Positions 1-64,000 of a stretch of DNA of 64,000 nt are shown piece after piece. Numbering within the stretch: the first letter of the stretch is position 1; each line of letters begins with the position of its first letter. This stretch comes from Lytechinus pictus (taxonomy: Eukaryota). The position numbers and the translations under genes were made by a program. The stretch lies in contig NC_087251.1 of the NCBI RefSeq assembly GCF_037042905.1, forward strand, positions 17,362,001-17,426,000. Reading direction: 5' to 3'. Below the pieces are notes generated by a model. The model saw only the letters and a list, made by a program, of their open reading frames with translations. It ran no database searches and was not told where the DNA came from.

Positions 1-325
1 CTTTATATTTCTATATTCACTTGTGAACCAAATTTTCAAATTGAATGTTACCCTTATATTTAGCCGTTTTATATACTTTATTTTCTTAATTACAATTAAA
101 TGAGGAAAGTAATGTTACAATTGTTTTGTGCAGTACTGTATTCAGTTTTCGAAAGGGCTCAAAGCGCTAATAATAGAGGAGTGCAAAATGAGATATGAAT
201 GTAATGATACCTAATTATGTCAGCAACTTTGCAAAGTTAAATATTTCTTTGGGTTTGTGTTCCCTAAAAATTATTTCATAAAATTTTGAATGGTTTTCCA
301 ACAACTAGAAAAAGAAGTTGACAAT

Positions 326-624
326 GGCCCGCATTCTGAAGTCGGGTTTAACTTAAACTCAGGTTTAAAGTTGTGGTTTAAGTATGGGAAGCCAAAATTA
401 TAAATTTTTGTTTTAAGTTGTATGTTTTTTATGTTTACTGTGCTCTTTCCTGATACATCGATGGTGAAGACAATCATCTATTTATACTTCCTACACAATT
501 ACGAATGATTTGAGAGCTGAAAGTATGATATCCCTACTGTTAGTGATGTAACAATTGGCTGTCCATACTTACACCACAACTTTAAACCTGAGTTTAAGTT
601 AAACCCGACTTCAGAATACGGGCC
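326..624. mobile_element. PIF/Harbinger-like MITE
   Basis: Long TIR GGCCCGCATTCTGAAGTCGGGTTTAACTTAAACTCAGG...; 3-bp TSD AAT. Confidence 0.8.
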
Positions 625-778
625 AATGAGTTTTTGATTGTCATTGTTGTTTATGCTTATCTCCATTTTAATTTGTAAACTTTATTTCGTGCAAATAAAT
701 GAGTAATAAGTATATCTAGTTCCCCTTTAGTGTATGATTTTACGATCAGCTTCATGGAATCCCTTCTATTTCTTTCAG

Positions 779-3700
779 TTTTCAGAAAGACTGACCAAGA
801 TATTCGCAGGTAAGGGCCAGATACCAGGAATGTTAGAATTGATTCCAGACCCACGATTTCATCTAGACTGTTCAAATATGACCTTCATAGAGGCTGATAG
901 GTATGCTAATTATTTCGGTGTTTTCAAGGGGATACTGTACAAAGATTGATTTTAATGGACCCCACATTTCCATTTTCATATGCTTTATTTCATACAGCTT
1001 TTCTACAAAATGTGCATTCCTAAATTTGTATCTGATCTATAAATCTGGGGAGCGTTTCATAAACATTTTCATCCGACAAGTTGTCAGATCTAACAACTTC
1101 CCTTAATTATTATTGGTTTAGAAGCACTGTTACTATGGTAACTGTCGGATAAAATAAGACTCCATGAAATGCTCCCTAGATACAAATCTAAGGATTGAAA
1201 TTATATGAAATACGAAGTAATGTATTTCTTCATATGAGGTTTGAATGGAAATGAAATAAAGTATTGAATTGAATGCTCTTATCAATTCAGAGTCAGTGTT
1301 TGATCTATAATTTGAAAGAATAGGATATACCTGGATAGATAAGATAGATGGATCGATAAAAAAAAACATGTGCACATATTTGTAGCATTATTTCTTCTGT
1401 CATTCCATTTCATTTGATGTAAGATAAAAGAGAATTGTGTACGAACTGCTTTGCCCATGGACATAATATTCTGTGCCGAGAATCGAACTTCATAATTTCA
1501 TATATATAGTCAGGCACCTCAGACCATGCAGCTTTGGAGTCTCCTCTATATAGAATTCTTGTTTCGTTTATTTTGTCACTAATTGAAAATAGGACTTTAC
1601 AGCGATATATTTATGTAAATATAAAGTTATACGACTCACTGAAAGTGTCAAATTACAGTTGTACATTCATGTAGATTAATGATCATTTTAAGTGTCGTAT
1701 TTCTCGTCTATGAAGTATTTGGGAGTTCTACGTTCGAGTAGATCCGTGCAAGATCCATAAAGTGCAAGTAAGCGGCAAACCAAGCGTGGCCTCTCATGGA
1801 TGTTTTATCAGGTATATGATATCAAAGAGTGAACTCATTAACATTTAGTTTTGTATCAGCATAATACATTTTTTTAATGATTTTATTCTGGTAATAATTG
1901 CGGTAATTCTTTTTTTTCTTCAGAATTTTTAGTTTATTTTCCCTGATAATAAATGCAGCTTTGTAGGTCTATGTATATCGAATACATCTGTTTAAGGTCC
2001 CTATGTGAGACTATTTCTTTTTTAGCATCTGTTACAAAAATTCCTTAAATTATACTTCATAGTATTGTAGTTGATAGTATAAATCATTCATTACACACGC
2101 AAGTAGTTATTTTCTGTGTGAATTTGGTATGGAATAAGAAACTTGGATAATGATAACGGATTTAAACAGTCACATGCAGTTTTACCACTCTGTTCAGGAT
2201 TTTATCTCAATATACCCCAGTGTGTCACCAAAGGAAGCAGATATAATAAAAAAATAAAATAATGAGGATAAAGTAATTAATTGTCTTTTCCATTCATTTG
2301 AAGGGACACCAATGCAGTGATATCTTCAAAGTGTGTCGATGAAATACTGCACAATGAGGGGTCATTTACCTTAAAAGGTCAACCTGGGATATCCGAAGTA
2401 TTCAAAGATCCCTGTAATCAGGAGACTGCTTTTGTTATAATGAGGTAAATATTTTGCTTTATTTTTGTTTTGAATGAATAACAATGAGATCAAAACTTTT
2501 TTGTTGGTTTCTTTGTTAAAAAAGTATGTGTTGCTGGGTATATTACATAGTTGCTCAGGTTTTTTTATTATTATTTCTGCTGCAAATAGATTCTGACTCT
2601 GATATTTTTGTTGTTTTTGTCCTTTAGTGGATATTGCTTATTTACTTCAGATGGTTTTAGGACCACTGATGAAATTGTGGTGTCATCGGAAGCTCTAATG
2701 GTAAGTAAAATTAAAATACTTTCTTTTAAATATTCACTACAACAGTAATTTGGTTTTTAGGGATTGAATACGCCCCCTCCCCTTATCTGTCCCCCATAAA
2801 ATACAAAAATTCATAATTTCCTTTCTTAAAATAATAATAATGGTCTTTATTAGGCATCAAAACATTATTGGCAGCCAAAGGCTAAATTGTAAATGTTTGT
2901 ATACAGTAAAAAGATTCACATATAAATTTAACAGATCAGTATACAAAATATACAAAATACAGAATATATTTATCTGAAATAAATTATTACTAATCAATAT
3001 ACACAAGAAAGGGCGGACTCCATCCAACCTTGCAAAGATAACTAGAGGAAAAAGGAAACATTTGATTGGTGGGACGGTATGAAGTTGATTAAGCAGTTTA
3101 AAAAACCATATCAAACTGACGGAAAGAAAGATAGATTTAAAAATGGACAAGAAATAATCATTTTCAGACTTATTATTCCTTTCACAGTTCAATGATAACT
3201 GTTATTAAAAAAAGGAAGAAATTAACCAAAGTAATTGATTGATAAATGTATAATTTACATTTTACCAAAATTAAATCCACTCCTTTGCAAAATAATTGCC
3301 ATGCATTATTCAAAAGTTATGCTGTGATTCTTGACAGAAGAAAGGCAAGCATGTCATGATGTTTGTATCTTTGGGTATTTTAGGGCTCATCGTCAATTTT
3401 GAAAGACATTGCTATAACCACCAGCTTCATGATCTACCTTCTTGACGATGGCTCTGTACTCACACAGAATAGGTCCTCTGGAGAATTCATGAAATTGACA
3501 GGTATTTACCACTTCAGTTTATAAGGTAGATGAATTTGATCATTATCAAAGGATTGTTTGAGATTCATGACCAGGCACTTGCATGTCTAACCTGTCAATT
3601 TATTATCAGTAAAGGTAAGTCATATGACTGGCCATGGTTTTGAGATGAACTTGATTCATTCAAAATACAAGGATCCATACCCTTCTTACTGTTATATAAT

Positions 3701-6700
3701 GGAGAAATAATACACACAAATTTGTTCAAATGCTATAATAAGAAATAAAACTGTGTTAGAATAATTGTTCCAAATGTATACTATAGATAAGATTCATAAT
3801 ATCTATCCGTGGGTGGGGCACCATAATATTTTTAGGCCACAAGACGACCTAAAGGTGACACCATTGTATTGTTATTCAATCTAATTACAGAGGTATAGAA
3901 AAACACGACCCAAACCTCTTATTTCTTCTTCCCCTTTTTTCTTGTTTTTTTTCTCTTTTGCTAATTGAAAAATCAATAGGGTCCCAAGCCCCCCCCCCCC
4001 TACCCTGTAGTGCCAACCCCCTGAATATGTCTCTCTTTAGTGTACTGCCTGTATAATATCATGATGATATAGTGTCTTAAATGGGTAATTAGTCAAAAGT
4101 AAACATTGACATGTGCTCTGAAAGATGAGTTCATATCTAATATAGATATATGTCTGATGTGTTATGAATATCGCCTGTATAATATTACATACATACATCA
4201 TTGATTGTTTCAGTGATGGTAGGCTACCACCCCTCCCGTTTGTTTTGTTTTGTTTAAGGGTTGATTACATGGATTTCAAAATACATTGGAACCTGTTTAT
4301 TACGACCACCCAATTGAGACAAGAAGAATGGTCCTAATGAGCAGGTGATCTGTATATATAGGTTGTTTTGATACATGTTTCAATAAGGAAATCATCCAAG
4401 GGAAACCAAACGTGCGGTCTTTATAGACAGGTGTTCCTTCTCTAAAGGTGGCCAATAAACCAGGTTTGACACTCTACTTGAGGTGTTCAATGTATATGAA
4501 GAAATCCAGTGTGTAAATTTTATGTTACAAAATGCGAATAGATAAGACTTGTTAAATAAATTACCCTTTATCTTCATCACTTGATCCTTTAGATGTGAAT
4601 GAACTGGTTGCAATTGAGGGAAGGCCATCTTGTCACCACTCACAAATGCGTGAGGTAAGATATATTGTTTTATTTTTGTAAAACATTTGATTTAACATTT
4701 GTTACCATTTTAGTCTTCTGGTATTTTATGCTGGGAATTTGCGAACCGTTTAGCATGTTTAGACATCATTTCTCATTTAGTGCAACAATCTTTGTTAATT
4801 GCTAAAAAAAAATTGATACAAAATCCAACTCGAGGAAGCTCTTGAGGTATGTTGCCTGCATGAAATTGATTTTTTTTTTAAATATATCAGTTTTTCATTT
4901 TCTCATGAATTAAACAAAATTGCGATATTCAATGTTCATTAAGAGGTTATCTACGCATGCTAGCCAGATTTTATATTTTGTCTCTTGACCAGATTGAAAA
5001 TGAGATGTTCCTCGGATGGGAAAGAGGAAGTATATATATCTTCCTTGGAACTGAGTTGATACAAATCATACAAGCAAGCAAGGAAGCAGTGCCGTTTATA
5101 CAGTATCCATTTTGGCTTGATCAGGATCATATTGAGGCAAGTTATTCATTTCTTTTCAAGTTTATTCATTGCAAGTACCTTCAAGAAAAAAAAATGGACA
5201 TTAAAATTATTATACATGCTTTTCCATGAAAGGAGTATATTAAAAAAAATATATATAGTATTCCGAACATGACTGCGTTCCCATGACAAAAGGAAGTTAC
5301 GCTGTGGAATGAGTTTCTTAGTAAATGAAAAAAAAATGTGTCGTTTTATGTGGTAATACATGCATGTCAACTGTTTTTTGGTAATAGGCAGTTTTTTTTT
5401 TTTTAATAGGCAGTAGCAAAGTATGTTTTGCAGGTAGGCCTACATGATTTTTTTGTTAATTATCTTTACAGTATAGGGGAAGAGATGGGGAACACTTAAA
5501 TGGCTTGTAAATGTCCTTGCTCTGAATTTTGTTTGGGCAGGTGTCAGTTGAATATGTTGCATTCACTGATGAATCCAATGGAGTCACTGTTCTGATGACA
5601 TTGACAGCACCAGGGGAACAGTCTGTCTCTCTTATATTCAAGAAAGATTGGACTTCTGATTCATGGGGGAACCCATTGCCATTCTTCAGTAGGAAAGATG
5701 CAAATTCTCGTGAGTCATTCACATTATTCTCATGTTACTTTTTCATTGGAGAGAACTTATCTTTTTATTTTACAAGCGCGTTTTTCCTGTGTTTTCCCCG
5801 CCGTGTGTCATTGATATAAACAAGTTTTCATATTTTTAACCAGATATTTTTATGGTAAAGTGTTGTACTTGTATACGAACATATACTGGTTTTTCATTAA
5901 ATTTTCTCATATTTCACTTGGCCTAGTTACCTGCAGGTCTTTGCCTGCCTGCACACTTTAACATTAATTCGAATATGAATTTATTAAATACTAGGTATAG
6001 TGAGACATTCACGTTTGCTGGATATAATATCAGGTTAAAAGGGTTCATGGATAAATGTTCACATATATCTTGGATGACGTTTAAACAAACGTGTTCCCTC
6101 TTTTTCTTTTTATATTGGATAAAACTTTTTTTTCCTTTTGACATGCAGTAAGTTCATAATTTGATACCTAAAAGCTAGTCTACGAGATCATTGGAATATT
6201 CTTTCAAAATCCAATATTGATGAAGATATTTCTTTAAATGCACATTTGATGTTTTTCAAAGATCTAACAAATAATGCCCAAAACCCTGGAATTGAATTTG
6301 CATGTTGCTTGATAATCAAAGAAGAAGACTACAAGATACATTAGGCAATTCATCTTGCTACGCTACCATATCAGCTTAATTCTCAAAACACAATTTTTTT
6401 TAAAAATTGTTTAGATACAGTATTAACAGTATTCATTCATTCATTTTCATAGCTGTTATCACTATGCTAATTTCTTACATGAGGAAATAAGACCAGGGTC
6501 TATCATTTTGAGAAGTATTATATTAACTTTATTTTACTGTGATATTTTGATACATATTCATACTTCAGTTATTCTTACTCAATATCTGTTTTATCGTGTA
6601 TTTTACAGCTGTTTCTCTAATCCAATTACATGACACCGAGGGAAGCACAATACTCTGGGATCAAAATAGTGTTTACTATAACTATGCTAACGGTAGGCTC

Positions 6701-9700
6701 TTATTTTTAAATTGACCCGCATTCATTAATTATTTAAGTTAAATGCCTTATCACATACTACTGTCTAATGATGTATTCTGTGGTATATGTTGATTTGACA
6801 ATGTTTTTCTTCAGCTGGTTTAGATTTAGGCAGTCAGTGCTCTCCCTCTTTTACCGGTTATGACAAGAAAAATCTTATTCAATTTACAGCTGCCGTCTAA
6901 CATCTAGTGAAATTTGTTAGCAGGCAGATGTTATCATGACAGACGCCAGATTGTAGCCACTACGTGACGTCCGATGCCTTAAAAATGAATCAGCACTTGA
7001 ACTTGCAAATCAGTGGATTATCTCTTGGTACACAATTGTGAAAAAAACTGCCTAGTCAGCTAATGGTCAAGTTACAGAATATATCGGTTCTGTGTCATAA
7101 ACTTGCAATGTGAACAAAATTACAATGAATATTATTTGTTACAGACATTTTAAACAATCACATTTGTCATTTTAACCGATGCATTAATTTTGAAATAAGC
7201 ATGATGAACAGTTTTTAAAAATCCAAAAATGCTGTTGACAGAAGCATATACCGCTTGAGATTTCACACTCTGCGACCCATGGTCTTAAAGTATGATCTGG
7301 TTGCATCTGGCATCTTTTGCAAAATCATGAAAAACACCTTAGGTACATAGAAATGAAGAGTGGAAAAGAGACTTTGAAATTGCAGAAACAATGAAAGATA
7401 TGAATGCAAAAAGGAGTGAGAGATGGAATGAAAAATGAGAAAAAAAAAGAGCAGGAAGAAGCATATATCTGTTATAAAGAGATGAAAACGGGATGCAGAA
7501 AATGAAATATATTGTGAATGCATGGGGTTTGATTGATCAAACGAAACTTTGAAAATTTTCGTTATTGGAAGTGCGGTTAAGAAAAGGATATTATCAAATC
7601 ATTTTATTTCAGGGTTTGACCATGGCATCATGGTGATTCATAACGCAGTGGATGAAGATCACAATGATGAAATAGAACCATTTATCAAGCAGTTAACCAT
7701 AACTATGGCTGGTATAAACATTGTTTTGTCATCTGAAAATGTACTCTTCACATCACAATATCACCAGAGGTTCCTCATTGGAGTAAGTGAAATATTTGCT
7801 TGTAAATAATTTTTTGTTGTAGCGGATGGGCGATGTAATTGATTTCATTGATAGTAATATTAATGCAGTTCATCTCCCAAATATGTAGCTGCACTCAGTA
7901 AACCATTTTTCATTATGCCATTTTGTTGTTTCATCTTGATTCTGTTATATTTATGATGGAAGGGAGATTTGTTTTATAATTTGAAACCATCTTGTCTTTT
8001 GAACATTCAAAGTTAAAATTATAATCTAGTACCATTGTACTCCATTTGTTTCTACAGCATTCTTCACTAGCAGCTCCTGAAGAGGATCTAGCTATATATA
8101 CCAACTATGTTGATCAAGTCTATATTTTAAAACTCAATGGGTGAGTGCTTTCATATTCTACTTTCCTTTCAAGACGTTCTAAATACTACTAATATTTGTT
8201 TTTGTCCAGCAAATAGTGATCTTTAGAAAAAAGTTTATCATAAAACTCAAGAGAAGCTGAGATTGTAATAGTCCACATATTCAATTAAAGTTGCAGCTCA
8301 ACCACATCAAGTCAATTCAATTTTTATACAAGGAATCTGGAAAAGAAATGAATCAGCAAGATAAAAAAATATGAGAAATACAACAATCGAGGTTTGTTTG
8401 ACAAAAATCCATTAAAGAACAATTCAGTTATGTATTTTCCAATGTAATAATCTTATAACACACATGTCCACCCCTCCCTCATTTATAAATCAATATTGGT
8501 TCCATAAAATGTTATTAGTTCATCATGATTACGTAATATATATTTGCTTATTTGGAGAAATATGTAATAAAGACTTTCTTTGAAGAATACCATTGGAGCT
8601 TTTGTGAAATAATCTGTTTGATAAGATATAGAATGCAGAGCTGATATAAATTCATAGATTTCTGGAAAAAGACACTTTATTCAATTTAAATGACATTAAG
8701 GGAAGCTGCTTGCACTTTGGTGTCTCAATGAAAAAGAAATCATAACTTTGTTACTCTAATGGAGTTTCACCAAACCTTCATGAATGAGCTTCTATCATTT
8801 TCTAATGTTATTAAAACTAAGAAGTTGATATCATAATGGTCAGGTGGACTACCCTTCCAAGGAGATAATAGAGTGATTCTGCATCCTTTCTGATTTTTGT
8901 CATTTTCTTTCTATTAACCTGTACTTTGTAGATCAAATATAGTAAGAACAAGTTATGCCTTGAAAGCTGACATTGGAAGTATTGTTACCCAGCTGGAACA
9001 TACTGAATGTATGGTAAGCATATTTCAATAATTGTTGTATTCACTATATAAGTATACCATATTCAGTTATTAAAGTACTATTCTCCCATTCAAAGTGATG
9101 AAGCTATTTGCATCATTTGAAACATGTAGTAATTATTTCTTCCTTTTTAATACTCCTGTGATATTTCAGATATTTAGAAATGTATGTGACTACAATCGCC
9201 TTTCTTTTTCTTCATTTCTTCATTTTTTTTTTGAGGGAGGGGGAGTGGGGATGCTTCTACTAGTATGTAAAAAAGTGAAATAACAGGGACTGATGAAATT
9301 CTTTCCTTTTTCATATTGACTCAGTATCATGAGTTTGAAGAGGGTCCCCAATATGAAGTTTATTATATGGATCTGAGAGATTCTGCAGTCATCTGGGCTC
9401 AGCTTGTATTCCCGGCCAACAGGTATAATGATATTCAGGTTAGTACTTAAAAACCACATAAATTAATTATAATGTTTGCTTATTTCTGTATTTTAATGAT
9501 TCATTTTGAGTATTCCTTTTCATAATTAAAAAAATTTATTACATATCAAGTAAGTGTTCTTAAAGAAATTAATATTTATTTTTCTCACTCCATCTAGACG
9601 GTGATCAACCGCCCAAACAAACTTATCATTCAGGAACAAACGATGAACGATTTTAACCCAGGGAGTAAATTGATTAAGAAGGTAAGGTATTATGTAAGAT

Positions 9701-12700
9701 ACACATGCAAACTACTCTTATCCACAGTCACTTTCACAGTATTCGAATGGCATTGAATATTGAACACACACAGTGCTCATTTAGTTTCTGCCTTGGTTTT
9801 CATGTAGTCAAACTAGTCATTTTGGGGGCATTTTGGTCAGTGCCTTAAAAAGGCCCATTTAAAGAAAAAAAAATTGACATAAAATATAATATAAAAACTA
9901 TAATAATGAAAAAAGGCAACAATAAAAAGGAAATTCAAATCTAGAATCTACATAGCTGGTTCATGGATGGATCGATAGATAGACAGACAGACAGACAGAT
10001 AGATAGAGTGCAGGGTATTTATATTCATGTTCTTATTATATGTCTGGATATTATGTTCTCATCCGTGTGAGTGCAGATTCTCAGTTTACACAGCAATTTC
10101 GTGTTTAAAGAGGGTAGAGGATATGAGGAAGCTTTGGAAGCAGCTACAGGACTAGTTACCATAGAGATGAAACCTAAACGATATGGTATAGGATGTCGCT
10201 CTCCTTTCAATATGGTAATTATATCCCAAATTTGAATTTGATAGATCTATAGCAAGTTAGTGGACATTTTTCATTGGAAGAGGCACACTTAATTTATTGC
10301 TATATTTAGGGTGGGGGTGTGAATTTCATTGGTAAATCTTCTTCATGAATTGGTTCACAAGTGCTTTTGCTGAGAATGTACCAGTTTCCTGAGAAGAAAA
10401 ATAATTGAAATGGGGGAGGGGTAAGTTTCTAATTATTTATTTATGTCGTGTTTTGTTTTCTTTATCATTGGAATCATAAGGAAAAATATGAAACAACAAT
10501 AAATAAAGTCGATTTGGTGGATATTGAATGTTTTTATTGTTTCGCCAGCATAGCAGAACGAGACTAAGCGCCGCTTTTCCAACGGTGGCAGCGACGACGT
10601 CGTCGTCAACATTGAAATCTTAACCATGGTTAAGTTTTTAAATGTCAACATAACTTAGAAAGTATTGACCTAGTACATGAAACTTGGACATAAAATTTAC
10701 AAAGTATTACTGAATATCCTGCCTCAGTTTCAGGTCACATGACTAAGATCAAAGGTCATTTAGGGTCAATGAACTTAGACCATGTTAGGGGAATCAACAT
10801 CGAAATCTTAACCATCAAGTTTTTGAATGTCATCATAACTTTGAAATTATTTAAATCTATAGTTCATGAAACCTGGACATAAGTGTATAATCAAGTATCA
10901 GTGAACACCCTGCGTGCCAAATTATAGTCACATGACCAAGGTCAAAGGTCATTGTCAATGAACTTTGACTACGTTGGGGTATTTATTGAATTGCCATCAT
11001 AACTTTTATGGATCTTGATCATGAAACATGGACGTATAAATACAAGTATCACTGATCGTCTTGCACGAGTCTTAGGTCACATGATCAAGGTCAATGATCA
11101 TAATAGGGTCAACACATTTTATTATCATATGATTTTTTTTTGTGTGTAAATTATTATTCAATACTTGTTTTTAAAGTCAGCACTGCCGCTATATTAAATC
11201 GCGCGATGCAGGCGAGACTGCCAGAAAAAAATAAATGCAAAAAACTTGTTTGCAATTTTGAATTGATGAATCATTGATTGATTGATTGATATCCAGCACA
11301 GCAATCAAGGCTTTCTGTTGCAAAAAGCATAGCAATAATCACTTGCAAATTCATAATCCACTGCAATATTTAATTGATTTGGTCTATTGAAATTTTACTT
11401 TTTTAGTTTTCGGTTAATTGCAATTTCAATCATTCATCCTTTCATAATGTTTTCTGTTTGTATCTATAGGTATCTGAGCTTGAGATAGCGTGTCCTCCTC
11501 ATCGACACATCAGAGTTCACAAACCTGAGGAATGTGAAGAATACGGTTCATATGTCATAAACAAGTTAGCACATTACTTTTACTCATTCGACATTGTCGT
11601 TGAAGATCAAATTTTGAATAATTCACAATGTATTTTTTTTGCTAAATTGAATAAAGTAGTCAAATAACTAAATTGAAGAAAATAGGCAAATAAAAAGACC
11701 TTGTACACTTTGATGTATTTCCATGGAGCATCCATTTCTTTTAACCAACTTAAAGTTAAGGAGGACTTTATTTTTGATAAATCAATGAAACCAGGCTGTA
11801 ATTATGAATATGATATTTTGAGTATTAAAGGTTGACCTTTGTGTTATTCAGTAATCTGTATTATTTTCTTATTTCGTTATTAGGAAATCCTTTGCTCAAG
11901 TGAATGATGAACAAGCTGCATCTGAGATGGTAATAGTATTTTTATAGTAATATAATAGCAAAAAAATAAAACAAGAAATCCATTAAAAAGAATGATATCA
12001 GTTAGCCACTTATTTAATACATATGATAGCAAGCTTAAGTCCAAAGTAGATCTGAATTAGTTCTGATAAAAGTAAAATGTTTAAAAAGTGCATTTTTGTT
12101 AGTCTCCTATATATGTTATATAATCTAACAGTAATATTATTTTCTTTTCATAGAGTATGATGAGATAGCACCTAAACCTAAATAATTCTTTGATAAAAGC
12201 CCTAAATTAATCAAGGTAGAGAACTTGTTGAGAAGAAATTATTGTAGAACGGCAGTTAATTATTTGTATTCGTCATCCCCTCCCCATTACCAAAGTTTAG
12301 ACTTAATCTTGAATTTTTTTTAAAGAAGATGCTAGTGGTTGTTGATTAGAAAATTTGGATTTGTTTTATTCCCCTCAGGTTGTTCAATATGACAAGCAAT
12401 TATATGGATGTCCGTTTATTCAGACTGCTAGGGATGTATTCAAACCAGAAATTGATTTGTAAGTTTAATGGTTGATTTTTCATCAATCTTTACTTTCGTT
12501 GGCCACCATGACACAAATATTTTTAACATTATTATATCCAAAGTGTAATTGCTTTGAATGTGATTATGCTTTGAACACAGCCGGCGATCCAGGATGGACA
12601 CCCCCCCCCCCCAAAAAAAAAAAATGAATAAATTGAAATAAGAATTAAAGCTTTGATAATTATTTTTCTTTTAATTCTAGTCAAAAAGCCAAAAATAAAA

Positions 12701-12787
12701 AAAAACTGACAAATTTATTGGCCAGTCTATTCTGGTGCTTATCCATTATCTCTCTTTCTATCTTTTCTCTCAGCCCCTCCCCCAGGC

Positions 12788-12827
<40 letters not shown>

Positions 12828-15800
12828 TCCTCTTTTGTCATTCTGGTGTTAATGTTGGACCAAGCTGTAAGGTCTGGTAAAACATAATTCTAATTATGAG
12901 ATATCTATTAAACAATTGTATATGCTTTATTTACTTTGCCAGATATGATGAAGACACGTTTGTAGAGACAATGACAGCTGGTTTTGTGATGTGGGAAGAC
13001 AATGGCCGACATGACTTTACCTACACAGCATCCATGAGTTTGGTAACCATTGTTTTATTTCTTTGTTTCAAAGACAGACAAGTAGAAATCTGGATGATTC
13101 TGATCCAGTCTTTTAATGTTGAAGAAAAAATATCTTTATGAACCCTCTCTCGAATAGAATCAGTGGACATCACTTTGTAATTTTAACTTTACAGTAATTT
13201 CTTTGTTACCTGATTGCTAGGAAAGCATGATTGCTTTTAACATCTTTAGGTAAGCAACCAAAGAACCAAATGTTAATTGTCCTCTCCAGGTAAAGGACCT
13301 TAATTCAAGATCGAGGGCCAACTACCTTTTATTTCATGTTTATCTTTAATTCAATCACATCGATGGATATTGTTTTTATATATAAACTGATGTTATAAAT
13401 GTAGATGGACAGATCAGAGAGACGCATACTCCAAGAAGAAGGTGTTGGGTCTCAAAAATTAAAAAGAAGGCAAATAAAGTAGGAATATTTCATAAGAATA
13501 TCCTGAAAACAAAAAAAGGGGGGGGGTTGACAATTCCCCCTCCAACAAAAAACAAAACAAAAAAAGACACAATGTCTATAAACATTCTGACAAGCAATTT
13601 TTTTTATATCACTTTAAAATGAGGGGAAGCACTTATAGGGGAAGTTCAAAACCATTTATTTTGTGCTTGTCCATCATTGTCCATGTACTGGATTCAAGCA
13701 TATTCCATGGCTAATCAATGTACTCTTCACCATACAGGCTGGATGTCTCCGATTGGCACAGACATGGGATAAGATGAAAGAAGGCGTAGCTGATGGTGTT
13801 CCAGTTAAAAACATATGGGGTCCTCATGTGAGTACATTCTAATATCCTTTTTTATTCAAATACAATGATACCAAAAAATCTATTTAAATAGTTGAATCTC
13901 TGCAAAATGAAAATAGCTGATAATAGAGAATGATGAAGTATTCCAAGTATCAAGCATAGTATATGTACATAGTAACTTTGGTATATAATGGACATATACA
14001 TTATAAATGTATTGTTAATTTATACTAACTTAATATTCCCAGTCTGTGACAGAAAGTTCAGTCTATTACTGTATCAGTTGATAGTTCAGTGGATTTTACA
14101 TATATATACCACAAACCTCTCAAACCCTCCAAATCTGGAGGAAAGAATTTGCATTTTAAACTCCTGTTTAAATAGGATTTTTCTATTTTACTGTGTATTC
14201 ATATGGGAAATGCAATTTCTTTCCTTTTTTTGAGCCAAATCATCCCTACTTTTCAATCAGAAATTTTGGGAGGTCTGATACCATCAATTATAAAGGTGAG
14301 TCCCACGATCAACCCTAAGCTTTGAGATACAGGGCCCTGATATAACTGCATTACCCCCACAAACGATCTCGTGAGTCAATTATAGAGTTATCATATCTCT
14401 CTAAATTTACTTCAATAATTATAGGTCTCCATTGAAGACATGCATGTACTTGTATATATTTTTACCTTTCCTATCTTAAATAGAATTATGAGAATTGCTT
14501 CATTTACGAGGTAACGGAGATGGCGTTGCTCCAAGAACCGTATCAGATCTTGAACCAGTCAGGAAATAATAGTATCAGATGGCTTGCCACTGGCTATAAT
14601 CAGCTTTATCTCTTTTCTCTACACGTTGTAGATCCTTATTACAGGTAATACGCATTTATTTTTGATTGAATAAAAAGAATGATTGTTCATATAAAAGTAA
14701 TGCATATGGAAACATATTACAGGATCTTATAGAAATAAATACAAAGGGACAGGAGAAACCTTCCCTAAAATTGTATGACAAATTGTCAGATGTGACAGCT
14801 ATCTTGATTTTTGAATGGCCGGGAAGCACATTTGTCTGATTGTTGGTATGATAATTGCCAGATATGAAACTATAGGCTATGTTAGATGAAATATGACGAG
14901 CCATTTCATGAAACGCACCCCAGAGTATGTATAATTCCAGTATCAAATTCTCACATAAGATCCCAAATACTACAGAAAATAAATTACCTAAACATAATTA
15001 ACTACCTTTTATTAATTTATTTTTTTTGCTTGATCCATTTTGACTGCTGAAGTGTAGTTTTATGAAGCAAAGTATTTTGAAATAATTAACTTATAATGAT
15101 GAAAATAGCAATATATATATAACATGTTTGCTATCCACTCAATACAATAGTTCCCAGTTGCAATTTGCGGTTAAACGAATTTCACTGCAACCCAACCTCA
15201 AAATTATGATATTTCACCTATTCATTCTTTACCTATTTCCTTGTATCATCATCATCATCGTCTTTGTTATTATCATGTATAGTTATTGCAGTTTGGAAGC
15301 GCGGGTAGCTGTGATTGTATCTGATCAAACTATTGTCGGAGTCAGAGAGACACCACTCCTACGCATCTCACTCGGTACATTCGCAGCGTTGACTGTGTGC
15401 ATCCTCTTTGCTACATACTTCCTGTACAGACGTGGTCACATACACGAGTTAGCACTTGATTTACACCGTAAGTGTTCCTCATCAATGCGGGGGATGTTCC
15501 AGAGAACCCAAGAAATATTACCCTTTTTATTTCGCATATTTTGGGAGAAAGGGCACTAATTAAAGAAAACGGATCCTTTTCGGCATTTTGAAGACGAAAT
15601 AGGTGAAGAGCAATCAAGATCTCAAAATAGCATTTTTAATATGTTTTTTTTTTCCCTCAAGGCATGCATACTAATTTTTGTGTGATAAAATAATCTTTGG
15701 AGTGATCTAGTCCTGCATAGGTGATTGGCTCCTGGCATTAATCATAAAATTCCTATTGTGATATACCACACTCTAATACTAATGCACCATTTATGATTAT

Positions 15801-16177
15801 ATATATCTCATCTTATTTCTACTTCGTTTTTTGTTTCCCCATTTCTTTTTTTTCATTAAATGTATTCATGATATTTAGATCCGTCTGTTAATTGTGTATC
15901 GATCTATAAGATGATGAAAATGAATATTGAACCTTATTTTATTCTCAATAGATTACTTTTACAAGTATTGTTGCCGAGTTAAATTCAAGATAAACTATAT
16001 ATTTTACCATCAATTTTGAATAAGTATATCAGTTTGCTTTTCTGAAGTATTAAACCACCGTGACTTAGTGATATTCATCTTAAAAATGTTTATTCTCTCT
16101 CTCCCTTAGATAATTATGGAGAAAAAACGGAGGAAGACAATGAACAAGAAGCTGCAGAAGAAACAACAAATGATTGA
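779..16177 (+). CDS. CATSPERE: Cation channel sperm-associated auxiliary subunit epsilon-like; 5'-partial, 23 exons, ~834 aa in window
   Basis: Phase-consistent exons 779-900, 1716-1811, 2304-2444, 2628-2700, 3384-3501, 4593-4654, 4993-5136 (GC donor), 5541-5709, 6609-6692, 7613-7782, 8058-8140, 8932-9013, 9325-9438, 9598-9681, 10077-10214, 11470-11564, 11884-11929, 12379-12458, 12943-13042, 13738-13827, 14484-14644, 15283-15467, 16110-16177 (TGA); total 2505 nt, open. The C-terminal part (ACPPHRHIRV; YGCP...FKPEIDLYD; AGCLRLAQTW...WGPHNYENCF...PYQILN...VVDPYYSYCSL, then one TM helix) matches my recollection of CatSper-epsilon (AGCL..AQTW...WGPENYKHCF...DPNYSFCNL). The paralogue CATSPERD is less likely. 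Confidence 0.88.
1047..1176. mobile_element. Short Harbinger-like MITE; related copies at ~14750-14920 and ~32262-32400
   Basis: GGGGAGCGTTTCAT...ATGAAATGCTCCC inverted ends. Confidence 0.55.
4284..4474. mobile_element. Degenerate Tc1/pogo-like MITE
   Basis: TA-CATTGGAACCTGTTTATTACGACCACC ... GGTGGCCAATAAACCAGGTTTGAC imperfect TIRs. Confidence 0.5.
10537..11224 (-). mobile_element. Second copy of the Helentron-like tandem-repeat element (CATSPERE intron)
   Basis: Reverse-complement similarity to 45492-46598, including both ends and about three internal units. Confidence 0.7.
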
Positions 16178-16240
16178 AGACTATGATTTTGTACCGGTAG
16201 TTTGCAAAGTAATCATGCATAATTTCTTACATTCTGACGT

Positions 16241-17213
16241 CTGCTGGAAAGAGCGGTGTGTACCACAGTGTGTTTCATATTGATGCACACTGTGTTTCAC
16301 ATTGTGATTGACATTGTGTCATACCGTGAATCATACTGTTAAATTCTAGCATTCTAACAGTGTGAATAAGTGTGCACAGTCTCACACTAAGTTTCACAGT
16401 GTGGCGACATCTTGATGACCCACTGGAATATTTTCACAGGATTGCTACAAGGAAAATTTGTTGACTTTACACCCAAGCATTCCTTGATAAACTCCTTGGT
16501 TACAATACTGTGGAGGGGGGCATACTGAACACATTGTGATCACAGTCCATTGTATGAACAAATTGTGAACACAGTCGATAGCACAGTCCACTATATGAAC
16601 ACATTCCGCTATATTTGAGCAGATTGTGAACACAGTTCACTATATGAATATATTGTGAACACAGTCCACTATATGAACTTATTGTGAACACAGTCCCATG
16701 GCCACTATAAGAACTAATTGTGAACCCAGTCTGCTATATGAATGCGTAGTGCACACAGTCCACTAAATATAAGCACATTAATTGTGAACACAGTCAGCTA
16801 TTTAACTGCATGAACACATTAATTGTGAACACAGTCAGCTATTTAAACACATCGTGAATACAGTGTATACTAGATGATCATACTGTGAACACATAGTCCA
16901 TTGAAAGAACACATTGTGAACACATGCAGTCCGCTATGTGAACACATTGTGAAAACAGTCCGCTATATGAACACATTGTGAACACAGTCCACTATATGGA
17001 CATATTGTGAACACAGTCCACAATATGGACACATTGTGAACACAGTCCGCTATATGAACACATTGTGAACACAGTCCACTATATGGACACATTGTGAACA
17101 CAGTCCGTTATATGAACACATTGTGAGCACAGTCCACTATATGAACACATTGTGACACAGTCGACTATACGAACATATTATGAGCCCCTTGTGGGACGTT
17201 GCTCTTTCCAGCA
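16241..17213. mobile_element. TIR element enclosing a 29-bp minisatellite, just after the CATSPERE stop codon
   Basis: TGCTGGAAAGAGC (16242) / GCTCTTTCCAGCA (17201-17213). A partial relative ends at ~36402 (CTTTCCAGTGGG). Confidence 0.65.
16525..17180 (+). repeat. Minisatellite, ~29-bp unit GAACACATTGTGAACACAGTCCACTATAT, about 20 degenerate copies
   Basis: Directly visible tandem units with no unique spacers. Confidence 0.92.
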
Positions 17214-19133
17214 AAGATAATTTGTGCCAGCTTACAGAGAGTTGTGATTGAATTAAAATTGAGTTTGAGTGATCAAAATTTTATTTATTCTTTCATTTCC
17301 ACTTCAACAAAATTTACAGTGTCAAGCAGAATTTTAAAAATTGCAGAAATTACAAAAGGGCGCCCACTGGAAACCATATATAGCTTGTTTATGCATGTTT
17401 CCTGCCATATATAAATCATTAGAATATAAATTTTCTTCATTGACATTCAGATGATAATTAACAAGGATCAACAGAATATAAAAAAATATAGTGAGTTTAA
17501 TTATTATAATGATTATAACGAGTATCATAATAATACTAAGTATAATGATAACAAGTTCATCTTTTATCGGGTGGGGATGATCACATTATGAAATTTCCAA
17601 GCTTCCACCATCCGATACATAACCAATTGTATATTTCTCATCAGCTTTTATGAACTTCTTACTGTCTTTTTTTTTGGGGGGGGGGGGGCGGGTTGTCAAG
17701 AATTATCAAAGTCACGAGTTGGTTACAGAAACCCTTATAAAAAATGTGCGAACTTTTTACGGAGCGAAATTGAACTACAGTACCTTGAATAAACAGTTAC
17801 TTTTGGAACTTGGTTTGCACGCCCCCTCCAACTGGAAAAAGAAGGGGAAAAAGCATGAAAAGCTTTATTCAATGGAATGTAATCCTGTATTTGTTTGAGG
17901 CAATTAACCTTGCTATTCATGTACATATATAATTCCTAAGTTTATAAAGTGCAATTAATCTCGTTCTTGTTAGTGTTCTCGTTTTATATAATGGCTTTCT
18001 TCGAAGGAGTCAACTTATGATGATTAAAAAAAAACCTTGGCCTTTTCCTGCATTGCACCACCATGGATCTTGGTGTTGTTTTTTTTTAAACATAATGCAT
18101 ATATTATTATAAAACCTGTTGTGAGAGTGAAAAGATTATACTTTTACGAAGTTGTTTTCATCCTATACTAGTAATATTCTGATAACGTAATAAAATGTGT
18201 GAGTATTGTATCATGTTTGATTCTCTTGAATTATATTATGTTACTTATAAAATGTACATGTATTTTAGATGCTTTTTGCAAAAAAAAAAAAATATGTGAT
18301 AAGTTTTTGATTGTAATTAAAATTGACATATCAAAGCATACGTATCATTTTCTTATATAGTAAAGATTTGTTTGAATTAAATGTTCTTCAAGTTGGGAAA
18401 ACAAATGTATATTGCCTTTTTTGTTAGTTTTTCTTTTGATATTTTTTTGCTTGGCGCATACATTTATGTCATACTACTTTTTCAGCCTGATCAATAACAA
18501 AGCTGTGTTTATAAAATATGGTCGCATCGTATTTAAAATATTGCTTCCCGTCTTACACTGGGTTACAAGCTTCACGCTCGCATTATTTGACTAGCGATGA
18601 CCATTCCTGAATTCCAACGGACAGTGTTTGAAATTCTCCAGGCTGAAAATAATGTTTTGAACTAACACTGAAAATATCAAAATCTGACAAGGAATAACGA
18701 AGTTATGCCATTTCAAATATTTGCATTATTTCGATGAACAGGACGTCTATGCAATTCATTGATATTCAGTGAGAATATTCCCACTTGTTCTTTTGTATTT
18801 TTATTACACTGAAGAGTACATTTCACAACTTTCTGATGTTTATCCATTGAAAATTACAACTAAAAATTTTTCCATCTTTTCTAAGAATGGTGACTTTCGG
18901 ATATCTTATTCCTTCAAATTTTGCACTGATGGTGTGAACTTGTATTCACAATATGTAACTAAAAATTGAATGCATATAACTTGTGTAAAGTAGCAAAATT
19001 GCCCAATTCCAATTTTTTTTAATGCGATATGATGCATATTAAAGATGCGTATATTTATATTTAAAAAAAAAAAAAATCAATTTTGGTAAAAAATGGATTA
19101 AGCCCTTTTTAGAATCAAGCTCGTTATGTTTAA

Positions 19134-20345
19134 CCCCCCTAAAAGGACTGGGGGCCATCATGCCCCCCCTCGACGCTTCGCGCGATATTTCCGAAACGCA
19201 AAAAAGATAGCGCCGCAAAATTTTATGACTTTTCTTTGAATTCTCGCGGAACTTGAGACCAATTCGTGACATACGGGTGAAGCATCGCGACGGCACGTGA
19301 CTTTTTACGAGACAATGTCATGCAGAAAATGGCTAATTTTTAAACGTTGTGTACAAAGTCTATGGGAGATGAAATTCATAAAAGGGTGATTATTTTTCGC
19401 TCAAATTGGTCTGCTTCGTTAATTTAGGGTTTAATTGAATTTTCAATTGGTCTGTAATAATTTCTATCAAAAAACAATGAAAAACAAAAGATGAAAAAAA
19501 ATATTCTAAAAACAGAAAAATACATAAGGAAAAAATTGGCTTTCGCAATTTTTCTTTGTAGAAACCTTTAAATTAGATTACAAAGATGCATGATATGTGG
19601 AAAAAAGAAGAAAATTTTATGTTAAAGGACAAGTCCACCCCAACAAAAAGTTGATTTGATTAATAAGAGAAAAATTTAACGAGCATAACACTGAAAATCT
19701 CATCAAATTGGATGTAAAATAAGAAAGTTATGACATTTTTAAGTTTCGCATAATTTCACATAATAGTTATATGCACATCCTGGTCGGTATGCAAATGAGG
19801 GAACTGATGACATCACTCACTCACTTTTTCTTTTGTATGAAATATTCTAATTTTCTCCTCACTGTCCTGTGAAAGTTTTATTTCTCACTGAACATGTGGA
19901 GTTACCATTGCTAACATATGGTTCAGTCAAGTTGGTCTTTATTGTCAAATCTGTATAAATTGAAATATTATTTAATTCAAACAATAAAAAACAAAAGAAA
20001 TAGTGAGTGAGGGACATCATCAATTCTCTCATATGCATGTGGGTAAATTGTGCATATAACTATTTTGTGAACAAAAAGCGAAATTTCAAAATGTCATAAC
20101 TTTCTTATTTTACATCCGATTTTGATGAAATTTTCAGCATTATGCTTGTCTGTTTTTTTTTTCTGTTGATTCAACACAACTTTTTTCTGTGGTGGACTTG
20201 ACCTTTAAATAAGCAAATAATGTTTTTCACGAATAAATTTGCATATTTTTTTATTCATAACAAATAAAAATAATAATTGTTCTCATAAATTTTTTTATAA
20301 TGGCTTGTAGCTTATGCGAGAAAAATTTCCCCCGATCAGCCGCTC
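19134..20345. mobile_element. Truncated piggyBac-like MITE hosting a Kolobok-like MITE
   Basis: Starts TTAA-CCCCCCTAAAAGG, is similar to 30409-30985, and is interrupted at 19622-20208. Confidence 0.55.
19626..20204. mobile_element. Kolobok/T2-like MITE family A
   Basis: TTAA-AGGACAAGTCCACC...GGTGGACTTGACCT-TTAA; long internal inverted arms. Confidence 0.85.
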
Positions 20346-20778
20346 AGAATTGAATTTTATTCCTTTTTTTTGAAGGGGTAGTCGCTATATAGCCTACCTG
20401 AAACATCACAAATATGTAACAATCTCATAAGCCCCATTCAAATCAGTAGTGCGAGCGCGAGCTAAAATTTTTGGAAATTTCATATACTTTGTCCTGAAAA
20501 TTGAACAGTAGAACAATAGCCTACCTATGTCCTGAAAATTGAAAAGTAGAATAATATAGGCCACCCAAACATAAATATATAATAATCGCATAAGCCCAAA
20601 TAGCGCGAGCTAAAATTTATGTAAATTTCATGTATTTTGTCCTGAAAATTGAACATTCTGGGCAAAGAATGTTTGTGATCCTGCATAAACAAGTTGCGTA
20701 TGTATAATTACTGTGAAGCGCAAGAAAGTTTTAATATACATGTATATTATCTAGCCTGATCGAAAAGGGACCTGTTTG

Positions 20779-21350
20779 AAGGACAAAGTCCACCCCAACA
20801 AAAAGTTGATTTGAATATAAAAAATTTCTTCAAAATCGGATGTAAAATGAAGAAAGTTATGAAATTTTAAAATTTCGCTTAATTTCACGAATGACTTATA
20901 TGCACATCCTGGTCGGTATGCAAATGAGCAGACTGATGCCGCCTATACGTCATCCACTCGCACTATTTCTTTTGTATTTATTATATGAAATATTTAAAAA
21001 ATCTTATTTTCTCGTCATGTAAAACAGAATTTTATGCATCCCTGAAAATTTGGAATTATCATTATTTTAACAGTTTATGGATAAGTCAGTTGGTCCTTGT
21101 CAAATCTGTAAAAGTTGATGTATAATTCAAACAATAAAAAAAAAATAGTGATCGAGTGAGGGACATCATCATCAACTCTCTCATTTGCATATCACCGAGT
21201 TGTGCATAAATAATTGTTTTGTGAAAAAGAAGTGAAAATTGAAAAATGTCAAACTATACATCCGATTTCGATGAAATTTTCAGTGTTATGCTTGCCCGGG
21301 TATGCTTGTCTAATTTTTCTATATTGATTCAAATCAACAATTTTCTGTGG
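20779..21350. mobile_element. Kolobok-like MITE family A, degenerate ends
   Basis: Colinear with 19626-20204. Confidence 0.75.
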
Positions 21351-21602
21351 TTACAGTTACCATAAGACAATAGATATTTCAACAATTATATAATGTGAAA
21401 ATTTTCGAGCTGAGTTTTTTTTACTTTCTGACCCCAAAAATGGCTTCTATAAGCACTGTTTTGAGATAGGTACCGGTATATCAGGGGCCGCGGAAGCGGG
21501 GGGAGGGGGGCTTCAGCCCCGCTTCCGCGGCCCCTGATATACCGGGGGGGGGGGGGGCTTTTTTCTAAAACCGTGTTCAAAAAACGTAAAAATGACCATA
21601 GG

Positions 21603-21926
21603 CACTGGCGTACCTAGGATTTTCCAGAAGGGGGGCACATTTTTTGGAGGATATTTCGTCCGCGAAAAGTTTTGACAAGCAGAAAAAAAAAAGGTCTTCA
21701 ACTAATGCCTTCAACCACAAATCATGAAAGGATTTCTTACCACAAAAAAAATTGACAAGCAAAAAAAAAAAAGGTCTTCACGTTCTCGTCAGGGGGGCAT
21801 GGATACACACATCCCCTGCTTAGTGTCTAAAGACGTCGTGTCGAGATTCCCGGGGCAAATCCCCTGCATGAGTTGTGACTCGTCAGGGGGGCACTCTGCC
21901 CCCCCCCCCCCTTAGGTACGCTAGTG
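21603..21926. mobile_element. hAT-like MITE nested in another GC-rich MITE (21482-22000)
   Basis: CACTGGCGTACCTA...TAGGTACGCTAGTG; perfect 8-bp TSD ACCATAGG. An uninterrupted host relative is at 59249-59388. Confidence 0.8.
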
Positions 21927-22079
21927 ACCATAGGATTGTGATTTTTTGCATGGTCAGCCCCCCCCCCCCCCCCCCACTTTGAAAACCGTTCCGCGGCCCC
22001 ACGATTGATGCGAGCGCGATGAACGACTTGAACCAGTACCGTACCAGTACAAAGTTCTAAACCGTAAAATATTATAGAC

Positions 22080-22711
22080 GGCTTGAAAATATCTAACTTT
22101 GCAACTGCAGATTTGTCAAGTTCGTGAGACCGACACAGGTAACTATGATTTATTTTCTCGTTTACTCTAGTTTGAAATGATGAAATGTATGATCTGATTT
22201 TTGTTATATCTGTTTGAACATTGTAGAATCATAAATTATACTTGTGATGGCCATATGTAGAGTATATGTTTGTGAAATTCTGCCCTTTCCGCTCTCTTCT
22301 TGACGAGTGTGCGTGACGACTTGGCTAGCTGTACGGTCGACTGTGGCTATGCATAGAGCGCATACCGAAGACCATTGTGATTTCAGTTGCGTGCGATTAT
22401 TATACACTCCCTTCGCCATCTATTAGACACGTTTTCGTGAAAAATGAGTGCAGGACGCCAGTAAAGTTTGGAAGTTCGGAACAGATGACATTTTTTTTTT
22501 AATGATCAGTTTCCGACTGCACTCTTTGCGTGTGAAATGTTTTGGTCACTGGTATGTTAGGAACTAACCCAGGGAGCTCCGGCCCGCGCAGCCGGAGCTC
22601 CCGGCCCTGCCCCTGGCAACCGTTAGTTAGGAACATCACCATGTTTTTTCTGTGGGAAATTTCACAAAAATCAAGCACTAGCAGTAGCACTGAACCAATT
22701 TCATCGTAAGT
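22080..22711 (+). promoter_or_regulatory. Probable promoter / 5' non-coding exon region of the ATP5MJ-like gene
   Basis: Locally CpG-rich. Pyrimidine tract CCCTTTCCGCTCTCTTC at ~22283, YY1-like CGCCATCT at ~22414, and strong donors CAG|GTAACT (22138) and ATC|GTAAGT (22705). The exact first exon cannot be resolved. Confidence 0.45.
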
Positions 22712-22873
22712 AGTAATATTTGGAAAAATGCTTACGAAAAGCCATGGTCAGTCATTTAAAGATTGGAAAAAAAATTATTTCACACACAATTCAGGGATTT
22801 TATTTAATGAAACGGGCTGTATTTTAAGGCCTTAGGCTTTACATGAAGCGTCTCGAGTTCAATATTACATGTA

Positions 22874-23775
22874 TGGTTGGAACTACCCCTTATCGACCAC
22901 CTAATCTTCTAAGCATCGTATCTGCAAAAATATTCATCAATTTTACCCAGTTTTCGTCTCATTTGTGCAGAAAATTGAGCAGATCAGATTCCCATGTTTC
23001 GCTCGGCGACTCCGATTCGATCCGCGTATATATCGACGAACAACGAATACGACAATTTTGTATTTGCTCATTTGCACCCGTCTTTTGAAACCGACCACCC
23101 GTGATACACTAAGTTTACGGCCGATTCTTGTCGCGGTGGCGAAATATTTTTATTCTTCCAAATCAGTTCTATGATGTCAACATGCTAAATGATCGTCTCA
23201 CTACTTCCACTGCGAGCTCCGGCACATGATTCGACGATTGACGACGGATATTTGTTCTAAAGCCGTTTCCTATCGGATTTCTTGGTTTTTTAGCGGGGTT
23301 TGGGTCTGGTCAATACATTAGAATATCTTAGAACGACAAGTAGTGAACCACAATAAAGGTTACACTATTCAATCAACAAACACTGAACAATTAAAACAAT
23401 CTTTTTTTGTGAGTACCCCTCTGGCTTGGAACCATCTCCCACCTGACACAGTGAACAGTACATCACTAGAGGTGTTCAAGTCAAAGATAAAAAAAAGAGC
23501 TACCTACGATACGACTAAATATCACCGTGCCCTCTCACCCGCTGCATTCATACCAATTGGTCCAGCAGTGTACACATCCAGATACAATTTTGATTAATTC
23601 TATTAAATTTTTACTTTTTGTTGCTTCTTTTTTTCTCGTACAATCGATTCTTACCGTTTCTATGGACACTGCGCCTACTCTCCCGCGCGTATCGTTTGTA
23701 ATACGCAATAATTTTTACGCGCGCAAGGTGGTCGGTTTCAAAAGAGGTGCAGGTCGATATGTGGTGGTCTCACTA
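22874..23775. mobile_element. TA-flanked MITE containing a LINE 3' fragment
   Basis: Near-identical to 47509-48142 except for the insertion at 23318-23586. Confidence 0.8.
23318..23586 (+). mobile_element. 5'-truncated CR1/Jockey-group LINE 3' end
   Basis: Encodes SFFVSTPLAWNHLPPDTVNSTSLEVFKSKI, a typical ORF2 C-terminus. ATACA is duplicated at the junctions. Confidence 0.7.
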
Positions 23776-24107
23776 TATTTCATCATCTTTAACTGAATTT
23801 TTCATGAATATTTGTTTATGTAATCAGATGTACATGTAAGGGTCACTGAGCAGATTAAAGGTACCACACCACATTAGTTTGCAAAAGCCATCCAAAGGGA
23901 TTTTAAAAAAAAGGCCCAAAATACATTTTCCATTTTTTGTTTTCTCAAAAATATTTTTTTCGTTATTCTTTGTTCTTTGATGGGATTTTACCTCATCCCC
24001 CCCCCCCTCCGCTTTCCATTAAAGCAACTTTATGTCCAGAAGGAATCCCCTTTATTATGGAGGGTTGGGATACTTCCCAATATGTGAAGATACAGTGCCA
24101 TTATTAA

Positions 24108-24711
24108 AGGACAAGTCCACCCCAACAAAAAGTTTATTTGAATAAAAAGAGAAAATTTCAACAAGCATAACACTGAAAATTTCATCAAAATCGGATGTAA
24201 AATAAGAAAGTTATGGCATTTTAAAGGTTCGCTTCATTTCACAAAACAGTTATATATGCACATCTCGGTCGGTATGCAAATGAGGAACTGATGACATCAC
24301 TCACTCACTATTTCTTTTGTATTTTATTATATGAAATATGAAATATTTTTATTTTCTCGTCATTGTCATGTGAAATGAAGTTTCATTCCTCCCTGAACAC
24401 GTGGATTTCCATCATTTTAACATTTTGTGCTTCAGGCAAGGAGGTCCTAATCGTCAAATTCGTAAAAATTGAAATATTTTCTAATTCAAACAATAAAAAA
24501 CAAAAGAAATAGTGAATGAGTGACATCATCGACTCTCTCATTTGGATGTAACTGGCTCGTTCATATAAATATTTTGTTAAAAATAAGCGAAACTTTAAAA
24601 TGTCATAACTTTCTTATTTTACATCCGATTTTGATGAAATTTTCAGCATTGTGCTTGTCTGATTTTTCTCTATTGATTCAAATCAACATTTTTCTGAGGT
24701 GGACTTGACCT
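24108..24711. mobile_element. Kolobok-like MITE family A
   Basis: TTAA TSD and AGG...CCT termini; near-identical in reverse to 59810-60401. Confidence 0.88.
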
Positions 24712-25184
24712 TTAATGAATCAATTTCACATGAAAATGCCTAATGGAGTGTATAGTAGGCCCCAAAATCTGTGAATATGTAGCTTTAGTTTTGAATTTTC
24801 TTGTTGAGACCCATATCACCACTTCAAACATTTTGAAAGTTAATTTCTATTTCAAAAAAAGACCAGTAGATCAATATTTTCCTCTGATGAGGGGTACAAC
24901 TTTGTGGCTTCAATGGCAATCCCTGAGCTGGAACTAAATTGAGTACTCGAGCATTTTAACACTCTCCCTTTGATAATACCCTCCATGACAGATGGTCAAT
25001 AAAAACAGGATTTCTCAGAAATTATCAGAGCTTAATATTCAATCAGTGCTGACTCTTTTTATGAAACACCCCCTGCTTCCTACCCCCATCATATCCAACA
25101 GGTGAATTTGCCAGTGAATGAATGGTTTCTTATTTTGATTTTGTGGTTTCCATGTATTTTTATTTTATTACAGAATCAATCACA

Positions 25185-28100
25185 ATGCCTAACAGTGCTT
25201 GGCCAGCTCAGCCCATGAAGGTCTTGGGACCTCAGATTAGACATTGGGGACCATTCATGGTACCTTGCATGTTGATTACCGGTTATGTTATGGCTAAGGC
25301 TTCATTAGCAGGATGTAAGTAATATGTATATTGTTTCATGTAGACATATTTCATATTATCAGCTTTTGATGAAATGAAAATTAACTGTTGACCCAAGAAT
25401 TATAATAAGAATACAAAAAAAATGCCCCCCCCAAAAAAAAAAGTGTATTGGAATTTGGAGCCAGCAATGCGATATCCCAATATAAGTTAGTCTTTCCCTT
25501 AGCATCTGGATTTTTTACGTTTTTGTTTTTTGCAATGGAGCATGATATGACTTTAAATCATGAGGCAATGTGTAGAATAATATACATAATTTCATCTAGG
25601 CCTTGGTCGGAACCGATGGAATACTGGAATCCGTCAGATGTGCGCAGGTTCCGATTTTGTGATTTCTATTCCGGTATTCCGATAAAACAATGTTATACAT
25701 AACAAATAATTTAACGTTTTCTTCTTAATATCTTGATATAATTATCAAGTATGTTTTATTCAGTTTTAATCATAACCCAGGTTTCTTTGTTACATTTCAG
25801 GTGACCACCAAGAAAAATATGAGAAGACGGGGGAAAAAAACATACATGTTTACATGGCCATCTTGTTCTCTGTTTTTTAGTAGCTAAGCTACTAGGCAAA
25901 ATATAGAGGGCAGCAGACTATATATGAGGCAAAAATATAGAGGGTGTCAGACTCTATATGCGTCTTGTAGTTTACATACATGTAGCTACAAACAAAGAGA
26001 ACAAGATGGCCACGATAACATTGGCAAGTTTTTTCCCTGTCTTATAATTTTTTTCTTTTTCTTTTAATGAAGACCACGTAAACATCAGCAAGTTTTTTCC
26101 TGTTTTCTCATATTTTTTTTATTTTTTAAATGAACATTTGTTTGAAAATGAAAAAAAAAAAAAAATATTGTATAATCTGTGACTTCTTTGTACTTCCCCG
26201 TTTGTGAATTCATTTATCGGGATACTGGATTCCGACCGGGGCAACACCGGCGGATTCCTGCACATAAAAATTCTGACATGACTCAGGTCTAATTTCATTG
26301 TGAAACTGGGTGGGTCAGCCCGCAAATGATATTACTTTCCCCAGAAAAGGTGATGATTTTACTTTCAGTGCATGTACAAGTAGAAACCATTGATTCTATA
26401 GTTTCCCCATCCTTTCTTCACTTCTGAGGTGTAATTTTCATAAATATTCAACACATGTAGAGTGGTGTCTGGTCAATAAAAAGTAAATTCCAGTTGCAGT
26501 GACCATTCATAAAATGAGCAGCATAATCCAACAAATTAAACTGCTAAGTGTTTGTATTGAATAAAATCCTGTGCCAAAATTAGAGGGATGTTGGTACAAA
26601 TCCTACTTCAAGCAATAATTTTCAAGAAATTATTTGACAATATGCTGCACGCATGACTTGACCCTGGTGAAGTACATGTAAATCATGGGTACCTGGTTGT
26701 CTTTTCATAAAGCTATTCGAAGTTATGAGCGACTTCACAAACGACTGGTATCCCTTTCTTAGGAGCTAAATCCACTCCAGTGAAAAATTTGGTGTTTATA
26801 ATTTAGCTAAAGGATCATTAGTCATTAGTAAAGTCCCTTATAAGTTACGAACAGCTTTATGTGCCCACCTGGTAAGATTTATTCCTTAACTGCTTTAGTG
26901 CCTACAATGGTAGCCCAGCTACATATATAGCCAGGGTGATGACATGCATTAAGTGAAGTAGAGTATTATAAGGCCTACGTAGGTTCTTTGATGAAGAGAT
27001 ATTAAGTAAATATTGTATTTCTGTTTATTTAATTCTGCAGACAGAGCAAACAAAGCAGCAGCAGCGGCAGGTGGTGGATCAGGTAATTACACTTTCAGAT
27101 TTTTAGTTCTTTTTGCTATTTTCAATGATTTTTCCATTTATGTTGACACATTCAAATAAATTCAGATCTCCTAATTTTTGCATGGGGTAACATGAAAGGG
27201 GTTTATGATTCAGAGAAGTAGGGAGAGAGGAGTAGAGCTATCCAAGTACTCTGTCTTGGAACTGGGAGAAATCCTGAAAAATCTGTATCATTTCAAGAAT
27301 GAATAGTGGAAGGCGGGGTAAGTTGAGCATGGGGGCAAGTTGAGCCACCACCCCCAGGCCAATAAGGAATGAGTCAGACATTGTGGTGGTGTCATGCATT
27401 GATGACCCATTATATAACCCTTAACCCCACCACATTATTTTCAACTTTGAAACAAAAAGTACTTTTATAGAGGGAAAAATACAAATTTCAGCCAAAAAAG
27501 TAAAAAAAATGGTGTGATATAGAAAAGTGCTTTTTACCCACACACGTCTTTAAATGTAACAAAGAAATAAGAACAATATTGTTAGTCCAGGTATGGATTC
27601 TCATTCTTGTCATAGTCTTTTACATGATGGATGCATAAGAAATGTGTGGATGTGAAAATATCGCATTAAGATCGGACTGGGGTAATGTGTGCCAGCCAAC
27701 ATGGGGCAAGTTGTGCCATGGTAATTCTTATGGTAATGTATAATAAAAAATAAAAAAACCTTAAAAGCCATTGATATGGAGGCAGAACAGAGCAAATTCA
27801 CATGACAGTTCTTTTACTTTTAGAGGATGTTAGCATTTATAGAGAATTAGCAAGTGAAAAGTCTTTAAATAAAATGTTGACACGCCGGTTCTTCCCGCAT
27901 ACATTTTGTACATAGTTTTTGTGGCTCAACTTACCCCAGAAGGTAGCACAACTTACCCCACAGATGGGGCAAGTTGAGCCATTTGACATCGTTTTTTTCA
28001 AAGGTCACAATGACTTTCAGTGTGGGGGTAGAAAGTTATATATAGGTGAAAAAAATATTTCCCAAGAATCAAATTTAAAGGCAAGGTACTTAATACTACA

Positions 28101-28908
28101 ATATTATTATTCATATCAATTCCAACATGCAAAATGCAAAAAGTGTCACAACTTACCCCGCCTTCCCCTACTCTCTGAATATTCCCTCTAATACTAAGTG
28201 GAAAGTTGCCATTAAAGGGCAAGTCCACCCCAACAAAGGTGTTATTTGATTAAAATGAGAAAAATCAAACAAGCATAACTCTGAAAATTTCATCAAAATC
28301 GGATGTAAAATAAGAAAGTTATGACATTCTAAAGTTTCGCTTAATTTCAAAAAATAGTTATATGCACATCAAGATCGGTATGCAAATGAGGGGATCAGTG
28401 ACATCATCCACTCACTATTTCTTTTGTATTTTATTATATGAAATATGAAATATTTAAATTTTATTCCCATTGTCATGTAAAACAAAGTTTTTTTCTCCCT
28501 GAAAATGTGGAATTATCATTATTTAAACATATTGTTGTTCAATCAAGAGTGTCCTTATTGTCAAATCTGTAAAAATTGAAATATTGTATAAATCAAACAA
28601 TAAAAAACAAAAGAAATAGTTTGCATATCACTGAGTTGTGTATACAACTGTTTTGTGTATACAACTGTTTTGTGAAAAATAAGCCAAACTTTAAAAAGTC
28701 ATAACTTTCTTATTTTACATCCAATTTTGAAATTTTCAGCGTTGTGCTTGTTTGATTTTTCTCTATTTATTCGAATCAACTTTCTTCTGGGGTGGACTTG
28801 TCCTTTAAGGAAATTGAACAGTCCACCCAACAAAGAGAGAACAATATGACTGACTCTAATGATGTCATCTCTGCTTCTCTGTCCTTTTCTCCCTCTTCAG
28901 GTCATTAA
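25185..28908 (+). CDS. ATP5MJ: ATP synthase membrane subunit j / 6.8 kDa proteolipid-like microprotein, 59 aa
   Basis: Exons 25185-25314, 27041-27082 and 28901-28908 (GT-AG, phase 1/1) give MPNSAWPAQPMKVLGPQIRHWGPFMVPCMLITGYVMAKASLAGYRANKAAAAAGGGSGH*. Size, single hydrophobic segment and Ala/Gly-His tail resemble vertebrate 6.8PL; PQIRHWGPFMV resembles yeast Atp18 PILKVYWPFFV. The acceptor at 25173 implies a non-coding upstream exon. Confidence 0.72.
25597..26291. mobile_element. hAT-like MITE with an inner inverted repeat (TGGCCATCTTGTTCTCT, ~25854 / ~26012)
   Basis: TAGGCCTTGGTC / GACTCAGGTCTA ends; TSD ATTTCATC/ATTTCATT (7/8). Confidence 0.55.
27306..28168. mobile_element. TA-flanked Tc1/pogo-like MITE
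   Basis: TIR G(T/G)GGAAGGCGGGGTAAGTTG / CAACTTACCCCGCCTTCCCC, with internal repeats of GGGGCAAGTTG. Confidence 0.8.
28216..28804. mobile_element. Kolobok-like MITE family A
   Basis: TTAA-AGGGCAAGTCCACC...GGTGGACTTGTCCT-TTAA. Confidence 0.85.
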
Positions 28909-29709
28909 ACAATGATTGGTCAGGGAAACAACAACTCTCCTTCAATCTACAAATACCAGACCTGAATCGAGCTGTACTCTATCTTGACACACCATCGGAA
29001 TAGTTCATTTTTGCAACAATATCAGAATGGCACTGCATCATCTGCCCACCGTGATATCAACAAGAACTCCAGATGCTTGGATACATTATGGAAACATTTC
29101 TGCTAGTACCTTTATCTTTGATGTTGGAACTGTTTTCCTGACCCATCATACTTTAGTAAATTAAGCCATTTTTTGTAATTAGAAAATGTATTGTAAAACT
29201 AACATTTCTTCATTGCTGTGGAAGTTATATGTGCAAATCTTGCATTAAATATATGAATCGTAAATTTGAACGGTAAATTTGTTTGTAATGTTGTGTGTTG
29301 TGTAGGGGGATGCTGCTGGCCGTCAAAGACGTTTATGAGATGGTGAAGATTGGAAGAGATGATGTTTATGTGAATGGGAGAAAACAAACTACTGGGTCAA
29401 TAATATTCAATTCAATACTTGGATTAAGTAAAACTTTCACTATTTTGCTTGGCTTTTACTCATCCCATTCCACTTGTTGGCTAAATTTGTGCCAAAATTC
29501 TTACTGAATAGTATTGTGATATGATTTTGTTTTTAATGCACAATACTACACGGCACCAACAGTGATAATGGCACAATGAATGTCCATGAAGATCTAGGAC
29601 ACAGATCTGTTCTATTGGAAGAAGCAACCAATCACCACAATATTGATGTAAATACAGGCTCAGTTCGTACAGATGACAGTAGGCTTACAAAAAAAATTTG
29701 ATTGCAGTT

Positions 29710-29792
29710 CAGGGCTGGCGATTTTTTTAAATTTAAATCATAGTGATTTAAATCGCGATTTAAATCAACGTGATTTAACTCGGCCAATCCTG
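29710..29792. mobile_element. 83-bp hAT-like mini-element of GATTTAAATC palindromes
   Basis: CAGGGCTGGC...GCCAATCCTG with perfect 8-bp TSD TTGCAGTT. The same right end occurs at 58500-58582. Confidence 0.8.
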
Positions 29793-30408
29793 TTGCAGTT
29801 ACCTGACCCACCCTCGTAATTTTTTTTCATTAATTTAATTCTGGGAGAAAAAAATTCGCATTTCATATCATGCCTAAAAAATCAATAAATAAAAATACCA
29901 ACCAATCTTTACCAGACTACCGTTACTGCAAACAATATTTTTAGGCATTAATATACTGATGATTATTTAATCAACAAAATATGGTGGAGAAACAGAATGT
30001 TAATCAATTCAGTGAAAATGGGGATTTTGAAGCAAACAAACGGCATTGAGAGAAGATGGAGTGGTGAAAGTATGAGTATAGAAAATAGGAGGGAGGAGGA
30101 ATGTCACAAGGTCGAAAATACTGAAAGGAGAAAGATGTAATTGACTACTGATGTAAGATGATCATTGTTGAACCTGGACATAACATCAGCCAATTTAATT
30201 CATATGACAAAATAAATAGCAAGAAACTTAAAAATTCAATAACTTCATTATATTTTATCAGATTTTAATGAAATTATGAACCTTTTGATCTTTAAATTTC
30301 ATGCATTTACTTATATTTCAAACCTGGAATACCCATTTAAGTACTTTACAGAAATCACATCCACACTTAACTGCATGTGAAAATTCATGTTGGTTTCCTG
30401 GTGTTTAA

Positions 30409-30985
30409 CCCTAAAAGGCCCGGGGGGGGGGGGGCGCGAAGTTTTTTTACCGCGCCGCTCGCTGACTTTTTATGCGCAACTTTTCAGTCAAAATCTGTAA
30501 ATGTATCATTATTTCTACTTTTACTGATTAAAATTAATTAATTTTGTCTTGTTTATGATCAGAATTAAGTCTGCAACAATTTCCATTAAAAAAAAAAGTA
30601 AAAAAACAAGGAAATACATAAGAAATTTAAAAAAAAAAACACATAAGAAAAAAATTGCGATACCAAATTTTTTTAATGTACATTTGATCAGAATCCTACA
30701 AAGAGTCTGTGAATAAAAAATTAGCAATTTTGGGGCCATAATAAGTTAATTAGAGCAAATGTTTTATTTCATGCATAAATTAGCATAATTAATTCATTAA
30801 AAAAAAATCTTATTTATTCAGAAAAAATTAATCATACAGCCTTGTAGATTTTATTGCACACTACCACTGTGCAAATCTTCGTGGCGCTCGTGCGATCGAC
30901 GGCCGAGATCTCAGGGGGGGGGGGCGGAATCCGCCCCCCCCCCCTCGACTTTGAGATGGGTCCAAATAACCTGGCTCTTTTAGGG
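30409..30985. mobile_element. piggyBac-like MITE
   Basis: TTAA-CCCTAAAAG...CTTTTAGGG-TTAA. Confidence 0.8.
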
Positions 30986-33133
30986 TTAATGTTTCACTTA
31001 TTACTTATTTCACTTATTAAATTTTCTTGTGCTGAATGAAACGCCCAAATTTTCAGTTCTATAACTATATTTGCAATTCCTGTATCCCCAAACAAACTTT
31101 TTAAAATATTTTATTTTTCATTCAGATGCTTAATACCACTGAGAATTTTAATTTACTAAGATTAAATTTTGACCATCTGATTGGAATTAAGATAGAGAAT
31201 CTGATTTAGTGCCTAAGATTAAGTCAGCAGTCACACGTGTAGTCGTGTGTAACTTACAAACAGCTTTATGAAACACCAACCAGATCTCCCACTGTTCGTC
31301 TATGCAGAAACAGACCGATTCGAAAACAAAACACAAAGGCAGGATTCCTGTTAAAAGCCTTGGATTAACATGGTTCAGACTTTTGTATAGATACATTACA
31401 CACAACACATTTATCGGCAACATAATTACAAACAAGTACAAATTCTGACTTTCTAGTATTTAATATACGTGCATTGTTTGATCATACAAAGACAATAACC
31501 AAACTTTCTTCACATTGATTTCCTAATCAGTCAACATTGTTTTATCTATAAATAACTCTCCTCCAAGAAAAGGAATTTCTTTGGTACGTTGCGTTATCAA
31601 TATTACATGTTGCTGAGTTGTTCCCAACTCCTTGTTATTCCATGAACAAGGATTTTTTCCAAGCTGCTTTATCCTAAGCTAGCATACACATTTCAAGGAT
31701 CTGCTATTTTCTTTGGTAGCTCCTTCAAATCATCTCTCTCTTTGTCTTCCTCTTTTCCTTGTACTTCCCAAAGCGTTATGTCCTGCTCCATACTTTTCAA
31801 CCTAATAATATTAAGACCAAAATAGCAGTCTTCAGTGTTTTATAACCATGGCCCCAAAAGCGTAGGTTGGCTGTATCTCTTGTTGGTTCTCTTTTTCTGT
31901 CCAAGAGATCCACAGCATCCTGCACCATCATCAAACTGAATGAATTCATTTGCAGCATTGATGAATACATCAGTCATTCAATGCTTGTTTTATTTATGTC
32001 AGGGCTGCATGAGATCTTTGATTATCCCTAGCTCCAAAATATGGTGACATAGTCAACCATTGAATAATTTTGTCATACGATGATTACAAACCACCTTTTC
32101 TACAGCTGTAAAGGTAAACATATATAAAAAGTGCCTTACCTAATGATCAATAGCATATTAAAGCAGGTTTTTTTGTCCGAGACATAAATAAACCTCAATT
32201 TTTTACAACAGCATGGCAGACGATAGGCCTATAGTATTACTGACCCAATTGAAGTTCAAGACAGGCATTTCATCAACACTGGTCATCTGAAATTCCCTTA
32301 ATATTGATTGGCTGAGAAGTATATGTGTCTGACTGTAACCATGGCTAACTGTCAGGTAATGACAATTTGTCAATGTTGACAGCTATCATGAAATGACCCC
32401 CACACGTCACAATATGTTGAGATTGTCATATCGTGCAGCCCATATACAGATTCAGAAAATATTAGTAAAACACTATACATAACTGTAATTTCAGTCTGAG
32501 CTTTCATAAACACAATTTCTAGCAATTCAACCAGCATTGTTATTTGCAAACCAATAAATGCTCTAATTCAAGTAAAACTGGTATGCTTCAAGTGCCTGCC
32601 CTTGCAATGATTTCATTTTGCTTACTTCATCCTTAATATCATGAACTTGATTTTAAGATATCAAATTCAGTTTTCATGACATACCAGACAGTATATTATC
32701 CATGTTTTATAGAGATGATACTCGATTCTCACAGATGGTACTTGTTATGACCATTCCATGAAACTAGGTACTTCCTAAATCTAGGAAAGCTAGATTCCTC
32801 TCTCGTTCGTGCTAAAAACTATCTTGGAAAAGTAGCACTTCTCAATTCACTCAGGCCATGTTCCTGTCTTAGTGTTAGAATGCATTCTCTTTGTCTAAAT
32901 TCTTTCTTAATATTTTTTGTGCAAGCAAGGCTGGAGTCATCTAATATTTACTATCTCTTGGCTTGAAGATTCCACCCCATTGAACATTGCTGCACCGTAC
33001 TGTAGGCTATAATACCATTGATGAACCGGTCAAGCCAAAGCAGCACTGGGGATCGAGAGCATTGATCCATGACCAGTCCATACATTGAGAGGACTCTGGT
33101 TTAGTTCTAGGACACTGGTTGCTTCGATGAAGG

Positions 33134-36100
33134 TCAGGTCTCTGTTTTATCTGTGGTCTCAATCCTGGCCTTCTTTATTCTGAGTGACCTCTGTAGTTCC
33201 TTAATCCTAACGTCAATATCATGGACTGCTGTGTCTTGTGCATGCTCTTTCCCAAGGCTATCTCCCCTCTCTGTCTTGGCCATTGAAGCCTGTAAAATAA
33301 TAACAATCAAATTAAGATACTTGATCAAGTGAAGACAAAAAGATATTTTTATAATAAAATCAAACAACTGGGGAAATACAGGAAGAAAGAGAGCAAGCTG
33401 TGCATATGTTCTTTCTAATGGTGACATTGAAGGTAGGACCCTAGAATGTTGATTTGTGTATCTGGTTGGCATTTCTGTGAAAACTCAAATCACACATTCG
33501 GGAAACATGTATCATACACACCATCAGACATTATGATAATCAGATATGGACAGAAAGTGGGATCTCAAGCACCAAACTCCTAAATCTAGTGTGAATTGAG
33601 AAACCTGAAAAGGCGACAATAGATGGAACTGCAACCATCTGCCACAAGATTTCTAAAGAAACATGGACGAGAGAAGCAGGATCACAAATATCATGGTGGT
33701 AATTCTCACAGCATTGAAATTATCTACTTAAGTCCACATTTATAGAAAGAGCATGTTGCCAACTCATTAAAAAAGTACAAATTATACAGTGAAAGTGTCC
33801 ACCAAATTTATTTTGCAATGACATGAAAAGAAACACATAATCAGGACTGCACATAATAATTATACAATGAATTTCAATGATCAATTTGATACATATTTTG
33901 TCATGAATGTAAAATAAGATGAAACCTTGAATTCTACTAATAGAAGTGTGAACTTGAATTCATTGAGTTTCTCAAAAAGCAAATATCAATATTAAACATA
34001 CCAACAAACACAAGCTCATTCAAAGACTTACTGATAAGTTTGCATATTCAGGAGAGATACTCTCTAGGTGTAATAATCTTTTCTCCAGATGCTTTAGTCT
34101 TTGAAAAATGTCCCCTGAAGAATTGGAACCTATATATATAAGAATATTAAAGAATAAAAGTCCTACAGTTTAACGTATCTAATATAATATAATATCATTT
34201 CCAATGAAATTATTGCTATGATGATCAGTAGAAGCTGTAGCAGTAGTAGCACTTAGCAACTGTAGCACCGACAACAGCAGTAGTAGTAGAGGTAGTAGTA
34301 GTAGTAGTAGAAGTAGTAACCTCGTCATTGTGATCACCATTATCATCATTATTATATTATGATTATTATCATCGACATTACTACTTTCAGGATAATTATA
34401 ATAGTCATATCTTATATTTCCCTCCTGGCATAATTGATGAAGATTTTATAAACAATAATTTGTAAACAATAACTTTAGTGATGCATTTGATTTTTCCATA
34501 AAAATATACATACAGCTGTGTAAAATGAAAATAATTGCTAGAACAATCTACAAAAAATTGTGTATAAGTGTTGATCCAAAGTTGGTCAATCTTAGACTTT
34601 TTATTGCAAGTAATTCATTTTGTTACACACTGATGTTAAAATAGCACATACCAGTTTTCACTTTGAGAAAGGACTCCATGTTGTGTAGCCTTTCCTCTAC
34701 TCCTGTCACTGGGCCAGCTGGGCCATTAGTACTAGAGGTCTCTCTTGTAATCCGGTCTCTTTTAACTGCAGGTCTTACATGTGGCTTCATGATCAGAGCA
34801 GGTCTTGTTTGAGGTCCATATTTATTTACCACCTGAGATACTGCAAAGAAAATGACAGAGCTACATTATCAATCATGTACTGTAATTCCCATAGGGGTTC
34901 AAAACATACATACACATACTGGTATTCTGTATGTTAAAAAAGAAGAACACAATACAAAGATTCATCTAAACTACATCTAAAAATCAAGATCAATCAAAAC
35001 TTGAGCTACATAAGGGGAATCCTTGAAATGGAAAGCTTTCTTTAAAAAGGGGGTGGGGGCAAAGATAAGCAGATACATGGAGGTGAAAGTTTGAACCATA
35101 TTAGATAAACAATATAATTTTATTTTTTGTGAAAAGTTAATATCACTGCCATTGGAAGGTGGACACCACCTTGTTTTTTTGTGTGGACAATATACAAGCA
35201 TACTGTGAAATGGGTATCCAACTTTGCAAAAGCAGGAAAATGTGTATGTACTATACAGTCTGGATAGGTGTAAATAATATTTCACCCTATCATAATAAGA
35301 AAAGGGCGGGGAAAACATTATAAAATACTTGTTTAGGGTACTATGAAATCGAAAGATGATTCTTTGTTTAGGGTCCATTCTGAAATTCCATGTACAAGCA
35401 TGTTGTACACAGTGTAATGACAATGGCCCAACAGTCTATCTTTGCAAATTCAAATTAATTCTGTGAAAAAAATAGCTCATAACAGATTTTTTTGTGAATC
35501 AAGCTAGTGAATTAATGAAAGTGTACCTTTAATATGGCTCTTTCCACCAGTCTGTGACGTGAACACAGCATCAGTCCGAGCACAAGAGGTTCCTGTTGTT
35601 TGGGGCATCTTCGGACAAAACTCCCTGCGATTTGTATCATCCTTCTCCGTCTGCTTGCGATCTATGAATGCTTGGATCCTCCGATATATCTATGAGAAAC
35701 CCGAAGAGTTTATTATCGCCAATAATATCAGCAAGAACAAAGACTTGAACAATCCAGAGCATAATACATCCCAAGGTCAAGCCAGTCCTTCAAAGTTGTC
35801 TTGGAATCATTTTTGTTAGATTTGGGCACTATCAACAATTGATTTTTATCTTACTGCAAATAGTAATTTCCTAAAATACAATACAATATCCATTCTGTTT
35901 CTGTAAAGTAAATTTTTCTTCTAATGACACAGTTTTTTTTCTCTTGTATACTTCAGTTTTCAAACATACAATTTCAAATGGGAATGTTTTTTTCTTTGTC
36001 TTATGTATTTGAAGAGTCACTTAAATGGCCTAATGCCACAATTGATTCCAATGATGAGTTTGAGAGATCAGCCCCCCCCCCCCCCCCCAAAAAAAAAAAA

Positions 36101-37680
36101 TATATATCTATATATATATATATATTTTATTTTCATTTTGTGAAAGGCAAGTCGGGCCTGCTGAAAAGAACAGTGTAACACAGCATCTTCACAAAGTGGA
36201 CTATATCTTTCACACTCTTAACAGTGTGTGTGTCCGGAGTGTTCACATAGTGGAGTATGTGAGAATGTGGTTCACACTTTTAACATGCTCAAATATAATA
36301 TTAATGAGTATGAAGGTGATTACACATTAACTTACACACTGTAAGTGTACCAAGTTCTAAACTGTGTCCCACGGTGTGTAGGACACTGTTCTTTCCAGTG
36401 GGGAGATACTCTGAAATCAATCAATTTTACCTCCTTATTGTCTGCTGTTATTTGGATGACCTCAGGATCAAGATTTATTGGTTCATTATTTGGAAGTTCT
36501 CCTCGTTCCTTGCAACTTGGCAATGGGTTATCATCTGACTTTTCATCAGAGTTTGTGGAAGCACATATCTTCTGAAGATTCTAAAAGATGAGTTGAAGGT
36601 TAATTTTACATTCAGCCCAAACAATTCTGCAGTGACTAAGGATAAATTATGTGTCCATACTGGGACAAAAATACTCTAGCTTATTGTGCACAAATTTATC
36701 AATGTTTTGATTACCGTATTGCTATTGTTATTATCAGGACATCATGATTTTTTATCACCATCATAATTTGAATTATTACTATAATTATAATAATCAGTAA
36801 ATCACTACTATCATTATCATTTTAATCATGGAATCATTACAATGATTATCAGCATCAGCATTAACATCATCACCAAGATTCACCATCTTCCTCATCTTCG
36901 ATATCAAAACTGCATTTCTCTACATTTTGATAATTCATCAACTGATGAACCTACTTACCTGTAAGTCTTGTATGAGCATTGACACACTACTCTGTAGCAA
37001 TGAAGGTTTGACATCAAGGTCTGCAAGTTCACTCTCGTCTATCACCATGGAAATAGATGATGAGAGTTGTGCCTGTATAATGAGATAATCATAAATTCAT
37101 TTATGAATATCACCTGTCACATAAGTCCATGAATTAAATTCTTAATTGAAAGTGAAACTCTTGTTGTAGGAAAGGTAGAGACAATTCTCTAGATTTACAT
37201 TCATTTACAATGCCATGGAAACAAAATGTATTAATATCAGGCCTACAATTTATTTCAAGAGTATACAATCTCAGAGTCTTCCACATTTTAAGCCTGTGCC
37301 TGCTTGGGTGATCATTGTTGGACACTGTTGGTATCAGTACACTACTTTTTTGTTTTGAAAAAAGGCCTCCCTATCCCACAACGCCACCTCCCCCCCCCCC
37401 CTAACCTAGTCACAATCACAGTGAGAAGCTCAAAGTAGATCTAGACAAGTAGAGAATGAGGACCAATTAGATTTAACCCTCTTTTGGGGGGAAACTGCTG
37501 ATATTAAACTGTTATTTCTGTCTTTATGAGACACAAATAAATTTGACTTGGGTCTTGGGTAGATCTAAATATTACTTGCTATAGGGACTATTCAGATTTA
37601 GGGTAAGTGTTCACCTTTTCCATGAATTTCTGGAAAGACTCTGCAAATCGTTCAACAATATCTGTCACTTCTATCGCCAT
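33134..37680 (-). CDS. MBIP: MAP3K12-binding inhibitory protein 1 (ATAC complex subunit), 7 coding exons, 311 aa
   Basis: Exons 37680-37615, 37072-36959, 36580-36431, 35689-35527, 34840-34652, 34129-34032 and 33289-33134, all GT-AG and in phase (936 nt). Motifs IQITADNKEIYRRIQAFIDRKQ..D..NRREFC..SCARTDAVF...KSHIKVSQVVNKYGPQT, VEERLHNMESFL and DIFQRLKHLEKRLLHLESISPEY are characteristic of MBIP. The ATG exon has an acceptor at 37808, so a further 5' UTR exon lies upstream. Confidence 0.93.
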
Positions 37681-38589
37681 TGAGGTGTTGGCTGCTGGCA
37701 GTTGTTCATCCAACTAGGAAGTTAGTCCAACAATGGTTTACTGATCGAGCTCTACTCTGTGAAGAAGAGACCAGGCCTAGTAAGGCACCACCACAACTCC
37801 TGATATACCTGCAGTGTTAAGGAGCATATATTATATATGAAGTCTTAATACCTTTAATTATCAATTTCATAACAAGTCATGAATTTCAGACATTAGTATT
37901 CAGTCTACTTTCCCCAACACCATACACATTGAGTATACAGCTCTGAGTTTTTACAATGTGGCATTGGCATGAGTTTGATCTACATGCATGCATGTATTCA
38001 CTTGGTCTGGCAGGTTTAATAGTGACTGGGCATAAAAGCAAATTTGATCGGTTCACTGTTAATCATGATGTCATCAAGATTGACAGTGAACAGATAAACT
38101 TGCGAATGATTGATGCCCGAGTGGAGTTACATGTAGATGCGTCCGTACAGGTTGTCATGGTTTTGTGTCCGGACAATCGATTTTCAACAGGCATTTGGAA
38201 AAGTTAACAAGCAAAGTTTTATCAATATTTAGTACAGAGAGCTAGGAAATGTTATTAAGAACAAAATTGAAGAAAATTACAGCAATTTAATTCATTTTTT
38301 TTTTTAATCTAAAAACAAAAAGAAGGCTCCAAAATTGTAGTGTCCGGACACCCGACCCCCCATCCTACTATTAGTATGGCAGTGGATCGTATTATCGAAA
38401 ACTTAATTTTCACGAAATCATAATACTCTCATAAATTTTATCAAACTTTCACCATACATACACGGCGTCAACACTAAATCTTAACCGAAGGTTAAGTTTT
38501 TGAAATGACAGCATAACTTAGATAGTATATGGACCTACACGTAGTTCATGAAACTTGGCCATAACCCTTACAAAAATGTCCTGTGGTAA

Positions 38590-39450
38590 TACCATATAAT
38601 TACCATAGGACTTTACCACACAATTACCACATATATTGTTGTGTGGTAATGCTATGTCTTAATGTCCTGTGGTATTGTGTGGTAATGTGTGGTAATGTCG
38701 TGTGGTATTGTCCTGTGGTAAATTGGAACATTTACCACACAACATTACCACAGGAATACCACATGAATGGATTAATATACGGTAACATTTACCACACAAG
38801 GGATTAATTTATGGTAACAATTTTTACCACATACCGGTTACCACACACCAGTTACCACATGCATTACCACACACCATTTACCACATAGATTACCACACAC
38901 CATTTACCACATAGATTACCACACACCATTTACCACACGACAGTTACCACACCATTTACCACACACCAGTTACCACATGCATTACCACACACCATTTACC
39001 ACACAAATTACCTCACATTTTACCGCACACCAGTTACCACACGCGTTACCACACATCATTTACCACACGAATTACCTCACATTTTACCACACGCCTTACC
39101 ACACAAATTACGTCACATTTTACCACACACCGGTTACCACATGCATTACTACACACGATTTACCACACGCGTTACCACATACACTACCACACACCAGTTA
39201 CGTGGTAATGCATGTGGTAACTGGTGTGTGGTAAAATATGAGGTAATTCGTGTGGTAAATGGTGTGTAGTAAACACTCACCAGTTACCACATGCATTACA
39301 ATTACCACACATATTGTACATACTACACATAATACCATGCATCAGAGTCATTACCCAAAATGTTTGTGGTAACTAGTGTGATGGTATGTGTGATAACTGA
39401 TGCATGATAATGTATGTAGCAACTGGTGTGTTGTAATGTGTGTGGTAACT
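38590..39450. repeat. Left subterminal array of TTACCACA/TGTGGTAA motifs of the 13-kb element
   Basis: Dozens of direct and inverted TTACCAC(A) units. Confidence 0.9.
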
Positions 39451-40192
39451 GGTTAGATACATCACAGATCATGGGTATGAATTTGGTAGCAGTAGAATGT
39501 GTTCATGACCCTATGGACTTTTATAAGATTAAGAAAATACAACACCTTCAATGAACAAATAACAAATGATTTTACAAGTGATATAGAAAGTACTGGTATT
39601 TAGCTCATAGATTCATCAATTTACAATACTGGTTTACATTTGCTATTGACAAAAAATGTATAACAGCTGCTTTACTGTACAAACAGTGTAACATAACAGT
39701 AACTATCAAAGAAATTACAGTGCATATAAATACTTTAAAAAAATACATTTCTTCTAAATACTTAAAAAAGTTACCTCAAAGGCTATCAGGCTTTTCAGCA
39801 AACCAAATTAACGACCATTGTAGTTTTTTTTTGCAGGTTACACATACAGAATGGACTGATTACTCTTTGTTTTATGCTTAAAGACAAAAATGATTAAACT
39901 CTTAATCGTTTTTAAGAAAATGAACAAAACATAAGGATGTGTCTACAATAGGTAATATCATATAAGTAGCTGCGTCAAAGTGCACTGTACTCAAAATTGC
40001 GTATAACAAAATGCATAATTATCCCAAGTTTACTTCAAGGCCGAAGGGCAAGTAGAAATAGACGAGAGATGATAATATGTATTTCGAGTCCACTCAGTTT
40101 AGAATAGTGTTCAAAGGAACGAATAATTTGATCAATTTACGCACCAAAAATGAAAACTAGGACAATACCCTGGCATGTAATATCTGAATTAA

Positions 40193-40914
40193 AGGAAAAT
40201 AACACCAAAAACATAATACCACATGATCCCATTGATAAATACAGGACAATCAAAATGAATCCACTCATACCCTAATCCAATTACAGAGTACCACCTTTTC
40301 AAAGTTGGCCTCTTACAGTGTGGTTTGAAGTTTCTGGATGGAGGTCGCCATTTTCGCGGGGTTAGTTAGAAAATTATTACATCAGCGACGAACTACATCT
40401 CTAAACGTTTAGGCATTATATATTCTATTTTATCAATAACAAATCAAATGTACAGATAAAACTCATAAAAATATTAGTTAAAATTTGTTTAATATATGGT
40501 AGGTTCAAAATACAATTTGATGAGTTTTAATGATAAGGTTTACACCCCAATTTCCGCTGCCAATTTGTAAATCGTAGATTAGGGTGTAATTTTTATCATT
40601 AAAACTCATCAAGTCGTAATTCGAACCTATCATATAATATTAAACAAATTTTAATTAATATTTTATGAGTTTTATCTCTACATTTGATTTATTATCAATG
40701 AAATAGAATATATAATGCTCAAACGTTTAGAGATGTAGTTTGTCGCTGACGGAATAATCTCCATCCATAGACTTCGAACCAGAAGATGCCAACTTTGAAA
40801 AGGTGGTACTCCATACTGGGAAATCGGATTAGGGGTATATGAGTGGATTCATTTTCATTGTCCTGTATTTATCAATGGTATCATGTGGTATTATATTTTG
40901 GGTTTTATTTTCCT
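40193..40914. mobile_element. Fold-back (almost fully palindromic) Kolobok-like MITE inside the 13-kb element
   Basis: TTAA-AGGAAAATAA...TTATTTTCCT-TTAA; the arms pair over roughly 300 bp around a ~35-bp loop near 40550-40580. Confidence 0.8.
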
Positions 40915-40994
40915 TTAAGATATTGTACTGGTTTATATCATGGCATTACAAAGTTCATCTGTAGTGCACACTGTGTCAAGTGCACAAACCTATT

Positions 40995-41284
40995 CAGGGT
41001 TCTCACAGAAATTTGAAGACAGAATTCCATGACCTCTCCATGACTAAATTGCTGCTTTCCATGACTTAATTCCTTTCTGGCACAGTTTACAAAATCAGAC
41101 ATGTTATGATCATGAACACCAATTATAATAGTAGAGTGCAATCACAGAGTATGAGAGTTGCGAGACATAAAAAACTAGAAAGCTGTCATAGCCAAGAGGT
41201 AAATGCAATTCCGTGACTTTTCACATATCCCTGACTTTCCATGACCAATTTTTTCCAGGATTTTCCATGACTGTGGGAACCATG
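40995..41284. mobile_element. hAT-like MITE
   Basis: CAGGGTTCTCACAG / CTGTGGGAACCATG ends; repeated TTTCCATGAC motifs. Confidence 0.55.
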
Positions 41285-42499
41285 TAATAATACTGCATTG
41301 ACAGCTATCATTTTAAAAGTTGATTTCAATTTCCTTCAAACATTTTATTCATCTCTTTTTGGTTGGTCCTTGAATATATTGGCAGGTCGTCTATAAAAGC
41401 ATGTACATCGTTAAAAAAAGGCTTTTGGCAGGAACTTTTGGCAAGTAGTCTACAGTATCAATGCATGTAAATTTGGGTGAAAGAATCATACATGTACATT
41501 AATTCTTAAGAAAAGTTTGTGGTTGTATTACACTATCATTTAGAGGTATTAAAAAGACAGCAGTTGCAGCAAACAATTATTTCATGAGAAATTGTCAAAA
41601 TATTGTACATAATCTCTAGATCTAGCTGGTACATTAATGTAAACTTGTATCTTTGTAAAATCACTAATTATGAAGTTAAAATCAATTATTCTGATGATCA
41701 CTAACACAGAAAAGCATATGTGGGACAGGACAGTGTATTACATTGTATGATTGATTTGAAAAATGCCTGACATTTGATAGAATTACATGCTTATTTTGCT
41801 CATTTCTCAGCAATTACACATTTTCTTCCCGAGCTATAATTCTGGCACATATCTTTTATATTTTGCTGGTAATTCTATTGGATTCTGTTCGAACTCATTT
41901 TAAGATTGTTACTTCAACTGGTAATTTATCTTTAAAGGTGTACTTGTATATGATACGGGCTCAACATAATCTAAAATAAAGTAATTTTTACCATGCAAAA
42001 TAGTGAAAATTTTATCAAAATCAGATAAAATTAATAAAATATTTACAAAAATATTGGTCATCAACACATGCAAGTAGATACATGTAAGTTTATGATATCA
42101 TGCCCACATTTTTATTGTTTTCATGTTACCAGATAAAATAATAATTTACTTCATGTGTGTAATAAGTATGTCTTCCAATCCCATGTAGCAAAAGAACTTC
42201 CAGCAATAATCAATACAGGTAAGTCACATCAATACAGTTTACAATCCGATTTGTTTCATTCTTTGTAAACAAAATTAAATGCACAATTTTATATACAAAA
42301 AAATAAGTTGGGGATACGTGTACACGTACAATGTACGTCAGTATGACATCATCAGCTTGCTACTTGCATATGCTTAGAGCTCTTTCACCAAAATAATGCA
42401 GAGGTTAGAATGTCATACATTACTTTATTATCCCTTGTCTAATTTGGATGAATTTTTCACTTTTGTTAAAAAGTAATAAAAGGCAATATCCATGGTTAC

Positions 42500-43090
42500 C
42501 CTTATGCTTGACCTCAATGCGTGTTCGCTTTTACACAACACATTATTTTGCGAGATACAAAGCGCTTTGAGATGCCATCCATGAGATTTAAAAAAAATCA
42601 AATTACCAGGCAGTGACAGTATTGTTGGAAGTACAGAGCAAAGATCAGGAATATGGTAGGTCTTCTCAAATTGTATTTGGACTGATCCACTTGAGGTTGT
42701 TGACAACTGGAGGAGAGGAAGGAGCTAATTCCATGGCCTTGGAGCAGTAGTGGAGAAAGTTGCATCACCAGTAGCTAATTTGTAGGTGCGTAATGATCAC
42801 AAAAATAAAAAGGCAAGTGCGCCTAGAATGAAAATGACGCACAAGGGATTCCTTAGAATACATGTAATCTGTCATTGACTTTGAAAATCAGGAGACGGAC
42901 ACTGATGTTCATGTATATCCTTTCCTTGACTTGCAGCCAGCAAAGTTGGCGTATGGCAAATGGCACAATAGATGCAGCATTCTGTACTATCTGCAGTCAG
43001 TCCAGATCGCCCTAATTCAAGCACGAAGAGCATTACAATAGTCCAGTGTAGATTGCGCTAAACCATGGACTGCTTTGTGGCAAGTAGAAA
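42500..43090 (-). mobile_element. Degenerate L2-clade LINE 3' fragment
   Basis: Broken translation AVHGLAQSTLDYCNAL...LQIVQNAA...LCWLQVKERI...GDATFSTTAPRPWN resembles the L2 ORF2 C-terminus. Confidence 0.65.
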
Positions 43091-45264
43091 TGTAAAAGGC
43101 ACTGTTTGATGTTATACTGGTAGGGAGCAGGTTCCAATAGCACTATGAAAGGAGTTACGAAACCAGATGAATGGGTGCAGATTCAGGACACCTTCCATTT
43201 CAACTTAAGGCATCTGCAAAAATAACAGAAGTAGATCAACATAAAGCCTTTCCTGCATTAACTATTTAATATTCATTAAAAACTACATGGTTTCAATATC
43301 AATTTCCAAACTTTTTTAAAAATGATTAAAAAACAATGTGGGGTTTGTTACATATTTATACTTCAAATATTAACATGTAAAGTCAAGTCGGGGAGGGGGG
43401 CTTGATGCCGTGAAGATCTGCTGCACCTCCAAACCATCTCTGTATAGGGAAGGACATTTTAAAGAAATTTTTTTAATATTTATATTAATCAAACATGATT
43501 TTAATTCATGCTTTTTTTAAATGTGTTTTAAATGGTTATGGGATAATTCCATCAGTTTGAATAAGAAATTACAAGTTGCCAATTTCACATAACGAAGATC
43601 AATTCTGATGTGATAATAAATGCATGTTAGGTGTTGATGTTTCACTTATGCCTATCTATTACGTTTGAATTGACAACAGCATGAACCTTGTAAGAGCATT
43701 AATTATTAGACAAGCTTTGTATCAGAGTGGTTACAAAATCAAAATTATTCAACTGCATCTCATGTTCATGCACATGTAAATAATCAAAATAACACAATAA
43801 TTATTAAAAAAATACCTTCCAAAAAGGATAAATTTGTACACACCATTATATCTGAATGAATATTGTTCTTTTAGTCCACCTATAATGATACAGCTGATGA
43901 GAGTTTGAATGATGGTATCAAGATGGTGCTTCTACCAGGGCTGCAAAAGAGAGAAAAAAATAAAATGTTAACCTCAATCATGCCAAGAAATTGCAAAATC
44001 TACAAGTACATGTCCCAGCCATGGCACATGCACAGTAGGTAAGACGTAAAATATATGGTGAAGTAAGCCTAAGGGTCTTACAAGTAATTCTTTGCATGTG
44101 CCACTCATTAATGTACATGCAATTTCAATGTTCAATTTTTACATGGAACTGTGACAGCAGTGTCAGTGTGAGGAACATATTAATGCAAAGAGTATTCAGC
44201 AACTGTCTGCAGCTTACTTTATGTCACTTCATTTTTTTCTTTTTACCAATAATAATATGAATCTTTTAAAGTGCATAGCTTTCGGAATGGGCAGGAACCC
44301 TTTCAAATATGGCTGGCAAAATGAGGCATTTAGAAAACTCTGTAGGATTTTTCAGACCTGTAAGTTATGGTCTAACTTTCAGATTTGAGAATTCTAGATC
44401 TAATCATCATCTTGATTTTTAACTTCCACAAATTAAAGACAATCTGTATAAAAGCTTTAAATATACAATAGTAATAGGCCCTAAATGTGGTTAAGTTTAG
44501 GCCTTACATTATTTTTATTTTATTTTTACTATCGGTAGGCCTATGAATATATTATTATTCTTATACTTTATCTTTAGCAGTTTTAGAACACATTAAATTG
44601 AATAGATATTTGACAAAAAAATCTAACAAATTTTGAGGTAAAATTAGTTTTCTGGAATCGCCAGATCAACCGTTGTGAAACTCTATTAGCGCCAAATTAC
44701 ACTCTAAACTTGTCATTAGAACGTCCAAACCGATACACGTCAGCCTGGAATCTAGTACTAGCACAATCAGCTATGCATTTGCACCAATTCCCTCTGTATT
44801 TTCTTGCATGTGGACGTCTCTCGACTTAAAGGTCATGTCATTGTGTTATATAGCTTGGGAATTGCAAGCAAGTGATCCTTTGAAAGGTTTACCTGCTTAA
44901 AATTAACATTTATTAAGCCTTAATTTTGTATATTTAGATTACAAAGGCTTGCAAATTGGAAAAATTAAATGTTTGCCCAAAAATTATTGTGGGAAAGGTG
45001 GATTTTTTAAGGGAAATCCATCTTTGTGTACCAAGTTCTACAGGCAACAGACTTGTCTAGGCTCCGTGAATGAAAATACCCCTAGTACAATGTAAAAATG
45101 ATAAAAATATCATCACAGAGTCCCCTAAGTACAGTTAGGACCATTGACAGATAAGGTGCCCCAAGATTGCGCTCATCCGAATCTGCGCGATTCTGATAAT
45201 GGAAGATACGCAACGACTCCAAACAAAAAATAATCTTTACACCTGAAAGAGCCTACATGTACTG

Positions 45265-45463
45265 TACTTACATTGTCTTACCTACATGTACTGCCCGATG
45301 CCTCCTGACATGTAGAGCAACAACAAAGGACCTCCACTCCTGGCGGCCAGTGGTTCTGGACCGTCTTCTGGAAACTCCCCCGGGCTAGGTCATATTCACC
45401 GACTTCATCTCCTCCTCAAATGTGATGCCAGGACAGGTAGTTTTGGGTCTCCCTCTCTTTCTC
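45265..45463 (-). mobile_element. Degenerate RTE-clade LINE 3' end
   Basis: RKRGRPKTT...FEEEMKSVNMT*...QKTVQN...EWRSFVVALH followed by a GTAAG-type tail. Confidence 0.7.
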
Positions 45464-45491
45464 CTGAAATGTCATAAACAGATCTATTCAT

Positions 45492-46598
45492 AAACAAGAT
45501 GAATGCCTCTGGCCGTCTCACCTGCATCACGCGATTCAATATAGCAGCAGTGCTGATTTTGAAAACTACTATAACTCGCACAAGATGTTCAGTGATACTT
45601 GGTTACTCTTATTTCTACGTTTTATGAACTAGACCCATACACTTATAGAGATATGATGGTAATTCAACAAATACCCCCAACGTGGCCAAAGTTCATTGAC
45701 CTTACATGACCTTTGACCTTGATCATGTGACCTGAAACTCGTACAGGATGTTCAGTGATACTTGATTACTCTTATGTCCAAGTTTCAAGAGAAAGATCCA
45801 TCAACTTTCCAAGTTATGATGGTAATTCAACAGATACCCCCATTAAGCCAAAGTTCATTGACCTTTGACCTTGGTCATGTGACCTAAAATGCGCAAAGGA
45901 TGTTCAGTGATACTTGATTACTCTTATGTCCAATTTTTATGAACTAGACCAACACACTTTCAAAGTTATGGCGGTAATTCAACAAATACCCCAATTTGAC
46001 CAAAGTTCATTGACCCTAAATGACCTTTGACCTTGATCATGTGACCTGAAACTTGCACAGGATGTTTAGTAATACTTGATTACTATTATGTCCAAGTTTC
46101 ATGAATCAGATCCATAAACTTTTAAAGTTATGATGGTAAATCTACAGATACCCCCAATTCGGCCAAAGTTCATTGACCCTAAATGACCATTGACCTTGGT
46201 CATGTGACGTGAAACTCATGCAGGATGTTCAGTGATACTTGATTAACCTTATGTATAAGTTTCATGAACTAGGTCCATATATTTTCTAAGTTATGATGAC
46301 ATTTCAAAAACTTAACCTTAGGTTAAGATTTTGATGTTGATTCCCCCAACATGGTCTAAGTTCATTGACCCTAAATGACCATTGACCTTGGTCATGTGAC
46401 GTGAAACTCATGCAGGATGTTCAGTAATACTTGATTAACCTTATGGCCAAGTTTCATGAACTAGGTCCATATACATATTAAGTTATGCTGTCATTTCAAA
46501 AACTTAACCTCAGGTTAAGATTTGGTGTTGACGCCGCCGCCGCCGCCGTCGGAAAAGCGGCGCCTATAGTCTCACTCTGCTATGCAGGTGAGACAAAA
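45492..46598 (+). mobile_element. Helentron-associated (HINE/DINE-1/pearl-like) element with internal tandem repeats
   Basis: Subterminal inverted repeat GTCTCACCTGCAT (45515) / ATGCAGGTGAGAC (46582), about six 150-190-bp tandem units, a (GCC)n tract, a terminal hairpin and A-run flanks. Family assignment is from structure only. Confidence 0.7.
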
Positions 46599-46644
46599 AT
46601 CTGACTTAAAATGGTGGGAATTAAAATAATGAATTTAGGGCATT

Positions 46645-47133
46645 GGCAAGAGTTCCATATGCACCCCCACTAAAATTGAAAATAAAAACATGAAGGTTCA
46701 GAATAATATATCGAGCACAATATAGAACATATATGATGGGGGAGTGGATAGTACTAGGAGTGGAAATACATACTAAAATATGGCTTTATTCCGTCAAATT
46801 TCGAGCATGTATGGATGTATCTAGTGTGTGTAATTGTCTATAGACATCGGTTTATTTACTCAAGGGTCTGTGAGTCAAGTCTAGACGAACTATTGGCTGA
46901 TAATCGTTAAAATACCCCTTCCGGCATCAGCACTTCTCGCTAGCATAGCAGGACAGGTCTTGACTGCAAATAAAACGAGGTGATCTCAAGTCCCAACTAA
47001 GGTGCCAACACAAGGGTAAAAAAAATATAGAAAAATCTGAAGTGAACGAACTGGAATGGAATTAAGTCTCAACAATCTTATTTTTTGTCATGTTGGTGGG
47101 GGGTACATTGGAATTGCATATGGAACTCTTTCC
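46645..47133. mobile_element. MITE with GG termini and 8-bp TSD (superfamily unclear)
   Basis: GGCAAGAGTTCCATATGCA / TGCATATGGAACTCTTTCC; TSD AGGGCATT. Confidence 0.75.
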
Positions 47134-47261
47134 AGGGCATTTCATGTGACGTCCTCAAAATGCAGCCTCTGTGACTGTGCTTTCTTATCGAAATCTTCGC
47201 ATCATGTGTAATAGGTCTGTGTAAAGTGAATAGGTGCGCAGACATCGGCCACTATTAGTAT

Positions 47262-48385
47262 TACCCAGTTGTTGTGTGTACGGACAGGTTGTGCATGTCC
47301 GGACGATCAATTTTAGAAAGTCATTTGGAAAAAATTACAAGCAAAGTTCCATCAATTTTTAGTACAAAATATGAGGAAATATTACAAAGAACAAAATAGA
47401 AGATGATAACAAGTATTGAATTCATATTTTTAGTGTAATCCAAAGATAAAAAGAAGGCTTCAAAAAGATAAACTATCCGGACACCCGACCCCCATCCTAG
47501 TACCAGTATGGTTGGAACTACATGTACCCCTTATCGACCACCTAATCTTCTAAGCATCATATCTGCGAAAATATTCATTGATTTTACCCAGTTTTCGTCT
47601 CATTTGTGCAGAAAATTGAGCAGATCAGATTCCCATGTTTCGCTCGGCGACTCCGATTCAACCCGTGTATATATCGATGACCAACAAATACGACGATTTT
47701 ACATTTGCTCATTTGCACCCGTCTTTTGAAACCGACCACCCGCCGTACACCAAGTTTACGGCCGATTCTAGTCACGGTGGCGAAATATTTTTATTCTTCC
47801 AAATCAATTCTACGATGTCAACAGGCTTAATAATCGTCTCACTACTTCCACTGCGAGCTCCGGCACATGATTCGACGATTGACGACGGATATTTGTTCTA
47901 AAGCCATTTCCTATCGGATTTCTTGGTTTTTCAGCGGGGTTTGGGTCTGGTCAATACAATTTTGATTAATTCTACTAAAATTTTACTCTTTGTTCCATTT
48001 TTTTGTCGTAAAATTGATTCTTACCGTTTCTATGGACACTGCGCCTACTCTCCCGCGCGTATCGTTTGTAATACGCAATAATTTTAACGCGCGCAAGGTG
48101 GTCGGTTTCAAAAGAGGTGGTCGTAATGTGGTAGTCTCACCATATGGTATACCCAGTTGTTGTGGGTCTGGACAGGTTGTGTGTCCGGACGATCAATTTT
48201 AGAAAGTCATTTGGAAAAAATTACAAGCGAAGTTTCATCAATTTTTGGTACAAAATGTTAGGAAATATTATAAAGAACAAACAAGAAAATGATTACAACT
48301 GTTGAATTTATATTTTGTGTGTAATCCAAAGAAAAAAAGAAGGCTTCAAAAATATAAAGTGTCCGGACACCCGACCCCCATCCTA
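47262..48385 (+). repeat. Two direct ~237-bp copies (47262-47499, 48150-48385) of a TGTCCGGACA-motif repeat; others at 38135-38368 and inverted at ~52787
   Basis: TACCCAGTTGTTGTG...GTCCGGACACCCGACCCCCATCCTA repeated. Confidence 0.8.
47509..48142. mobile_element. TA-flanked MITE, uninterrupted copy of 22874-23775
   Basis: Colinear with high identity; TGGT...ACCA ends. Confidence 0.8.
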
Positions 48386-48806
48386 CCACTAACTTAATAA
48401 TTTTGTTCAATCAAAATGTAAGTAAATGACCATGACTGGCCGAGATATTCTCCCAAGAAAATCAATTATTTCTCTTAATTTTTTATGAGACTTTTTGCAC
48501 ACTTACTCATAAGAATACAAGGAACATCATCAATTGAAAGATTTTGGGTACTGTAAAATAACAGGAAATTCACGTTAAATCTAAACTCAAATCGTTTAGG
48601 TGTGCTGTGTGCAGACTTGAGACCACCAGCCAGTGGTCCACATCACAGCAGCGAGCAGGCGCTCGGGGCCGGGCGAGCGCCCGGTTAGACAGGATGGGAT
48701 TGCCAGTGTCATGTCATTTTCATTGACGAAATCTTTAGCTAGTTGCAAGCCGGGGCATTTAACAAACTACGAAAAGAAAATCATAGAAAATGGTTATCTA
48801 ACTTAC

Positions 48807-49020
48807 TGTTTAGCCTACTGCAAATGTCTTCGAAGTCGTTGTCCATATCTATCCCGTATTCTTTAAGTAGTTGAATAATTATTATTAACGGCCTTCTTCG
48901 TTACACTTCTCGATCGAGCTCAATTAACTGCAACGCATGCAACGCAAACGGAATTCTTTTCAAACGTTGGCGGTAAGTGCGCATGCGCAAGCCTGTCGCC
49001 GCCCACCCCCCCCCCCGGCG
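48807..49020 (-). promoter_or_regulatory. Promoter and candidate first exon inside the 13-kb element
   Basis: Perfect TGCGCATGCGCA (NRF1 consensus) at 48978-48989 next to a GC box-like GCCGCCCACCCC. CpG-rich, with a consensus donor A|GTAAGT at 48807/48806 on the - strand. Confidence 0.55.
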
Positions 49021-49084
49021 AATCAATTTTTAATTTTGATAGGGGGTGAGCTGAGGGGGTCTAAGTTATGGGTTTGATTACTTT

Positions 49085-51600
49085 TTTGTGTGGTATTTCT
49101 GATTTTCAACAGAAGGGCAATAACACACAAATACCACATATTTGAATTGACATTACTACACAATGGGCTAATGTGGTTACATGCTAATTCCATGTGGTAA
49201 TTTTGATTCACCACAGCAGTATAACAATACCACACAAATACCACATATTTGAATTGACATTACCACACAATGGCATCATGTCAGTGGCGTAACAGGCGGG
49301 GGGGCTGGGGGGCAAGGTGCCCCCCTGGCGGATTTCACCGGGAAAATAAAAAAACGGGAAAAAGAAAAAAAGGGAGGGAGAAAGAAAGGGAAAGGGGGGG
49401 AAAGGGGAAAAGGAAAAGTGAAAAGAAAACGATTTTCTTTTAGTGGAAAAGGAAAAAAAGCGGGAAAAGGCACGAAAGAAGAACATTTGACAAAGAACAA
49501 ATCATTCCGAATTAGGCTTATGTGATGCAATAGCATGATGGGAAATAAATTAAAAATGACAATGGCAAACAATAGAAAGAAACTGAGGTAGAATGGAATT
49601 AGTCAAAAGCTAGATTAGAAAACAAAGAAAAGGGACAATAATAAAATAATAATAACACGACCGGGCTGCCGAGGATTGACAATAAAGAGCGGGAACAATT
49701 TAAAGATGGGCTGCATACAACATTGTGCTATAAGCTTGTTAAATTTTAAGCAAATCATAATTAAGCTACCGGGCTTTGCCCCGGACCCCATCTATATAAC
49801 CATATAAATTGGCGCTATATAATGCCCGCCGTTCAATCACTGGCGTACAGGCGCGGGGGAGGGGGGGGGGGGGTCTTGGTTCCACACCCAAGAGGAAATA
49901 AAAGAAATTATAGGAGAGTATAATGAAATGAATGGAAACAATGAAATGTGTTATTTGCTGAATATAATGGAAAAAATCCATCAAATAATTAGAATTTAAT
50001 TTCAATAGGCAATTTTTTTCCAGCTCGCTTTGCACGCTGGCGACTTTTAACAAAATTTAATTAAATTCAATTCACTTTATTGACATCCATTAAAAAGGTA
50101 CAATATACAATATCATATGAACAATAAAACAATACATAAACAAATCAATATAATGAAAAATAAAAAGAGTAGAACCAACATGCAGTGGATGTAGAATGTA
50201 AATTTTCCCTCATTGCTATCTTTTGCCCCCTCAAATATATTTGGTTCATTACGCAACTGGGTTGAATAATTGTGTTGTGTGAAAACTATATTCTGTATAT
50301 ACCCGCGATTTGATTAAAATAGGTTTAAATGGCTCTGATATCAAGAAGTTCCAGGGGCCCCGTCCCGGATCCCAACCGCACAGCACTGCCGTATATGAGT
50401 ATGGAAGGGTTGGGCCATTGGCCCCCAAAAGTTCTACAAACGAGAACAAAAAAAGGAGAAATGAAAGGCAAAGGCAAAGTGTAGGATATTTTATTTACTG
50501 AATATGATTTTCAAAATATCTCAAAGTTAGATTCTCATGAAAATGTGATTTTTTTTTCTCGCTCGCTTCGCTCGCTCAGGACTTGTATAAAGCAGCTTTT
50601 TGGCAAGTGTGTCATACTGCGCCCCTCGTTATTTTTACTCTTCACGCTTCTGCCGCAAAGATTCCTGTTCATAACATGGCGTACAGACCATAAAAAAGGG
50701 AATGGAAAGAGAGAAGAGTGAAATATATCTTGTCAAAATCTATCACAAAATTGGATTTTTGTATTAAAAATGTCAAAATTTTTGCTCGCTCGCTTCGCTC
50801 GCTCGCATAAAAAAAGAAAATTTCTGCCCGATACGCAATATCTGACCCCCTCAAAATAGTCGCTTCATTCATGGACCTATCACAATAGGTCCATGCTTCA
50901 TTACACCATTAAGCCTGTTCATACCATGATATGACCGGGAATTAAATGTTTGGCTCTTGCCCCCCCTGGCCACCGACCCCTGTTACGCCACTGCATCATG
51001 TGGTATTGCATTCATGAGGTAAGTTTGATTTACCGCAGAGCATAACACCACAAAAATACCACATATTTGAATTTACATTACCACACAATGGCATCGTGAG
51101 GTAAATGCATTCATGTGGTAATTTTGATTTACCACAACAGTATAACAATACCACACAAATACCACATATTTGAATTTACATTACCACACAATGGCATCGT
51201 GAGGTAAATGCATTCATGAGGTAATTTTGATTTACCACAGAAGTATTCAATACCACACAAATACCACATATTTGAATTTACATTACCACACAATGGCATC
51301 ATGAGGTAACATGCATTCCTGTGGTAATTTTGATTTACCACAGAAATATAACAATACCACACAAATACCACATATTTGAATTTACATTACCACACAATGG
51401 CATCATGAGGTAACATGCATTCATGTGGTAATTTTGATTTACCACAGAAGTACCACATAGACAACAAATTACCACAGCTACCAGCTGACGTTACCACACA
51501 AGGATATGGAAAATTACCACAGATGTTCATGTGGTAACCATGTGGTAACCTACATTCATGTGGTAATTCGTGTGGTAAAGCCGGGTACCACACAGATATA
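49085..51600. repeat. Right subterminal array (~103-bp units built from ACCACA motifs), interrupted by a hAT-like insertion
   Basis: Unit ccacacaaataccacatatttgaatttacattaccacacaatggcatc... recurs at ~49125, 49230, 51047, 51151, 51253 and 51356. Confidence 0.88.
49282..50993. mobile_element. hAT-like non-autonomous element nested in the right subterminal array
   Basis: TIR CAGTGGCGTAACAGG / CCTGTTACGCCACTG; perfect 8-bp TSD CATCATGT. Confidence 0.85.
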
Positions 51601-51622
51601 CCACACGACATTTTCGTAAGGG

Positions 51623-52485
51623 AAGGTTAATCAAGTATTACTGAACATCCTGCCTGAGTTTCAGGTCACATGACCAAGTTCAAAGGTCACTTAAGGTCAA
51701 TGAACTTAGACCATGTTGTGGAAATCAACATCAAAATCTTTGAAATGTCATCATAACTTAAATAATACATGGGCCTAGTTCATGAAACTTGGACATAAGG
51801 TTAATCAAGCTATTACTGAACATCCTGCCTGAGTTTCAAGTCACATGACCCAGGTCAAAGGTCATTTAAGGTCAATAAACTTTGGCCAAGTTGGGGGTAT
51901 TTGTTGAATTACCATCATAACTCTGTAAGTGTATTGGTCTAGTTCATAAAACTTGGACATATAAGAGTAATCAAGTATCACTGAACATCCTGTGCGATTT
52001 CCAGCTAGGTCACATGACCAAGGTCAATGGACTTTGGCCATGTTGGGGGTATTATGTTGAATAACCATCTAACTCTAAAAGTGTATGGATCTCATTCATA
52101 AAACTTGGACAGTATAAGAGTAATCAAGTATCACTGAACATCTCATGCGAGTTTTAGGTCACATGATTAATGTCAAAGGTCATTTAAGGTCATTGAATTA
52201 GGCCATTTTGGAGGTAATTATTAGATTGCTGTCATAACTTTCAAAGTTTATAGATATAGTTTATAAAATGTGGATATAGGGGTAATCAAGTATTACTGAC
52301 AAGTCTGAGGTCGCATGATCAAGGTCAAATGTCATTTATTGTCAATGAACGTAGTATTGTATAATGTATCATTATATGAATGGTGTTTTTGGTGAATAAT
52401 TATTTTATAGTAGTTTTCAAAGTCAGTACAGCTGCAATAATGAATCACGCGATGCAGGTGAGACTGCCAGAGGCGCTCCACTTGT
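51623..52485 (-). mobile_element. Third copy of the Helentron-like element, right part; the left part is 38463-38564
   Basis: The sequence resumes exactly where 38564 stops and ends with gatgcaggtgagactgccagaggcgctccacttgtt. Confidence 0.75.
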
Positions 52486-54363
52486 TCTTTTTAACGATAT
52501 CAGCTTCCAATCGCACCACTCTTTCCATGTGAAATATTTTGGTCACTTGAAAATGGTAATGGTATTGTAGGCCTATTACAGAACGTGTGTTTTCTGTAGA
52601 AAAAGTTGAGAAAACAGCAAATTCACTGATGAGCTTACATCATTTTATTATTTTGAGAATATGAAGACTTTGAAAATGTGTTTTTGACAAGTTTTCATCA
52701 TCTTTCTATTCAAGTTCGCTTTGGAAGGATCTTACAAAATGATCATATGAATTTCCTGACACATGCATTTGGTAATACAATCACTACAGGATGGGGGGTC
52801 GGATGTCTGGACACTTTAAAATTTTGAAGCCTTTTTTCTGTCATAATCTTTGCCTGGCTTGAATAACATCTTAAATTATGAATTCAATTAGGCACAGGAA
52901 ATACTATTTTTGCATGATAAATCGAGTGCACTGGTTAATGATCTTTAGATGTTTGCCACAAATCTGAGAAAGATAATTTGTTCAAATATCAAAATTGGTA
53001 TTGTTTTTATCGTTTGAAAACAAATGCAAATGCGTAGCTCTAAGTCTAAGACTAAGAGCATGAAGAGGAAGAGTAAGACTAAGTCAAGACTCAGAGTAAG
53101 ACTAAGTTCCCCCCCTCCCCCCATCACTGATCACACCACCAAATAAGTCAACTAACCTCTAGGCTCTACGACTACGGCTCAAGTCTAACGTTAGTCTTAG
53201 AAAAAAGGTCAAGGTCGGATGCAGGATCTTCTGACTGTTCCTCTAAATCTGCTAGCAGATAGAACTGACTGTGTCTTAGCTTCTTGACTTAGCCTAGTTA
53301 TAAACACTCCACTCCAGTTACACAATGAACCTAGCTATCACATGCACAAACAACGTGCTATATCCGGGGAATTAACTCTTGTGCAATGCGAATTACTGTA
53401 TCACAGAATCGTGATTGCCCCATTGGATATGTGTGCATAAGAATTGAACGTTGACGTGGGCTGCATGCCTCCAGCTAGCTCCAAAGAAGATCCGTAGAGC
53501 AGCTTGAGCACTAACATAGACAAACTTGCGCTCTTATATCTTTGCTGTACACATACAGCGCTTGACATATCTCCCGAGCTAGCCCTAGTCTGCTATGCAG
53601 ACTCTGAATGGCTCGTGAAGTGGGATCTGCAGCTGGTTTGCGAAGCAAACCAGCCTGAAAGGGCGAGCGAAGCGAGCCATTTCAGAGTCTGCTTCTTCTT
53701 TGGAAATCTTGTTCCCACGGTCAAAATAAGTCCCACCCACCCAAAATTTCAGAGAGCTTTCATTGGATAACTTCATCTGTCTGTAAACCAAATTTTATGA
53801 CCACTGAGGAGTATAGATAATCCCCTACTTCAACCACAGAGCCATGAGCAGGGTTATTATGTAATACCCTCGCTCAGGCCATCAGACAGTGTTTACATAT
53901 GACATTCCACTGAGCAGCTGCATGTATGGCCAAAACCTTGCTCCATGGCCCAAAATAGTGGATGGTTTTATCATAGCTCTATATATATATTCAATTCAAT
54001 TCAATCTTTATTTCGCAAATAGGATAAAAATACAAGGAAACATCAAATAATGTGATTAGATAATAAAAATAAATTGCGTGGCTTCCCATGAAGGTAATAA
54101 GAAACATGTGAGGCTCGCCAAAACATAGTAAAAACAAAACAACATTAATACAAAACAGAATATCATATCATTATAGTTAATAGTGTATATAAAAAGGAGA
54201 AAAAAGCACGAGTTGAGGGGGGTAGATACGTTACAAGTATGCATTGATATCATGTGTGAGAATTAATAATAATTTACTAGAAAATTTGAATACTGTTTTC
54301 TAAAAAAATATATAAATTGTGAATTAGTTATTATTTGGGGAATCTCATTCCATTGTTTGGGAC

Positions 54364-54876
54364 CCCGGGGGGGGCACTCAGTATATAATGCATAGTGGGT
54401 ATGTGCCGCGGAGGGGACCCCCATTTTTACACTCAAATTTCCGTTCCGAGGCATAGCATTTTTGTCTTATTGAGAAAAAGAACATAGAAAGCCGCTCCAG
54501 AGCATAGCATTTTCTTCTTCTCGAGATAAAAAGAAGAAAAAAAAATCCACTCCAGGGCTTCGCATATTTTCCGTTACGCCGTTCCGGTCGCAATTTTGGT
54601 GAAAAGCGGCCGCAGTTCGCTGTCCGACCATCGCCTCTCCGCTAGCGCGCCCGTCAGTCGTGCCGCCGGGCTAGCTGCATGTACGTTCCATAGGGATGCA
54701 TACGCACTCGCACACAGGCGACCCGTTCCAAGGACCCCCGTTTTCACAAACATTTGTAGTTCCAAAGCTCGTTCCGAGGACCCTCCTTTTTACAATGAGC
54801 CCGCTCCAAGGCCCCCGTTTTTTGTCTCGCCCGCGGCACACCCCTACCACTTTTTTGGTCGAGTGCCCCCCCCGGG
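54364..54876. mobile_element. GC-rich MITE with CCCGGG termini
   Basis: CCCGGGGGGGGCACTC / GAGTGCCCCCCCCGGG; perfect 8-bp TSD TTTGGGAC. Confidence 0.85.
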
Positions 54877-55067
54877 TTTGGGACCTACATAACTCAGCTT
54901 CGTGACTATAGACCTAATAGACCATAAATGAAATTTATTGGAAGAACGGGTATTATGGTTATGAACTTGATTATTGCATTGAAAAAGATCTGAAAACTAC
55001 ATGGGTAACAACTACCTCTTCTTGAACTTATAGATAAATATTGTCACGGTGAGTTCTCGCTTATTAA

Positions 55068-55664
55068 AGGGGAATCCAGCCTTGGCCATAAAATGTTGTG
55101 TTGGGAAGGAGAAAAATAAATTAAACAGAATGGTGAAAGTTTGAAAGAAATCGGACAAGCAATAATAAAGTTATAGCTGCTTTAAAATTGAGATCACTAA
55201 TACTATGTAGATTTCAAATTGGCAACTAGGTAAGTAAATTATGACAAGGGGCAAGGACAACTTTCCCATAGGCCATGTATTTTATTATCAGGGATTTGTG
55301 GTTTTCTCCTAAGTACCCATTCCCCTGGGGCAGTAATCTAAATATAACCCAGGTAGTATATTGTTTTATGCCCTCATGAAAGAAAAATATAATTTGAAAT
55401 AAAACTTTTGGGAAAAATGACATTTTAGTCATAATATGTATTGGAGTACATGGAAGAGTAGTCCTTGCCTTACATCACTATGACATCCCATATGCGGCCA
55501 ATTTGAAGTCTCCATGGGTATAGTGATTGCCAATATTTTCAACTTTTAAAAATTCATAACTTTCTTGTTGTTTGTCCAATATTGTTCAAACTTTCACCTA
55601 TCAACTTGTCTGATTTTTATTTTCCTTATAAAAACAAGTTTTTATTTGCCGGTTGGATTCCCCT
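55068..55664. mobile_element. Kolobok-like MITE family B
   Basis: TTAA-AGGGGAATCCA...TGGATTCCCCT-TTAA. Confidence 0.8.
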
Positions 55665-57729
55665 TTAAATAAAGGTGCGGATGGTGCTATTAGAATAGGT
55701 AATTATTCTTAAACATTTCTTTTGAATATTGAGTCCAATTCATATGAGGTTACATTGGTATTGCAATATTTTAAATAAGAGAAAATCATGGAATGGTATC
55801 AAGTTGTCAGATTTTTATGAAGCAAACTAAGCTTAAGTTTGTAAATTAAACCAGTATTCCTTAAAACATTTATCATATGGTACTTAAAACCCAAAATATC
55901 AAACTCAAAAACACCATTCTCATAAAATTCAGAACTTAAATATTAAATATGATAGTTTACAAAATGAAAATCTTAAATTTCACGATTGTAAGTTTGTAAA
56001 CTATCATACTTTTAATCAAACAGGATAGCTATGTTTTATTTTGTTCCTGTTTGGAATTAACTTCTAACCATAGTTTCTTGATTGGACCTTGTATTTGTAG
56101 TCACTTCTCCATGCTACTGTATTCAACCTGTTTAACTGTTATGTTAGCTCAGTTTGATATTAATTAGCCTTAATTAGCCTTGTGTAAGTTGTCATGCCCA
56201 GCAACATTCGTTCACCTTTGTATTAAAAGTGTTTTTATGCCAGCCATAATGTATGTGATAATCAGGTACTTTCAAACTCAAAAGTATGCTGAATGAAAAT
56301 GTTGGCAATTTTTTTATATAAACCTAAATCGGATCTATTTGATTTAAATCAGATTTTTTAAAATTTCAATCTGATTTTTTCTAACAAATTTTTTTTAACA
56401 AAGTGCAAACACCCAAAATATAACCCTTCACACTGACATCAATTTTAAAATTATGCATTTCACCACCAAAATTATTCTTAACTATTTCATAATCAAATCC
56501 AGTCAAAATATAATTTATAGAAAATATTAAAGCCATAAAGAAGCTGACATTTTCTGCTGTGTCTAAAGTACATGTAGAGAGCTTCTACTTATTGGTTCAA
56601 AGTAACTGTCTTGGTACAGCTAATGCTGCAAACATGCAAAGTTGGTGCTCATTTTCAAAGCTCTTGGTATTTAATGAGGATCAGTTTATTTGGAAGAATT
56701 CCATGACTCAGAGATTCAAGTTCTCCAAAGAGATATATTTTTTAATTTTTATTTTCAGGTCAAGGATTGAAGATCATACATGTTAAAGAAAACTGCATTT
56801 ATCTTTTGTTTGTTTCAACCCCAAGTTGTTCTTTGAGCCACAGTTGGAACGACTGTTTCAAAGCATTGTCTTTCAATTGTCGACTGCATTTATTTTTGTT
56901 TGTATCAACCTTAAAGGAATGGACCGGGCTGAAAATATTCAGATCTAAATAAATAGAGTAAAATGATGAAAATTTCACCAAAATTGGATGACAAATAACA
57001 AAGTTATTGTATTTTAAAGTTTATCAGTATTTTGTGAAAACAGTTATATTTACATCGTCATGAATGTTCATTTGGTGGGTTGATGATGTCACATCCCCTC
57101 TCTCCTTTGTACTCAATTCAAAATATTCACTTAAAAATGTACAAACATAAATCATTTTGGCAAAGGGCACTAAAATGTATAGTTGTTATGATTTAGTCAT
57201 GTTAGTGCCCTTTGCCAAGAACATTCATACATATTTTAAAATAAATGTACATGTACTTAATTACTGAACCTTTTTCAGTGAACTGGCTGAATGAAGCACA
57301 ATCCTACTCAGAATGTCTGAACAGGCTTTTTCTAGTATAGGATCCATGGTTATAACCCATCCTGGCAAAAATCTATCATGTTGAGATTCAGCCTAATAAG
57401 TTCAGAGTTCCTTTACTTTCTTGAAAACTGCCCTCTAAAACACTTTTGAATTTTGACATAAAGAAACAAGAAATTTGTTTTACTATTATACATACAAGTT
57501 GAGTAGGGGTCGCATATAATGTAGGCTACATGTTCATCTTTGGTTTTGCAAGATTGACTTGATTTCATTGATTTGATTTCAATTGTTCTGAGTAGATATG
57601 AAGGATTTATTCCTGTTCTCATGATATAAAGTTGGTAAAATCTTTCTCTTTTTAATTTAAAAAGTAAAACTGCCACAAACAATAAAAAATCCCAAATAAT
57701 TTGTACATGTTTCAATGGAAGTGATTTAA

Positions 57730-58489
57730 AGGAAAAGTCATGCACCCCAACAAAAAGCTGCTTTGAATAGTAAGAGAAAATCAGACAAGCATAACGCTGA
57801 AAATTTCATCAAAATCCGATCTAAAAGAAGAAAGTAATGACGTTTAAAATTTTTGCTTAATTTCACAAAACCGTGGTTATATGCAAATCCTTGTCGGTAT
57901 GCAAATTAGGGCGATGACATCACTCATTTTTTTTTGTATTTTATTATGTGAAATATGAAATATTTTTATGAAAAAAAATCATTCCTCCCTGACCATGTGG
58001 GATTACATTGTTTTAACATTTTGTAGTTCAAACAAGAGGGTCCTATTTGTTAAATTCGTAAAAATTGAAATGTTGTATAATTCAAACAGTAAAAATGCAA
58101 AAGCAATAGTGAGTGAGTGACATCATCGACTCTCTAATTTTCATATCACTGAATTGTCATTATAATAACTGGGGGCCGTTTCATAAAGCTGTTCACAAGT
58201 TAAGAGCGACTTAAAGAACGACTGGTGAACACTTCTTACGCGATAAACCATCGCCAATGTATATACAATTTACCACAAGAAAGGATCTCAAATCGTTCTT
58301 AAAGTCGCTCTTAACTTACGAACAGCTTTATAAAACACCCATCTGTTTTGTGAAAAATAAGCAAAACTTTAAAATGTTATCATAAACTATTTTACATCCG
58401 ATTTTTATGTAGTTTCCAGCGTTATTCTTGTTTGATTTTTCTCTATGTTTATCCAATTAAACTCTTTTTTTCTGGGGTGGATATGACCT
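57730..58489. mobile_element. Kolobok-like MITE family A with a nested Harbinger-like MITE (58172-58342)
   Basis: TTAA flanks. The inner element GGGGCCGTTTCATAAAGCTGTT...AACAGCTTTATAAAACACCC is flanked by CTG; a relative is at ~26695-26870. Confidence 0.8.
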
Positions 58490-58855
58490 TTAAATCAATG
58501 ATTTGAAAAAAATGATCACAGTGATTTAAATCGCGATTTAAATCTCGATTAAAATCAACGTGATTTAAATCAGCCAATCCTGCTGAATGAACTGAATATG
58601 AAAACAATTAGCTTTGTCAACACATGCAATGTCGATGCCAAAGATGTGAAAGTTGCATATTGGTATGCCCGGGAGCTATATGCCTTGATGCTTTACTCAT
58701 TAGTGCAAACTGCTTACATGTACTATGCCCCATTGCTTTGAAGGATAATTATTTTGTTTCAAAATATTAATTTGTTGGATTTGAATTGTGGAAAGTAGGT
58801 AATTTTTTTTTGTTGTCTGTTAAATATGTGCTTACCAGTTATATTGGCTGTAGTG

Positions 58856-59151
58856 CACTAGCGTACCTACGGGGGGGGGGGGCAATCTGCCCCCCCCCCC
58901 TGACGAGCCACAACCCATACAAAAGACATATCCCTGCCCCCCCCCCCTGACGAGCTTGAAAGACCTTTATTGCCCCCCCCCCCCCGGACAAACTTGAAGG
59001 CCTTTTTCTTTTTTTTTGCATGTCAATATTTTTTCTGGTACGAAAACCTTTATTTTCGATTGAGGACCTTTTCTTTCTTTTTTTTTTTGCTTGTCAAATT
59101 TTTTGGCGGGCAAATTTTCCCCTCCTGTGGAAAATCCTAGGTACGCCACTG
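58856..59151. mobile_element. hAT-like MITE (family of 21603-21926)
   Basis: CACTAGCGTACCTA...TAGGTACGCCACTG; TSD CTGTAGTG/TTGTAGTG. Confidence 0.78.
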
Positions 59152-59809
59152 TTGTAGTGTATGCTACTTCTTCTAAAAAAAATGCATTTCATAGGCGGAT
59201 CCAGGGTGGGCCCGGGGTGTCCGGTGTGATGATGAACAGTGTATATTACAGGGGCCGTGGAAATGGTTTTCAAAGTAGGGGGGGGGGGGCTGATGACGCA
59301 AAAAATCACAATCATATGGTCATTTTTACGATTATGTACACGGCTTTGAAAGTGGGGTCACCCCCCCCCCCCGCTTCCGCGGCCCCTGTATTTTATGTGC
59401 AATGGGGATGTCTGAATCTCATCTGTAAATGAAATATATATAATTTATCTTTATTTGATATTAGCCATAAAACAAAACATCAAAACATTCACAATAGGCT
59501 TAATGAAGAAGGAAACATTGAAGTCGAAAGAATAGAATTATAAAGAAAATGTGAAACTAAATGCTAATGGCAGGGCAAACAAAACTTAATTTATTAAGAT
59601 GTAAGAAGAAGGAACGGAAAAGAAGAAAAGAGACAAAGAGAAAGAGAAAGAAAAGATAACAAGAAGGAAAGGAAGGGGAAGAAATAAAGAGGGTATAAGA
59701 AAGGAGAACAAGTCATATCTTATGTGAGTAGTACATAAGGTTAATGTTGCACGCTAAAATTTCATATAATTTCTTATTTTGTACTTTAGAAAACGGTTTG
59801 GTTCATTAA

Positions 59810-60401
59810 AGGTCAAGTCTACCTCAGAAAAATGTTGATTTGAATCAATAGAGAAAGATCAGACAAGCACAATGCTGAAAATTTCATCAAAATCGGATGT
59901 AAAATAAGAAAGTTATGACATTTCCAAGTTTCGCTTATTTTTAACAAAATAGTTATATGAACGAGCCAGTTACATCCAAATGAGAGAGTCGATGATGTCA
60001 CTCACTCAATATTTCTTTTGTTTTTTTATTGTTCGAATTACACAATATTTCAATTTTTACGAATTTGATGATTAGGACCTCTTTGCCTGAAGCATAAAAT
60101 GTTAAACGTGTTCAGGGAGGAATGAAACTTCATTTCACCATGACAATGACAAGAAAATAAAAATATTTCACATTTCATATAATAAAATACAAAAGAAATA
60201 GTGAGTGAGTGATGTCATCAGTTCCCTCATTTGCATACCGACCGAGATGTGCATATCAAACTGTTTTGTGAAATGAAGCGAAACTTTTAAATGTCATAAC
60301 TTTCTTATTTTACATCCGATTTTGATGAAATTTTCAGTGTTATGCTTGTTGAATTTTTCTCTTTTTATTCAAATCAAGTTTTGTTGGGGTGGACTTGTCC
60401 T
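59810..60401. mobile_element. Kolobok-like MITE family A
   Basis: TTAA TSD; reverse complement of 24108-24711. Confidence 0.88.
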
Positions 60402-60479
60402 TTAATCAATCAGTTCCATTATATTGTAGAAATGATAAAGATACACGTAGGATGATAATAACATTAAAAAAAACAGGAC

Positions 60480-60822
60480 ATTGGAGGAAAGGAAGAAGAA
60501 TGAGAGAGCAAATGAAATAAAAATGAAAAATAAAATTAGAAAAAATAAGAAAGGAGGAGGAAGGGAAAGAATGAAAGAAAGAAAGAGAGAGAGAGAGAAA
60601 GAGATAAAAATGAAAAAAAAGGAAGGAAAAAATGAATGAATGAAAGAAAGAAAAAGGAAGAAAGGAAAGGAAAGAAAGGAAGATATAAAGAGAAAAAGAA
60701 GAGAGAAAAAAGAAAGAAAACAAAAGAGAAGAAAAGAGGAAAAGAAAAAAAAATCAAGAAGAATGAAAAGAGGAAAAAAGAAAAAAAAGGAAAGAAAGGA
60801 AGAGAAAGAAAGAAAAAGACAA
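60480..60822 (+). repeat. Low-complexity polypurine (GAAA-rich) tract
   Basis: Almost exclusively A/G; source of the spurious K/E/R and F/S/L ORFs. Confidence 0.9.
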
Positions 60823-61379
60823 GGTTTATTCCATGTCACTTATAAAAGACCCGGGGGGGGGGGGGTGATCAGGGCATCTTCTACACATTCATATACTGTA
60901 TTAGTTCCATACACGTTCCTTGCTGTAACAAAAAATGTTTCAAAATATGCCCTATGCTATTATAACCATGAGCTATTACAGACTTTGGTATCATCATGGA
61001 CCTATCATCCAAACCATTCCATCTCCTGACTACTCAAGTACATTCATATACGTATCTATGCATGTATATGGATCCTATGTGTATGTAGCAAGCCCCAAAA
61101 GTGAAAGAGGAGTATACCCTATTTGTTTAGATTCCACAAGATAAGAAATGGTCAGAACAGCTGGATCCTAATCCCTCTCTTGCCCCTACTTCCACAAATC
61201 TGCTGTCAATCATGGTATCTACTGGCAACGGAGGGTTTCAGCAAGCTCCGCCTTGTGTACACGTTTCGTGTACATTGGTCAAACATGTTGTAGACCCAGA
61301 TCTGCAGGCTCTAGTAGACCTAGTCTGCTATGCAGACTCCTTGAATCAGCTGTGATACACACACTGCAGATGTGGGTCT

Positions 61380-61706
61380 ACAGTTGTAGACTAAGCTAGC
61401 CCGGCGCCATCCACTCCAGCGCCACTGCACTGCACTTGCTCGGTGGATGGATCATGGAGAGCTCTGCGACCGCTAGCTCGTGCATAGCGCATGCGGGAGA
61501 AGATTTTCGAGATATTCGTGCGCGGTGTCTATGGCCTGAAGCCCATGCCCAATCGTGCCCAATGCATGAGCTGCGCGTGCGTGCGTACGACGTACGTACC
61601 GGGAAATTTGAAAAATAAATGCAAGCAAACGCAACGGAATTTTTGGCGTCCACATTGCTGAAAATATCTAGTTTCGACTGCAAGTTTAAGCTGAAAATAT
61701 CTTAAG
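61380..61706 (+). promoter_or_regulatory. CpG-rich BUB1B promoter with cell-cycle motifs
   Basis: GCGCATGCG (NRF1-like, ~61487), two CCAAT boxes (~61549, ~61559), CGGGAAA (E2F-like, 61600-61606) abutting TTTGAA (CHR, 61607-61612), and TTTTGGCG at ~61641. Confidence 0.6.
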
Positions 61707-61861
61707 ATGGAGCGAGACAACGAATCGAAGTCTACCGATGAATGGGAACTGAGTAAAGAGAATGTTCTGCCTTTGAAACAAGGTCGAAAAATGACGAATC
61801 TCACGGCTGCTCTTCAGCCACAAAACTTTGATCGGCAGCAGCAGCTGATTTTGCAGAGACA
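61707..61861 (+). CDS. BUB1B: First coding exon of mitotic checkpoint protein BUB1B/BubR1 (MadBub-type); gene continues past the window
   Basis: ATG 61707 to CA|GTAAGT encodes MERDNESKSTDEWELSKENVLPLKQGRKMTNLTAALQPQNFDRQQQLILQR. WELSKENV.PL.QGR is the N-terminal KEN-box motif of Mad3/BubR1/MadBub. Confidence 0.9.
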
Positions 61862-62233
61862 GTAAGTATGAAGGGGGAGGGGGTAAGCTAAGGAGGGGGT
61901 CTCATCATGTCTGTGTCTTTAGATTAATCTCGACATGAATTTCTGGCGCTAATGCAGTTTCGCCCCGGCCAACTTCGAGCAAATTTCCCCACCAGCTGAC
62001 CAGAAATTGTTCACAAATGTCCCCAAACTAGGCACAAGCTCACGGCGGGATTTTCGTTTAACTAAGTCTAGACATGTCATGAGTTTTGACTTTTGTGATA
62101 TTTTCTTCTTGGTTAAAAGTCGATCATTCGAAACTTTTTTACCACAAATTTGTGAAAGATGATTTGTTAAGAACTTAAGATACTAAAATTGGCATAGTTT
62201 TTATTGTTTGTAAACAAAGTGCATAGCTTTAGT

Positions 62234-62688
62234 CAGTAGAGGCGCACGGCCAATATTGGAGACTGTCTCCAATGTGGGAGATTATCTCCAATATCAGAGA
62301 CTTTTGTAAAGAATTTGGGTATCCAATTTCAGAGACAGTCTCCAGTTTTGGAGACCAATTTCCTTTGTTTACATTTGCTGCAAAAGGATTACCTTGGCGG
62401 CAAATAAAAATGTGATAAGCAGATTCCTCATGAAAAATTACCCCTTTTCACCGTCTACTTTAAAATTTCACCGTCTACTTTTGTTTTGATAAGGTCTTAA
62501 GGATTTTTGTTGTCAATCACACACAAAACAAATGGGCTTCTAAGCTCAGTGAGACAAAATTTTGGGTGGAAAAAATCATGCTTTTGTTGGTGTTGTTTCT
62601 TTTGTCCTTTTGCAAAGCAAGTCTCCAATGTGGGAGATTGTCTCCCCTATTGGAGAGAGTCTCCCATATTGGCCGTGCGCCTCTACTG
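62234..62688. mobile_element. MITE in BUB1B intron 1
   Basis: Perfect 22-bp TIR CAGTAGAGGCGCACGGCCAATA; internal TCTCCAAT/TGGGAGA repeats; TTAGT on both flanks. Confidence 0.8.
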
Positions 62689-62739
62689 TTAGTTTAGGTC
62701 CCCCCATCATAAAACAAAGGACTTAGGGCTTTGACAATT

Positions 62740-63725
62740 GGCAGAAACAAAAGGAAGAGAAAATCAAGAACGTGGCGTGTGAAGCTCGGATTAAAAAATG
62801 TTAATCCCAATAAATTATGGAATTATGTCGGTTACAAGATGAAAGTTAAGCCCGAGATACCCCAGCTTCTCACAGATTCTGAGCATGGGCCAACTCTCAC
62901 TCTCAGTATGAAAGTGTGAATGACCATGAGAAGGCTGAAGCATTGTTAAATCATTTCTCAAGTGTTTTTACAAATGAACCGGTAGGAGATGCTCCTATTC
63001 CATCTGACCGTGTGGTCACTTTGATGCTTGAATGCCATGGTTAAAAAAAGTTGCTTCGGTTAGATATTTCCAAGTCTCCGGGCCTAGATGATTTCCATGC
63101 ATATGTTCTTTAATCACTAGCTTCTTCTTTACTCCTTAGCTAAGCAGCTTTGTCTGAGCATTTTTTACATGTAGCTAAGCAGCTTTGTCTGAGCATTTTT
63201 TACATGTACTGTACATGTAAAAAATGCTCAGACAAAGCTGCTTAGCTAAGGAGTAAAGAAGAAGCTAGTGATTAAAGAACATATGCATGGAAATCATCTA
63301 GGCCCGGAGATGTACAACACATCAACTAGATTGGGTGTTCTTCCCACAGTATGGAAGAAGGCTCATATTTCAGCTGTTTTTAAGAGCGGTGACAAAGCTT
63401 TGCCTAATAACTACCAGCCTAACTTTATAAGTCTAGATCTAACTCGTATTCTTTGTAAAGTACAAGTTGAGTCTCCTCCCAGGTCATATCATAATTTAAA
63501 GAAAGTTAATGTTGTCTATAATCTAGAGCATGTTGATACAATGAAGGATCTGGGCATAGATCTAGATGGTGGACTTTCAATGCCCACATACAAAAAATTG
63601 TGTCAAAAGCGAACAGGCTAGCAGGTTTGGTAAGGAGGTCATTTGTGTTTTTGGATGAAGATATGTTTAAGAGACTTTTTAAGGCTTTTGTTCGGCCTCA
63701 TCTGGTCATGCTGTTTGGAATCCTA
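62740..63725 (+). mobile_element. Degenerate, internally deleted CR1-like LINE ORF2 remnant
   Basis: NPNKLWNYV, EKAEALLNHFSSVFT, LDISKSPGLD, LPTVWKKAHISAVFKSGDKALPNNYQP, KDLGI, LVRRSF..LFKAFVRPHL, with frameshifts. Confidence 0.8.
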
Positions 63726-64000
63726 ACCCTAACCCAGGGACAAGAAAAAAAAATAGGGTTATCACCACAAATGTAATGTTATTTCGACCAAATAAATTTG
63801 ACAAGCAAAAAAGGGGGGGGGGGGAGTTATCACCGAAAAAGTAAAGTCATCTCGTCCAAAATAATATTTTATTTCGATTTTGAATGATGTATTTCTTTCC
63901 ATCATAAAATACCAAAAATAGTAGGGGGGACATTTGATATTGTGTCCCCCCTACATTTCTGGGTAGGGAGGACGCGTCCCCCCCCCCCCCTGGGATTTCT

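Follow-up and report, generated by a model that had tools for sequence, protein, structure and literature searches.

A recently inserted copy of a ~12-kb transposase-less cut-and-paste DNA transposon family in Lytechinus pictus

Tc1/mariner elements duplicate TA on insertion, and piggyBac elements, whose ends begin with CCC, target TTAA. Subterminal arrays of a short motif, present for example in maize En/Spm, are a hallmark of CACTA elements though not exclusive to them, and since hAT, P and Mutator elements have subterminal repeats as well, CACTA is not singled out by such arrays. According to the accessible sections of the published descriptions, animal CACTA elements generate a 2-bp target-site duplication (PMC6004678), the duplication in CMC elements is 2-4 bp (PMC4482050), the termini of Chapaev and animal CACTA elements are invariably CAC...GTG (PMC4079192, PMC6004678), CMCT lineages have CA..TG ends 'in most cases' (PMC12730594), and ISL2EU elements duplicate AT within an A|AT|T target (PMC4482050).

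We analysed a 64,000-nt stretch of L. pictus DNA (the window; GCF_037042905.1, NC_087251.1, positions 17,362,001-17,426,000 of the forward strand) against the 812-Mb assembly. Positions 38565-51622 of the window are a real, recently inserted copy of a family of ~12-kb transposase-less cut-and-paste DNA transposons, termed family A here.

Ends, insertion site and genomic copies

The element is bounded by 24-bp inverted ends, the left one at 38565-38588 on the plus strand (CCCTTACAAAAATGTCCTGTGGTA) and the right one at 51599-51622 on the minus strand (minus-strand reading CCCTTACGAAAATGTCGTGTGGTA), found by window and genome pattern search. The left end matches the reverse complement of the right one at 22 of 24 positions, the exceptions being positions 8 and 17. 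With up to 3 mismatches allowed, the 24-mer occurred twice in the window, both times as an element end, and not at all in 100 shuffles; the left end is unique in the window, and 45 ends of its type were counted in the genome. When the 150-bp flanks (...ccataa|CCC on the left, GGG|aaggtt on the right) were aligned to three unbroken units of the host repeat, near 46441/2, 51797/8 and 10692/3, they overlapped by exactly 2 bp each time, which indicates that the insertion was precise and duplicated 2 bp, AA (38563-38564 and 51623-51624). The larger part of the interrupted host repeat lies at 51623-52486 on the minus strand and the other part at ~38463-38564. The 13-kb insertion is situated near the 5' region of a neighbouring gene (candidate MBIP).

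Inside the ends, the TTACCACA motif forms dense arrays: 64 copies were counted in the window, compared to 3.5 expected and a maximum of 9 among shuffles. Forty of them, in both orientations, make up the left array (38582-39448), within which tandem-repeat analysis placed a 12/26-bp tandem array (38838-39192); 18 lie at 51078-51578, two at 49193 and 49260, and four outside the element. The right array (50993-51578) consists of 103-bp units repeated 4.5 times (50993-51452) together with the 18 motifs reaching 51578, and a displaced unit of the same repeat on the plus strand (49089-49280; 79.6-87.6% identity to 51015-51501) is parted from it by ~1.7 kb of inserted repeat (49281-50990), with high-copy depth over 49376-50797. 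A 675-bp miniature copy, with ends as in family A and a tt duplication, is made up almost entirely of 42 TGTGGT/ACCACA cores; being nearly ends and motif cores only, it points to the ends plus the motifs as the cis requirements, and the arrays are putative protein-binding sites. Rfam and tRNA scans gave nothing above threshold, and just sub-threshold hairpin matches within the motif arrays.

Across the whole assembly the end pattern had 95 matches, compared to 0 for a control pattern, and joining ends that share contig and strand gave 42 pairs, of which 33 span 9-13.2 kb (median of all 42, 11.2 kb). Matching 2-bp flanks were present in 14 of the 15 pairs examined (aa, tg, ta, ac, cc, ca, ga, ga, gt, ga, ta, aa, at and tc), the single unmatched pair being the copy at C4:32070127-32080790, with flanks ac/cg. 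The body was collinear in all 10 other copies compared, at 97-99.8% identity in two copies of the same length and 91-96% in shorter, deletion-bearing forms; identity to the window element was 98.6-99.8% for the copy at C13:5332943-5344871 and 97.3-98.3% for that at C15:22172326-22184253. A single large copy was examined; at 23.7 kb, it consists of the family body and nested insertions, among them a LINE that has endonuclease and reverse-transcriptase domains. End pairs of 27 kb and 39 kb keep matching duplications (aa and at, respectively). To judge from near-identical copies (aligned blocks of up to 99.8% identity) in which ends and duplications are intact, transposition has been recent and may be continuing. 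Among the joints listed from sequencing-run data, none joined 38564 to 51623 as an empty-site allele would. A skip from 38492 to 51844 was rejected as an empty site; it falls within repeat units and came from one contig, with a shorter side of 25 bases and another species label.

The initial annotation had described the 24-bp ends at 22 of 24, the AA duplication, TTACCACA arrays at both ends and a host repeat cut at 38564 and resuming base-exactly at 51623, all of which were confirmed in the window, the last by the three intact units. Its view of the locus as one mobile unit was borne out by the genome-wide pairing it had proposed, through the paired copies, their 2-bp duplications and the common interior.

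A shared body and its coding capacity

The ~10-kb interior had been regarded as a large cargo borne by the window copy, a wording that was not supported: all of the family has this interior as its conserved body, which is collinear in the C13 and C15 copies. Private to the window copy are only a ~66-bp indel and a ~1.1-kb insertion on the minus strand (~45494-46598, with edges uncertain by a few bases at an A-run). This insertion is a tandem-repeat-bearing mobile repeat of the host-repeat family, with internal units of 152-192 bp, and matches 51623-52486 and 10534-11112. It had no matching sequence in the 10 other copies compared, eight of which bridge the site unbroken, and the empty site is shown in five copies.

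The family body is a non-coding mosaic of family-specific sequence and older repeats. It contains a palindrome of ~730 bp (40189-40918; self inverted repeat at 77.5% identity), which belongs to the family body and has minus-strand matches in other copies, and a high-copy segment (40844-42265) with a word depth of 7,313-35,120 in run X11, compared to 3-24 in adjoining unique bins. This segment is high-copy in other runs, including that of a species label lacking the unique parts of the family. Self and window comparison, together with high word depth in X1 and X11, further identified a composite of nested older repeats at 47262-48385, in which direct repeats (47262-47499 and 48150-48385; 90% identity, same family as 38159-38379) flank a repeat present also at 22863-23778. 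Five or six nested repeats were documented, short of the at least eight that had been claimed. Routine masking would split such ~12-kb repeat-mosaic copies into unrelated fragments, and because of this fragmentation both family A (~580 kb in 42 pairs) and the related family B described below (~85 copies) would be missed as units. As a substrate of DNA transposition, the element is unusually long.

In agreement with the initial annotation, no transposase was detected in the element. The longest stop-to-stop frame has 138 aa and lies inside the motif array, and Pfam searches with 109 frames of at least 45 aa gave no match below E=0.002, every score being under its cut-off. A tblastn search with an EnSpm-type transposase of this genome had 0 matches in the window and one, at E=0.93, in the reference copy of the family. 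Set against a diverged copy (80-84% identity), the sequence showed frequent indels and no third-position bias, and no splice joints were seen among the 15 of 297 joints listed. Of the promoter and exons annotated within the element, a promoter-like block is present (48784-48990, minus strand); coding exons are without support, given the missing third-position pattern and splice joints.

It is highly probable that 38565-51622 belongs to a young family of cut-and-paste DNA transposons, large in size and unable to mobilise themselves, an explanation that covers the demonstrated mobility, copy number, duplication, common body and lack of coding capacity. A transposase from elsewhere in the genome would recognise the 24-bp ends and, immediately inward of these, the dense TGTGGTA/TACCACA arrays, and the whole unit would be excised and reinserted through a staggered 2-bp cut without sequence preference. 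The older repeats of the ~11.9-kb non-coding body would already have been in the master copy and have been amplified along with the family-specific sequence. The window copy landed in a tandem-repeat-bearing mobile repeat, and later gained its own 1.1-kb insertion of the same repeat family.

A related family, a conserved block and other origins considered

Family B was revealed by a relaxed 14-base end pattern with 1 mismatch, the 265 matches of which, against 200 for the control, are mostly noise. Its ends agree with those of family A at 19 of 24 positions and start with CCC, and 175 end matches were found; the family has ~85 copies of ~11.7 kb. The single copy checked was 11,685 bp long, with a ta duplication and no frame above 127 aa, and the inner-end motif (TACTACAG/TACTGCAG) is repeated subterminally, as in family A. 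Between related ends, the bodies of the two families are unrelated and nearly equal in size. A 19-base relaxed pattern with A and B excluded yielded six matches, all variants of A or B, and no new family.

Conserved between both families is the block at 48784-48990 (minus strand; 95 of 126 positions identical), a candidate inward-facing promoter/leader that contains a GCGCATGCGC palindrome, an ATG and CA|GTAAGT. Genome-wide, 191 matches to its 20-mer core were counted, compared to 0 for a control, and in a tblastn search of all 475 family-A frames of at least 18 aa against family B, the block region alone reached E<1e-4.

An autonomous EnSpm partner, which the initial annotation had suggested looking for, was not found through relaxed ends, large copies or the conserved block. 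The genome has 12 Transposase_21 (EnSpm-type) loci, of which 8 contain open frames (657-914 aa), and not one of the block's 144 exact 22-mer matches (76 B-type and 68 A-type) is located close to these loci. Among large copies, the 23.7-kb family A copy was rejected as a route to the partner, as it carries the LINE and no transposase, and a 15.8-kb family B copy contains an inverted self-duplication and no long frame. One EnSpm-type frame lies between B-type ends that form a 27.6-kb pair; the 3.7 kb around this frame do not resemble B, and it may be a nested foreign element. A 34-bp island shared by this EnSpm-bearing stretch and family B was rejected as collinearity, since it is the terminal part of a small inverted-repeat unit that lies nested within family B.

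There is a small chance that A, B and older relatives constitute an undescribed cut-and-paste lineage, with CCC...GGG ends, sequence-independent 2-bp duplications, a ~12-kb non-coding body, a conserved inward promoter/leader block by one subterminal array, and a foreign transposase that shares neither ends nor block. The enzyme could then be of EnSpm type with relaxed end recognition, or one not yet recognised, and the elements would be transcribed units in which the block is kept for RNA, not protein.

Pack-type capture, in which a small element with such ends acquired a promoter, exons and further DNA of the host, ~10 kb in all, and was then amplified, is unlikely. The promoter-like sequence, the ATG and the splice-donor-like GTAAGT would suit such an origin, as would the unrelated, near-equal bodies of families A and B and the multicopy Pack-TIRs known in animals, although the pieces captured by the latter are short (median 224 bp in the accessible text; PMC8277862). 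However, other interspersed repeats make up much of the body, the promoter-like block itself recurs 191 times, the frames have neither a Pfam match nor a coding substitution pattern, and no parental host copy was identified among the best 40 candidates per search, which were mostly the family's own copies. Since the body is common to the family, a capture, if real, would date to the family ancestor and not to the window copy.

Even less credible is an autonomous ~12-kb element, with a transposase encoded in many small minus-strand exons and transcribed from the ~48.9-kb block. Over ~39.9-48.9 kb the RNA reads show a strand bias, the first mate mapping to the plus strand, and rightward of 48.9 kb their depth is below 1; assigned at >=95% identity, the reads may derive from nested repeats or from any of the copies. 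Their uneven depth in adjacent bins (0.18 at 44162-44635 vs 16.3 at 44636-45109) could reflect introns, and the block conserved between A and B ends in CA|GTAAGT. Beyond the block, however, the 475-frame tblastn search gave no protein-level similarity between A and B, and the lack of Pfam matches, of third-position bias and of splice joints among the 15 of 297 listed, together with the frequent indels, argues against this reading.

Superfamily placement and comparison with known systems

The varied 2-bp flanks in 14 of 15 pairs, with tt in the miniature copy and ta in the family B copy, agree with the CMC duplication, as do the subterminal arrays (40 motifs on the left and 18 on the right, compared to 3.5 expected per window) with CMC structure. 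The termini do not have the CAC...GTG form, as the 95 end matches begin with CCC (CCA in 2), and family B ends also begin with CCC. CMC elements further rely on a DDE transposase of the TNP2/EnSpm type, their own or that of a partner with shared ends; the element encodes none, and of the 12 Transposase_21 loci the only one between B-type ends sits in sequence unlike B. The earlier label 'CACTA-like' therefore stands in part: the 2-bp duplication fits animal CACTA as given in the accessible text (PMC6004678), but the CCC...GGG ends and the absence of a linked transposase do not. The element works like a non-autonomous CACTA-type transposon, which it resembles with membership unproven, and we lean slightly toward a mobilising enzyme of the CACTA/CMC (EnSpm/Mirage-like) type. 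A literature search for the 12-base end string returned only unrelated reports. If CCC ends are tied to a CMC enzyme, the 'invariable CAC' rule for classing non-autonomous elements would be relaxed.

Least probable of all is assignment to piggyBac, whose ends likewise start with CCC, or to a group other than CMC that makes 2-bp duplications, since TTAA is in no flank and the varied duplications exclude Tc1/mariner (ta in 2 of 15, against the TA rule) as well as ISL2EU. For ISL2EU, at was seen in 1 of 15 duplications only, against the AT within A|AT|T expected from the accessible text (PMC4482050).

Family A, like maize En/Spm, has subterminal repeated motifs. As far as the accessible text describes them, animal CACTA/EnSpm (CMC) elements and the ENS1_Cis and CMC-NA MITEs are similar to it in their varied 2-bp duplications and short inverted ends, and in that non-autonomous derivatives outnumber any partner (PMC6004678); they have CAC...GTG ends and miniature derivatives, whereas family A has CCC...GGG ends, ~12 kb of non-coding sequence and no linked transposase. 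ISL2EU elements of PHIS are alike in duplication length, but in the accessible description they have AT in A|AT|T and autonomous copies with transposase and YqaJ genes (PMC4482050), in contrast to the varied duplications of family A, which carries neither gene. Large plant CACTA or Pack-type elements and animal Pack-TIRs, as covered in the accessible text (PMC8277862), resemble family A in amplifying a long, transposase-unrelated interior between functional ends; the inserts of animal Pack-TIRs have a median of 224 bp, whereas the interior of family A spans ~10 kb and consists mostly of other repeats.

Insertion site and paired copies of the element

The element at window positions 38565-51622 is a genuine, well-delimited transposon copy. 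Its first 24 bases (38565-38588) and the reverse complement of its last 24 (51599-51622) are identical at 22 of 24 positions, and these ends were the only two matches within the window even at 3 mismatches, with 0 in 100 shuffles. The motif TTACCACA had 64 matches within the window against 3.5 expected, 40 of them at 38582-39448, 18 at 51078-51578, 2 at 49193 and 49260, and only 4 outside the element. The left motif array contains a 12/26-bp tandem run, and the right array consists of 4.5 units of 103 bp. AA is found on either side of the element, and the left and right 150-bp flanks, aligned to uninterrupted units elsewhere within the window of the host repeat split by the element at 38564/51623, overlapped by exactly 2 bases on all three units. 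Thus, the window copy was inserted with base precision and duplicated 2 bp of its target, and all the structural details of the initial annotation that were tested (ends, arrays, AA duplication, precise insertion) were borne out. Matches to microRNA hairpin models at 38681-38765 and 39146-39272, arising from inverted motif arrays, were taken as structural look-alikes only; the best score over the arrays was 45.8 bits, below the gathering score of 110.

The 812-Mb L. pictus assembly containing the window (368 contigs, here C plus a number) was searched for other copies, and each 300-bp end of the element was found at 94-100% identity in at least 40 places. The end pattern with up to 2 mismatches gave 95 genome matches (control pattern, 0), comprising 45 left-type and 44 right-type ends and 6 others, of which four were singletons with 2 mismatches and two were the ends of a miniature copy of 675 bp. 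Left-type and right-type ends sharing contig and strand formed 42 pairs, designated family A, with a median length of 11.2 kb and a summed length of 580 kb; 33 pairs measured 9-13.2 kb, 1 measured 6.5 kb, and 8 ranged from 15.6 to 39.2 kb. Of 15 pairs with both flanks readable, 14 had identical 2-bp flanks, which varied between pairs (aa, tg, ta, ac, cc, ca, ga, ga, gt, ga, ta, aa, at, tc), the one exception being C4:32070127-32080790 with ac/cg. Mobility had been expected to show itself as paired copies elsewhere with 2-bp duplications and a common interior, and this is what was found. Family A appears to be young.

Body, coding capacity and relatives of family A

The window copy was collinear with each of the 10 other copies of family A that were retrieved. 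Two in its length class, C13:5332943-5344871 (98.6-99.8% identity) and C15:22172326-22184253 (97.3-98.3%), aligned to it in at most 4 blocks, and shorter copies showed 91-96% identity with internal deletions. Two features set the window copy apart, an insertion of ~1.1 kb (about 45494-46598) and an indel of ~66 bp; both are absent from all ten other copies, five of which have an empty site for the insertion. Since the body is collinear across these copies, the interior described initially as a large cargo is the body of family A, ~11.9 kb in its long form, and was not acquired by the window copy. The one oversized copy examined, of 23.7 kb (C19:13764611-13788316), is a family A body with nested insertions. 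A LINE nested in it has an intact 1047-aa frame (retrieved stretch L061:3461-6601, minus strand) with endonuclease and reverse-transcriptase domains (RVT_1, E=9e-40).

The body is a mosaic in which some parts are other repeats. It includes an internal palindrome of ~730 bp (40189-40918) belonging to the family body, direct repeats at 47262-47499 and 48150-48385 of a sequence also present at 38159-38379, a repeat between them also present at 22863-23778, and, ~1.7 kb away from the main array, a lone unit of the right subterminal repeat (49089-49280). In a run labelled as another species, contigs gave very high word depth at 40.8-42.3, 47.0-48.4 and 49.4-50.8 kb and left the family-specific segments at 39.4-40.8, 42.3-45.1 and 48.4-48.9 kb almost uncovered; those segments were present at 95-99% identity in a run under a third label. 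Nested repeats were thus confirmed, with five or six documented in place of the at least eight proposed. The host repeat, too, is mobile: it is a discrete unit of ~1.1 kb, with copies in the window at 38463-38564 plus 51623-52486, 45494-46598 and 10534-11112. Inside it are tandem units of 152-192 bp, its inverted termini are short and form hairpins (GTCTCACCTGCAT...ATGCAGGTGAGAC), and one copy is inserted in an A-run with no clear duplication. The repeat reaches very high abundance in DNA runs, shows strong strand bias in RNA, and presumably resembles the satellite-carrying non-autonomous Helentron-type elements of bivalves.

The longest stop-to-stop frame of the element is 138 aa and lies in a motif array. 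Among its 109 frames of at least 45 aa, Pfam gave no match below E=0.002 and all scores were far under the cut-offs. tblastn (E up to 1) with an EnSpm-type transposase from the same genome returned no match in the window and one match, with E=0.93, in the family reference copy. Comparison of the body with a relative of 80-84% identity (C2:41506348-41511347) showed frequent indels and no third-position bias. From these results we conclude that the element is non-autonomous and non-coding, and the initial statement that it has no transposase was correct. Outside the element, positions 33134-33472 (minus strand) were noted as a possible first coding exon of the adjacent gene, putatively MBIP, in a frame containing MAKTERGDSLGKEH....

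A sister family, B, has ends sharing 19 of 24 positions with those of family A. Its end pattern gave 175 genome matches (control, 1), of which 75 were exact right-type ends, and its copies are mostly 11.4-12.4 kb long. The single copy read measures 11,685 bp, has ta as its duplication and no frame longer than 127 aa, and bears subterminal repeats of B's own inner-end motif. The bodies of A and B are unrelated apart from one conserved block. Nested within the B body is a small unit whose ends are inverted copies of GGTCTCAAAAGATG... (4167-4343 of stretch L063, C3:2959519-2965500). The 675-bp miniature copy (C9:2256623-2257297) has family A ends, a tt duplication and little else than 42 TGTGGT/ACCACA cores, a composition which suggests that ends and motif arrays are sufficient in cis.

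The block conserved between families A and B

The conserved block lies at 48784-48897, where A and B agree at 95 of 126 bases, and carries on the minus strand, in order, the palindrome GCGCATGCGC, an ATG and CA|GTAAGT. Its 20-base core had 191 genome matches (control, 0), and exact 22-mers were found in 76 B-type and 68 A-type instances, ~27 of the latter outside paired A copies. Four of these are in tandem at C11:33111195-33112314, with spacings of 291, 291 and 516 bp; here the block belongs to a tandem array that is not within any paired element. It could be an independent small repeat. When a later insertion (49281-50990) is discounted, the block adjoins the right subterminal array on its inner side and points inward, which is the expected place of a transposon's own promoter and leader. 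RNA reads, whose source may be nested repeats or any of the copies, were strand-biased over ~39.9-48.9 kb, with hardly any on the right side of 48.9 kb, assuming a stranded library; no splices were seen among the 15 listed of 297 joints. Position, direction and strand bias fit the block being the element's promoter/leader, a possible reading to which we give clearly less than even credence.

Candidate transposases and comparison with known superfamilies

The genome contains 12 Transposase_21 loci, 8 of them with open frames of 657-914 aa, and these long intact frames suggest that CMC-type transposons are currently active. One 836-aa frame (27-29.5 bits) is enclosed by a pair of B-type ends spanning 27.6 kb (C8:25607893-25635502), as an open EnSpm/TNP2-like exon on the minus strand at 469-2979 of stretch L068 (C8:25611700-25615400), with a good splice-acceptor sequence ahead of it. 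The 3.7 kb around the frame do not resemble B; the only similarity, 34 bp beside the gene (L068 160-193), corresponds to one end of a small inverted-repeat unit that lies nested within B. Searching for a partner with a relaxed end pattern excluding A and B gave only 6 matches, all variants of known ends, and no exact 22-mer of the conserved block was found near any of the 12 loci.

piggyBac ends start with CCC and its target is TTAA; it was excluded, the CCC ends notwithstanding, because no TTAA is present in the flanks. Tc1/mariner, with its TA duplication, was excluded by the varied 2-bp duplications (ta in 2 of 15). They likewise excluded ISL2EU (at in 1 of 15), whose duplication is given in a passage of PMC4482050 as AT within A|AT|T.

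The element's end string was not found in the searchable literature. We regard the element as ordinary in kind and unusual in three respects: non-coding units of 12 kb occur in two families, the termini are CCC, and a partner is missing. Duplications of 2-4 bp are described for CMC elements in a section of PMC4482050, and of 2 bp for animal CACTA in a section of PMC6004678. Termini are described in portions of PMC4079192 and PMC6004678 as invariably CAC...GTG, and in a portion of PMC12730594 as CA..TG "in most cases". The ends here all begin with CCC and lack this defining CAC...GTG feature, and we therefore refrain from classing the element as CACTA; of the CACTA-like assignment first proposed, the 2-bp duplications fit and the termini do not. 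The element, for which no enzyme was identified, works like a non-autonomous CACTA-type element with non-canonical ends, sharing the 2-bp duplication of animal CACTA but ending in CCC where those elements have CAC...GTG.
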